A DNA stretch of 64,000 bases from Amphiscolops sp. MND2022 (lineage: Eukaryota), in NCBI GenBank assembly GCA_964187785.1, contig OZ076409.1:46998001-47062000 (forward strand), written 5' to 3'. The notes under the pieces were generated by a model, which worked only from the letters and a program-made list of their open reading frames with translations, had not been told where the DNA came from and made no database searches. Position 1 is the stretch's first letter; every line of letters starts with the position of its first letter. Shown in pieces: positions 1-64,000 of this stretch. The translations under genes were made by a program, and so were the position numbers.

Positions 1-1379
1 AATAATAATCCAAAATGACAAAATACGTAATTTGTTTTCTAGTGTTCTAATCCGTTTTCGACTCTCTGGCACCGCACACGCGTCTCTGGCCTGTTTTGCA
101 GTATCGTATCTGCACATATGTTACAGCCGATTTCACTCCACCCGATTTCACAAAATATGTGTCCGTCATCAGAGCAAGCGTTCCATATCGTTCGAGACTG
201 TTGGTTTTGGGCCTTTAGCCAACACAAAGATCAGAGGGTTGAAAATCTATTTACGAATTTAATGATTGATTCCTCATTGATTTTTCTCATTTTGGGAAGT
301 CTTGGTGTAGACATCTTTGATGGAATAATGGCTTTCGTCAGTGAGTTGAGAGTTAGTTTTTCACTGTTGTTTTGAAGTCCAGTCTTGCTTTTTCGATGGT
401 CGTACGAAGGGTTCAGTTTCTATTTCATCTGTACATACGCATCTATGATGGCACCATATTTTATGTGACAATAGCTTCCCTCTAGGCCATGGAGAATGTA
501 AAATTATCACATTGGACAGTTCACAAGGTTTTTCTTTCGCGTTCCAGCTGAATCGACAGCCAACTATATCCCGAGATTTATATTTCGTCTAAATGAGTCG
601 AACTTCTTGAACTCAAACTTGCACGAATCCTTAGCAAAAAATATTTTGAAATTTTTTGGTGAGTGTTTTGAGAACACTTTTTGTGCAGTTTTAGTAGTGG
701 TAAAGGCTTCAGTGGCGGAGCCCCAAGGGCCTCGGAGCCGGAGACTGTATCGATAACTGGATTTGTGCTTTTCATAGCAGTTCCCATAAATATTGAATCC
801 GCAGAAAATTTTCGTGCAACTGATGTCTTCTGAGTATTGTCCAGACGAGTACCAGTAGAATGTTTGCAGCCGCCGTTTTAGACCTTCAGGTTCGTTAATG
901 TTGACATACTTGGTAGGAATTTTAGTCTATAGTGGAGTCCTGTACCAAAATGTGTTTTGTCCACCAGAGAAGTTTTGTCAGAGGACTGTCTTGAACTTTC
1001 TACCAAATCTACGAATTCTTTCAAATTTACTTCAAACTTGCCGTCCATGACTCCTGCTGACATGGGCAGTATGCATCTCGTTACAGAGGCTAACTGGTGA
1101 GATATTCAGAATAATAGCAGCTTCTTGTGGCAATTTTGTATTTACATTCACGGAGACTACATGCTTTCTTGCATCTCATAGCAGCTTGTTCTTTTCACGT
1201 TAATTTGCTTGTGATATCTTCCAAAGCCCTTCTGATCTATTACGGACTCGGACTCATCGGTCAGTGGAACGCTCAATTCACCTGTAAGTGACAGGAAAGT
1301 GCATTTTCTTCGTTTCAACCAGTGTTATGTTCAGACCTGGACGACACCCGGAAATCGAATAGTATTTTCGATCTCATGG

Positions 1380-1900
1380 GGGACGTCGTTAACCATCAGA
1401 CCATTCGGAACATAAAGGTCCAAATAGAGAGCTCTGCGGAACGCCACTGCTCACAGCAAGTGCATTCGTGACATAACAGTCGATGGTGACATTTCGCTTT
1501 TTGTTTAGTTCTGCATGACTCGTAATAACTTTCCACCTACTCCATGGTGTTTGCATAGTTCAGAAGACTGCAGTACTGAGTCGAAAGCTTTCAGAAAGTC
1601 AAGATATAATACTTACAGTTCTTTGTTCTGAGGAGATACTGAAGTGTTCGTAAACATCATTCGAGATCATTGGAGTTATCACATATTTCTTTTTACATAA
1701 GCCATTTTGATCTTGAATTTCACATGTTGGTATAGATCATCGAAGATGTTTTTCTCGAATACGTTCGAGGTAGAACATGAGTGACTGACAGGCATATATT
1801 TTTTTCATCAGTACGATGAAACAGCGACTTTCTTAGTGATGACGATATCACATATCCGGTTTTTCAGGAGAATATCACAGAGGCCGTCAGATGCTGAGGC
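1380..1900 (-). pseudogene. Decayed non-LTR (LINE) reverse transcriptase fragment
   Basis: Minus-strand translations in the correct order: KYMPVSHSCSTSNVFEKNI (~1800-1750, resembles NYRPISLL..SKVFEKII), VLYLDFLKAFDSV (~1612-1574) and AVSSGVPQSSLFGPL (~1457-1413). Broken by frameshifts. Confidence 0.75.
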
Positions 1901-2277
1901 TCTTTTCAAGTGGAGCAGCACGTTTGTTGAAACCAAAAATTAGATGTTAAGTTCTTTCGAAGTTCCAATCGACTGGATCATCGTGTTGATGCACATTGAT
2001 AAAGTCGAGCTCTGAGAAACATACACTATTCTTTCGCCAAATGGGTCTGTTCTTCCATAGCCGTGCTCGTCGAAACCCTAGCTCTATCGAAAATCTACCA
2101 GTGATATGTTACCAATTTAAACATCTAGCTTTTCGGCAGAATGAACACTTCGGGTCACTATTTGGTCCATATAGTTAATGAATTAAAGTCAGGATAGAGT
2201 TGACAGAACGTCTCGAAAGTAGATTTTTAATCCCCGTATATACATAAGTGTTAACTTCTCAAAACTGACTCTTTTAA

Positions 2278-2785
2278 CCTTAAGTTGGCCAGGAAAATTC
2301 TTGTTCCATCCAAAAATCGGGTGCTTCAACTTTAAACCGCAATATCTCCTGAACTATTCAAGTCCGAAAAACGATTTATACAGCGTTCGAAAGAGGAGCA
2401 CCAGGGCTTTCGAATCAATTTTTAAACTGCTGGGCTGGGCACTGGCTCCGGACTTTGCGCCAAAACTTTGCACGCGTCGTGTCTCTGCTTGCTTTTCAAC
2501 ATGTTTCAAAACATTCTGAGGCCGCTTTGACCCAATGTTGATACCAGTGGGTTAAAAGGGTCAGAAACGAAAAATGGAAAATCTGCAGTCATTTTTTTTG
2601 AATTTTTTGTCTTCTTTTCTGGATTTCGGAGACATCACGTCAATATTCCGTCAAAAGGCGCCGAATGCTATGCAATATTGTCTGAAAATCTTATTCAAGA
2701 GTTTGCTTTACCATACAATCAGCTGGTGCGTTTAGAATTTGCAGAAAATAAATGTGCCAAATTTGGCACATTGGCCAAGTTAAGG
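2278..2785. mobile_element. piggyBac-like MITE (non-autonomous)
   Basis: TIRs CCTTAAGTTGGCCA (from 2278) and TGGCCAAGTTAAGG (to 2785) match 13/14. TTAA lies on both sides (2274-2277, 2786-2789). No coding capacity. Confidence 0.75.
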
Positions 2786-3330
2786 TTAATGGTCAACTCT
2801 GTTCTGCGGATCTCAATCTGTTGCGTCGATCGAGTTTAATTCCGCGCCCGTATTTAAACAAATTCCCAGTGTTCCAAATATTCTATATAGCCTAGGGCCT
2901 GTAAAGTTGGTCATCAGGTCCGCAGAAGCAGTTTTTTCTCTTTTTATTTCGAAGCTACTCAGTGATGTCTTCTGGTGGGGAATAGGGATTGAGGTGGGAT
3001 ACAGTTACAGAACATTTTGAAATCCTCTCACTAGTCATTTAATTTTTTCCCAGCATTTTCAATAATGACATGACAACTATGTTGCAAAATTCCACTTGAT
3101 TTACATTGCTTGGCGGTTGTAAAAATGTTTAATAATCATAGCTATTTCACACCTAAATTAAACACTGAATAGCAAAATTTGAGAGGCAAGTTACTGTTCG
3201 GAAAAATTACGTTTTAAAGCTCTGATGTCTTTATCATTAGAATGGACGTATCGCAATTGCGTGGTTCTGCCGGAAATTTTCTAATCTCAAGGCATTTTAA
3301 GTATTATTGCAAGGCAAAAATTGAATTCAG

Positions 3331-6300
3331 GTTGATCTTAAAGTAATGGACGATTTGATCATATATGCCGGTTTGACTGATAATATTGGCACTGAAGATG
3401 AGTATGCAACCGAAGATGATTTTGTTGAAAGCAGTCCCGGATTCGTCATGGGAACGGACCCAAGAGCTCCTCATTTTGGACTGTGGAGATTGATAACGTC
3501 GACACGATTAGAAGATAATTTATCAGGAGATATAGTAGTAGATGAAAATACCTACAAAGTTGAACGCTATAAACTGGGTATTGCCGAGGGTCCTAATGAA
3601 ATTACACGAAACAAAGCTCTGCCATTGAATCACAATGTTGATGTCATGAACGGTGTTTGCTTCTCGAAAGGGTGCTATCTCGGTCAAGTAAGTTTTTCCT
3701 TTAAAATTTCATCCACTCAAATGTTTGTGTACAGCCAATTTTTTCCTGCAGTATCTCTTTGACAACAGTGAGCACTGAAGACTATTTTACTATAAATCAA
3801 GCATACTTTATTAACTTAATGCATGTAAAATCTGAGATGAGCTACGTTTCACGATGAAGTTTGTGGTGCTTCTCTGACTGTTACTTTCTTTGCAGCTAAT
3901 TTGAATCGATCCATCCCGCGCACCCGTTCAAAGTGCTCCTGACTCTCAAAACCCAGCCATGTGTACATTGTGTCATCTTTGTCAGAGGAGGCTAGAGCAT
4001 GTTCCCTCAAGATAACCAGCTGTTCCGGTGCATCTGGATAGTTCTGGAACTCCCTGGCGGCTGTGCCGTTATTGAAAATGAAGTTTTGTCTCAGAGCCAT
4101 TCGCTGTTTAGGTCGTTTTTCCTTCTCCATTGCATTTTCGGGATTTTCTTCTGGTACTGGTACTGGCTGCTCAACGGGCTTCAAAAGCCCTGAAAGTTTG
4201 GCCATGAAAATGTCTTGTGCTTTCACTGATTTGAGAAATTCACTCGTCGTTTGAATTTTGCTGAAAGTAAAGTATTGCTAAAGGTTCAAAAAGAGTGTTT
4301 GAAATATGAAAGATATACTATTGTGAAAATCGTTATCATTTTACAGTGCCGTAAAGCGAAAATGCCCCAAGGGATACACATAAAACACGGAAATAGCCTT
4401 TTCCATAACTCGAAACATCAAAAAGCCTAATTTTTTTGGAAAAAAGTCTCAGTACCTAGCCCTCCCTCGAGGCCAAGTTGCATGTGAATTGCATACGAAT
4501 TGGAAGTTATAGAAATTTTTCAGTTCGCTGATCTAAGAAAGCCACTGCTATGTAGCCTGTGTTTCCTAAGAAACCGCCGACTAAAACCAAATAGACTTTA
4601 GAGGATCATTTTTAGTCGGCGTTTTCGAAGAAAATCCCGACTCTTACAGTGGCTAATTTTTTTTTTCGTCAGTTCAACGCGTAACGTCCACTTTTTGTGC
4701 ATTAATGCACATTTACCAACTTTTACCATATGTGCTTAGTACTTCATTTTCAACGCATCCAAAGCCTCTAACATGAGATAAAAAGCCATTCCAAAGCAGA
4801 AGGGTCCACTTTTTCGACACTGAGACTTTCCTCCTTTTTTTGGCACTGTGACACTGATTTTTTCCGAATTTTTTTAAATTGTTCCTCCCATCAATTTTTG
4901 ATATTTTGCAACAGAATGGATGTTCAAAAAATCCCAAAGCGTCCCCCCTTTTACATTTTTCGGCACTATGCGACTTACCGGAAACTTCAAAAAAATTCGG
5001 AAATTTTTTTTCTCAATTTTTAGTTTGAGAGCTTTTGTTGTCTCCAGTTGTAGAAAAAGTGGTTTTCGTCTTTTTGAGCCTTAGATATAGCGCCGACTTG
5101 GGCCGTTCCCGGCTTGTTAGTCATTGTTTTTTTGCAGAAAAAGCAGTCTATTACACGGACTAGTTTTGTTTCTTCAGTCTCATTTCGAAGTGTCTATTTT
5201 TTAGTCGGCGCGTATATTTTTTAAGCTGACTTGAACTAACACTAAATGCCACACTACTTCTACTGGGACTTGAGATAGAGGTTAATTAGGCTTTTTTGAG
5301 GTCCCCTTTTACATTTTTCGGCACTATGCGACTTCCCGGGGACCAAAAAAATTGAAAAAAAATCGATTTTTTTCAATTTTTTCCTCATGCGGGTACTGTA
5401 GAAGAGAATACTTGACACTTTGAAGTCCTTTTGCTATTTTTGAGCCTTAGATATGGCTCGTTTCCCGGATTGCCCTGTATTTCTTTATATTTTGTGTTTC
5501 ATTTTTTTCTCGGGAAATGCTCCGCAATGTTTTCTCTTTATTATTATTATGCATGATCTCTTGTTATATTTTCCATCTCATCAACCATACCTTTTTGATG
5601 ATCCTGCTGTTTTTGCTCGTGTTTGTTTGGCTTCTTCCAATTCTGGCTTTTGTTTGTTGGAATGACTTGTGCTGGCCCTGATGATATTTCGAAGCTCGGC
5701 ATTGCCTATTTTGCGACTTGAGGAAGTCCAGGTGTTCCTGGGTAAGCCTTTGGAATCGGCTCCGGTCGTCTTAGCAGTAGCTGCCCTGGACTCTGCTTCA
5801 AAACGCATCTGATCAAGTTTCAGCTGATGCAGTTTCCGGGCATATCTCATCTGGACATTTTCTATGTTGAGCCTTGTCACATGCCGCTCGTTTTTGATCT
5901 GTTTCTCGAAAAGTTGGTTATTGATCACGTCTGTCTTGTTCATTTTATCCGCTTTCTTATGGGCTCTAATGTCCGCTTTGATTGCATAATTGGCCAACGT
6001 GCTTCCTCTGAGCTCCCTGAAGTCAGTTCTATGTTTAGTATACATATAGTTTAGTATAGTGAAAAGATTGTTTTCTGTTTTGAATTCATACTGGTGAATT
6101 CATTGCTCATCAACGGAACAGTTATTCCAAATCATGCAAATTTTTTTGTCTTCGTTGTTTGATGCGAAATCTTGGAAAGATTTGATTGCAACCATCATCA
6201 ACTTCGCCATTGATCACCGATGTAGCTAACAGCTGATTTTTACTTCCAATTAGCAGTCGAGGTGTCCCTTAAATGAGGAATCTTCTAGTGGCTAGCACTG

Positions 6301-7373
6301 AAAGGGTCACGTGTGAGTGTCGTTCGAAGTTTTACTTCCCTATTGATTTTTGAGTGCTGAATGAAAAATAAAAATCAAAATACCTGTTCAAAAATTGTTC
6401 CAGTCTCTGAATTCTTGTAGTATCAGAAATGTTGTTTCCAGACATATTGTTGCAGGTTTTATCAGCAGATCATTGGTAATCTCAGACAATAGTGACACCC
6501 AAGTTAAAAACTTGTAGAACCATAAACTGGAATTTTATGAAGTTTTTGTCGAACTAAGCTGAAAATAATTTGCAATCACAGCGACTAGTCAAATATTTTC
6601 AGCTTTGCTTTTCACCGCCTTTAAGCGAAACTATCTGTAGAACTGAAAAAATTTGGTTTGTTTTCAAAGTCTACTGAATGTGTAAAATCATAATTTGGCT
6701 AATTACAAACATCATAGCAAAGGTTGTCTTTGTTGAACGAGCATTTCAAGTGCTGCTGCTTTTTGGCATTATTTGTATGGCCTATCAAACAATCAGAAAG
6801 CTCAAAGTGAAGTAAATGTTTGTGGGTCTAATTGCTTCATAATTTGCAGCTGTTTGTGGTTACTCTTTCGCCCCAGGTAATTTTGGGAGTTTTCTGATGA
6901 CATCATTTGACCAGCTGAAGTACGACTGTACAGTCAAGAATTAAAAATGAAACCTCATTGGCTCAGGACCTTGACACGAAATATTGAGAAAGCGATGCCA
7001 ACGAATAAAAAATAAGCCCATGTATACCAGAATGGTTTCGACTATTGCAGCTGAGAATCTTGAGACTTGACCGATGTTGGCATTGATCCCTTGTGCTGGA
7101 TTTGACAGTGCTCAGAATATTGAAATCTAAACCTCACAAAATGGGTATTGATGACAATTTGAAGAATCTGTGTATTTTAGATATACCTTTGGATGTCAAG
7201 CTATTCCGATTCCTCGAACAATTGGACTCGTCGAATAATTTTCTTCCCAATATCAACCAACTTTCTTGATTTTTCTGGAGAACAACTGTTGCTTAATTTT
7301 TAAACGTTTGGCATGTCAAATCGGTTTTGAAAAAAATTTGTTCGTACTTGTATACCGTAAACCATTTCCAGGT

Positions 7374-7429
<56 letters not shown>

Positions 7430-8720
7430 GAAAAGTTGCTGGAAGTAAACTTGCTACAAGCTCATTTGATGGTAGTTTCTTCTGCTTAGGTCTTTCTTAT
7501 CAATCAGGGTTAGGAGCCCGTTGATTAGCGGATCATCAAAATTTTATTAGATAATTGAATTCGCGGTCTCCTTTGTAATGCGATTTTTCAAGAGTACGAA
7601 TGATAATTGTCCCGGACATGGACTGTTTGGAAAAAAATTGTGGGCATTTGTTGAGATCATTTGAAATTTACTAATGACAGGAGACTTTTGAAACCACTAT
7701 AAATTCGGTATTTTAAACTCTATACGTTTTCCAAAACAACCCTTTTTGGGGCAACCCGTCAATACAGAAAACAAGACGAGAGCGCTTCTTCAAGGATTCG
7801 CTAAGAGGCCATTTTTGAGAAATTTCAGAACAGTCGCACAGTGCTGAATTTTTCACGTTGTTTCAAAATAGCTGAACATTCCAAGCGGAAAAATTCCAAG
7901 GCCTGAAAAATGATCCTTTAGTCTGTAAGTTTTGTTCAAAAGGTGAAATACTATATTGGCCTGGAGGGGACCCTTAAGGTGTTTTCAAGAATTTCGCTCG
8001 GAGTTTGAAAAAAAATCTAACAACTTTATTTATGTCCGCGTTCCATACGTTATATATGGAACATATTCATAGTATTTGTTAAATGAGAATATAGTAGTCT
8101 AGTTCAGTTTGAAATTTCGGCGTTGAATCTCCAACTTCTGCGCGGCGAGACAGGAGAAAATTCGCTACATTGGAATTTTTGGCAATGTACAGTATCCCTG
8201 CAAACTCTATTGTATAGTTTAATATAGAATTTTTTTCACTGAGTGGCATTTCAATCAGTTCCGAAGGATGTGGATTCAAATGCCGCTCAATGCAAAATTC
8301 GGAAATTCATTTTTCGGAAATTCATTTTAAATATTTATTTGGATCCAATTCAATTTCATTCACTTTATGTGGCGGAAAATGTATATTGTTGCGTTCAGTT
8401 CAAGTGACAATCGTTGCCGTGATCTGTTTCATCAAGTTGTGATTTTGCTTCAGGAGTTGACTGCTCGTACACATCACACGGGTGTGATCAGACGGAGAGT
8501 GTTTCCAGTCCAACTGTCTAAGCCGATTCCCGGAAATGACGGACCCTCAAATCTAGTTTTGCACCATGAAGAAGATGGGTCTAAAATGGGAAACATGATA
8601 TGCACGCAAGGAGTTCATGGACTGGCCATGCTGAAAGTTGATCACTCTTTCAAGCCTATGCGAGCTCTTTCAGACACTATTGTGACACCAACGAAACCGT
8701 TTTGGTACCCTAGAAGTTGA
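3331..8720 (+). CDS. IBA57: IBA57 / CAF17 / YgfZ-family mitochondrial Fe-S cluster assembly factor, last two coding exons (3331-3687, 8454-8720); 5' exons not identified in window
   Basis: The family signature KGCYLGQ|ELTARTHHTGVIRRR is rebuilt across a phase-0 GT-AG intron (donor GTAAGT 3688, acceptor TTCAG ending 8453). Also DPR and RYKLGIAEG...LPLNHNVDVMNGVCFSKGCY motifs. Confidence 0.93.
3849..6045 (-). CDS. Nested two-exon hypothetical protein (exons 6045-5591, 4260-3849; ~288 aa) antisense within the last IBA57 intron
   Basis: ORFs 5581-6045 and 3849-4226 join in frame through donor AG|GTATGG (5590) and acceptor CTTTCAG (4261), phase 2. AATAAA on the minus strand at 3812-3807, just past the stop. 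Confidence 0.7.
4612..5116 (+). mobile_element. HINE/DINE-1-like non-autonomous element inserted in another repeat copy
   Basis: Starts TTTTTAGTCGGCG with adjacent inverted CCGACT. Ends GCGCCGACTTGGGCCGTTCCCGGCTTGTT. The empty-site equivalent is present in the inverted copy at ~16340-16360. Confidence 0.7.
7376..7427. repeat. (CT)26 microsatellite
   Basis: Perfect CT dinucleotide run. Confidence 0.98.
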
Positions 8721-11700
8721 ATGTTTGAAACATTTACAATGTTTAACATAAATAATCAGAATAAAAAGACTCAATTTACATTTGCCGCAGAATTTTTTCC
8801 ACTACACTAAAGTTTGAAACTGATTAGATACGAAATCCCGCCCTTTGGTGATGATTTGGTGGAAACTTCAAACAAAGCGTAAATCCCTGGAAAAAAATCC
8901 AAAAACCCTTTTAAGGCTTAAAGTTACTATTCTATTCGGCGCTTTATGAAATAAAACGACTATTGTGACTATTCGTCTCATTCTCAGTCTGCGCTTTCTT
9001 AGCAAGAGCAGAATATAGTGGTGACTTTTTTGAAAAAAAATTAAGACCAACGAACTGACAGATTTTATAAGTTTCTATAAGCTGTTGCTTAGTAACTTGT
9101 AACTTCTACTGCCACGTGGCACAGAGGTTAATCCGGATTTTTTGAGGTCTGAGAAGCAGAATAAACGTGGGTTCCAGTCTCGCAATTTTTTTATGCTTGC
9201 AAATGTAGAGGGGAGACCAAAAGATCCCCCCTTCGGGTTATTTTTCTGCACTCTGCGATTTTTTCTGAAGTTTTTCTATTATATTTTGTAAAAAAAAATC
9301 GAATAAAATTTTACGCGGAGTTTTTTCCTAGAATTTTCTGATAACAAAAACGTTTATCGAGTCCTAAAAGTGCCATCTTTGGTTATTTTTAGGTCCTGTG
9401 GGACTGATGAGAGTTTTCGCAATACCTGTGGAATGGACCTACGGTTTATCGGCACTGTGCGACTTCAAAACTTTTATTTGGTCAAAGGGTACCTATCCCC
9501 TTCTTTAAAAAATGCCTCGTTTTGTGAACTTGTTGAAGGATCTCCTGGAATTTCAGGCATTGTGAGACTTCCGGAAAGAAATACATTTGACATTTTTTCA
9601 AAAATGGGGTTTTGATGTTTCGAGCTACCGTAAAAGCGTTTTTCGAGTCTTATGGATACCCCTTCGGGTATTTTTTGGTGCTGTGAATTCGATATAAATT
9701 TCCACAATACTGTCTCTATGCATATTTATGAAACTTTGCATTTTGAAACTTGAGTCCACTTGGGCCGTTTCCGGCTTGTTTCTTATTCAATCCAGTCGGA
9801 GTGACCATTTCATGCCGAATGCCAAGTTATCCAAAATTCTACAAACTGGCGAATTAGTCGGATGAGTCTCCCCATTTCTTTTTTTCACATACATTTTAGG
9901 ATTGAATAAGTTTGATTTCGAAACCTAGGTTAGTTTCGGAACTGTGGGACTTTTCCCCCGAAAACTTGAGCCCCCAGAGTATGGGCATTTTTGAGCCCCC
10001 AGAGTCCTCTCGCACTTTGGTTTTTTGGTTTCTGGTGGGAAAAGAAGCACAAAAATTCTTTCAGTCGAGAATCCTTGACGATTTGGTGTAAACTAATCCG
10101 AGGGAGCCCTTGGATGCACTTCATGTTAGGCCTACTCAAAAATCGGACTTTTCCCCAACTTAAAACATCAAAATATTCATAACAGAGGAAAATTATTTGG
10201 AATTTTTATTCGAAAAAGCCGCAGGGGAAAGAAGCCGCACTGTGCCTGAAGAGCAGAAACGAAACCCTTTTGGATTGAAAGTTACGTTCTTAACAGAAAA
10301 CAAGCCGGAATTCGCCGAAGTCAACGCCCCGCTCGAGGCTCAAATTCATCGAAGTTTCCAAAATATGCTCCAAAACAAATATAGAGGAAACTCATCAATC
10401 TCACACTAAATAACCGAAGAGGTCAACATTGAGATTCAAAAAACCGTTTTTTATTACTGAAAACCTGCCAAGACAGAATTTGTAGAAAACATTTCTTCGA
10501 AGGAGGAATTTTCGAATGAAACAAATTCTGTGAAAAATCGCAGTGTCTAAAGAACTCAAAGGGAGCCCGGTCCCTTGATCTCCCTTCCACCTTCGGAAGC
10601 ATAAAAGAAATGCTGGTTGAGCACGGGACTCGAGTCCGCTATTTCCTGCTTCCCGGGCCCCGTCACACCGTACGGAAACCGCGTTAACGTCTAGACCTAG
10701 TGGAAAGTATCATCTAGCTTTCCACCAGCATCTAGTAGCTTTTGCTGGTACAAGAGTTGAAAACTTCTCGTGCCCGTGTTAAAACCCAGATTTTTGTTTC
10801 TCAACAAAACAAAAACCGGGAACGGTATGAGTGGGTGCTCCGCTTAAGGCTCAAACATAGCAAAGGACTTCAAAGTGGTAAGTATTTTGTTCCATAAAAC
10901 CCGAAAAACGCAGAGGAGGGCCGAATTGGTGCGTGATGCTTTTTTAAACATCCAATCCAATCTAGTGCCAGATATATTATTTACTTGACTATTGTTGACG
11001 CATACTCGCTCCAGTATGACGTATGCTCAGAATCTCATTCCGCACAGTGACGTAGGCTCATTCTAGTAAATTCCGCATAGTGACGCAATTAGTCACTAGT
11101 AACTAAAATAGAAAAAGAAAAAAATCTGAAAATTTGAAAATAGAAATTTGAAAAAAATCTAAAATAGTCAACTAAGAAGACTGAAAATATCCCGGTGCTT
11201 AGCGGGCGTGTTGTTCAATTTGGCCGCTTGAATATTTGTAGAACTATTTTGGTCAGTTTGTGGATTGAAAAAAAGCCAGTTGTAATGCTGTTTCACTTCG
11301 TGAAGTGCCGACTAAACATAAATGTGGGTCTGTACTGAATCGACTTGGTCCAGAAATAAATTGAATGAACTGGCTCTAAAGTGTAACAAGATGTCAATTA
11401 ATTTTTCAATTGAAGTATTCAAAAAGATTTTTCTTTTGACAAAAGGTGCTTTGAACAGTTTAGTTATTTCTAACTTCAAAAATGAATCGATGTTTAAAAT
11501 TCATGATTGCTGAAAGTCTCCTTTTTTCTGTAGCATATTCGGAGAAATTCCTTTTTTCCGACTATTTTTCAGTTAGTTTCAGAAAATGCTACTTTTTTTC
11601 AGACGATTTTACAATCGAAGATCCCCTTTGATTTTTAGCAGGAACGAACGGTAATTTTTTTTGTTTTTTTTTCCAATTTTCCGTTTTTTTCCGAGGATTT

Positions 11701-12142
11701 TTGTAAAGAAAACCCTTTTTCGAGTCCTCAGGGTGACCTTATCGATTATTTTTGGCCCTGTGGAACTGATGAAACTTTTCTCAGTAATGGTCGAAAATAC
11801 CTTCGGTATTTTTCAGCACTGCGCGGCTTTTCTTCAAAAAATTGTTTTGTTTGGTTGTACTTCCTTCACTTCTGTAAATGTTTTCGGCTTGAAGAAAGCG
11901 CTTTGCTAGCTTAAAGTTCCATTTCCGCACTATGAGACTTTTTTCTGGTGGGTTTTTTGGTTTCCAGTTAGGAAAAAAGTTATTTTCGAGCCTTATTCGC
12001 TTATCGCATTTCATCACTTCGGGTATTTTTTATGCACTGTAAAATTAATAATATTGTAACAATAGGGTCTTTTGCATGTTCAAGAAATTTTTCTCTGTTT
12101 TTCTTGAACGTGCGGGGCGCGAATGCTTGCAAATTCTATTTT

Positions 12143-13530
12143 GTTATTTATGCGATAGCAGGAATAATATTCAAATCTGAACTTTGCAACTTTTTTCGTG
12201 CGCGATTCTATTGCTTACTGAAAAATTCTGATATTTTGTTCGGCAGTGATCATAAGCGTGAGATTTAAAGTATGCATTCGCACGCCGAATTCATTGAGAG
12301 GAAGCGAGCAAATGTGTGTAATTATGCTTTCGTACGCCGAATTATTGAAATTAAGCGAACGAGTGTTAATTATTTGTTCGCCGAGAGCTTCGCCTGTGTT
12401 CAAATGTTAACACGAAACTTCGTCTACGCTTAGTAGTTATATTTTCTTTAGTCCTAGAATTTAAGACGATTCAAACTGGTACATTGAGTAATTGTGCGCT
12501 ATATAATGATTAAACAGGGGTGTTTAATTATTCCAGATATGCTTCTATCAATAAGTATGAAAGCCTAAAAAGCAGAAATAGTACTGTGCCTCGCAGGGGC
12601 CTTATTTTTATTATTTCTGCGATAGCCGGAATTTTTTTGAAATCTCAAGAATTCAACTTTTTTCAGTAAAATTTGTGTCGTGACACTGAAAAATTCAGAT
12701 ATTTTTTTTCTGCAGTGAGTATTGGCGTGAGGTTCAACTGAGCATTTCCTTGAGACTTTGCGCTTGAGCTTTGAGCAGGGCATCGATTTTAGACGGTCCC
12801 GTCTTGTTCTTTTTTATTATTTCTGCGATAGCAGGAATATTATTGGAATCTGAAGATGTCTACTTTTTTTCAGTAAATTTCTTCGCACGATACTAAATAA
12901 TTCAGATATTTTGTTCGGCAGTGACTGTAAGCGTGAGAATTAAATTTTCAAACTGCCGACGACGACAATTCGTTTCTCATGCGATGGAACGAGCGAGTGG
13001 TAATTATGCTTTCGTAAGCCGAGTTTTTTGAGATGAAGCGAACGAGTGTTATTAATGAGAGCTTCACCTGAATTCAAATGCGAATGTGAAACTTCGTCTA
13101 CGCTTAGTTGTTATATTTGCTTTAGTCCGAGATATAAAGGCGGTATAAACTTGTACCGTGATTAATGATTACGTACCAAATAACTTACGAGCAAATAACA
13201 AACAAAATTGTTTCAAATTACATAAAAATAAAACCGAATACCCGGTTAAACAATCGAACTCAGAAAATTTTATCGGTAATTTGCACAATTTTTCAGTGAA
13301 TCTTTTGAATTGTGAATGCTTTTGACCACTAAAACTTTCTCTCAAATGCGAATGCGATACTTTGTCTACGCTTACTAGTTATATTTTCTTTAGTCCGAGA
13401 AGAATTAAAGGCGGTGTAAACTGGTAGTGATCAATTGTTCGCTATATAAATGATTAAGATTTGCTTCTTTTATTGAACATGAAAGCCTAAAAGCAGCAAT
13501 GAAACTGTGACTCTTAGGGGCCTATTTCTA
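12143..13530. repeat. Degenerate local tandem duplications of a several-hundred-bp unit
   Basis: TTATT..TGCGATAGCAGGAAT recurs at ~12146, ~12611 and ~12818. AAACTTCGTCTACGCTTAGT..TTATATTT recurs at ~12415, ~13089 and (variant) ~13360. Confidence 0.7.
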
Positions 13531-13605
13531 AATTAGAAGTTGTTCAACTAAACGAATACTTCAGAAGCGCATCTAAGTTAGTGCGAAGAGCCCCCTTTCA
13601 TTATA

Positions 13606-14324
13606 AGTCGGCGCTTCATGAAGTGAAACGCGACTATTATAGTGGCTTTTCTTTTTTTTCAATCCACACGAACTGACCAAAATAGTTCTCAAAAGTTCTA
13701 GAAAATATTATTGCACCAAATTGCACTATTTGGTCTAGCGAACTGAACCAAAAAGGTTTTTCCTGTTTCCCGCGTAACATACCATACCGGGCGAGACCAA
13801 AGGGTCCCCCTTTCAATTTTTTTTGGCACTGTGAGACTTTTTTTCGGGAGAAAATTTTTCCCCAAAGGGTCCCCCCTTTAATTTGTTTGCGGTTTTGCGA
13901 CAAAATGGATGTTGAAAAACTTCAAAGAGCCCCCCTTTCAGTTTTTCGGCATTGTGAGACTTTTTTCCTAAAATTATTTTCTCTCCAAAGGGTCCCCTCT
14001 TCAATTTCTTTGATATTTTACAACAGATTGGGTGTTTAAAAGTCCCAAAGGGTCCCCCTTTCAGTTTTTCGGCATTGTAGGACTTTTTACGAAAATTTGT
14101 TTTTTCCAAAGGGTCCCCCCTTCAACTGCGACAAAAATGTTGACAATTTTAGAAGTGTCCCCCTTTTAGCGCGCCAGGGGCTCGCGCTAGCGGGCCCCGG
14201 CGCGCCACTCGGTTCATATTTTTTGCTTTTTCGATTTTCGAGTTCTGTAAATTGACAATTGGAAGTCCTCTTGCTATTTTTGAGCCTTGGATATGGCGCC
14301 GACTTGGGCCGGTCCCGGTTTGTT
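13606..14324 (+). mobile_element. HINE/DINE-1-like element with internal ~115-bp tandem units
   Basis: 5' AGTCGGCGCTTCATGAAGTGAAACGCGACT (sub-terminal IR plus hairpin). 3' GGCGCCGACTTGGGCCGGTCCCGGTTTGTT. Internal repeats of AAAGGGTCCCCCTTTCA...CGGCATTGTGAGACTTT. Confidence 0.75.
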
Positions 14325-15626
14325 CTCTTTCTAACGTACCATACAAAACCGGACGAGACTGAAGGGCCCCTTTCGATTTTTCTTCAACTTTTATCCGAAA
14401 ATTTTTCAAGTCTCCGAAGGCACAATCATCAACAAATTGGACCAAAGCCTTTAAAATTTTTAAAAAGCCCAAAGAACCCCCTTTACATTTCCGGCATTGT
14501 TTTTCTCACACTGAATGGTCTGCTTGTGTACAATTTCCGCCAGACACTTCTCCGGCGGCCGTGGCCCAGCACAGTATATTCGAACTTTTGGCGTAATATC
14601 CGACCTTTATTGCGTTTTGCTAAGCAGGAGGCTGAGGTTCGAAGACAAGCGCTCCCATTTGTCCCTGCACGCTATAACCGAACTTTTGACGTTTTATCCG
14701 AAGTAAATTACGTTTTACTAAGGAGGAAGCTTTGGATCGAAATTATTGCGGTATATTCGAATTTTGACGTTATATCAAGTAAATTGCGTTTTACTAAAAG
14801 AGGCAAAAAGCGCTCCCATGTGGCCCAGCACGCTATATTCGACCTTTGGAAGCGTTATGTGAGTCATTCATAAAAGTCCTGAGCACGTTTTAAAAACTTT
14901 GCTCTTTTTGCGCCTTAAGTGGGGTGTCGACTTGAGTCGTTCCCGTCTTGCTACATATCTAACTCAACATACAGATAGTTTTATTTAAAATTTACAAATT
15001 AACACATATATTATTGACGGAATGCGAACGGGTACCAATAGTTCAGTGAGGGTTTTCAGACTACATTTGAAGTAGTTGATGCGAAAAATTGTTCGTTGAA
15101 ATTCTTCATTTCACTGAAAAAGTCTCTTCTCTGTATTCAAGTAACAATGATAGCAGTTCAACCTGTGTATACTCTCAGTGAAAGTTGCAGAATGGAAAAA
15201 TTGGCTCAAAACGTTTGGCAAATCTGTCTTGAATGAGTTCTTCACGGAAGGTTTTTTTTTAAATGAAACATTTTGGAACTGATAGATACGCTTCTTGAAA
15301 TTGTAGTTTTTGCTGTGGTAGAAATAATGAGCCTCCAAGGGAACTGAAATATTTGTGTAGTTCTATTAAACATGCAGTAACATTATCTCTACAATTCTTG
15401 GGAAAGTTTGTAAAACAGAAGCAACCCGGTGCATCAAAGGGAAGAAAACTGATCTTCATTCGTAGACAATTGTCTTTACACGGTATTATGACATGAAATG
15501 GGCAAAAGGGCAGAAGCCCACTGTGTTCGATTTTTTTGTGACTGAAACGCAGGCTATAAACAGATTTAAGAGTAACTTTGCATCCCTCTAGAATGAAGTT
15601 CTAAAGTGCTTCAATTACAGACTAAA

Positions 15627-18600
15627 ATGCTTCCCGATCTGGACGGGTTCAACCCCGGGTTCACGGACTCTGGAGAAGTAGCCAGCACTCCCTCCAGGAT
15701 TCTCTCCTCATCCTCATTCAAGTCTCCCTCGGCAGCCGTGGGCAGTGCCGCCCTCACAGACGAAGACGTAGCTCTCTGGTTGCACAACAAGCTGGGATCT
15801 TCAGACGCCAACTGGTGCTCTTCCCAATTAGCTTCTCAGCTTACGTCATCAAATGCCGTCCTCATCCCAAACGTATTCTCCAATCTGAACCCTCACGTCA
15901 AATACAGACTCTTAATGGCATTCTTGTTCGTACCGAAACGAAATATTGAGGCATGCTGCTTAAAAGGTTTTGCGAAATTATAATGAAAACAAGTCGGGAC
16001 CGGCCCAAGTCGGCGCCATATCCAAGGCTCAAAAATAGCAAAAAGACTTCCAAGTGTCAAGTATTCTCTTTTACAGTACCCGCACGAAGAAAAAATTGAA
16101 AAAAAATCGAATCTTTCAATTTTTTGGTCCCCGGGAAGTCGCATAGTGCCGAAAAATGTAAAAGGGGACCTCAAAAAAGCCTAATTAACCTCTATCTCAA
16201 GTGCCAGAAGTAGTGTGGCATTTAGTGTTAGTTCAAGTCAGCTTATAAAATATACGCGCCGACTAAAAAATAGACACTTCGAAGTGAGACCGTAGAAACA
16301 AAACTAGTCAGTGTAATAGACTGCTTTTTCTGCAAAAAAAAACAATGACTAAAAATGATCTTCTAAAGTCTATTTGGTTTTAGTAGGCGGTTTCTTAGAA
16401 AAGACAGGCTACATAGAAAAAATTACATACTCAAAAAAATGGAACAGGCTACATCGAAAAAATTACATACTCAAAAAAATGGACCGAGTGGCGCGCCGGT
16501 GCCCGCTAGCACTAGCCCCTGGCTCGCTAAAGTCTCACAATGCCGAAAAACTGAAAGGGGGACCCTTTGAGGTTTTTCAACATCCATTCTGTCGCAAAAA
16601 AATTCCCGAAAAAAATGTCTCGCAGTGCCGAAAAAAAATGAAGGGGGGACCCTTTGTGGAAAAATTTTCCGAAAAAAGTCTCACAGTGCCGAAAAAAATT
16701 GAAAGGGGGGACCCTTTGGTCTCACCCGGTATGGTATGTTACGCGGAAAAACAGTTAAAACCATTTTGGTCCAGTTCGCTAGGCCAAATGGTGCAATTTG
16801 ACACCATAATATTTTGTAGAACTTTTAAGAACTATTTTGGTCAGTTCGTGTGGATAGAAAAAAAGAGTCACTATAATAGTCGCGTTTCACTTCATGAAGC
16901 GCCGATTAAAAATTGAAGCGAGTATTCGGCATTGACCACAGTCTCATTATTGAAACAGTTTCTTTAAGGACTTCAGAAAGAAAACGTTTTTTTTTTCGTA
17001 TAAATGCTAATTTGAAAGTTTGCCTTAATTTGAAAATGTCAATAAAGCTAATTGAAACCAGGGGTTAAGACAAGAGGGAACTTAGTTTTTTAATTTGCTT
17101 TTTGTGCGACCTTCATGTATTGTGACAATCTCATGGACCAATTTTCACTTGAAATTAGCGTTTGCTCCAAAAACTTGTTCCTAGCTAAGAGAAACTTAGA
17201 CTTTTTGACAAATGAATCCGGATTAAAAGAAGCTCGTTCAAAATCAGGACTTTTTAATGTCAGAACTAAGTTCACATGGTGTAAAACCTTGGAAACATTT
17301 CAGACGACTTTCTGTGGCAGTTTTCATAAAGCTGCAATTTGTGTGAAAAACTTCTCGGTGTTTCGTGCAATCGAAATGAAACATTTCACTGATTTCCAGT
17401 GAGTAGAGCCCCTTTGGAGATCTGATTTGGTGTGCAGTAAAGCATTAATTTCTACATTTGTAATCTGTTCAGCGAAGGAATTGAAGAAAAGTCCGCAAAA
17501 ACACTAACATCATTTAATGATAGCAAATACCAGTGTGTCTGAAGTTTTCCGAAGTCTTACACCATGTGGGTATGTTTCTTACATTAAAAAGTCCCGATTT
17601 TGAACGAGCTTCTTTTAATCCGGATTCATTTGTCTAAAAGTCCTTGTTTCTCTTAGCTAGGAACAAGTTTTTGGAGCAAAAGCTAATTTGAAGTGAAAAT
17701 TGGTCCATGAGATTGTAACAATACATGAACCAAAACCAAACATTTCCTCAAGGAAAGCTGCATGTTTCGTGGTCGACAGGAAGTTCGAAGCTCCATGGAA
17801 ATGGTAGTCTGTTTGGCACTTCAAGATGATGATTCGTGGGTTGTCTCTATTGCTCATGCTGTCGAACACTACTTAGCTCATGGACATATCTCATTAGACT
17901 GTCTTTTAGCATTGACGCCTTTTGAACAAGTGAGTCAATCATATATTGCTAACCAATCATGACTTACTTGTGTGCTTTCAGTTAAACGCTTCCTATGAAT
18001 GTGTCTTTGAATGCGTCTATTTAGTCAATAATCTTTTGGTACTCTCATTTTGGATTCCTTTGAACTACACAACAAACCAAAACGGCTCAAAACAAAAGCT
18101 TTTTCTTGAATATTAATGGTTTTTGATATATATATACACACACACGCACCAATCGTTTATTAGTTTCAGAGTTGTTGATCTTAATATGACATCGTTTTTG
18201 TTGCGGTTAATTGTATTCTGGGTCCTGAGTATTCTGCAGTTCCTGTTAAGAGTCATCCCTTCGTACTGTCTGAGTCCTACAATTCGCCACCCCCTCTAAA
18301 TAAATCTCCCTTGCGAATAACATCAAATTGAAAAAAAAACGTTGCAGAATCGATTCGAACTCTTGGTCCGTCGGCAGACTTGAAAGTTGTAAAAACTTTT
18401 AGTCGATGTGATTTGCGAACAGTGAAAAATTCAATTCATCAAACCGGAAAGTTAAATCAGGGATTGAATTTTTTAGTTATTTCCAATTGTACCGCTAAAT
18501 GTAACCCTGACTCTTAATAGGAGAATAGATTGTTTGATGTCCAATCCAATTGGTTTTTCTACCTGAGTTTTCATTTGGCGACAGCTTCTGTGAGCACAGA

Positions 18601-21600
18601 GTAAGATGGCGATTGAATTTCATCTACAGCTCCTGAAAGAAAGCTTCATTAGATGTGTAATATTTGGCAAATTAGCATTACACCGGGATATAAATGAAAA
18701 TTTGAAAATAGTTGACGAATAACCATAGTGTTAATTGTTACGTTTTCATGAAAAATAATCATTTCATTTCGATGCTTCGACTTCACAATAGTGATCATGA
18801 AAACTTTGTTGCTTACTTTCATAGGCGCTGTGAGCTCTTTCGTTGCCTCTTTCATAGGCATTGGCGATCGCGATTTCGAACTGGTCGGCGTTCTGTTCAA
18901 CCCAATTTTGCTCGCAATTATCTTGATTCGTCCCGGAATTTTGCAAAACGCCGTCGTTGACTTGTCTGATCAGCTTCAAGTTGGAGCCTCTCTTGTTCAA
19001 TGCGAATTCTTTTCTCACTGAAATGTGCATATTTTCGACATTTTCTTGTTTCAACATTATGGATACGTTTGCAAAGAAATATCCTTTTATGCTAGGTCAG
19101 TTTTCGAATCAAAAGTAACCATTTATCAGTTGCACTAAGACACGGGTATCAGAGAGGTGTCGAGAAATGCCAATAGTGTCAGTCGAATACTTGTGTGTAT
19201 TCACTGATTTTTGCGTAAACTTGTTGCTGAGAATTTGCGAACTGTCTAGCATTAGTGTTTTTCGCAATCTTCAAACATGAGTTTAACAGATGTAGGTCGT
19301 TTAATAAGCGCTGTTCGAAATAAAATATTGGCCTCTCACCTTGACAGATGACCCAATGAGGGTATGCACATACATAGTCATCCAATCCGTTTTTCTTTCC
19401 ACTGCTGTCGTCTCGGAACCATTGAACCGGAAACCATTTTCTTGCTACACAGGCTTGGTCATAATCTGAAAATGCGGTGGACAAAATTTTCGAGTCTTTA
19501 TTCGAGTGGATACATTTTTTAAATCAATATTTCACTTTTTGACTTTCAAGAAAAAGGGAAAGCTCACAGGAGTTGAATTTTCAGCTTTATTTCATTATCT
19601 GATGGAAAACGCGTTTTCCAAATGATGTGAATTGAAAGATAACGAAAATGGCATTAATCTGGATAAGTAAGATAAAACTCGTACTCTCATTGCTAGGTTG
19701 ATTCCCTCTCCAAAATGTCTTGGGCATTTGTTCCCCCGTGTACAGATTGATAAACTCTAGGCGGAAGCCGTATTTGTGCTCTAGGCCATCTGAAGCTTGT
19801 CTTAAATAAGCCGTCCATAATCCTGAATTTTCCAAGTAATTCGGATGCGCTTTCATCTGCTCGCCATATTTGTCCCAGAAGTAAGTTCGGAGAATATCCT
19901 GAAATTTATCGGCCTAATTATTGCCAGACTAAAGTTTACTAAATTACTATTGACTTCTATTACCTTCTGGATTCATCACACTTCGGTTCATCATACGAAT
20001 CTTCCGATGAAAGTATTTTTCGCTCCGATGGGATCCGATTATTTTGTGACGTTTTCCGTCAGACCAATTTTTGGGCGTAATCACATCTGCAGTAGTCAAT
20101 AATATGCAGTTAGTCAATGTACTTCAAAGTAGAGTTGGGATTGCACTTTTTCGCAGCTGATGCTACTGATCCATTGCAAATTTTAAAAAATATTAATTCC
20201 TTTCTACAATGTCAAATTTTGAATTCATCTTTTGCGCTGTTTAATCCGACAAATAAATGCTGAACAAAATGTATTTCGTATAACTCACTTCGTCGCCCTT
20301 ATTATCCAAACCAGGCAAATACCCAGACGCGAAACCACAAGCTTCCACTCCTCTGTCCTGTGATGTTGGACCCAATTCCAGCAACATCCGGTAGCAATGA
20401 CCCAATTCTGTCAATGAACCGAACTTTTGTCTATTTACCGCTCTACACCAATGTGTATGCAACGCTTTTTCGTTTCAAGAAGTCAAAGTCATTTACCTTA
20501 AACTTCTAAAAGTGCTTGAGATGTTGATATTCGACGGTTTTTGAGAACTTTTTATTAGTCGGAGCTTTTAATTGAAAATGAACTCGCCATACTATTACAG
20601 TCACTTTTTTTTCAAGTCACATGAATGTGACGAAAACTGTTAAGGCGGCCGATATGGTTACAGTGACGGCTTCCGAAGCAACAGTCTTCCTCATTTCACC
20701 AAATCATCCCCTTTTGTGTTTTTGATATTTTCAGTTAGGAAACAGCGTATTTCAGAAAGCTCCGACTGAAAAGGACTACTGCTCGATCTTTTCATAGACG
20801 ACTAAAATTATCATCGAACTTCGTGGTACATGCAATCAAAAATGCTTGAGAAGTCTACTTTTTTAAGAAAGAGAATTGATTGAATTGAATGTTAATATAA
20901 TGTAGCTAACAGTTGCATAGTTTGCAGAGACCCACTATCTGATCATGTTGCATTACTAATGTTAACTAACAAGTTGGATGCCAGTAGGTTGGAGAAAAAA
21001 CATGCTAGGATTTTAAACAAGCCGGGACCGGCCCAAGTCGGCGCCATATCCAAGGCTCAAAAATAGCAAAAAGACTTCCAAGTGTCAAGTACTCTATTAC
21101 AGTACTCGAAAATCGAAATTTTTTGAAAAAAAATTTTTTGAAAAAATTACATACTCAAAAAAATGGACCGAGTGGCGCGCTAAAGTCTCACAATGCCGAA
21201 AAACTGAAAGGGGGGACCCTTTGAGGTTTTTCAACATCCATTCTGTCGCAAAACATAAAAAAACTGAAGAAAACAAAAATTTTCATTTTTGGGAAAAAAT
21301 CTTACAATGCCGAAAAAAAACTGAAAGGGGGGACCCTTTGGGATTTTTCAACATCCATTCTGTCGCAAAACATCAAAAAAAATGCAGGGAGGACCCTTTG
21401 GGGAAAAAAATTTTGAAAAAAAAATTCCGAAAAAAAATGTCTCGCAGTGCCGAAAAAAATTGAAAGGGGGGACTCTTTGGTCTCGTCCGGTTTGGTATGT
21501 TACGCGGAAAAACAGGTAAAACCTTTTTGGTTCAGTTCGCTAGACCAAATAGTGCATTTTGGTGCAATAATATTTTGTAGAACTTTTGTAGAACTATTTT

Positions 21601-24600
21601 GGTCAGTTCGTGTGGATAGAAAAAAAAAGTCACTATAATAGTCGCGTTTCACTGCATGAAGCGCCGACTAAAAATACTCGCTTAATATTGAAAAACACTC
21701 ACTGAATCTCCTGCATTTTGAGTTATATACATGAATTAGAAAATCATATGGAAAATTTGGTTTGGTATGATGAATGGCATGAACTGAAATGAAATGGAAA
21801 AGCTTTTTTCAATAACTGACCTTCGATGTATTCATAACCTGCAGGGCACACTGAAAAAGTTAATAATCATTATTTAATTTTCAACTAATTGGGACAAAGC
21901 AAATCTCAGAGCGTCTCAAACCTTCGTTGCAGTAAGGCTCTACTCCTTTTCTGAAGTTGTCAGAGTTTATAGCATCTTGAACATCTTGTGCTAGACTTCT
22001 GTAAAAAATAAAGCTAATGAATAAGACTTCTGAAACAACAGTGCCAAAACAGTACAATTTACAATGATGTTTTAAAATTCATGTTTTATTTCAACGTTGA
22101 AAGTTTTATTTCCAGCTATATATTAGCTGGACAGCCATAAATTTAAATAATAAAAAGTCTTTTATTGTTTAATCAGTTTCTTTTTCAAAGAAATTGTTAA
22201 CATGTGTCAAAGCGGGATCGCGTTTCTACAGAAGCTTTCAAGGAGACGCTGATTTTTCTAACAAAAGTGAAAAACTATTCGAGTTTTCGTTCACGTTTTT
22301 CAATTTTGACGTGGTAAATTTTAATCCGCAACCACCCTTGCTCTATTACATTTTACAAAGGCTGATTCATATTCTAGGTTGAATTTCTGTTGCACAGAAT
22401 GCAGTTTTCATCCCTAACGGCCGAAGTGTTTTTTTTTTGCCTTGGGAAAGGGTTTTTCCCCCAAATTTGCCATGTTAAATTTTCTTCTCAAAAGACCTTC
22501 TTCACCAGAATTCAAATACGAAAAAAATTGGTATCATGTCTTTATGGAGGTATTTTAAATTTTCTGAAAGAAGTTCCTGACATCAGGAAGTGTCAAAATT
22601 TTTATACTTTTATGCAAGTTTTGTTGACTTCCTGAATGTTTTCGTTGGCATGAATTTTTGGGCTATAATTCATATTCACTATTATGGTTATGATTCCTCA
22701 GTAAGAATACTTCTTTGGAAATACCTTTTCCGGACAGGATCCTAGGCAGATGTCTCCCGTTTTATTTTTCATTTTGATCTTATAGATTTTACCGCGTTTC
22801 ATTGATGTATGTATTTTTATACTATTGTTATTGCGATATCTTCATTTTAATTCAATTTATTTTTGCATTTAAAAAATAATGGTTATGATTGTTAATATGA
22901 TCCTGATTCACATTTTCTTTGTTGGGATTTTTTCCACCCTATTTCACGTGGTCACTGAAAATGGTAGTTTTAGGATGCAAATTTCTCTACTTACTGAGCC
23001 AGGAGACACAAAAAGACACACCATGATATTTTGCTAAGCATCTTGACAACGTAGCACGCTGATCGAAATCCAACTAAAATTGAGCGATAATTAAATCCAA
23101 CTGAGGTCAATGATAAAAATTTAGTTAAGTGACTGTCAGTGGTACCGGACAACAAAAAACTAAACAAGCCTGTAACCAAGCATCGGATTCATAATGGCTA
23201 CTTTTGATTTTTCAAATTAACTAATTCTCCTTTTTATACATGAATGAAAAATCGCAGCGAACATTTCGTGTTCAATCCAATTTCTTCTATATGAACTTGA
23301 GGCTTTATGGCTTTCAAACAAGTTCGTAGTTTTTCATTAATATGCAAGAACACTTGCCAAGTTGGTTTCTGATTCACTGTCAAGACCGAAAATTATTAAA
23401 ATATTTAATTGAATCACAGATGTCTAGAATGCAGCTTCATCTACCTGAAGTTTAAGTAGCTCCCTGGAGAGCATATTTTGTTCATGAAAATTGAACTTTC
23501 AAGAGACATAGTTTTTGCTTCGTCTCAATTCTTTCCTAATGGCTTTCTGATCTCGACTCTTCCTGTAGATCAGAAAATCGGCGATGCAAAGTTCTATTTA
23601 GTTTGATGCGCTACGTCTTCTGACATTTTGTACGCTTCTAAATCTTTGACAAATTATGACTTGAAATGTTGAAAGGGTTTCTGTTTAGGTTGCCGCTACT
23701 ACGAAGTCTGCTTTGGCTTCATTCGACTCCAACACCCTGCTGCCTCTAGAATGTCCTATGCTGTGCAAAAAAGCGCTTACTCAGATAGTCGCGGCTGAGC
23801 CACCGTCTCAAAAACACTTCACGCTGAAACGAAAATCAAAGTCCCAGGTGCAGAGAAGTGAACTTGTGCAGAAATCCTCCGATTTGCAAAATTCCGAAGC
23901 AAAACTGAACAGATCCTCGTCGGGTTCAAATGGTGCACTCTCGATTCCTGTCAGAAGCAAAACTGCCCCTAGCAGACTGAAACTTGGGCAGATGAAAAAC
24001 ATGTCAATGTCGAGCGGAATGAGTCCAATGTCATCATTTGGGCCGCACCAGAAAATGACGTCAGAGAACTCGGCCAATCGATTCAAAGATAACAAACGAG
24101 GTGGTGCTAAGTTAATTGAAATCACAGACCAACCGCTTGGAGGCGCTGCAGGCAGAATGAAGAAGCACAAATCAAATATAGTTGTTACCAACCCAGTTAG
24201 CAAACCTGATCAGTCTACTGAGGAAAACCGCACAATTGATGAAAGCGTAGAAAGTACCCAACCCAGAGAAGAAGCTCAGTCTTCTGTTGCAGTAGAAGTT
24301 GATATGAATAGGCAAATGTCTTCTGGATCGGAGCTTGATGAATCCAAGAGTAGAAGCATGCACATGAACAAGAACAGCGATTCAGTTGTGAGCAAAAAAG
24401 AAGCTGAAAATGAAATGCCCGAATACGCTGTTGGCCTGCAGTCTTATCCTTTGAAAACAGAGGTCAGTAGAGTCCTGACAAGAATCTCATAACAATTATA
24501 GAAGCATTAGTAATGAAGGGTTACCGTCTGTAGTTCAGTTGGTATCTAGCTTCATCGAGATGTTCCTTGACAAAGCGCTGTCGTAGAGCCCAAATACTTG

Positions 24601-27600
24601 TAAGAACGTCCTTCACTATTCATGAATTTAGAATCAAGTTGCACGAACACCTGGGTTCGTCTTTTTAAAAAGGCTTCTTGAAACAAGAGCACTCTAGCTT
24701 GAATATTGTGTTTCCATTGAAATCTTCCTTTCCAAGATTCGGTGAAAATGGCAGCGGCAATCAAAATCGTTCATCCTTTAAAACATTTTATGGCAATCAT
24801 ACTTGTGTATTTTCAGTCGGCGCATTTTGTATCAAAGTTTGTCCGACTACTTTTTTCTTCAGCCTAACATCGAAACATTTACTTTTTTGTTCAAATTTTT
24901 ACGTGGTTCCATGTCTTTGAAGCAGTCTAAAATGTATTTAATATTCACGCAGCTTGACGGTACAAAAGGGCCTTCATTTGGGATTTTTCGACATTGTTTT
25001 TTTTGAATTTTTTTCCACCAAAGGTCCCTTTTGATTTTTTAGTCGGCGATTCAAAAACTCAGACTCTAGCAGTGGCGTTTTTGAGACCAGCGAACTGACA
25101 CATTTATATAAGCATTTTAAGCAATATAAGTTCAAATTCATTATACCCCCTTCTCTTTTATAATTTTTTCGGCTTTTTCAAAGCTCTTTTCATTACTATG
25201 AGACTTTCCAAAGAAACATTTTTCAAAAACGTTTTTCAAAAAAAATGATTTTTAAATGTTTCCAATCAGGGAAAAGCCATTTCTGAGTCTTATTGGTATC
25301 CCTTGTGGGAACTGTCAGCACTGTAAAAATGATGAAAAATATGCAATAGTGCATATTTTGAAAACTTTGCTCTTTTTGAACCTTGAGCGGGGTGCCGCCT
25401 TGGGCCGTTACCGGCTTGTTTTTCAATTAGTGCTTTAAGAAAACAGTCCCTTTATGATACAAAAATTTCGCCCCTTGGAAAGTTCAATAGGTCAATACTA
25501 ACCCAACTGAGAAGTAAACGATTAAGTTTCAGTATGAACAAACCAATCTGTTTGAGGAGATAACGCACTCATCCAATTCCAAACGTGTTCATAGACAAGA
25601 CGCCCGCTGACCAGCAGGATATTTTCCGTCCAAAATGTTCAAGCAATGACATATTTTTGGGACTCAAGAGTAGCCATTACACTATGAAAACGCTTAGAGG
25701 TTTGATGGAAAAAGGTTTGACACTATTTGAATAATGTTATGCCATTTCAGAAGGAAACACTTCAAGAAGACACCAAACACCTATTTGTTTTTTTGTCAGA
25801 TAGTGTGTAACCTAACCAATCAAACTTTCTTTAAATTTGCGTGAAGTTGCCAAAAATGTCAAAAATTGTAGATTTTTGCTTTTCGACAACTTTGTGGTCA
25901 TTTGAGGAACTTTTATAAGAAACTGTAGATGTCTTTTCAAAAACGCTTTTTGGATAACGGGTCCATTCATTCTTGAATTACAAAATTGCTCGAAACGTTT
26001 ACATAAAAGTATATCAATATTTCAAAAACAAAAAACGGATTTTCGCCGAATTTCAAATCATTCTGACGAACTTTTTGCATACACAATTGTAGATTTCGTT
26101 TTTGGACATTCTGCATGTCTACTCAAAAATTTTAGACTTTTAGAATATTACGAAATTTTCACTAAGAAGTAGAAATTCACTAATTTGTCAAACAACTGCC
26201 AAAAGTTTTTTCGACTATTTTGGGTCATTTTGAGGCTCTTTTCTAACCTGAAACTGCAATTCACCTGCGAAAAACCTACTGAACAACGCATTCGTTCGCT
26301 TTTGAGGGTTTTTCTTCCAACGATGGAAACTTCTCAAAAAATTCGGAACTTTGCATAAGAAACGTTGAATTTAGACTTTTTATATCGGACTAATCAGGGC
26401 TACTTTCGAAGTACCTTTAAAGCTAAATACTGCAACTCTCTTCAAAATAGCATACTGCATAGCTAGTTTCATCGTTTTTGAGTGTTTTGAACTTTCTTGG
26501 TCACAGAAATTTTCAAAAATTGAACACAAACTGCAGGAAAAACGACAAACTTGAAAAATTTCTGATGTAAAACACTGTAATTTTTTCATCAGAAAGGAAA
26601 CTACATACCTCATTCTATCACCTCGGAATGTTTTGAACCATCTCATTTAACAATATTCTCAAAAATGATACTCAAGTAACATGAAGAACCTACATAAACT
26701 GGATTTTTTAGGACTTTTCGACAATTTTTGTGTCAAATTAAAGCTTGATTTTTTATCAGAAACTGGCACATATCCGATCAAAAAAGCCTACAGGAGAACG
26801 CCTTCAGTTGTTGTGGAACCGTTTCAGAGCTTTCATTCATGAAAAGGTTGAAGTTTTTACAAAAGTTGCGTTGGAAAATACAAAAATGTAAAAAACATGA
26901 GATTTGTTGACCTATTTCGTGGTGCTTGTTGCAATTTTTTTTACAAAACTGCATTTATCTGCGCAACCAACCCTATTGGACAACGAAATCATTCGCTGTT
27001 GATCGTATTCAACGTTTTGATCCACGAAGTCTTTAGAAATCTGTCAAAAGTTGCCTGAAAGGTGAAAAATTGGTACATTTTGAAGTTTTCGTCATTTTTG
27101 GTCGCAAATTGTGCGTTTTTTTCAGTAGTCTAAGTTTCTACTTCTTAACAAAAGCCTGACAACGAATTTGTTCCTTGTTGAACGTCATTAATTTTCTAAG
27201 CCACCAAGTTTTTCGAAAAGTACACATGAACTGCATAAAGTTTTCAAAAACCTGAATCTTTCACTTTTTTTGTCAATTTTGGTGTGAATTTGATGCTTTT
27301 CTCCAGCACAAATTGCTTTTACCTCTTCAAAACCCCCCGGACAACGAATTGTTTCCTTGGTGAACGTCTGTGGGATTCTAAGCCACTAAGTCTTTAGAAA
27401 AATACACAAAAATTGAATAAAATTTTCAAAAATCTGATTTTTTTTAGGTTTTTGTCAATTTTGGTAAGACCTCTTCAAATAAGACTCCCGGACAACGATA
27501 TGTTCCTCGTTAAACGTCTTTGACATTCTAAGCCACCAGGTCTTTCGAAAATTAGACAAAAATTGCATAAAGTTTTCAAAAGTCTGAATTTTCAAGTATT

Positions 27601-30303
27601 TTCATCAATTTCGGTCTGAATTTGATGCATTTTTTCTAGCAGAAATTGCTTTTATATCTTCAAAGAAGCCTCTCGGGCAACGAATTTTTCCTTTTTGAAC
27701 ATCTTTGACATTCTTAGCCTTCAAGTCATTCGAAAAGAAGACAAAAATTCATGAAATTTTCAAAAATCTGAAGTTTCTGGGATTTTTGTCATGTTCGGTC
27801 TGAATTTGAGGCATTTTTACAAATCAAATGGCACTTATAACTTCGACGACGCCTCTTGGACAACAAAATCTTTCCTTGTTGACTGTTTTCAACTTTCTAA
27901 GCTAGCAAGTGTATCAAAAATTTGACAAAAATTGCATAAAAACGGTAATAATCCGAACTTTTTGGAAGTTTTTTCAATTTCTATCGCAATTTGAGGCATT
28001 TTTTCTTTATAAAGTTGCATTTATTTCTTTCGAAAAGCCTCTTGGATAACGAAATTTTTCTCTTTCAACAATCAAAGTCACGAAATCTATCGAAAATTTG
28101 ACAAAAATTGCATAAAAACGGTAATCGGAAAATTTTGCAGTTTTTACTATTTTCGGGTCATTCTGGGGTCTTCGGGGTCAACGAAAAAAGTCCAAAAATC
28201 TCCACAAATACATACCGCATGATGCTAATTTTACATCAGCTGAATTCTATGGGTGAAACCCTTTAGCTTTGATATAAATAAATTCTTGGCAAATTTTGTA
28301 AAAAAAAACCGTTTGATTCAAATATTTTCCTTTTCCATATGAAATGTGGACGGAAAATAATACTTCTACTTACTCCTTTTCTTAACTACAAGTGACGTAT
28401 GGAAATAATTCAGCATAACAAATGGAAGTAATTCAAAGCGCAAAATCTTTTTATTTCACCAAAAAATCTCAGGGGTAAAAGTCATTCAAATTTAGATCAG
28501 AAGTACAACTATTGTTTCGGAGTCGAATCAAAATTTGAAAAGTTATATCACACTGCATTTCTAGAAATTTTGGAATTTTTTGAACCTTATTACGCAGTAT
28601 TTAAAGTACTGATCAGACAAATAGTTTCCCATGATAATTTTTACAGTCTTGACACCCTTCTCTAACGTTCATATCAAACACTTTTCTGAAAATGCTTCTT
28701 TCGAAAGATGAACAGCCAGTCAAAAACAGTTGTAATTCCGTAAAATTATTTTTATGGAGAAAAAACTAAAGAATTCACATTTTGTGATCTTTTGCGGTGT
28801 AAATTCTTAAGGAGGGCGTTCTCAGAAAAAAAATCAAACTTAGAGATCTGAATCAAAGGTACAAAATTTGTTGCAAGCATTTTTATTTGTTACGAGCACC
28901 GGTTTCCGAGATACTGCATGATAAATTTCCGAAAACACCAACAGTCAAAAATAAGCGAACTGTTTTGACTGTTGTAACTCGTGTTTGATTTCAAAGCAGA
29001 TAATAGCTTTGTATTTCTGATCAAAATTTGAGTAAGTTTTGCTCCAGAGACTTTTGTGTCAATTGACTAGTTGAAAATTATTGCGCTTTGATTTTTTTGT
29101 CATCCGTTAGTGTCTAATTTCTTCATAATTCAATTGTTTCAGAACCTGGGCACCCCTTCTTATGCCAATTTCTCGCCCTCGCCATATGGCAAACTTTTTC
29201 CTTCAATGGGAGTAGCGTCTTCTCAAGGAAGTGGCTACTCGCCTTACGAGCATGACTACGCCCCTAAAGGAAATGCTTCCAATAACACACATTCTGAGTT
29301 CAACAACAGTGGCTCATCCTCAATGAATTTATACTCGAAAATATCCAATGATTACCAGAGATCGGATAGCCAACAGAGCTCCAGCTCTTCAATGGACAGT
29401 CCTGGGCCTTCACACCTCAACTTTTTCCAGTCTCCTCTGGGTCTTGGGTCTGGTAGAAGTAGTGACAATAGTGTGGCTTCTCCCAGTGTTTCCATAGCTA
29501 ATATAGCCAACCAGCTCCAGGCTTTCGCCAACCAAAACTCTCAGTCTTTCCCTCAGGTAAATGAGCCATTTCAGTTTTCGAGTTTGGAAGTTATATTGTA
29601 CTAACAGGCAGCAACGTAGTTCGAATTATTTCAAACGCTTTTCACACTATATCTACAAAATACGATGTCCGTGGGCTCTTCAGGGCACTTATTTCTTTAT
29701 TGATTTATATATTTTTTATTGATGTAGTATGTGAAAGAGTGCTGATGGTGAAAAATCCCGGCAAAAACATTCTGCTTATTTAACAGTATGGCTATTATAG
29801 GAGGTAATTAACGAAATCGTTCCAAATGAATGTGATTTTGTCGAAATTGCATTTCGTCTTTAAGGCTCTGAGTTCTTGACATGAGATAGCGGCGTATGAA
29901 TTCTAAGTTCACATGAATGTTTTAGATGCCGCAGGGTCCATCTACTTCAAGTCAAATGGCGCAACCAATGATAACTCCCAAAATAGTTACAAACACTCCT
30001 CCTGCTGTCCCTAACACTGGAAGAACCACGTTAGATCAGCTTCTATCTAGAGCCGATAAATTGACTGCAGCCGACAGACAGAAGATCGAGCGGTTTTTGC
30101 GGGGAGAGAAAGTGGCCGACGTCGATAACCCTGATTGTTTTAAAGTCAGTGTCACTTTGTCCGAGAAACGAGTTCCTTCTGAAATCAAGGGTGAACTATG
30201 TAGTGCAGTTGTGGCCACAGTATTTGAAATGGACTACCTCAATGGCAAGTGGAAAGTTGTTAAACATACAAGTGTTGTCAAGCCTCCACCAAAACCTCAC
30301 TAA
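15627..30303 (+). CDS. NELFA: Negative elongation factor A (NELF-A/WHSC2); exons 15627-15950, 17780-17929, 23689-24462, 29143-29556, 29926-30303 (~679 aa)
   Basis: N-terminal LWLHNKLGS..W...LASQLT...VKYRLLMAFLFVPKRNIE; exon 2 LALQDDDSWV; exon 3 LPLECPML.KKAL...KHFTLKRKSKS; C-terminal VTLSE...TVFEMDYLNGKWKVVK. All introns are phase 0; introns 2-4 are canonical GT-AG. Confidence 0.92.
15988..16910 (-). mobile_element. Composite HINE/DINE-1-like element in NELF-A intron 1
   Basis: Reverse-complement copy of the family: ACAAGTCGGGACCGGCCCAAGTCGGCGCC ... AGTCGCGTTTCACTTCATGAAGCGCCGATTAAAA. 16160-16414 is a near-identical inverted match to 5117-5310 and 4548-4612. Confidence 0.72.
17112..17729. 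mobile_element. Foldback/MITE-like element with ~150-bp terminal inverted repeats
   Basis: 17112-17262 (TTCATGTATTGTGACAATCTCATGGACCAATTTTCACTT...GACTTTTTAATGT) is a near reverse complement of 17580-17729. No clear TSD. Confidence 0.75.
18764..20410 (-). pseudogene. Decayed multi-exon gene with C-type-lectin-like motifs, antisense in NELF-A intron 2
   Basis: Exon-like ELGHCYRMLLELGPTSQDRGVEACGFASGYLPGLDNKGDE|GTGAGT, then HLFVGLNSAKDEFKI* (in-frame stop), and later QACVARKWF...YVCAYPHWVICQ. Several GT-AG-bounded coding-like pieces but no intact model. Confidence 0.4.
21016..21674 (-). mobile_element. HINE/DINE-1-like element (near-complete copy)
   Basis: AACAAGCCGGGACCGGCCCAAGTCGGCGCC ... 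AGTCGCGTTTCACTGCATGAAGCGCCGACTAAAAA. Reverse-complement match to 13606-14324. Confidence 0.78.
25041..25420 (+). mobile_element. Diverged HINE/DINE-1-like copy
   Basis: TTTTTTAGTCGGCG...GACT at the start and GCCGCCTTGGGCCGTTACCGGCTTGTT at the end. Confidence 0.55.
25850..28160. repeat. Degenerate ~180-bp tandem array in NELF-A intron 3
   Basis: A GGACAACGAA-like anchor recurs at about 26978, 27158, 27339, 27489, 27676, 27858 and 28043, with shared AAAATTGCATAAA and TTTTTGTCAATTTTGG blocks. Weaker units lie upstream. Confidence 0.75.
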
Positions 30304-31717
30304 ATACGCTTTATACTTCCATGCTTTACAGTAAATTTTCAATTTTGGTTAAAAAATAGATGATAGAAAGATAAATCAATTCTGTTGTAATCATTTTCTC
30401 GAAACGAAAACTTCGATAGGTAGATATAGATGAACAGCGAGCATGAAAAACGTTTTAAGGTGCACCGGGTATAACGTTCAAATGAATTACGGCTAACTTT
30501 GTCGTATGCACGCTAGCCATCGTCGTCAAAAAGAACTGGTCGACCTCTCTTGGCAAGACGCCTGCCTTGGAAACGATGGGAAGTGGTAAAGAGATACGAT
30601 AAACTTTCCCCTTCTAACATAACAATAAAATACCAATTTCCCAAGATTTAGCGACGTTCAAGCTTGATAGTAAGCTTTAAAATCCTTTTTCCTGGAGGCT
30701 TTTCTTTAAAAAGTTTTTCCTGGAAGCTTCTCAAGTCCTGGTTAATTTTGGAATGATTGAATTACGAACTGTCAAGTTCTGCGTTTAATGTGTCGAGCTT
30801 TTTTGCGCTGTCCATCCTACAACGAAGCTATGAAGTTCTTACATCAAAGATAGACGGCTTTAAAATGATAGGTAACGTTTGTGATCTTTTGATCAGCCCT
30901 AAGTATAAGCCCCAAAACGTTCATTGGCACAGCCACAAACTTCTCCAAATTTTGGCTATACTTCAACATTTTAATTCATTGCGAAGTCGGAAAAAACGAT
31001 CATCAAAAAATTCAAGGGAAAACAAGATCAGATGTTCAATTGGATGCATTTCGGAAAACTTTCCATCTTCAGCAACTAACAATCGGAAAAGCTCTAAATG
31101 ATACTACAACATTAACATTTTGGATTGCAAATTAAGTTGTAACAAGCGCAAAACAGTGTCTCCAATTAGCCCATTTTGAGCATCGGGGTTTCGAACCTAA
31201 GCTCATCTGTTTTTATCTGCGGTTGCAAATCTCTAATGTGGAGGCCCTCAAGTGTCAGCAACGAGTCCACTGAGATAGAGCAAACAACAAATACGGACTG
31301 CCAGTGTATTTCAGTACTCGAAACACTACAACTTTCAAAGTGCTTTTACACTGGAGTGCCCCTATGTTTATGTCCATATAAACGCGTTGTAAGGCGGCTT
31401 GTTTGGCCAACATACAGGGCATCATATCCCGAGCAACTTGTTGAGTAAACAGTACCGGGCATGTGTTGCAACCAAAGAATTGATGGTACATCTGACCAAA
31501 TGAATGAAAAACGCTGGGATACTCGTTATTTTTTAAAATCGTGATGGCTGTCTCCCATTACTCATGGAAAAAAAATTAAAAAGCAATGAATTTTTCATAA
31601 GAAAATATTGTCACGAAAAAGTTTGATTAAACAACTATTCTGCGATGACTTATTGTCGAGGTAACAATTCATGACCCATCTGAAATCCAAAAGGTCTTGA
31701 AAACATGGAACAAAGTA

Positions 31718-32756
31718 ACAAGCCGTAAACGTGCGAGCGCTTTTTTGAACATCGGCCTCCGCCTTAATAAAAATTTACTTCGCATATAACGTCAAAAGTT
31801 CGGATATGGGGTGTGCTGAGACAAAAGGGAGCGATTTTTTGAAGCAAAATGGCTTTTAGCGTATGAATATTTTTTGCTTCATCTGTTCTCTGTAAAAGTG
31901 GACGGATCTGAGCTACGAAAAAAAAACTGGGAACGGCCAACGTCGGCGCCCCGAAAAAGTTTTTAAAAAGCACAGTGTTTTGAATATGCAAAGGCACAGC
32001 ATTGTGAAAAATTTTATCAAAATTTCAGCACCAAAAAGTACCTTAAATGATGCCCATAGCACTCAAAAACCACAGTTTCCCCAACTGGGAACATCAGAAC
32101 CTATTTTTCAACAAATTGTTGTTGACAATTTTTCTCTAGAAAAGTTTCATAGCGCTGAAGAAAAAGTTTTGACCTCGCTAAATGTTTTATTCAAGCCGAA
32201 ACAATTTTTGAAACTCAGGGGGTGACCTTGCGTGCATAATTTTTTTTTAGAAAAGTCGCACCTAACTCGAAATATCAAAAAACCCGATGTTTGAAAAACG
32301 TGTTGTTTCCGGGAAAAGTCTCATAGTGCCAAAAAAGAGACCGTCTAATTTCGCAAAACGCTTTTTCTCAGGCAGAAACGTGTAAAAAACTGAAAGGAGT
32401 TCTATTTGACCAATTGAAGATTTTTCCGGAGGAAAACTCGGACAGGGCTGAAAAAACGGTGTTTTCCATTAGTAGATCTTCCTTGGTAGCAGAACCTCTT
32501 CCGCTTCCTCCTTAGTAAAACGCATTATAGTTCGAATAGAACGTCAAAAGTTCGGATATAGCGCAATATTTTCCCTACCTCCTCCAGTGAAGCGCAACTT
32601 ACTTTGGACATAACGTCGACAATTCGAATATAGCGTGCTGGCTAGGCCAAATGGTCTTTACCGTATGAATGTTTGTGCTCCATTTGTTCTCCATAAAAGT
32701 GGACGGTTCAGAGGTACTGAAGAAAGGAACTAGCCACCGAAAAGGCCGGCTAAAAA
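31718..32756 (-). mobile_element. Diverged composite HINE-like repeat
   Basis: ACAAGCCGT at the start, CTGGGAACGGCCAACGTCGGCGCC at ~31927, shared AAAGTCTCATAGTGCC core and GGCCGGCTAAAAA at the end. Also shares AACGTCAAAAGTTCG units with the reverse complement of 14580-14850. Confidence 0.5.
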
Positions 32757-33639
32757 CAAACAATTTCTGACGTATGTTAAAACTATTGAAGTACCTTCAC
32801 GAAAAAATAAGCTTTTATGTGTCCAATAAAGGCTTGTCCTTTCTTATCTGGTGGGATCTTGACGGGAGACCAAAGGATCTACTTTAAAGTCCTACTATTC
32901 TTGAAATCCTATTGATACTAATTTCCGCCTATAAAAATCATCATTTAGATCCAAGATCAATTTTCTAAGCAAAAATTCAATTTCAAGCGCCATGTTTTAC
33001 GCTCTATCGAAAGTGAGTGCAACAAACAATTATCTGAAAACTCTCAATAGTCTATCATCACAATGCGGTTGCTACTTCAAACAGCGTGTTCTTGAAACAC
33101 AGTTTGATTTATGGTAAAATGGGAAAATTCTTTCATTATCTTTCATTCGAATTTTTTGAGACCCGAAAGTTAATGAAGAAAAACTTTGAACTATGTTTTT
33201 GTTTGCATCATGTATTTGGAATTAGGTATAAGCTGGTCATTCGATTTCTCGGCGTCGAGTCCCTTAGCGATGCTTGAAAATCGGTAGAAGCGTCTGGGAA
33301 ATTTTTCCTGGAATTTATAAAAAGGAAACTTTTCTCGAGAACTGATTAAGGGTTAAAGAGTTTTTGACGAGAAAAACACAAACTTACGTCGATGGCGTTC
33401 AAATTGTCTGTAGTTTACAACACAAGTTTTACTGGGGTGTTCGCCAACTGTTTCAATAACCTTTGCATTACACAAACCTTCCACTGATAGTGGTAAGCCT
33501 AAGGATCCAAACCATGAGACCTCCTAATCATACACGGTAGCTGTTAATCAGACGTCGAATAAGAACTCAATTTTTCAATTTAAACAATCTTTTTACACTG
33601 GCATTCACTTATACGATGAACAACAATCAACAACTCAAT

Positions 33640-36430
33640 TGTGTGGTAGGGAAGTTCACAACTTTTTATAATAACATAAGGTCAGTATCAGCAAACTCGG
33701 GTCATCTAGAAAATTTTGGTATCTGATTTGAAGCCGTTAGTTATTTCCCTCACCGAAACCTGGTTCTAGAGCGAAAATTATGATGAACTATTTAGTCTTG
33801 AAGGCTATCACCAACCATCTACTAGTACTGGAACTCAAAAGCGAGGCGGTGGAGTAGCAATATACGTAACACTAGACCTTGAAGCAGAACTGCTTCACGC
33901 TGATGAATATCACGAGTCAGTCTCTGTGAAAAAAAATTATCCCAAAAATAAAAAGAAAATCATAGTAACTTGTTTTTATTGCGAACCGTCTAGAATCAAA
34001 AACATCTATTTGGAGCACGTTGAAGACGTGCTTGACAAAAATGGTAATGTCTTGCAGATAGTATTTGGGGACTTCAATACTGATCTATCAAAGAAAATCT
34101 CGGAGCTCGTGTAACGTTCGAGAAAATGATGAACTCACAAGGACTTGAATTAGTTAGTCTTAGGGAACCCACCAGGGAAACAGCTACATCAAGCACATGT
34201 ATAGATGCTATATACAGTAACTTTTCTGTTCAGCTGTCTCAGATACTAAAAACAACTTTTTCGGATCATTATAGCCTACAGTTGGATATGAATATGAGCT
34301 TGGAGATGGTAGAAAATAGTTTCGAGTTTAGATCCCTGCAAAAATTAGAAGATCCACTATACTGTGGAACATTCCTCTTTTTTCTGAGTCATTTTTTGAG
34401 TAAAATCAATGAATTTGATACACCTGCAGAAAAATATCTTGATAAGATTGTAAAAACTCTTAGAGAGTCAACTGACAGATACCTTCCCCTAGACAATTAA
34501 AAAGACGTGAACCCAAAAAATCTTGAATTAAAAATCGAATTAAGAGACATATCGCTATCAAAGATAAACTTTATCAGTTATGGCTCAAAACAAATTCCGA
34601 AGAACACTATGAGAAATACAAGAAAAAACGAAACGAGGTTAAAATGGAAATAATAACTGCTAAACGAAAGGACGTTCAGTCCAAAATGAATCGAAAAAGC
34701 CTAAAAGAAATTTTCAGATATAATAAAAGCACAAAAAGAGAAAACAGCCAGGATAAATTTTCCAGTAAACTCTCTGCTGATGATTTCAACAATTATTTCA
34801 TTACTGCTTGCGATCAACAAAAAATCACCCCGGATACCAGAAAGTGCGTATATGATCAGGGGTATCAAATGCAAACACTTTTTTTTCTATCGAGTTACTG
34901 AAATTGAAATTGCGAATCTAATTGCGACCTTGAAAAACAAAAATTCTGCAGGATCGGATGGTATAAGTTTAAAAATTTGGAAAAAGGCTGCTCCAATCAT
35001 ATGTTCATATTTGAAATTAGCAATCAATAAATGTATTGCAGAATGCTTGTTTCCAAGAAGTTTTAAAATTGCTAAAATTGTTCTAATTTTCATAGCCGAT
35101 GATAGAAAACTGACCTCGAATTATAGAACAATTTCATTTTTGGGAAATCTGTCAAAGGTATTTGAGAAAATAATACTTGGAAGATTGATGAATCATCTCG
35201 AAAAATTTTCAATTTCTTCAGATAATCAGTACGGATTCAGAAAAAAATAGATTCAATACAAGCAACAACGTTTCATGGAAACAAATATAAGCGATTTAGA
35301 AAACTGTATTCTCTGTGAATTACAAGCGAATTAGAAAACAAACTGTTTTTTGTGGAGAAAAGCGTTCGACTCTGTAGATCACGAAGTATTATTACAAAAA
35401 TTGTACCAGTTTGGTTTAAGAGGTGCCTCCCATAAACTAATAGCAAATTATTTAGCTGAAAGGTTTCAATATGTGAGAGTAAATGATAAAATCTCAGCTA
35501 TGAAATCAATCAAACGCGATGTCCCGCAAGGATCAATACTAGGTCCCTCATTATTCCTTAGTTATATTGATGATCTCGGGGCAGATGAAAACTGGCAGAG
35601 TGAAATCATAAAATACGCAGATGATACAGTTTTGATCAAAAAGCTATATCATAAATCTCAGGATGGACAGTTGCTTGAGTCTGGATGTCTAGAAACGGTG
35701 TAGATTGTAACTACATGAAAACTGAGTTTACCGTTTTTGAGAAAAAATCAACTAAACATTCAAACATAGTAATTGGCGACCTTGAAATTCCCTCTTGTCA
35801 AAATTACAATTACTTGGGCCTACATCTCGACAGAAAAATCAATTTTGTGACACAAATCGAAAAAATTGTCTCTAAGCTAGCGCAACATTGCGGCACACTG
35901 TACAAACTGAGAGATATATTAAACAAAGGCAAATTAGTACAGTACATCCGATCTTATGTATTACCGATAGTTCATTATGGCGTTCTTTTGCACGGATTGG
36001 GAGCGAAAACAAAGCTGCAGAAAATCCTAATAATTCAAAAAAACTAATTCGAATTGCTTTACGGCTTTCCTCTTGGGCCAGCGTTCTCGGAAACTTCAAT
36101 GAACTGGAAATTGGAACTGTATTTGAATATCATTTATGGACTATTTAGGTTGTCACTGGCGCAAATCAGAAATGGTTTCCAGAATCTTACCATTGGAATT
36201 CAACAGCAACAAACAAGGAATGTAAGTTTCAATATTTGGAATTTTCGGAAACAAATGATATGCTAGATTCACGAGCAATAATACTGATGAACGCATTACG
36301 TCAATCGTGTATTACCTTCGGATAAAATGATATGTGAAATCGATGATAAGCAGTTTGAAAAGTGGTGTCACCAAACATCGGATCTCTATTGTTTTGGAAA
36401 TGGAAAACTTACGAATCTTATCTACAAGTA
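33640..36430 (+). mobile_element. Decayed LINE ORF2 (APE endonuclease + reverse transcriptase), multiple frameshifts and stops
   Basis: EN motifs YNNIRS, TETW, RGGGVAIY, GDFNTDL, CIDAIYSN, SDHY. RT motifs NYRTISFLGNLSKVFEKII, QYGFR, KAFDSVDH, VPQGSILGPSLFLSYIDDL, YADD, YLGL. Spread over ORFs 33926-36047 in different frames. Confidence 0.93.
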
Positions 36431-36958
36431 ACCGAAAACTCTGGGGATTGAATATTTTATCACAGAATCCAATTTTTCAAAAAAAGGATCATTACTTTTT
36501 TGCTGACAGTGAAAAGACATGATGAAACTTCGGAAGGAATTTCGAACTATTTTCTACATCTCCATTGCAGCCAATAAACTTCTGGTTATTGTTATCACAA
36601 ACTCGATCTCAAACTACTTTAGACGCAAAGAACAGGCTCCACATTGAGAAAATTAGACGTTTAATATTGTTAGTAGAACCATTCGTGAACAATCAAAAAT
36701 CGGATATTCCGGCTAGAAAGAACTGATCACTTCATTACAAGTGTATAAAAATTGAGTACTAGATGTGAAATCTCCACCATACACACACAAAAAACAATTA
36801 TTTTTGTTCCAATAACAAGGATTCCTCTTGAAAAGCCTAGTGCTTTTAAGGGTCTTTTTCAGTGGCTTCTTCGTTAATTCGTTTTGTTTAATTTAATTTA
36901 TTGTCTGTTATTTATGCCCTTTGATAAAATTCATTTTTATTATTATTATCGTTTTTTT

Positions 36959-37494
36959 AGTCGGCGCTTTTCGAAGAAAAACGCAGACTATAGTAGTGAC
37001 TTCTTTTTTTTTTAAGACCAACGAACTGACAGATTTTATAAATTTTATAAGTTGGTACTAAACCGGCGCGAACACTAAACTGTGTCACGCTACTTCACTG
37101 CCACTTGGCCACTACGACTTTTTCGAGGTCTGACGAGCAGAATGACATGGGTTCGAGTCCCGCCATGACCAAATTTTTTTGTGCAAATTTGTTTTTTCGG
37201 CTTTGTGAGACTTTTTTCGCAAATATCTCCAAATGGTCCACCCTTCATTTTTTTGTCTATTTTGCAAAAGAATGGATGTTCTTCCAAAACTTCCAAAGGG
37301 CCCCATTTTACATGTTTTGGCACTATGCGACTTACGGGAGACCAAAAAAATTTAAAAAATTTCAAAAAAAATCGGAATTTTTTTTCGATTTTTCCTCAAA
37401 CGGGTGCTGTAGAAGAGAATACTTGACACTTTGAAGTCCTTTTGTTATTTTGAGCCTTAGATATGGCGCCGACTTGGGCCGTTCCCGGCTTGTT
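36959..37494 (+). mobile_element. HINE/DINE-1-like element containing a tRNA-like segment
   Basis: TTTTTTAGTCGGCGCTTTTCGAAGAAAAACGCAGACT ... GGCGCCGACTTGGGCCGTTCCCGGCTTGTT. Internal GGGTTCGAGTCCC at ~37148-37160. Confidence 0.75.
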
Positions 37495-38296
37495 ACTTTG
37501 AGTGAAAACTTTTCAAGAATGGCATCAGGGAGCAAAGGTTGCGATGTTAATGATTGATGAACTAACTGACACCATGATATTGAATTCGGGCATTGTTTCA
37601 TAGCCATTAAAGTTACCAGACGGTGGGTTACTATCGGCAAGGGTCATTACTGGAGTATCATTTTCTGAATACGAAGAGTTTTCAACTTTTTGCTGCGACC
37701 ACGCAATTGCGATGTGTCTGATTCAAACAATGAAAGCTGGTTCACAACCGAGCCTTGAAACGTATTTTTGTTCAAGCACTTACTTTCTCATTTTGCTATC
37801 CAGCTTTTGAAGGTGTGAAATAATAAACTTAGGTACACACAGAATTGAGAATTGACTAGTCGTAGTCCGTTTGAGAAAGTTAACATTAATGTATGCAGGT
37901 TGTCTCAATTTAATTAATTATATTTTAACATAGTTGTTGAATGTTACAAACAAGACGACGAACAACTTACAGAAAACAACTTCAGCAGAAGAGACTTCCA
38001 GAGGCAAAAGATCGCTTAAGAAAGCCTCCAATTAACATTACGATACATATCCCCGCAAGCAAGTTCCCAGATCTCGCGACTTGCATTAATAAAATAGAAT
38101 AAAATAGAATATAAGTCGTGTCTCGAAAATTTTTCTGAAAATAGGTTCTTTATATAATTCCTATTCCTTTTTTCCTGAAAGAGTAATGTCAAATGGGAAA
38201 AAGTCGATTCCTGGAAACATGCCACGGAATCCACAATGACAGCTGTTGTTCCTATAACTCAACTTTCGTCTACCCGTACTGACACTCCAGTGGACT

Positions 38297-38372
38297 TAAG
38301 TCCTTGCCAGGACAACTCAAGGATTCCAAGTCCTTGACAGGATAACTCAAGGATTCCAAGGACTGCCAAGGA
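38297..38372. repeat. 30-bp minisatellite (~2.5 copies)
   Basis: AAGTCCTTG(C/A)CAGGA(C/T)AACTCAAGGATTCC repeated. Confidence 0.8.
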
Positions 38373-41064
38373 TTTCCCAAGTTTTCGAAAATTTCGCAAG
38401 TTCTTACCAGTCCTGGTGCAGTCCTTAGCAGTCCTTGAGAAATTTCGATGAAAAATTCGAAGTTGCATAAAGGGCGCGGCCATTTTGAATTTGAGTAGGA
38501 AAAACTTAGTTGCTTGTATTTCCTATCATTATCAAGTGTACTTCGTATCAATTATGCCCCATGAGGGCTGGGTTATTGTCAGAATAAGTGTTCCGGTACT
38601 ATTCCCATAGTCGAGACTATGTCTGGGCTCAATAGTGCCGGATATAATGATAGAAATTGGGCTTTTCGTAGTATACTACCGATGTAGTTTCTGCCAAGCA
38701 AACACTTGAGTAGGTAAAGAGACAGAAACTCAAGACGTGATTTTCTCGAGGATTGGCAAAAGTTTGTTGACAATGTGAATTTTCGGTTGAAACAAAAGAA
38801 TTACATGAGTCCTCTTAAATTAGCGTGGTGAAACGTTATCTTCTCCTTAGTTTGTAGTATACGAAAACAACCTAAAACAATGTGAAACACGAGAAAGCAA
38901 GGAAATTAAAATCGAAAATCGTGGAAAATCGAAACTCGTGACATTCGATACATTCAAGATTTAGCCGCGTTCGCACACCTGATGCCCAACTTTACTGGTC
39001 CAAGAGGACCCAATGATCACCAACCGCCATGAATGAAGGCCCAAAAAATACTAATGCAGGAAAAATTGCATCAGGGGTGGCAGCAACGTCGTTGTGCAAT
39101 GTGATGGAGAGATCTGAAATTCAACTTCTATCGTCCGAACAGAACAAAACTAATAGCAAAAGAGCTGATGAGTAATTGTCATTTCCAGAGTTCAAACACG
39201 AAGTTCACGAGCTCACGATTGCCAAAATTGAAATTTCAAAAATTTTAGGACCGTTTTGTTCCATCAGATAAATACTAAGATCCTATAATGGAGCTGTCGG
39301 ATAAAACACCAATGTTCATCAATTTATAATACACTTCTGAAACACTACAGCAGTAATACTAGCAACGCTGTGATTGGTCAATAATTGGATTTGGACCACG
39401 CGTCAACTAGACTAGAGCAAAGTACCAGTTAAATGAATTTTTCTTCAAGTATTACTGCATATTATTCAAATTCTTCACAATCACAGCATCGTTTTTCAAC
39501 ACAGTTAAAAGAAGTATTCCTTTACATGTGAACATTATTAAAAAAACCATAAAACTAATCTTTCATGACTAAAAATAAGTGATTTCTGTTTGTTTGCTGT
39601 AGCCCGATTAACTGTCGTTCCCAAATTCGTTTAAACAGGCAATCAGCAGGTTGTTGGAGTCGGTTTGACTGTCGGTCCCAAATTCGTTTGAATAGTCAAT
39701 CAGTATATTGATGTATTCTGGTGGACCGAAGGTCCAATAGCTCAGATGAATATCGCAGGAGGCAGCTTGCGACAGTTGTATTTTATTTGTTGTTTGTAAT
39801 TGAATTCCCATCAACTAACGTTATTGAACGTTTGCATTGTATTTATTACTGTTTGGCTTGTTGCAAGTTCCCTCAGAAAGTAAACGAGGACTCTGATTTT
39901 TGATTTTGACCATTTAGTGGTTTAGTCGCTGGAAGTAGAAAAATGGTATTAGCTCTTTGAACTCGTTTTCTTTTTGAGTTGAGATTTTTTTTTAAATGTA
40001 CTTATATATGAAAGTTGCATGATTTCGTCCAAGACTGCGGGAAACGATATTGACATCATCATTCTTGATGTGTATTCCGAAACCTCATCACAAGTGATGT
40101 GTGTCAAATTTTTATGTGTTTTAAATGTTTTGGGTTCTGCGATCAAAGAGTTGCATGGATGTTAGAGTTTTGGTTAGGTTTTTTATGCAAATTTTGTAAA
40201 TGTTGGACATTTACTTGAGAGCATTTTGGTTACTTTTGTTTCAGCTCATCAAAATGGTTTTTGTCATTGAAAAGGTTAGAAGAGCTGCTTATTTTCATTT
40301 TCTGTCCAGATTCGATGATTAATTGGAAAAAAATTAATAAACGTTTGTTGCTTGTTTTATATACTTTCTTTCAAATTAACTTTCCTTCTCTTTCCACCCT
40401 TAAAATAGTGAAACTCCTTGACCAAATTGCCAAATGCGTCTCTGGGATGGAACCTGGGAGCAAATTCGAAGAAGACGAATATTTTAAGTCCCTCAAACGT
40501 TCGTCAGACAAAAATGATCGAAGGTTTTTTTTAAACCTCACCAGTAGTTTTCGAGATATTGAGAAATAAAAACTCGAAGATTTCCAAAGTTCCTCGAAAT
40601 ACTATGTGAGATACCTCCTTACTTCAATTTTCGTTCCATTCAAAAACAAAGTTTATCGTTTTCAAATTCTGAGAAAACTTTGCTCCCGAGATTTTTTGTC
40701 AAATGCATTCCTAATAAGTGCGCTCTCAAAGTTTTGCATCTGACATTATCTTTGGTTGTCCGGTACCATAATGTGCCTTGTCTTATCGAGACACATTGTC
40801 AACGCAGCATGTCTTTTCTCTAGCATACTAGACATGCGATCCTTAAACTATCGTGTCCTACTTTTACACGGTAGTCCATTTCGCTCTAACCATATGTTTG
40901 TTAATTGACTCAACGGCAAAAAAGGTTCTGATGGGTTTCCTGGACTGTTGATCGAGTTGTGAGCATATATGTGTTCAATGCAATTGTCCTGTAAACAATG
41001 GTCTTTGGGTGAACCCACGGTTTTGGTTATAACTTTCGAGTCTGACTTTTTGAATACTTTTAGT

Positions 41065-41423
41065 AGTTCTGGGACATTACATTCAATGACAATACGCCCA
41101 AAACGGACATTTCGTTCAAAGCGGACATTGCGCCCAATATTTTGAAAAATTTGCTGCATGACGCGACCTTCCTCCTTTCGGGCCTCTTCGCGCCCTCCAG
41201 GTCGGTCTTCGTCAAAACCAACCGCTAGACCGGTAGTGGCACGTCGCTCCGATTCCTTTAGATCCTGTGTTTAAGGCACTAGAGGTATGTGACTTTAGTA
41301 GATTGTCTTCTTTGGACGAAAATTAGTTTCATATGTTTGGGCACTGTCTACCGTCCTCATAAGTACTGGGCGTAACGTCCTTTTTGGGCATAATTTTAGC
41401 TTTGGGCGTAATGTCCGGACACC
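41065..41423. mobile_element. MULE-like MITE with 9-10-bp TSD
   Basis: Direct repeat ACTTTTAGT(A) at 41056 and 41424. Imperfect TIRs AGTTCTGGGACATTAC / GTAATGTCCGGACACC. Sub-terminal GGACATT.CGCCCA units are inverted at the two ends. Confidence 0.72.
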
Positions 41424-42626
41424 ACTTTTAGTAAACCTGAGACATTAATTAATTGTCATCTCCAGTCTACTTGGGACCTTACTAACGTTTGGTTCCAAAC
41501 TGTCATGAAGTCTTCATAGTGGAAGTTTCCTAAATTTTAGACAAACAAAACACTCTAAGGGAAGCATTGTACAATGTTAGTATACTCTTTAGGAACAAAT
41601 TGACGTATTGTAGTTAAGGACTAAGCAGATCAGCTCTACCTGAGTTTTGGGCTTTTGTAAGAACAATGGGGTCTTTTAAGTTTCAGAAAATCCAAACAAA
41701 GAAACTTAAGTAACCTTGCTACGGGCTGATGGTTCATCTTCAAGCATTCCATTTTTCTCGAAATACTTCGTGTTTTTTTTTCAATTTAATCGCAACAACA
41801 CATAAATTATTCCACCAATTTAGATCAACGTTTCTGTTTTGTAGGAACCCTAACAAATAACAGAACAAAAACTTCAATCAATTGAGACGCGGTTTTTGAA
41901 ACATTAATTTTAAATTTGTGTAAACAGGTTTAGAAATGGTTATAGAAGAAGTTTATTTAACTGGATAGCATGAAACAAAATAATACAAATAATTATTTAT
42001 CATTCAATTTATCCAGTTAGGACACCAGATGAGCATAATTGCTCTTCCAGCTAGTGCCCTTTTTGCATATAATAGAAGCACCAACTTGCATGCTATATAA
42101 ATGCTTCTGCTTTTAGATTGCAATACTGTAGATTATAGATTTATACACTGGAGTGATATTGTGTTCCGTGCAAGTTTGTATTAGTGATGTATAGAGATTA
42201 CCAACGGTTATCGTCCATTGAACATCAACGTATCAAATGGTCATGTAAACCACCTACTATTAGGAGAACGAAAAAAAAACGGAACGCACAAATTATTCAC
42301 TCTTCAAAATTTTCTACAAAAACTGTCAACAAAAAATAGTTCGCTTTGTCTGTCAATCGTCTTTCACTCTCATTACTTGATCAAATCTTCAACGATCCCA
42401 AATTTCAGAAAAAGTCTAGACGTCTTTACCAGTCATTTCGTTCACACTTTTGATGTGTGTGAAAGTTTCTTGGCCTCGAAGAAAAGATATCAGATTGAAT
42501 GACTGACAAGCTGAATTGCAATGTTCAGAGTTGTTTTGAAACATTTGTTGGCAAATATTTGAAACTTTGAGAGCTCAAATATTTTCATGTGTTCAGTTTT
42601 TTATGGTTCACCTAGTAATAAACCCG

Positions 42627-43566
42627 TTAAACCAATTCAACTCCTTCTCGTGCGTGACTTTCGTAGAACATTTGACAAATATGGAGTTTGCAACAGCAGC
42701 AAAAGAATGATATCAGCTGATCGTTGAACTCGCTTCCTTCGATTCCATATCGGTATCGGGTCTCCGTTCTGAGTCGAGCAACAAGGAGGCACTCGACAAT
42801 CATGACAAAAACATAAACACATGAAAGTGAGAAAGCACTGATCAGGACACCCAGAATCAAATATGCAACTGAAAAGCTGGTGCATAAAAGAAGCAGATTA
42901 GCGACGGCCATCCACATAAGGATTGTCTTGCCTGTAGATCCCTTTTTAGTTCTTTCCATGATGGCGTAAATCAGCGCGGACGGGAGGAAATAGCCAATCA
43001 GACACCAAGAAGGTTTCAGCATGCAGTCGCACAACTTAAATCGCCATTGGGAGCCGAAATTCGTTGGGGGGATTTGGTGCGGCGGATTCAACATTGGTGC
43101 CTCGGGGGCTATCTGGCCTGAAATGATTTTATTCAGACAGAAGAAACCCTACGTTTGCCTATATTTAAACTTTCAAACTCAAAAATTTCGAAGAAATCGG
43201 AAAAGCTTCACAAAAATCCAGAATACAAAAACAAGAAGTTATTACTTTTTTGATACAAAAAAGTTTCAAATGAAAACTGATGGAAAACGAACTTGTGACG
43301 ACGAAAGTACGCAAATGAGGACTGGTTCTTTCGCTTATTTATTGGCTTGAAAAAAATTGATCAACACCAAACTTTCGTCAGAATTGGTTCATTTATGAAA
43401 TTCAATTTTTATTGGGCCTCTGAGGGGGGCTTGTCGACGCACCTGGTGTAGATGGGGGGAAATATGCAGGTGGTTGTTGCGGTACATTCCCGATGAAACT
43501 TGAATTCTGGTAGCTGCCACTCATGATGTCTTCCTTTGAGCTCGGACCAGGGAAAGATGTCGACAT
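42627..43566 (-). CDS. PLAC8/cornifelin-family cysteine-rich membrane protein; exons 43566-43443, 43117-42627 (~204 aa)
   Basis: W..KLCDC....CL..YFLP and RTETRYRYGIEGS..NDQL..FFC.CC...QM..E motifs. A Pro-rich first exon joins in phase 1 through CAG|GTGCGT and TTTCAG|. Confidence 0.85.
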
Positions 43567-44317
43567 TCTAAATTGAAAAGGCTTTCAAATATGATTCTAA
43601 TGATTTTTGAGTTCATGAGCTAAAACTCCGCTGAGTTGCAAAAAAGACAGTAATTTTAGTGATGCAAAGTCAGTACGATTCAGCTTTTCCTTTTTAAATT
43701 AGTTTTGAAAACACCTCAGATTCGTTCAAGTGAACCCAGAGTTCAAGAAGATATCTTTTCGCATTCCATCTTCGCCAGAAGAGCATTTATTCGAGAAAAA
43801 ATGCACATTCGGGAAATCAGGGATTTGATAAAAAGCTGTTCTTCTTTTCGCGAAAACAGTTTGCTCCCAACCTTCAAGTTTTCTCTTCTTTCTTCATCCG
43901 AAACCATAATTTTTGCTTATTATGAAAATTATTGTTCCCGAGTTTTTCCGATATCGCGACTGATTTTTAGAGACGGGTACGTCATTGCCATTGTTGAGAA
44001 ATTTTAAACATGAATGTTCATAAAGCTTATCCTGAACATCAATTTATATTGTCGCGGCTCATCAAATCAATTATAAGGGTTTTCTTAAAGCATCCCCTGA
44101 AAGTAAAAAAAAAAGAGTTAATTCGAAAAACCCCCTTTGTTTTGATGAGCTTCAATTATGCATTTTATTAAAACATCGCTGATGTTTAGTTATTTTTGGT
44201 TCTCTCGAGAAACAAAACAAATTAGCTTAGCACGTGAATTTTTATTTATTTCTTCCAACCACCACTTTTCGCAAAATGCAACCAAAAATGCGCTGGTGGA
44301 AACTACTTTTAACTAAG

Positions 44318-46703
44318 TGTCGCAGGCTGCCGCCTGCGACGCGAATTTTTCATCAAATTCCCCAAGAACAGGCTGAGACCAACCCTGCTCCTGAAGTTTT
44401 CCCTATTTAAACCGTAGAGATTGGTAGTGCATATAGCTACATATAATTTAGCTATTGATTGTTGCTTTTTTATATTTTAACCGTACGTACTTATAGTCCG
44501 TACGGCTACAATAAAATTACTGTTCTTACTCGTGAAACTATTTTTAATTGAATAATACTCAATTCTGTGCCTGATTTATTGTTGGAATGATGCTGGTAGA
44601 TTATGAATTGATTTATAACTAACGTAAACGTAAAAATTTGCCAAATTGATAACTTGCTGTGCAGGAGAAGAAACGCGTTCAAATGCTGTTTTGCTATAGC
44701 TCATTGTACGCACCGTCCTTAATAGAATTGACCAATCAGAGATCAGCGTTATATTACTTTCTCAGGCCGGTAGGACGTTACGTCCGTCGCGGTGGAATTG
44801 CAATACCTGTTGCTTGCCATTATATTCGCTACAAGAAGTGTTAGCACGATTACAAAGAACATGTAAATAGAACAATTAGAGATAGTTTAGAGCTTTCATA
44901 TAAAACCAATACCCTCAGTTCATGCAACTTGTTCACCCCCACCAACCCTATGATTCTATATATGGTAGTGACGTAATGTTGATGTCATTTACCCCAGTTA
45001 CTATTTTTTAGTAACATGAACACTACAATTTTGCCTGTCTTGCAAGGAAAAGTATAAATACTCGAGACACGTAGTTCAGGGGACCACAACTCTTGATGCT
45101 ACACCGATATCAAAATGCTGCGGTTAATTGAATATTTGCATTACGCCCTCATCAACAAATTTGTATTTGTAGGCTTGTTGTACAATAGCATTACCCATTC
45201 GATCAAGATATTTAGCCAATTCACTGTTGACACATTGATTCTTTTCAATGCCTTCCATTATTAAGCAGAAAGCAGACGAAAGGCGTTCTCGACAATTGAA
45301 CATCATGTCTGATGTCGAAAATGTAGTATACTGTTAGGAAGTTATTCAAGAGATGAAAACAGAAATGACAACAGTGAAGTTGAATTAAACATGGATTCAA
45401 GGTCTAGTAGACCACAACAGAATTCCAATTTGGCAGGAGAAAATTTCGGATCCCTTCTTAACACTAATAGTAGGGAAAATAATGAAATGACAATAGAAAC
45501 GACTCGAAAGACTAGTGATGAAATCTCTAATCAAATGTCCAAAAAGTTTAATGAGTTCAGATCTAGCTTAAATTCCCAAATTCAACATGCTCTTACTACA
45601 ACTATAACCGAAACGGTACTTCCTTCTATCCAAAAGACGACTATTTTCATCCCCTCATAGACGACAATAATCCCTATTATCCTGACCCTGACTATGGTTT
45701 TGACCCCTATGGGGACACTCATTCCTATAATCAACACCATCTATAATTCTACCTTAATTTTGATAAACAAACACAGGACATAGAGCCGGATTCTCCCGAA
45801 TCCAACCAAGCTCCCAATTAGACCCAATGAGACCCTTGCCAATGCATGTGTTGACCATTGGCAACACAAATGCCAATTCATTCACCAACCAACTTCTCTT
45901 GAGCCAGAGAACGAGATTCACCGTGGGGGACCACAGGTCTCTCTCGCTTCAGCAGTTGCTGCGCGCTTTGTGAACACCCTAGTAACAAGAACAGGGGAAC
46001 TAGACTATGTACCGCTGACAACCAATTTTGGCCTCAAATATAACCGGCGAATGCTATATTTTCCAATGGATTTCGGCGAACTAACTTTAGTCGGCTTTGA
46101 AGACACGGGAGCTCTCTAGCGCAATCCCAGAAGCTGATCTACGTAAAATCCGATTATTTGCCCACTCAATCTGTAATCAAAGAGAGCTCAGCACCCAACT
46201 TCCAAATAGTGGTTGCTAATGGACTGCTGGAAAATCCGAAGAGCACAGTCGAGCTGGAATTTGAAGTCGACGACATAGATTTCCACGAAAAACTTATAGT
46301 CATAAAAAAATTGTGCTAGTCCAATAATTGGCCTCTCATTCCTCCAACGGAATATTACCACTTTGACACGGGCAGAGTTTTTTGTACATGTGGAAACCCC
46401 TGTCTCTTCGTGATTTGAGGTTCAGAGTGTAACTGCTCGTTTCTAAAGAAACGGTAAGGAAAAGTGATGATCGGAATTAGCCGTTAAGTCATACAAACGC
46501 CGTTCACAATCGCGTACGAGCTGGTAGAACAACTCCAAACGACTGAGGAACAGATCGTCGTAAACAGTTGACCATTCTAACTTTTGTGGCTGAAATTCAC
46601 AACGATTAATACCGGTCTAGGATACATCAGGCTTCTTAGTAGGTATGAAGTTCGAATGGCCGGCAAGAAACAAGCCAAATGTACACCCCTGGTTCAAAAC
46701 GTT
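44318..46703 (+). mobile_element. Older, internally deleted Ty3/Gypsy remnant (putative LTR start, gag N-terminus, protease), interrupted by the young element
   Basis: Begins TGTCGCAGG (LTR-like TG start). Gag-like ORF pieces at 45248-45660. Protease remnant ELDYVPLTTNFGLKYNRRMLYFPMDFGELTLVGFEDTGAL (~45997-46116) aligns with young Pol EDDYIPLMSAIALKKKKRMLFLPIEFNTVKIEALVDSGAY. Left boundary uncertain. Confidence 0.72.
46443..46589 (-). pseudogene. Exon remnant of the older element's antisense accessory gene (homologue of exon 6/start of exon 7 of the 50456-54510 gene)
   Basis: TTTCAG|PQKLEWSTVYDDLFLSRLELFYQLV aligns without gaps to TTTTAG|LQGIDWLLTADNMITYRFSLLKVIL, with the same phase-0 acceptor position. 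Confidence 0.6.
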
Positions 46704-49052
46704 TGTTACGACTATTGTTCGGTGTTGTTTTAGAACTAGTCGCAGTTCGTGTCTTGACTGGGGTGGACGTTCTTGTTACGGAGATGTTTTCTTGGTCAGA
46801 ATCAGAATCTTGTATGTTCGAACTAACTGAGCATTTCTTGTTCGTAGGTGCTATTAATTTGAGCATTTCCTTTTGATTTTCGGCTAATATCTTTGTTAAA
46901 TCAGTCATTATTTCTTTTCTCAGAGTTGTTTTCATTTCCTCCAGGTTTTCAAGCTCAAGTCTAGGTTTTTTACTAGAACTAGGTATCAGGTTTTCAATAG
47001 AACCATTTTCATTCAGAGAAGCTTCGAAATCTCCTGACACTAACTCAGCTACAGCTTTCCTTTTCTGGCTTCTAGTTGTCATTTTGATCGAGAGAGAGAG
47101 AGAGAGAGAAAGTATCTTTGGAAAAGTTGAATTCTTCAAAGATCTAAGTTTTCTTTTGGATACGTTATAGTAACGGAACAAAACTGATTGTTACAAGGCA
47201 AGTCAAAATTGTAACTTTACAGGTATGTACTACATATTTATACTTTCCCAGCATCATTTGTTCCTCACCTAAAAATTCCTAGGTATCACAAAAATCGGGT
47301 TTGTTCAACAAAAAGCGCTAATGATTCATATCATTTCAGTCCCGCGTCGTAAAATCAGGCTTCAAAATTCCTAGTTGCGTCAGCGTCCCGTAAAATTTGT
47401 TGAAATCATTTTTGTTCAGGCAATCCCGTTTCCTGTTTAAGTCTCAAAATTGCGGTAAAATAAAAGTCTAGCTTGCATTTTCATCAGCGTAAGCACGCCG
47501 GCATGAACAATTAGTCAACTTTCAATTTGGGAAGCTGAGGTTTGAAGCAACATGATGACACTCAAAAATGGTGACGGAATGACGACGGAATGAATCAATT
47601 TGGAAGCGGAGGAAAAACATGGAAATTTGGTATAAAGGAACAAACGATGCTGAAATTATAATCTCAAATTCAAACATATGAATTACCTGCTAATGGTATG
47701 CTATATTGTTTACATTGAACACAAATTAAGTCCAAACGGGACTTTAACGAGATACAACAAAGATGAGCGCAACATATTCGTAATAATAAACGGAAAGCAA
47801 CTTCAACACTTTGCACAATAATCATGAAATTTATCAAAACATAATCGAAATCTGGTCATTAGCCCGATTGTTATTATCATAAAATACAACTGTCACTACT
47901 GACTTGAAGCCGATGAATTGACGTTGACCTTACGTCCTATGTTAGGATTATTGTTAAGATATTTTAAGTGCCGTAGTAAATCAAGTGGATTTGTTCCCTT
48001 AAGGAGGAACTAAGTAAGGCGTAATATCAACGTGTTTTAGTGATTTACCATGATGATACAAATCCAGAACATAAAATTACCATTGCAATTTTCTATCATT
48101 CTTCCTTACAGTACAGTTTTCCTTATGTAAAATCATAACTCTTAAATCTTTCAAATGCATCGATTTAAAGGGCTTCGTTTGGATTTCGTTTGAAGCAGTA
48201 TTTTTCATTTGCGATTTTACAATTCGCTCCGTAGGTGCTACGTATTAAGATTATCTATAGCAGAACAGCGGAATACAATTTTACAATCCGCTCCGTAAAT
48301 GTTCCGTACGTATTGAGATTGCTCATTGCTTAGCTGTCAGACCAAGCGGAGAGAAAGCGGAGTGCGTAGGTGAATTCATTCTCTTTCTCTTATTCCAATT
48401 GGTGTTGCTAGGGGCAACCGAAATTGATTCTATTTGACTTAGCTAAGAATAGTTCTATCAATAGAGTGACGTTATCGGTCCGTAGAAGCAAAATTCCTAA
48501 TATTAGCTCAGTAGATTGACGTTGCCATAGCGTTGTAAATATTTGCCTAAATCACTTGGCTGTGCTTTAAGTGAATATTGACAACCACTTCATCTCTGGA
48601 AAACAATTCCGCTCTATTATTTGTCTGTTCTTTTTCATTTTAGATTGTATGAATTCCGTTGGGATCTCGGAATTGAATTTTATTTTAATGTTTTCAATTT
48701 AGTGTGGACCAGTGGAAAGAATGATCCCAATTATAAATGTTCATTTTAGTGTTTAGATTAGTATGGCAGAAAATCAGATGATCATACCGGAAATGAAAAA
48801 TCTTATCACGCACGGAGAATATTTAACCGGAAGTTTTAGCTAAAAATCATTTCTGAAAAGTGTTCCGTAACGTTTACGTTAGGTTTTGTATTCGGAAAAT
48901 TATCTGCAATCGATTTAGCTGTACTGTAAGTAGAATTTAGATTAGTTTAAGATTAGTTTAATAGAGTTTACCTCGGCCTTGTCCTCGACCTCTTCCAAAG
49001 CCGGGTATGCCGCTACAGCAGTAGAAATTACGACCGGGAGCGGGTCGTGACA
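46704..49052 (-). repeat. 3' LTR (2349 bp)
   Basis: TGTTACGAC...GTCGTGACA. Near-identical to 60951-63295: about 15 substitutions counted by eye plus a 4-bp GA-repeat length difference. Confidence 0.97.
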
Positions 49053-49863
49053 GGGCCCCTCTTGAACCAAGAGATAAGGGTAGAGCGTTGCAGTGTGGGA
49101 TCTCTTTTCGGATAATGATTGGGGGGCGTCCGTTGTGTAGCCGCCTGCCGCGAGCAAGACCTCTGCCCTCCTTCATCTTGGCTATGAGCTTTTCTTCTTC
49201 TTCCATTTCGTGACTTTCCTTTTCTATTTGCGCCCACACAGTAGGACAAAATTCGGGTGGCCCACTTGGCTTGCTCGAGTTGCCCAATGTACAGTTGCAT
49301 TTTTCTTTTCCCTCCGTAGGGGGAACGTTTTCCTTTCTGCGGGGTAAGAATGGGGGTTGTCTGGGGCATTCCATTGCTTTCAGGCCACGGCCACGTCTGG
49401 CGGTTGCGGAGAACTGACGGTCTTCTAAATCTAAGTTGTATAGAGCGTCCAGATCTGCTAGCGGGGGTTCATTTAGGTCATTCAGCCTGACCGTATTCGG
49501 TACTCTCTCATTTCCCAGCAAGGGAATTTTACCTTTCGGAGTGGACGCGGTTTCTGCCCGAGAGGACTGCTCCTGCGGGGAGGGTGGCTCTTCGTAGTAG
49601 TCATCTGTGTCCGAATTGGCTGTTGACAGGTTGAACGTGACTCGCCCGAACTTCTTTTTCTTTTTGGGGGTGGGCCCAAATTTCCTCGGGGAGACATCGG
49701 AACCAAAAGAAGACTCTAAGTCTGCGTCGCTCCCGCGGTAAACTTCGACCGAGGAGTCACTTAGAGTTCCTACCGTATTCAGGGGCAGCGTTTTCAGCGG
49801 AGTGCTCGTGCGGTTATTTTCCTCATCAGAAGAGATGTCAATAACCAAGCTGTATCCGTTCAT
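48958..49863 (-). CDS. ORF3 of the retrotransposon, 301 aa, Ser/Pro/acidic low-complexity with basic NLS-like and RG-rich motifs; unknown function
   Basis: Intact ATG-started ORF in the env position with no evident signal peptide or TM segment. Contains PKKKKKFGR and ends GFGRGRGQGRGKLY inside the 3' LTR. Confidence 0.7.
   Translation of the reverse strand: MNGYSLVIDISSDEENNRTSTPLKTLPLNTVGTLSDSSVEVYRGSDADLESSFGSDVSPRKFGPTPKKKKKFGRVTFNLSTANSDTDDYYEEPPSPQEQSSRAETASTPKGKIPLLGNERVPNTVRLNDLNEPPLADLDALYNLDLEDRQFSATARRGRGLKAMECPRQPPFLPRRKENVPPTEGKEKCNCTLGNSSKPSGPPEFCPTVWAQIEKESHEMEEEEKLIAKMKEGRGLARGRRLHNGRPPIIIRKEIPHCNALPLSLGSRGALSRPAPGRNFYCCSGIPGFGRGRGQGRGKLY
49053..49063 (-). promoter_or_regulatory. 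Polypurine tract (short)
   Basis: AAGAGGGG-CCC immediately precedes the TGTCACG start of the 3' LTR on the minus strand. Confidence 0.6.
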
Positions 49864-50455
49864 CTTGTTGAGAATTTCAGGTTGTTTTATTTCAAGGATT
49901 TTCCTTGTTGGTGACGATTGTGCGTTAAGAAAATTGTGCTGGTCAAGCTTTATGAAGATTGGACGACAAATGACCGTTTCAAATTCTTTCTTACATAATT
50001 TTTATCGAAATTCTATTGGTCGGTTTTTCCGTTTTCGTTCCGGTGCGTCCCGAGTTAAGAAAAGAGATTTCTTTCATCTGCGCAGTGATTGGTTGAAACT
50101 CATAGAAAATCTTCTAATTTTATCTTCTTTCTTCTTTCTGTTTACTGGCGTAATGACGTCATTGATTTTTCTCGAATGTTCTACGTTCATATTCCGTAAT
50201 TTTCAAAATGCCATCTTTTCTTCAGAGCTTCTTGATGAATCTTTTATTCATCCGTATGCTTTTTGGAACGTTTTGTCCCGTCACTGCCGTAATAGGCTTT
50301 CACTGAAGTTGAACTTTAGATGATTTTTCAATTACGTAGGGATGACGTTGATGATTTCTTTTAGGGTGTCAACTTTTACTCGACGTGATTTCTATTTTGT
50401 TGATTTCTTTTTCCTTTTTAGATTTCGTTGGCAATCGCTATTGTCACTTTTGGTC

Positions 50456-53400
50456 ATGAGTGAAAACGCTGTTCCTCCTGATGTCTCTGGTTTTCTCAGT
50501 GGGCATGAGACTAACTTCTGCTTCACTGAAGACGACGCTTATCCCTCGGAAACGGAAGTTATAGTTACTTCTTCAGGTTGGTAAAAATTTTTCTGACTTC
50601 TTGGGTAGTAGGACTATTTTTGTTTTGGTGATCAGCCTTTTATAGTCTTACCCGTATCTCTGACGCGTCTGAACCAGATCTTGATTTTCAGTAACTCAAC
50701 CTGGAACTTCCTTGACTGTTGTTTCCGCTACTACTACGGGTGGGACATCTGCTACCCCCGTGGGGTTATCTTCGCTGAGTTCTTCTTTGAAGCTGCCTCC
50801 AGTGACTTCAGTGCTGGTTCCTGAGCAGTCCATCAATGATGTTTTGACAACATTGCTTCCTGCTAATCCTACTACTGGATCTTCAGTAGTTCCGGGTGTT
50901 GATGTTTCTTCTGCAGCTCCTCCTGGTTTGTCCGAAGTAGTTCCGGGCATTGATGTTTCCTCTGCAGTTCCCCCTGATTTGTCCGAAGTGGTTCCGGGCG
51001 ATTTTGATGTCAGTGTGGAGCCTCATGAAGGTGAGGCTGCTACCACCTCCACAGGAGAAGAAAGAACTGTAGAAGAGGAGGATACGCCAGTCTGTAAGTT
51101 GTGTGTTTGTGTGATTGGGTTCTTTTGTTGTTGTTGTTTTTTTTGTCAACTTGTTGGTTTCTGTTTTCCATTTCTTATCACTCTTGTGTTGTAGGTTCGA
51201 AAGTTTTTCCATTCCGGAAGACGAGCGTGAAGTTCATGGAATCGTCTCCGAAATTGAAAAGGACAACACGGGTCGCAGATGTTGATGCTACCTTGAGTGG
51301 TTGGAGTGGGGCAGAAGACGTATCATTCTCGGCAACTCCCGTGTCACCCGAAATGATGCAGCTGGGTCGTCAGTTGGCTTCGACGGTAGAGGAGCGTACT
51401 GCTCGGCAGATACAGACAGGTGAGTTGTTTATTTGTGATTGGCCTCTTGTTGGAATGGTGTGTGGTACGTTGCAGCGACGTTTGTTTTGGGTGTTACATT
51501 TGTTTGATTGGTTTTGTGCGTGTTATAGGCTTCAGCGAGCTTGTTGAGAAAGTGGAGAGTCACTTTGAGCGCCCGAAGGCGAAGAAGTATAGCAGTCGGA
51601 AGTTGTTGCATCGTCGGATGCTAGCGCTGAATCCATTGTTTGCTGACTTCGTGACGGGTTCGGAGTGTGGAAGTGCAAAGGTCTTCTATTGTCGCATTTG
51701 TAGAAGAGACGTAAAGATGGGCTCAAAAGGGGCAGCTGAGTTTGTTCGTCATTTTGAGTCGAAGAAACACTGGGAGCAGGACGTCACATATCGTGTGCAC
51801 ATGGGTCTCCCTGTGTACAACAAGCTAATGGAGCCCATGGAGCTGAGTGCCCGTCAGAGGGACGACTTCCTTTCACGGCCCTTCGTGGATTTGGGCGGGG
51901 AGTTTCCTTTCCCTGAGGACATGTTGCCCAAACATTCAAAGGCTTCTTCGAAGGTGCCCCTGATGACTCTCGTTTCAAGCTTGAGTGATGTGTTGCGCAG
52001 TGGCGGGGATTTCACGTTGGTTCGTCGTCTGTGGGGCTACTTCCTTGCGTCTCTGGGCGGTCGGGATCCGGAATTCTCTCTACAGTGGAGTCGCTCAGAG
52101 ACTGTGGTTAGTATTTTTGTGTGTTTGGTACATTTAGTGGGTGGTGTTCTGTTATGTGGTATTTGCTCCTTTTATTGTAAGCCGCTAGGTGACCGTAAAG
52201 ATGTACTGTTGTGTGATTTCGCTCTCTGTTGTTGTTTATTTCCTCTTCCTTCTTCTTTTCATTTGGGTGTTTGTTTCAGTCCGTGTTGTGTCAAGGCCTT
52301 GTTCCCCGAGTGCTGCGCGTGATGTTCAAGAACGTTGGGCAATTTCGGGAGTATTCTCTGCAGTATGAAAAGGATACGGAGGTAGAACGTTGTTTCGTTC
52401 TCTTCTGGGAAGACAACTATTTGAAGAAGGTATGTGTCGGTTGTGAGTCGCTGCTGCAGCGTGTGCCAAAACCAGAGTTGCTGCCCTTGGCACGAGTCGT
52501 CTGTAGTTTACCGTCTGGGAAGTTGCCTTTGGCTATAGTCGGCGGAAGTCCGTCCTTAGTCCGTGTCTTGAGTGACACTCGCGCTGACAGTCGTGTCTTT
52601 GTGTCTTACCAGCCCTTCACTAGTGAGATGTTGATTCGTTGTATTCGGCAAGCCTATCAGGACGTGTTCAGTATGATGGAGGTGACTTCCCTGGTGGATT
52701 ATACTGTGTTACGTTTGAAAACTGCCATTTACGAGGACTGGATGGAGGAGAGAGCCATACTGTGTAAAAGTGTTCGTCAGGGCCACGTGGAATTCGCTGA
52801 TTTGCGGGAAGTACTGTCAGATCTGATAGAGTTATGGCCTTCAATACGTCCATTTGTTCGATGTACTGGTAACCCTGAGGCTAAGGACAAGGCTGAACGG
52901 GTGAGTGAAAATTGTTCCTTCCGTCCGGTGTAGTTGCGGTGTTACTTTTTGTCATATCATGTTGTGTATTTTAGCTACAGGGGATTGATTGGTTACTAAC
53001 TGCCGATAATATGATAACGTATCGGTTCAGTCTGCTGAAAGTGATCCTCGATACTTGTGAGTGTTTTCTTTTGAGTTGATAGATTGTTCTTTGACTGTTG
53101 TTGACTGCGTATTTGTTCGTATTAGTGGCTGTTCTTTCCTGTCTTTCTCTTTTGTGTATTGGGGTAGGGTTGTTCTTCTGTTGTATACAAATCATGGTGT
53201 ATGTTTTAGTCTACAACAATTGCCCCAGATTTTGACAGGATCAGGCGGATTATGCTTTCCGCGCTTATGGCGAGTTTTGCAATTTTGTGTATCGCCTGCT
53301 CTTGAAAACTCGCAGCACCAGTGGTCTTCCTGAAATTCATGCTTGGGAGTGTTACATGGATGTCGTGAAGGTCCGGGATTTCGCTGTTGTTCCGTGTGAT

Positions 53401-54510
53401 TCTTTCCTCTCTAATCATGACTTGGGGCAACAGTTATCCGCAGGCAAGACGAAAGAGTATGTGGCTTTCCGACTTCATTGTCGTCAGTTCGTTGATCGTC
53501 TGATCATCATTTTACTGGAAAGCACATATGCACGTTCTGTTATTGCTAAGGGGATGTGTAGTTTCTGCCCCGAGTTGATGCTGGAAGGCGATGATGTGGC
53601 CGTTTTCAGTCTATTTGCGGATTTGTGCCGTATTCTTGTATCCTGTGGTTCGCTGAGTGTGGACGAAAGTAGTGCAGCTTTGGAGGAACATGCAAGTTTC
53701 ATTGTGGAAAAGCGTGGGTATCATTCTTCGTCAGGGCAGTCTGCTGGTGACATCGTGAATGTGGTGCCGTACCTGCTCCGTGATGTTGGGTTCTTGTCAC
53801 GACCACATTTGCTCCGGGTATTCAAGTTGTGTTGTCTTGTCGCGGGAGTGTCTGTCTCACGCTATCCTGCCGTGTCTCTGGATTTATCTGGGTTTGCGTT
53901 GAGTGTTGCAGACTTTCAGAGCTGTGTGCAACTGGTGCAGTCTTATATATTGAGCGAAGGGTATTCGCATCAATCCTTCTTCAGTGATCAGACTCTTATA
54001 GTTGTGAAGAAGGCCATCGCAGATGCTGGTAGATTCTTTGGAGCGTCTGACTTCAGTATGTGGACAGATTTTTGCAGGGAGGATGTAGATGCCTTTGTTG
54101 TGAAGTATAGTGCCTTATTTACTACTTTCCTCGCAGAGCGCCGGAAGAGCTTCGATGCGCGTTATGTGGAGTACAACAATGCAAATCGGATGTCCCGGCT
54201 ATCTGATAGTGGCGATACAGCTGGTTCGAGTGGTTCCTTGAGTTCTGTGATCCATCGGAAGAGGCAAGATACAGGTCCTCCAAGTGGTGTTTCTGTGAAA
54301 TCTGGTGGCAGTAAGTCAAGTAATGGCGGAACGAAGTCGGAGTCTAAGTCTGCTACTATTTCGTTTAAAAGGAAGCAGCAGAAAAATGTCGGTGGTGATT
54401 CGGGTGGTGGAGCTGGTTCATCTAAAGGAAGGAAGAAAGCTGTGCGAGATGCTGATGATGATGGTTCTGGTAGTCAGCCGAAGTCTAAAAAAGTGTCCAA
54501 AAACTGTTGA
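50456..54510 (+). CDS. Seven-exon antisense accessory gene within the LTR element (exons 50456-50576, 50692-51093, 51195-51419, 51529-52106, 52280-52900, 52975-53056, 53210-54510; 1109 codons with one in-frame TGA at 53233-53235); C2H2/BED-like zinc finger plus hAT-transposase-like segments
   Basis: Six GT-AG introns join consecutive ORFs with compatible phases (1,1,1,0,0,1). Total 3330 nt, divisible by 3. Zinc finger FYCRICRRDVKMGSKGAAEFVRHFESKKHW. Confidence 0.82.
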
Positions 54511-54664
54511 TGATTTAGTTTCATTTAGGTTTTGATGTAGTTATATTTTCCTTTTATTGTCTGCTGATCTGTGTTGTATTAGTTTTTGGGTATGTAGTTT
54601 TAGAGAATCTTGAGAGAAATTGACGTAGCCATTCCGGTTCGGTTTGGTTTGTTGAGTTTTTTAG

Positions 54665-57600
54665 CTAGTCTTGAGTTGGACGTGAGTCCTCCGTAGTAAC
54701 TGAGTCAAGCATTCGAAAATCAGGATTGACATTGGGTTTCGGATTAGGTCGTAAGTTGTATCTTCCCACTTTTCTAGGGTTATATCCAACGACGATAGGC
54801 GGCAATTCGGGTGTTTTGGGAGGGCTGTGTATCGGTGGTGGGGTCAAAATATATGGGTTATCGCTGACATCTAGGTCAAATGACGTTATATTGTCGGAAG
54901 GTGTTTTATCTTCTGCAGTTTTTTCATTTGTGGCTGTTTGAGCCACGTCGTTTTCCGTTGTAGGTGCGTCTGTGGTTATTTTAACCACGTCATTTTCCAC
55001 TATACTTTCTTTGGTGGTTGTTTTAACCACATCATTTTCCGTTGTAATTTCGTCGTTTCCTGTTATGTCTTCGATTTCTGTAAGTGTAGCTTCTTTGGCG
55101 GCGTTTTCCGTATTGTTTCCGAACAGAACTTCTCCGAATTCGGTTTCCCAAGCTTGCGCGTACCAATCATTGTGGGTTGTTTTAACCTCTGGGTCTGGAA
55201 GGTAATCTTCCCTTCTGACTGTTACGTCAGGTACTCGCTGATTGGGCGCATATAGCCTTAGGCGAATTCTGTGGAGGGTTTGAGTATACCTAGTTCCCGT
55301 GCGGCGTACGACGTAGTTGTTGTTCGAGAGTACTTTGACTACTATGTAGGGTCCAGTCCAAATGCAATCTTTAAAGGCGAATTTCATCGACTGGTTGTCT
55401 GCCCTCGGATTAAGGACGTAGCAGTAGTCGTTGACTTTGAGTGGCGTTGCTGTCGCTTTCTTGTCATAGTACTGTTTGTACTTTAAGTAGGACTGCATTA
55501 GATTTTCTTCGGCGGCTTGGTGTATTTCGGATATTTGCTTCTGTAGTTGATCCGTCAGTTCTTCGTTGTTATCTTTTTTCCATTCAGGTTTCAATCCGAG
55601 TTTTTTGTCTAGGATGTTGTACGGAATGCGTCCGTGAAATACTGTTGTAGGTTCACAACCTAGGCTTTCATGATAGCTCGTATTGTAGTTCATGACCGCG
55701 ATCTGGACATATTTATGCCACACAGAGCGTCGTTCTCCCGTTGATATCTTTAGGGAGGTTTTCAAAGAGGCATGAGTCCTTTCTAGGATGCCAATTGTTT
55801 GAGCGTGTTTCGTCGATGCGTGGCTTATCCGTATATCCAGTGTTTGTGTTATTTGATTGACTACTTCTGACCTGAATTGTGATCCTTTATCCGTTAGAAT
55901 GACGGTCGGCAGGTAGCAGTGTCGTGTCATGACGTCTATTATGCATCGTGCGACTGTTTTGGCTGTCATGTCCTGTGTCGGGTAAGCGAAAAGGTAACGC
56001 GAAAAAACATCCATCATCGTTATGATGTGTTGGTATCCATTTGAGGAAGGTAGATTTGGTAGAATGTCTACTTCTAGGCAGTCTTCTGGTCCCATTGTGA
56101 ATTCAGTGTTGCTTAGCATTTTGGGACGTATTTGTCTTGTGTCAATTCTTTTATTGGCAATGCAGTCTTGACAGCTGGTTACCCAAGCTCTGATTTTACG
56201 TGCAAGACCCGGGAAGTAGTATTTCGCTCTGCATTCTTGTATCATTTTTGTGATTCCTGGGTGTTTATTTGTTTTCCCATGTAGAGTGGCCAAGAGTTCT
56301 GGGACTAGGTGTTTCGGAATTATAATTTGATTATGGGTGACTGATCCGTCTTCTCCGTAGTATTCATCTTCATGGCGTAATAGGTTTCGTCCTCGTGGTT
56401 CAGTTTTGAGAAGGTGTTTGTCATATTCTTCGTGTGAGATCCGTTGTTTCAGTGCTTTGAGGAGAGGGTCTGCATCTTGCTCGTTTCTGATCCGTGCATT
56501 TTCTTTGATTGCACCGAAGGAGTAGACTGCGGAGTTGAGTGGTATCTTGATGACTTCGGTTACTTTTGTTGATAGTTCTCTCTCATGTTCGTCTAGGGCG
56601 CGTCGTTTGCTGAGTGCTTTTCGGGCAAAGATTTCTTGTTCAGATTCATCTTCTTCATCAGGTAGGAAGAAAAGTTGTTCTTCGTCAGCTACATCTGATG
56701 ATTGTAAATTGACCTCAATTGGGGACGTTAGGATGTCGTCTCGTAGTTTAAGTTGTACCTTTTCTTTCGGTGTAAGTTCGAGTCTTGAGAGAAAATCTGC
56801 TGCTGTGTTTTGGGAGCCTGCTACGTGCATAATTCGAAACTTGAACTGTAATACATAGTCGCAGGCATTCCAGAGTGCAGGGGGTGTCGTTTTGGTCTGG
56901 AAGAATCTCGTTACTGAGCGGTTGTCTGTTAAGACCAGGGTTGGAATTGTTGCTTCCCATAGTATGTGACTGTATTCGAGGAATGCATGATAGATTGCTA
57001 AGAATTCCTTGCAGTAGATAGACATTTTCAGTTGTGCAGGTGAAAAAACTCGTGATCCGAACGCTACTGGTGCGAAGGTTTTTCGTTTGGAGAGTATTTT
57101 GCGTTCATCGTTCTCCTCAATCATGAGGGCGTAGCCTGACGCACGAAAGCTTGCATCCGTCATTAGGACGTATTGTTTTCCTGCTATGGGCTGTCGGAGC
57201 GCAAGTCCACAAGCTTCCGCTAAACTGGCGTTAATTTCCTTAAAGTTATCGACAAGTTCTTCTGATATTCTGATCTTGGAGTCTGCTTTAAGAAGTTCGT
57301 ACATGCCGATGAGCTTTTCTGACAAGCGCGGTATGTAGTTGCGGTAATAGTTAACAAAGCCAATGTATTTTTGAACCTGTTTTTTGGATTTGGGGAAGCG
57401 GACTTTGGGGAGGAAATTTTTGACTTTTTGATCTTGCGGGGCTACTCCGTCGGGGGTGATGGTTCGGCCAAGGAATTCGATTTGGGTTACTCCGAAATGA
57501 CATTTTTCGATAGTTAGTTTTAGTCCTGCTTTTCTAATACATTTGAAGACTGCTCTGATGTTTTTTATGAGCTGTTCCGTTGTGTTTGCGGCAATGCCAA

Positions 57601-59959
57601 TGTCATCTACGTATTGTGCACATTGATCGGCTTTGATGACTGAGTCCAGATACTCACGCATGAAGCTCGAAAAGGCTGATAGGGCTCTGCTTAGTCCTTG
57701 TGCCAGGCGACGATAGGCGATTGTCCTACTAGCAAAATTAAAAGCAAGTAACTCTACTGACCTTTGGTCTGCCATTTGAAGGCAGTGATACGCCTGGGAG
57801 CAGTCAAGTTTGCAGAGTAGTTTTTTCCCTGCTAGGTGTTGTGCCGCATCTGAGAGGGTGCTGACAGGGTGGTTATTGTTGATGTAGTCATCTGCTATGA
57901 GTGCATTGATTTTGCGCAGATCCACCAGTAGTCTCAGTTTGCCGTTGGGTTTCCGTTGTGCAAATATAGGACTGGCGTACTTGGAGAAGGGGAGTGTCGT
58001 GATGATGCCGTATTTGTGCATCAGTGCCAGTTCCACTGTTAGGTCTTCTTTGAGGTTGATCGGGACAGGTAAGCTCTGTGTGTAGACTGGTTTGTCGTCT
58101 TGTGGTGTTAGGCTGACTTTGAACTGTGTATTCATCTCGATATCTAGTCGGTGTCGAGCAAAGATGTCATTGAATTCAACAATGGTGTCCTCAAGGTTTT
58201 CACGGTCTTTGCCCGTAATTAGTGAGTCTGTCCATTTGAAAATTGATAGAAATTTGTTGCGAGAGTCTTCGTTTTCGGTTGGGTCAAGTTTTTCTAGTTC
58301 GGCAAGGTCCCGCAGTTCTTTCAGGATTCGCTTTTGTATGGGCGAATGTTCTTGTTCGTTGCCTGGGTGTTCTGGGGTCGGGAACCAGAATTTTTCTTCA
58401 TTGTCTTCTGGCCGTTCTACTTGCATTAGTGCGTTGATGTACGTGACCACATCGTCATGGTCATTGAGGAGATTCAGGGCGGCAATGTCAACTGGACGGA
58501 TCATCTTCGTTTCTTCGGGTTTCAGGATTTGCAGTTCGGCCATTTTGGTGTCGTTGGCTATTGTGTATGGAAAATCCGTGGTGTTGGCGATTTTAATTGG
58601 GAGCTTTTTATCTCTAGCTGTTGTAATCGCTGGGGCTACTATTACTTTCGCGCATTCATCGAATTGTGGTAGGGGTTGTATTGTGCCCGTTATTGGGTGC
58701 TCAATACTCACAGGGATTGTTGCGTAGATGACTCGGGTAGAGTGCGCTGGGATTGTATGCTTGGCTTCGGTCTTTATCGTGATGGGTTTGGGATTGCACT
58801 TTTGTCTTTCGTCTGTGAGCGCCATCGTGATTTGGATCTTGGGAAAGTTGATGGTTCCCTGTGCCGTGTCAAGGATTGCGGCATGCTTACGTAGAAACGC
58901 TAATCCAATTATGGGGAATGACGTTTGATTCATGATGATGAATGTTTCTTCAAAAGTGTAATCCCCTATTTTGAAGCGCAGAGTGTAGGTGGCAAGTGGT
59001 TGTTCTAGTTCGGCATTGGCGTATTGCACTTTGAAAGGGGGTGGAGGTGCTTTGTTAACAATGCATTGACTCGCATTTTGGTGGAGTTTTTCAGCATCCC
59101 TTTCGCTAATAGCATTAATGTACGCACCTGAGTCGACTAAGGCTTCGATTTTGACAGTGTTGAATTCGATTGGTAAGAAGAGCATTCTCTTTTTCTTCTT
59201 GAGGGCAATTGCAGACATTAACGGGATGTAGTCGTCTTCCTTGTCGTGCTGGATGAATTCTTTGATGACATCTAGATCTTCTGGCAGTGTTGGGTGACAT
59301 TCCGTTATTTCTTCGTCTTCAGCGGCTATTGCTGTGGCTGGCGCGGTTTGTGGTGGTGACGAGAGCGAAGCGGTGTTTTCTCGCTGTTCTCTTGCTTGTC
59401 GTGACCATATTGTTTTGTCTTCAATGCATATGATGTTTTCGGCATCGATCGGTGTGGACGTGATGGTGACGGGTGCTGTTGGGGACGGTGTTGTTCTTTT
59501 CAGGATCGGTGACGGCGGTGACGGTAGGTTTGTGATCTTCGTAGCTTGAGCTTGAGGGTTTGAGACTTGGATTTTGAAGGATAGTTTATTTGTATCATAG
59601 ATGGTTGGTTCATCCCAAGGGTCACATCTGTAGTCTCTGTCATATATATAAATTCGGTCTGTTTTTGATTCCGGCAACGGTCTTTTGAGTGTCGCATAGT
59701 TATCGGGCGATTCTGTTATCCACTGGGGTAGTGGCGTTGGATCTTCTGGGTGTCTGGCATTATGCCTGAGTATCATGCCTACGTTCCAACGGCGTTGCCA
59801 GTCTTGAGTTGGTTCTTCATTACATTCGGTTAAAAAATCTTCTTCATACCTGTTTGGGGGGTCCTCTATCGTGTACGCCCTCGCGTCTACTTTTTCCCCA
59901 AATCGTAGGCGCGGCGACTTTAGTTTTTTGGCTGAGAGGACGTGGTAGGTACAGGTTGT
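54665..59959 (-). CDS. pol: Pol polyprotein (protease, RT, RNase H, integrase with GPY/F), probably made as Gag-Pol by -1 frameshift
   Basis: LVDSGA; LDCSQAY, AQGL, QYVDD; TDAS, KEFLA, TDN, ADFLSR; H-X4-H...CQDC, EVD, TDKGSQF, LER; WTGPYIV. The frame is open from 59959, upstream of the annotated ATG at 59776. Confidence 0.97.
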   Translation of the reverse strand, partial: TTCTYHVLSAKKLKSPRLRFGEKVDARAYTIEDPPNRYEEDFLTECNEEPTQDWQRRWNVGMILRHNARHPEDPTPLPQWITESPDNYATLKRPLPESKTDRIYIYDRDYRCDPWDEPTIYDTNKLSFKIQVSNPQAQATKITNLPSPPSPILKRTTPSPTAPVTITSTPIDAENIICIEDKTIWSRQAREQRENTASLSSPPQTAPATAIAAEDEEITECHPTLPEDLDVIKEFIQHDKEDDYIPLMSAIALKKKKRMLFLPIEFNTVKIEALVDSGAYINAISERDAEKLHQNASQCIVNKAPPPPFKVQYANAELEQPLATYTLRFKIGDYTFEETFIIMNQTSFPIIGLAFLRKHAAILDTAQGTINFPKIQITMALTDERQKCNPKPITIKTEAKHTIPAHSTRVIYATIPVSIEHPITGTIQPLPQFDECAKVIVAPAITTARDKKLPIKIANTTDFPYTIANDTKMAELQILKPEETKMIRPVDIAALNLLNDHDDVVTYINALMQVERPEDNEEKFWFPTPEHPGNEQEHSPIQKRILKELRDLAELEKLDPTENEDSRNKFLSIFKWTDSLITGKDRENLEDTIVEFNDIFARHRLDIEMNTQFKVSLTPQDDKPVYTQSLPVPINLKEDLTVELALMHKYGIITTLPFSKYASPIFAQRKPNGKLRLLVDLRKINALIADDYINNNHPVSTLSDAAQHLAGKKLLCKLDCSQAYHCLQMADQRSVELLAFNFASRTIAYRRLAQGLSRALSAFSSFMREYLDSVIKADQCAQYVDDIGIAANTTEQLIKNIRAVFKCIRKAGLKLTIEKCHFGVTQIEFLGRTITPDGVAPQDQKVKNFLPKVRFPKSKKQVQKYIGFVNYYRNYIPRLSEKLIGMYELLKADSKIRISEELVDNFKEINASLAEACGLALRQPIAGKQYVLMTDASFRASGYALMIEENDERKILSKRKTFAPVAFGSRVFSPAQLKMSIYCKEFLAIYHAFLEYSHILWEATIPTLVLTDNRSVTRFFQTKTTPPALWNACDYVLQFKFRIMHVAGSQNTAADFLSRLELTPKEKVQLKLRDDILTSPIEVNLQSSDVADEEQLFFLPDEEDESEQEIFARKALSKRRALDEHERELSTKVTEVIKIPLNSAVYSFGAIKENARIRNEQDADPLLKALKQRISHEEYDKHLLKTEPRGRNLLRHEDEYYGEDGSVTHNQIIIPKHLVPELLATLHGKTNKHPGITKMIQECRAKYYFPGLARKIRAWVTSCQDCIANKRIDTRQIRPKMLSNTEFTMGPEDCLEVDILPNLPSSNGYQHIITMMDVFSRYLFAYPTQDMTAKTVARCIIDVMTRHCYLPTVILTDKGSQFRSEVVNQITQTLDIRISHASTKHAQTIGILERTHASLKTSLKISTGERRSVWHKYVQIAVMNYNTSYHESLGCEPTTVFHGRIPYNILDKKLGLKPEWKKDNNEELTDQLQKQISEIHQAAEENLMQSYLKYKQYYDKKATATPLKVNDYCYVLNPRADNQSMKFAFKDCIWTGPYIVVKVLSNNNYVVRRTGTRYTQTLHRIRLRLYAPNQRVPDVTVRREDYLPDPEVKTTHNDWYAQAWETEFGEVLFGNNTENAAKEATLTEIEDITGNDEITTENDVVKTTTKESIVENDVVKITTDAPTTENDVAQTATNEKTAEDKTPSDNITSFDLDVSDNPYILTPPPIHSPPKTPELPPIVVGYNPRKVGRYNLRPNPKPNVNPDFRMLDSVTTEDSRPTQD
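59853..59929 (-). promoter_or_regulatory. -1 ribosomal frameshift signal: A AAA AAC slippery site plus predicted H-type pseudoknot
   Basis: Heptamer 59929-59923 lies directly before the gag TAA, and pol is in the -1 frame. Stem CGCGCCTAC/GTAGACGCG; loop TTTGGGG is complementary to downstream CCCCAAA. Confidence 0.8.
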
Positions 59960-61329
59960 TCACTGATTTGGTTGGTTGGGATGGTGAATTCTCGTTTCTT
60001 CTTTCTGGGGTCATTTGCTGCGTTGGCTCCGTTCCAACAATTCTCAGTTTTGTGCATCTTGCCACATGTATCACACTTGGGTTTGGGTACTTCATTTTGG
60101 GCTGGGTCTTTTGTGTTTGTTTTGGCTGTATTATAACGTTCTCGTTGAAGTTTGCGACACTGTGCTTTGTAGTGGCCATATTTGCCACAGTGAAAACAAT
60201 GGCCTCGTTGTTGTTGGTCTTTTTTATGGTCCGTCACTACAGCGTCCACTGTGTTGAGTGGGACTAGGATTGTTTCATCGGGCGCACCTAGTCCGTTTAA
60301 TCTCATCTCCCTCTCAAGATGTAAAACTATATCATTGTAGGGTTTATCTTCCAAATATGCTCTGTTGAGGATCTTTTTGACGTGATCCGGCATTTTGGCG
60401 TAGATTGCTTTATCAATGAATTTTTGTGCTTCTGAGCCGAATGCTTCTTTTGCAGTTTTTTGCAGGGTGTCAAGGAACTCATGGAGATTCTGTTTAGTGG
60501 GGTCAAAATGCAGGGCGTCCCACTCACATCTCGCTTTAGCGGATGATTGGAAATCACCAAAGCGGCGTTTAAATGCCGTTATGACTTCTTCTAGGTTGTC
60601 TTTTTTGGTGTCATCTAGATTACAATACGCTTGTAGTGCGTTTCCTCGTAGGAGTGAATGGAAGTAGTTGATCTTTTGTATCTCAGTTAGGTGAGGATAC
60701 ATTTTGATATTGTTTCGGAATAGGTCCTCAAAAAGTTCAAACTTTTCGGACTTACCATCGAAAACTGGGAGCGAAGCAGTGAGTGCTTTCGGCATTGGAA
60801 GTAGATTGGTTGATGGGAATGTCTGTGGTTGTGGTGCGAACAGTATCTTTGACGTGGATGGTCGGTCTTTCGGTTGTTCGCTGAGTATACGTTGTGCTTT
60901 TGGTCTTTTGGTGGGTTGGTTAGTGGAATCATTGAGGACTCCTGTCACCATGTTACGACTATTGTTCGGTGTTGTTTTAGAACTAGTCGCAGTTCGTGTC
61001 TTGACTGGGGTGGACGTTCTTGTTACGGAGATGTTTTCTTGGTCAGAATCAGAATCTTGTATGTTCGAACTAACTGAGCATTTCTTGTTCGTAGGTGCTA
61101 TTAATTTGAGCATTTCCTTTTGATTTTCGGCTAATATCTTTGTTAAATCAGTCATTATTTCTTTTCTCAGAGTTGTTTTCATTTCCTCCAGGTTTTCAAG
61201 CTCAAGTCTAGGATTTTTACTAGAACTAGGTATCAGGTTTTCAATAGAGCCATTTTCATTCAGAGAAGCTTCGAAATCTCCTGACACTAACTCAGCTACA
61301 GCTTTCCTTTTCTGGCTTCTAGTTGTCAT
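59920..61329 (-). CDS. gag: Gag polyprotein (469 aa) with two zinc knuckles
   Basis: LPVFDGKSEKFELFEDLF capsid-like region; CFHCGKYGHYKAQC and CDTCGKMHKTENC knuckles. Confidence 0.95.
   Translation of the reverse strand: MTTRSQKRKAVAELVSGDFEASLNENGSIENLIPSSSKNPRLELENLEEMKTTLRKEIMTDLTKILAENQKEMLKLIAPTNKKCSVSSNIQDSDSDQENISVTRTSTPVKTRTATSSKTTPNNSRNMVTGVLNDSTNQPTKRPKAQRILSEQPKDRPSTSKILFAPQPQTFPSTNLLPMPKALTASLPVFDGKSEKFELFEDLFRNNIKMYPHLTEIQKINYFHSLLRGNALQAYCNLDDTKKDNLEEVITAFKRRFGDFQSSAKARCEWDALHFDPTKQNLHEFLDTLQKTAKEAFGSEAQKFIDKAIYAKMPDHVKKILNRAYLEDKPYNDIVLHLEREMRLNGLGAPDETILVPLNTVDAVVTDHKKDQQQRGHCFHCGKYGHYKAQCRKLQRERYNTAKTNTKDPAQNEVPKPKCDTCGKMHKTENCWNGANAANDPRKKKREFTIPTNQISEQPVPTTSSQPKN
60938..60950 (-). 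promoter_or_regulatory. Primer-binding site, probably tRNA-Leu type
   Basis: TGGTGACAGGAGT directly follows the 5' LTR end (...CGTAACA). It resembles the complement of tRNA-Leu 3' ends; tRNA identity is inferred. Confidence 0.8.
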
Positions 61330-63295
61330 TTTGATCGAGAGAGAGAGAGAGAAAGTATCTTTGGAAAAGTTGAATTCTTCAAAGATCTAAGTTTTCTTTT
61401 GGATACGTTATAGTAACGGAACAAAACTGATTGTTACAAGGCAAGTCAAAATTGTAACTTTACATGTATGTACTACATATTTATACTTTCCCAGCATCAT
61501 TTGTTCCTCACCTAAAAATTCCTAGGTATCACAAAAATCGGGTTTGTTCAACAAAAAGCGCTAATGATTCATATCATTTCAGTCCCGCGTCGTAAAATCA
61601 GGCTTCAAAATTCCTAGTTGCGTCAGCGTCCCGTAAAATTTGTTGAAATCATTTTTGTTCAGGCAATCCCATTTCCTGTTTAAGTCTCAAAATTGCGGTA
61701 AAATAAAAGTCTAGCTTGCATTTTCATCAGCGTAAGCACGCCGGCATGAACAATTAGTCAACTTTCAATTTGGGAAGCTGAGGTTTGAAGCAACAGGATG
61801 ACACTCAAAAATGGTGACGGAATGACGACGGAATGAATCAATTTGGAAGCGGAGGAAAAACATGGAAATTTGGTATAAAGGAACAAACGATGCTGAAATT
61901 ATAATCTCAAATTCAAACATATGAATTACCTGCTAATGGTATGCTATATTGTTTACATTGAACACAAATTAAGTCCAAACGGGACTTTAACGAGATACAA
62001 CAAAGATGAGCGCAACATATTCGTAATAATAAACGGAAAGCAACTTCAACTCTTTGCACAATAATCATGAAATTTATCAAAACATAATCGAAATCTGGTC
62101 ATTAGCCCGATTGTTATTATCATAAAATACAACTGTCACTACTGACTTGAAGCCGATGAATTGACGTTGACCTTACGTCCTATGTTAGGATTATTGTTAA
62201 GATATTTTAAGTGCCGTAGTAAATCAAGTGGATTTGTTCCCTTAAGGAGGAACTAAGTAAGGCGTAATATCAACGTGTTTTAGTGATTTACCATGATGAT
62301 ACAAATCCAGAACATAAAATTACCATTGCAATTTTCTATCATTCTTCCTTACAGTACAGTTTTCCTTATGTAAAATCATAACTCTTAAATCTTTCAAATG
62401 CATCGATTTAAAGGGCTTCGTTTGGATTTCGTTTGAAGCAGTATTTTTCATTTGCGATTTTACAATTCGCTCCGTAGGTGCTACGTATTAAGATTATCTA
62501 TAGCAGAACAGCGGAATACAATTTTACAATCCGCTCCGTAAATGTTCCGTACGTATTGAGATTGCTCATTGCTTAGCTGTCAGACCAAGCGGAGAGAAAG
62601 CGGAGTGCGTAGGTGAATTCATTCTCTTTCTCTTATTCCAATTGGTGTTGCTAGGGGCAACCGAAATTGATTCTATTTGACTTAGCTAAGAATAGTTCTA
62701 TCAATAGAGTGACGTTATCGGTCCGTAGAAGCAAAATTCCTAATATTAGCTCAGTAGATTGACGTTGCCATAGCGTTTTAAATATTTGCTTAAATCACTT
62801 GGCTGTGCTTTAAGTGAATATTGACAACCACTTCATCCCTGGAAAACAATTCCGCTCTATTATTTGTCTGTTCTTTTTCATTTTAGATTGTATGAATTCC
62901 GTTGGGATCTCGGGATTGAATTTTATTTTAATGTTTTCATTTTAGTGTGGACCAGTGGAAAGAATGATCCCAATTATAGATGTTCATTTTAGTGTTTAGA
63001 TTAGTATGGCAGAAAATCAGAAGATCATACCGGAAATGAAAAATCTTATCACGCACGGAGAATATTTACCCGGAAGTTTTAGCTAAAAATCATTTCTGAA
63101 AAGTGTTCCGTAACGTTTACGTTAGGTTTTGTATTCGGAAAATTATCTGCAATCGATTTAGCTGTACTGTAAGTAGAATTTAGATTAGTTTAAGATTAGT
63201 TTAATAGAGTTTACCTCGGCCTTGTCCTCGACCTCTTCCAAAGCCGGGTATGCCGCTATAGCAGTAGAAATTACGACCGGGAGCGGGTCGTGACA
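60951..63295 (-). repeat. 5' LTR (2345 bp)
   Basis: Direct repeat of 46704-49052, adjacent to the PBS and flanked by TSD ACGTT. Confidence 0.97.
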
Positions 63296-63300
63296 ACGTT

Positions 63301-64000
63301 ATAGCTCTTCCTTTGCATCAACTGGGGCAAGCTGAGATCTTCGAAACTTGGAGGACTCTGGACTCCGAAGGGGCTGTACGGGCTCTGATTTGATCAACTG
63401 GACAATCCGTCTTTACACCCAGTACAATTGATCAGTTCTGGTCTGGTGGAGAGGGGAAATTATCTGCCGACTTGATCTCCACGCCAGTACCGGATGAATG
63501 CAAGTAAGAAGACCCCATCTTCGACGAACTCGACTGAGTATTCACCGTTGGCGTTGACGTGAGAACCGATGTCTTCGGTGATCTCATGGAACATGTGGTG
63601 CAACAGTACCAAATTAAGTGAAAAGAATTTGTAGGTTTGGAAACTTCAGCTCTAGGGACACTCCCATGGGGGTACTCTAAGAGTAAGGGGAACAAATAGG
63701 ACATTGAAAGCATACTTACAGTCGAACGTTTTCCCCCGGTTGAAGTCGGTAAACATAGCTTGGTGTTTACGATAACACCGACGTCGCTCCAAATTGTCTT
63801 CTGGAACTCGAGGTCGCCGTAAATGGGCAGAAACTTTCGAAGAACAGATAATTGCACCCGGGACCTGTTGTCGGACGAGGAAGACATATAGTCCATTCCA
63901 GACTTATATTCGTCGTAGAACGGCAATTTCTGACCGATCTCCAACAACTCGGCTTTGATGTATTTGGAATGTTCGAGCTCCAACTGATAGACGTTGAGTA
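63301..64000 (-). pseudogene. Decayed antisense accessory gene of the older element (homologue of exons 4-5 of the 50456-54510 gene)
   Basis: YIKAELLEIGQKLPFYDEY...QLSVLRKFLPIYGDLEFQKTIW aligns with FLSRPFVDLGGEFPFPEDM...LVSSLSDVLRSGGDFTLVRRLW. Donor GTAAGT at 63719. Next piece EYSVEFVEDGVFLLAFIRYW aligns with EYSLQYEKDTEVERCFVLFW. Confidence 0.72.

Follow-up and report, generated by a model that had tools for sequence, protein, structure and literature searches.

The window, by which we mean the whole 64,000-nt stretch of Amphiscolops sp. MND2022 DNA analysed here, contains an LTR retrotransposon with these features:

46699 to 46703 (left) and 63296 to 63300 (right), no strand: target-site duplication (TSD) of 5 bp, identical flanks
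60951 to 63295, minus strand: 5' LTR, 2345 nt, TG...CA; the gag frame starts within it
60933 to 60950, minus strand: candidate primer-binding site, beginning TGG and adjoining the 5' LTR, predicted from sequence
59920 to 61386, minus strand: gag frame, first Met at about 61329
54665 to 59959, minus strand: pol frame, 1764 codons, protease-RT-RNase H-integrase
48958 to 49863, minus strand (the element's sense strand): ORF3, about 300 aa, terminating inside the 3' LTR
49053 to 49070, minus strand: candidate PPT, a purine-rich tract adjoining the 3' LTR, likewise predicted
46704 to 49052, minus strand: 3' LTR, TG...CA, 99.2% identical to the 5' LTR

A sequence-only reading of the window had proposed LTRs of about 99% identity bounded by a TSD, and both proposals hold; the LTRs differ by 15 substitutions and 4 gap columns in 2349. 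The pol frame has Pfam matches to RVT_1, RT_RNaseH, Integrase_H2C2, rve and Integrase_p58_C, which are Gypsy-type domains in Gypsy-type order, and the closest solved RT-RH sequences are those of foamy-type Pol and Ty3. By its paired TG...CA LTRs, short TSD and pol domain order, the element belongs to Ty3/Gypsy. The gag frame matches DUF1759 (E 1.4e-9), a domain known mainly from BEL/Pao, as well as Retrotrans_gag (E 0.002) and a zinc knuckle. Paired LTR matches lie 14.0-14.3 kb apart at at least 14 gene-bearing loci (among the 40 LTR matches listed). An Rfam search over the whole element gave no match. Wnt matches identify the host as an animal.

Copies were compared across 30 near loci, comprising this copy and 29 sisters found by searching with the segment that holds the antisense gene described below. 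ORF3, which the sequence-only reading had not mentioned, lies between that gene and the 3' LTR. It encodes a low-complexity protein in which a basic stretch is followed by an RVxF-like motif, has no Pfam match, and is under purifying selection (dN/dS 0.14), with its frame open in 24 of the 30 near loci. The pol tails were scored as disrupted in 17 of the 30, probably reflecting a common alternative stop.

Between pol and the 3' LTR, as had been proposed, sits a further gene on the plus strand. It is antisense to the element, since gag and pol (PR-RT-RH-IN) lie on the minus strand, and it runs from an ATG at 50456 to a terminal stop at 54508-54510:

48926 to 50421, plus strand: predicted untranslated-region intron, its donor within the 3' LTR and its pairing with the acceptor putative
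50456 to 50576, plus strand: coding exon 1, with the ATG; acidic, 8 D/E and 0 K/R in 40 aa
50577 to 50691, plus strand: intron 1, GT-AG, 115 nt
50692 to 51093, plus strand: exon 2, rich in S/T/P/G; a 51-nt (17-codon) repeat within it differs in copy number without shifting the frame
51195 to 51419, plus strand: exon 3, coding
51529 to 52106, plus strand: exon 4, a C-x2-C...H-x5-H zinc finger, then a helical region
52280 to 52900, plus strand: exon 5, modelled as an RNase H-like core and the start of a helical insertion
52975 to 53056, plus strand: exon 6, 82 nt
53210 to 54510, plus strand: exon 7, an all-helical region of about 315 aa, then a basic low-complexity tail
53233 to 53235, plus strand: in-frame stop at codon 685, in this copy only

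All six coding introns (115, 101, 109, 173, 74 and 153 nt) have GT at the proposed donor, counted as the first intron base, and AG at the proposed acceptor. The single open frame of 1109 codons claimed earlier does not survive in this copy; the stop at codon 685, the eighth full codon of exon 7, interrupts it, and this copy is therefore broken (a pseudogene). We considered and rejected an alternative acceptor directly 3' of this stop, which is out of phase and falls in a stretch that diverged families read through. There are no polyadenylation hexamers (AATAAA or ATTAAA) within 1.5 kb downstream of the gene's terminal stop.

Codon 685 is open in all 29 near-identical sister loci. The spliced frame continues uninterrupted to the homologous stop in 19 of the 30 near loci; one more is open without the homologous stop, and ten are broken, this copy among them. 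Splice sites are conserved in 29 of the 30. Variants common to copies give a dN/dS of 0.18 in the spliced frame (46 nonsynonymous vs 80 synonymous over 2544 and 783 sites), below 1 as a functional gene had been proposed to show, with values below 0.4 in each of the seven exons and of 0.00-0.08 in exons 4-6. Four of five control frames give 1.0-1.5; the fifth, whose third positions coincide, gives 0.26. The integrase core, measured on shared variants in the same way, gives 0.02. Diversity follows codon position within the gene (0.015, 0.011 and 0.033) and is 0.003 at splice dinucleotides vs 0.022 in intron interiors. Exon length changes found in more than two copies are in-frame steps of plus or minus 51 nt, and intron length changes common to copies are often not multiples of three.

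The segment is present in all 29 sisters and at three of three loci picked by pol alone, one of which had no matches to exons 4-5. Across the genome, an 18-nt motif taken from intron 1 is found 673 times, and the intron-1 motif lies 4.4-6.6 kb from integrase, in antisense orientation, at 20 of the 21 integrase matches checked; the remaining one has a 96% intron-1 match at a similar distance. One copy, at C6, 57.00 Mb, appears to be without the gene, as its LTR match lies only about 0.7 kb from its integrase match. Four diverged families keep the layout ORF3(-)/gene(+)/pol(-), with GT-AG at the same position and phase at every boundary scored. Their synonymous sites are saturated (pS 0.65-0.88 vs pN 0.16-0.37), the frame is open from exon 4 to the stop in four of four diverged loci, and intron lengths differ. 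As the sites persist in all but one of the 30 near loci and in four saturated families, the splice structure is confirmed beyond chance. We also found that modules have been swapped between elements. The gene is a property of the family rather than of one copy, retained family-wide with conserved splice sites, selection on the protein and module exchange. Purifying selection and presence in sister copies thus bear out the proposal of a dedicated accessory gene rather than a chance passenger. Searches of JGI metagenome and IMG/VR contigs found no relatives.

How would such a gene be expressed? All 30 near loci retain a donor at 48926, within the 3' LTR, as do three of five diverged loci at the aligned place, and a conserved acceptor ending at 50421 lies just 5' of the gene's ATG. 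Because these splice signals are conserved, we infer that the gene would be transcribed separately, in antisense. A TATA-like hexamer on the plus strand at 48732 is missing from a diverged LTR, so we do not claim it.

Intron 1 stands out from its surroundings, with 81-92% identity in six diverged loci vs 40-64% in the adjoining exons. It falls within a stem-loop predicted at 50574-50703; the outer stem joins the two exon ends by base pairing, and two invariant palindromes fall in unpaired parts. Folding of single sequences gives weak to modest signals, with z between -0.55 and -2.46 for 8 strands; the intron of this copy folds no better than shuffles, and an Rfam search with intron 1 returned chance-level rows only (best E 2). 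The identity excess over flanking exons is what one would expect if selection acted mainly on RNA, through the antisense transcript or intron-1 structure, with the coding signal a leftover. However, the codon-position pattern, the frame-specific dN/dS and the open frames in all four diverged loci make this highly improbable.

Selection on the protein is the reading we follow, and its structure hints at a source. The exon 4 zinc finger has four ligands that are invariant in five of five families. Its look-alikes in the Atlas, at 0.88-0.91, carry the zf-C2H2_12, zf-BED and FAM200-ZBED5 families and include hAT N-termini; the top three are unnamed, the recognition score is below the tool's threshold, and C2H2 matches in a Pfam scan are sub-threshold only. 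The exon 5 model (pLDDT 80.6) has the order strand-strand-strand-helix-strand-helix. In Foldseek, ranks 1-7 are all Hermes chains (best E 1.4e-3, probability 0.99; none at E 0.001), and a second look with VIA-align also places Hermes first (Z 6.5, 170 aligned, rmsd 16.3), within a Z range (5.3-6.5) that the tool calls common and in which glucokinase and Hsp70 folds tie with Hermes. Model residues 1-207 align to Hermes 148-354, and only Hermes spans the whole model, helical insertion included. A zinc finger (exon 4) followed by an RNase H-like core (exon 5) is the order expected for a hAT.

At the sequence level, Pfam scans of exons 2-5 and 7 match no hAT family, searching PDB sequences with the profiles of exons 5 and 7 yields nothing, and profiles of exons 4, 5 and 7 detect none of the hAT sequences in the same genome. 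Profile-profile comparison gives a weak zinc-finger register only (E 0.046, probability 1.2%). As possible donors, we tried 15 stretches around PF05699 matches in the same genome, and none was matched by profile; a lone row at E 0.002 was a short frame outside the transposase ORF. PF14291 gives no match anywhere, controls included. For exon 7, fold searches with the model gave no clear match, Hermes included, the Atlas offered helical-repeat look-alikes only, all below 0.9, and the PF05699 dimerisation domain is found in 0 of 53 relatives at E 0.1. Searches for full-length relatives gave none with exon 7 and only three intron read-through ORFs with exon 4.

These sequence-level results, the modest fold scores with their tie to kinases and Hsp70, and an exon 7 without any match would all fit an antisense accessory gene that is under selection but was taken from a host gene or elsewhere, its hAT likeness coming down to a zinc finger and a common RNase H-like fold. 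Six or seven introns is also more than is known for most hAT transposases. We nevertheless regard such an origin as unlikely; two independent tools, on two different exons, both indicate hATs in the right order, and Hermes alone aligns across the whole exon 5 model. Descent from a hAT is supported, if unproven, and we think it the probable origin.

The key residues of hATs are D180, D248, R318, W319 and E572 (PMC6027215). Placing the catalytic positions by secondary structure, without a printed structural alignment, we found E at the end of strand 1 (the first Asp register) in 74 of 79 rows and G at the end of strand 4 (the second Asp register) in 101 of 110. RW and C/DxxH each occur in 0 of 111 rows of the gene's protein in the expected stretches; among true hATs from the same genome, RW is present in 8 of 9 and the second-Asp motif in 6 of 9. 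The C-terminal stretch examined (columns 186-221) contains no conserved Glu. The key hAT residues thus appear to be absent, and on structural grounds, with moderate confidence, the protein resembles a hAT transposase that is catalytically dead. It could instead have rebuilt its active site and still work as a nuclease or recombinase, aiding integration or recombination, as the near-invariant acidic residue of strand 1 and the strong constraint on exons 4-6 might suggest. But with Gly at the second Asp position, both motifs and the C-terminal Glu missing, and one derivative locus without the exon 4-5 part, we consider this very unlikely.

No pair of terminal inverted repeats (TIRs) or TSD was found flanking the gene. 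The best inverted pair (49850-50460 vs 54480-54720) is 13 nt with one mismatch, overlies a splice acceptor and coding sequence, and has unlike flanks; TIRs of at least 8 bp next to a TSD, as a hAT would have, do not occur around the gene. This bears on the alternative raised by the sequence-only reading, that an independent DNA transposon had jumped into this copy. Its transposon descent apparently stands and its recency does not, the capture being ancient. That the gene is a recent, neutral passenger, in this copy or in the family founder, might be argued from the resemblance to a transposase and the ten broken near loci. Broken copies are expected after insertion, however, and the shared variants show purifying selection, the gene sits at an unchanged position in families whose synonymous sites are saturated, and TIRs, TSD and catalytic motifs are missing, so that we give this reading almost no credence.

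We think it probable that this is an accessory gene, antisense, spliced and under selection, which probably came from a hAT; this suggests that one class of mobile element has domesticated a gene of another. A retrotransposon lineage would have captured a DNA-transposon gene long ago; the gene would then have lost its TIRs and catalytic residues while staying under selection as an accessory gene. Antisense introns are not spliced from genomic RNA and so are copied at each transposition; oriented opposite to the genomic RNA, the introns here survive. The antisense transcript would begin in U3 of the 3' LTR, and splice over ORF3 and then through six further introns. The resulting protein, roughly 1,100 aa long, would open with an acidic disordered N-terminus, continue through a zinc finger, a dead RNase H-like scaffold and a helical region, and close with a basic tail.

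As for function, a nuclear protein that binds the DNA of the element itself, sustaining its transcription or preventing its silencing, seems most likely, drawing a little under half of the remaining weight. An integration or cDNA-end cofactor would be a rather doubtful candidate, and an RNA-binding regulator of intron-1 structure a more doubtful one. More speculatively, and with limited confidence, the lineage may have domesticated a DNA-transposon gene with introns as a module swapped between elements. The ultraconserved intron 1 would then be a two-faced control element, which the dead transposase might read. On the antisense RNA, where the stem pairs exon ends, it would act as a splice switch; on the genomic RNA, its palindromic loops would signal dimerisation, packaging or export.

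The origin of antisense Gypsy ORFs has been described as unknown, with a call to search for antisense spliced transcripts (PMC7264820). Our gene offers a probable origin for one such ORF, a class II transposase gene captured by a class I element, and shows that many rounds of retrotransposition need not strip an LTR element of a large gene containing six or seven introns. With hundreds of copies in many diverged families, selection, module exchange and loss of parts become directly measurable. It seems odd that selection persists in each lineage when the product of a separate antisense mRNA should serve all copies. Annotating LTR elements by their ORFs misses genes of this kind, so other animals may harbour more of them.

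Antisense accessory ORFs are already known from plant and fungal Gypsy elements, and the gene is a variant of these. It resembles the antisense additional ORFs (aORF-3R) in position, orientation, presence in most copies, conservation and a suggested nuclear DNA-binding regulatory role. It differs in its animal host, its length of about 1,100 aa and its six coding introns conserved across families; in the main text of PMC11963269 the word "intron" does not appear. The aORFs are also without similarity to other transposable elements, and a nested-insertion origin is unsupported for them (PMC7264820), whereas a probable origin is recognisable here. Unlike the TRP28 proteins of Retand, the gene's protein shows no PF04195 when exons 2-5 and 7 are scanned against Pfam. 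Outside plants, PMC7264820 and PMC8365987 cite brtn of the Boty elements in Botrytis and Sclerotinia, an antisense gene between pol and the 3' LTR, as here, although in fungal Gypsy elements. HBZ of HTLV-1, as outlined in PMC1459196, is antisense, spliced, begins in the 3' LTR and is a nuclear regulator, and our gene likewise has a conserved 3' LTR donor and a conserved acceptor just 5' of its ATG, its first exon being predicted only. HBZ is retroviral, however, and a short protein of the bZIP type; the protein here is unrelated, has no bZIP family in Pfam scans of the antisense gene, and is encoded across six further introns. The ORF3s of bdelloid rotifer LTR elements (DEDDy nuclease, GDSL lipase) are likewise captured non-env genes of recognisable origin in an animal, for which the relevant passages of PMC5408684 describe neither introns nor antisense orientation and no clear departure from neutrality. 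In its predicted domain order, zinc finger, putative RNase H-like core with helical insertion and helical C-terminus, the protein resembles Hermes and other hATs and domesticated ZBED/FAM200-type proteins. Unlike hATs, the gene lacks TIRs, TSD and catalytic motifs and has long acidic N-terminal and basic C-terminal extensions; unlike the domesticated proteins, it is carried by a retrotransposon rather than by the host genome.

The antisense gene lies within a minus-strand element that carries gag and a 1764-codon pol. The pol domains follow the order protease-RT-RNase H-integrase, which makes the element one of Ty3/Gypsy type. It has the following further parts:

60951-63295, minus strand, 5' LTR (paired-LTR alignment)
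46704-49052, minus strand, 3' LTR (paired-LTR alignment)
48958-49863, minus strand, ORF3, a second accessory ORF under purifying selection

The LTRs had been read as about 99% identical and bounded by a TSD, and they indeed differ by 15 substitutions and 4 gap columns over 2349, with identical 5-bp flanks at both ends. The gag frame begins within the 5' LTR (60951-61386, minus strand); hence, the primer-binding site falls within gag, and about 125 gag codons are repeated in the 3' LTR (ORF 46636-47190). The host assembly (1.07 Gb) has Wnt matches above cut-off, which identifies the host as an animal. Elsewhere in this assembly, integrase matches about 14 kb apart (C13:16513399-16552238, C1:94134543-94156514 and C9:27444495-27459239) suggest tandem element arrays with common LTRs. 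The window also contains many short dispersed repeats, direct and inverted, at 4300-37500 (such as 17112-17295 with 17546-17729, at 90%, and 5127-5457 with 16015-16340), which resemble remnants of non-autonomous DNA transposons, as well as a repeat cluster on a 180-nt scale at 26486-28125.

All six introns proposed in the sequence-only reading are GT-AG, and the joined exons give 1110 codons including the terminal stop. The proposed single open frame of 1109 codons did not hold, as codon 685 (53233-53235) is an internal stop; the antisense gene is broken in the window copy. A DNA search with the gene segment produced 1447 candidates, of which 36 scored as matches; all but one of these were full length (35, at 94-100% identity), and from them we fetched 30 near-identical loci (near loci, window copy included) for frame, splice-site and variant analysis. 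Codon 685 is open in 29/29 other near loci, and all twelve splice dinucleotides are kept in 29/30. The spliced frame runs uninterrupted to the homologous stop in 19 of the 30; another has an open frame with this stop missing, and the other ten are broken. Exon 2 contains a 51-nt coding repeat (window 50885-51003) that differs in unit number while staying in frame, with one unit fewer in 5/29 near loci and one more in 5/29.

Variants common to at least two copies (46 nonsynonymous, 80 synonymous) give a dN/dS of 0.18, below 1 as anticipated, and singletons in the spliced frame give 0.39, these being variant counts among related copies and not independent events. Control frames gave 1.14 and 1.50 (other two plus-strand frames) and 1.02 and 1.23 (two minus-strand frames), while the minus frame with the same third positions as the gene gave 0.26. 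ORF3, on the sense strand, is likewise constrained (0.14). At first, second and third codon positions, diversity is 0.015, 0.011 and 0.033, respectively; it is 0.022 within introns and 0.003 at splice dinucleotides. Introns therefore diverge faster than exons, as had been expected, at first and second codon positions, but not at third positions (0.022 vs 0.033).

No TIR/TSD pair was found around the gene, contrary to the alternative that an independent DNA transposon with its own termini had inserted here. Sister copies carry the segment too: three loci picked by integrase matches missing from the gene's top match lists all contain the gene, two of them completely. At one locus, a derivative (L046:2879-3764), exon 1, intron 1, an exon 2-like sequence and exons 6-7 are present with exons 4-5 unmatched; another copy of its pol group (C1, 18.32 Mb) has full spacing. 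An 18-nt intron 1 motif has 673 exact genome matches (reversed control, 0). In the stretch with listed motif positions, it lies 4.4-6.6 kb from integrase on the opposite strand in 20 of 21 cases, and the 21st integrase match has an intron 1 match at 96% at the same distance. At fourteen gene-bearing loci, two LTR matches lie 14.0-14.3 kb apart. Against full retention stand one LTR pair 9.4 kb apart and one LTR match 0.7 kb from integrase; both look like deletions. Locus L044 matches the window element at 98% identity in integrase and at 95-97% across ORF3 and the stretch upstream of it, but at only 38-64% in the gene exons, indicating that the gene was swapped between elements, with endpoints near 50200-50420 and 54600.

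Protein searches of the genome revealed additional families (51-55% identity in exon 7, 65-75% in exon 4), and one locus was fetched for each of four groups. The ORF3(-)/gene(+)/pol(-) order is the same in 4/4, as is a spliced frame open from exon 4 to the stop despite differing intron lengths. GT-AG occurs at the homologous position and phase at every scored boundary (in all four, both ends of introns 4-6, the intron 1 donor and the intron 3 acceptor; the ends of intron 2 were scored only for alignable exons 2-3). Synonymous sites are saturated (pS 0.65-0.88; pN 0.16-0.37). We show retention, selection, conserved splice sites and module exchange of the gene. Public collections clustered at 50% hold 421 exon 7 and 169 exon 5 relatives; the 10 clusters looked up and 120 listed relatives are ENA records without names, and for 70 of the 120 the identity to every one of the six families compared is below 70%. 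In 5/8 scanned loci, ORF3 shows a run of lysines and, after it, an RVxF-like motif (the remaining three end early there); motifs of this kind are linked to protein phosphatase 1 docking. In two families, ORF3 also weakly matches the C-terminal tail of pol (E 0.004-0.008; L031-L034 and L046 homologues of window 49400-49870), which may reflect low complexity or an old duplication.

The product of exons 1-2 is acidic and S/T/P/G-rich, and the tail is basic. Exon 4 encodes a finger (C-x2-C...H-x5-H) invariant in five families. Its named Atlas look-alikes, which serve as leads only, fall at 0.88-0.91 in clusters of the zf-C2H2_12, zf-BED and FAM200-ZBED5 types. The model of exon 5, based on 111 sequences (pLDDT 80.6), begins with three strands, a helix, a strand and a helix and continues in long helices, and chains of the hAT transposase Hermes took Foldseek ranks 1-7 (best E 1.4e-3). 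In a wide VIA-align search Hermes ranked fourth (Z 5.3), equal with kinase and Hsp70 folds; in a second look it ranked first (Z 6.5, rmsd 16.3), and Hermes 148-354 aligned along the entire model (170 residues). For exon 7, the model is confident (pLDDT 83) and all-helical, and it had no match in fold searches. Sequence profiles of the product did not reach the hATs of the same genome. These form several families (L035-L043, L047, L052) whose reading frames are long and open and whose catalytic motifs are intact, and none is detectably related to the gene by sequence. A hAT origin is fairly likely. Five residues are listed as essential in PMC6027215. In our product, the two Asp positions are Glu and Gly, RW and C/DxxH are absent in 111 rows, and the C-terminal stretch examined has no conserved Glu. 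Since the essential residues are not in register, we rejected classification as a hAT transposase; the product appears to be built like one.

Intron 1 is 81-92% identical across six diverged loci, the other introns 29-55%. Its predicted structure has an inner hairpin and an outer stem in which both exon ends pair. Three pairs show two-sided changes (seven distinct sequences), matched in 1/500 shuffles and 0 slid controls, for a structure drawn from the same related sequences that were scored, with modest folding z-scores and ambiguous strand. The unpaired parts hold two palindromes, of 6 and 8 nt, that do not vary in 8/8 and may resemble kissing-loop dimer signals. The intron also holds a minus-strand donor-like site (50651) and a TATA-like hexamer (50644).

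An acceptor immediately upstream of the ATG is kept in 30/30 near loci and 4/4 families. The only strong plus-strand donor within 1.5 kb upstream (48926) lies inside the 3' LTR and is kept in 30/30 near loci and 3/5 diverged stretches; the remaining two have a different donor-like site at about the same distance. Antisense introns stay in genomic RNA and are not removed. Transcription of the gene may start at an antisense promoter within the 3' LTR, and the transcript would then be spliced. The product would most likely be a nuclear DNA-binding protein keeping the element expressed or unsilenced, or could instead act as an integration cofactor or as an RNA regulator.

Full-text searches of a mostly open-access collection for LTR elements with antisense, intron-bearing or transposase-derived cargo listed no paper with such an arrangement in an animal in its title or the opening of its abstract, though an earlier description is possible. 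We conclude that the multi-intron antisense gene, broken in the window copy, is real and under selection, that it is an accessory gene of an abundant group of animal Gypsy elements, and that it probably derives from a hAT transposase.
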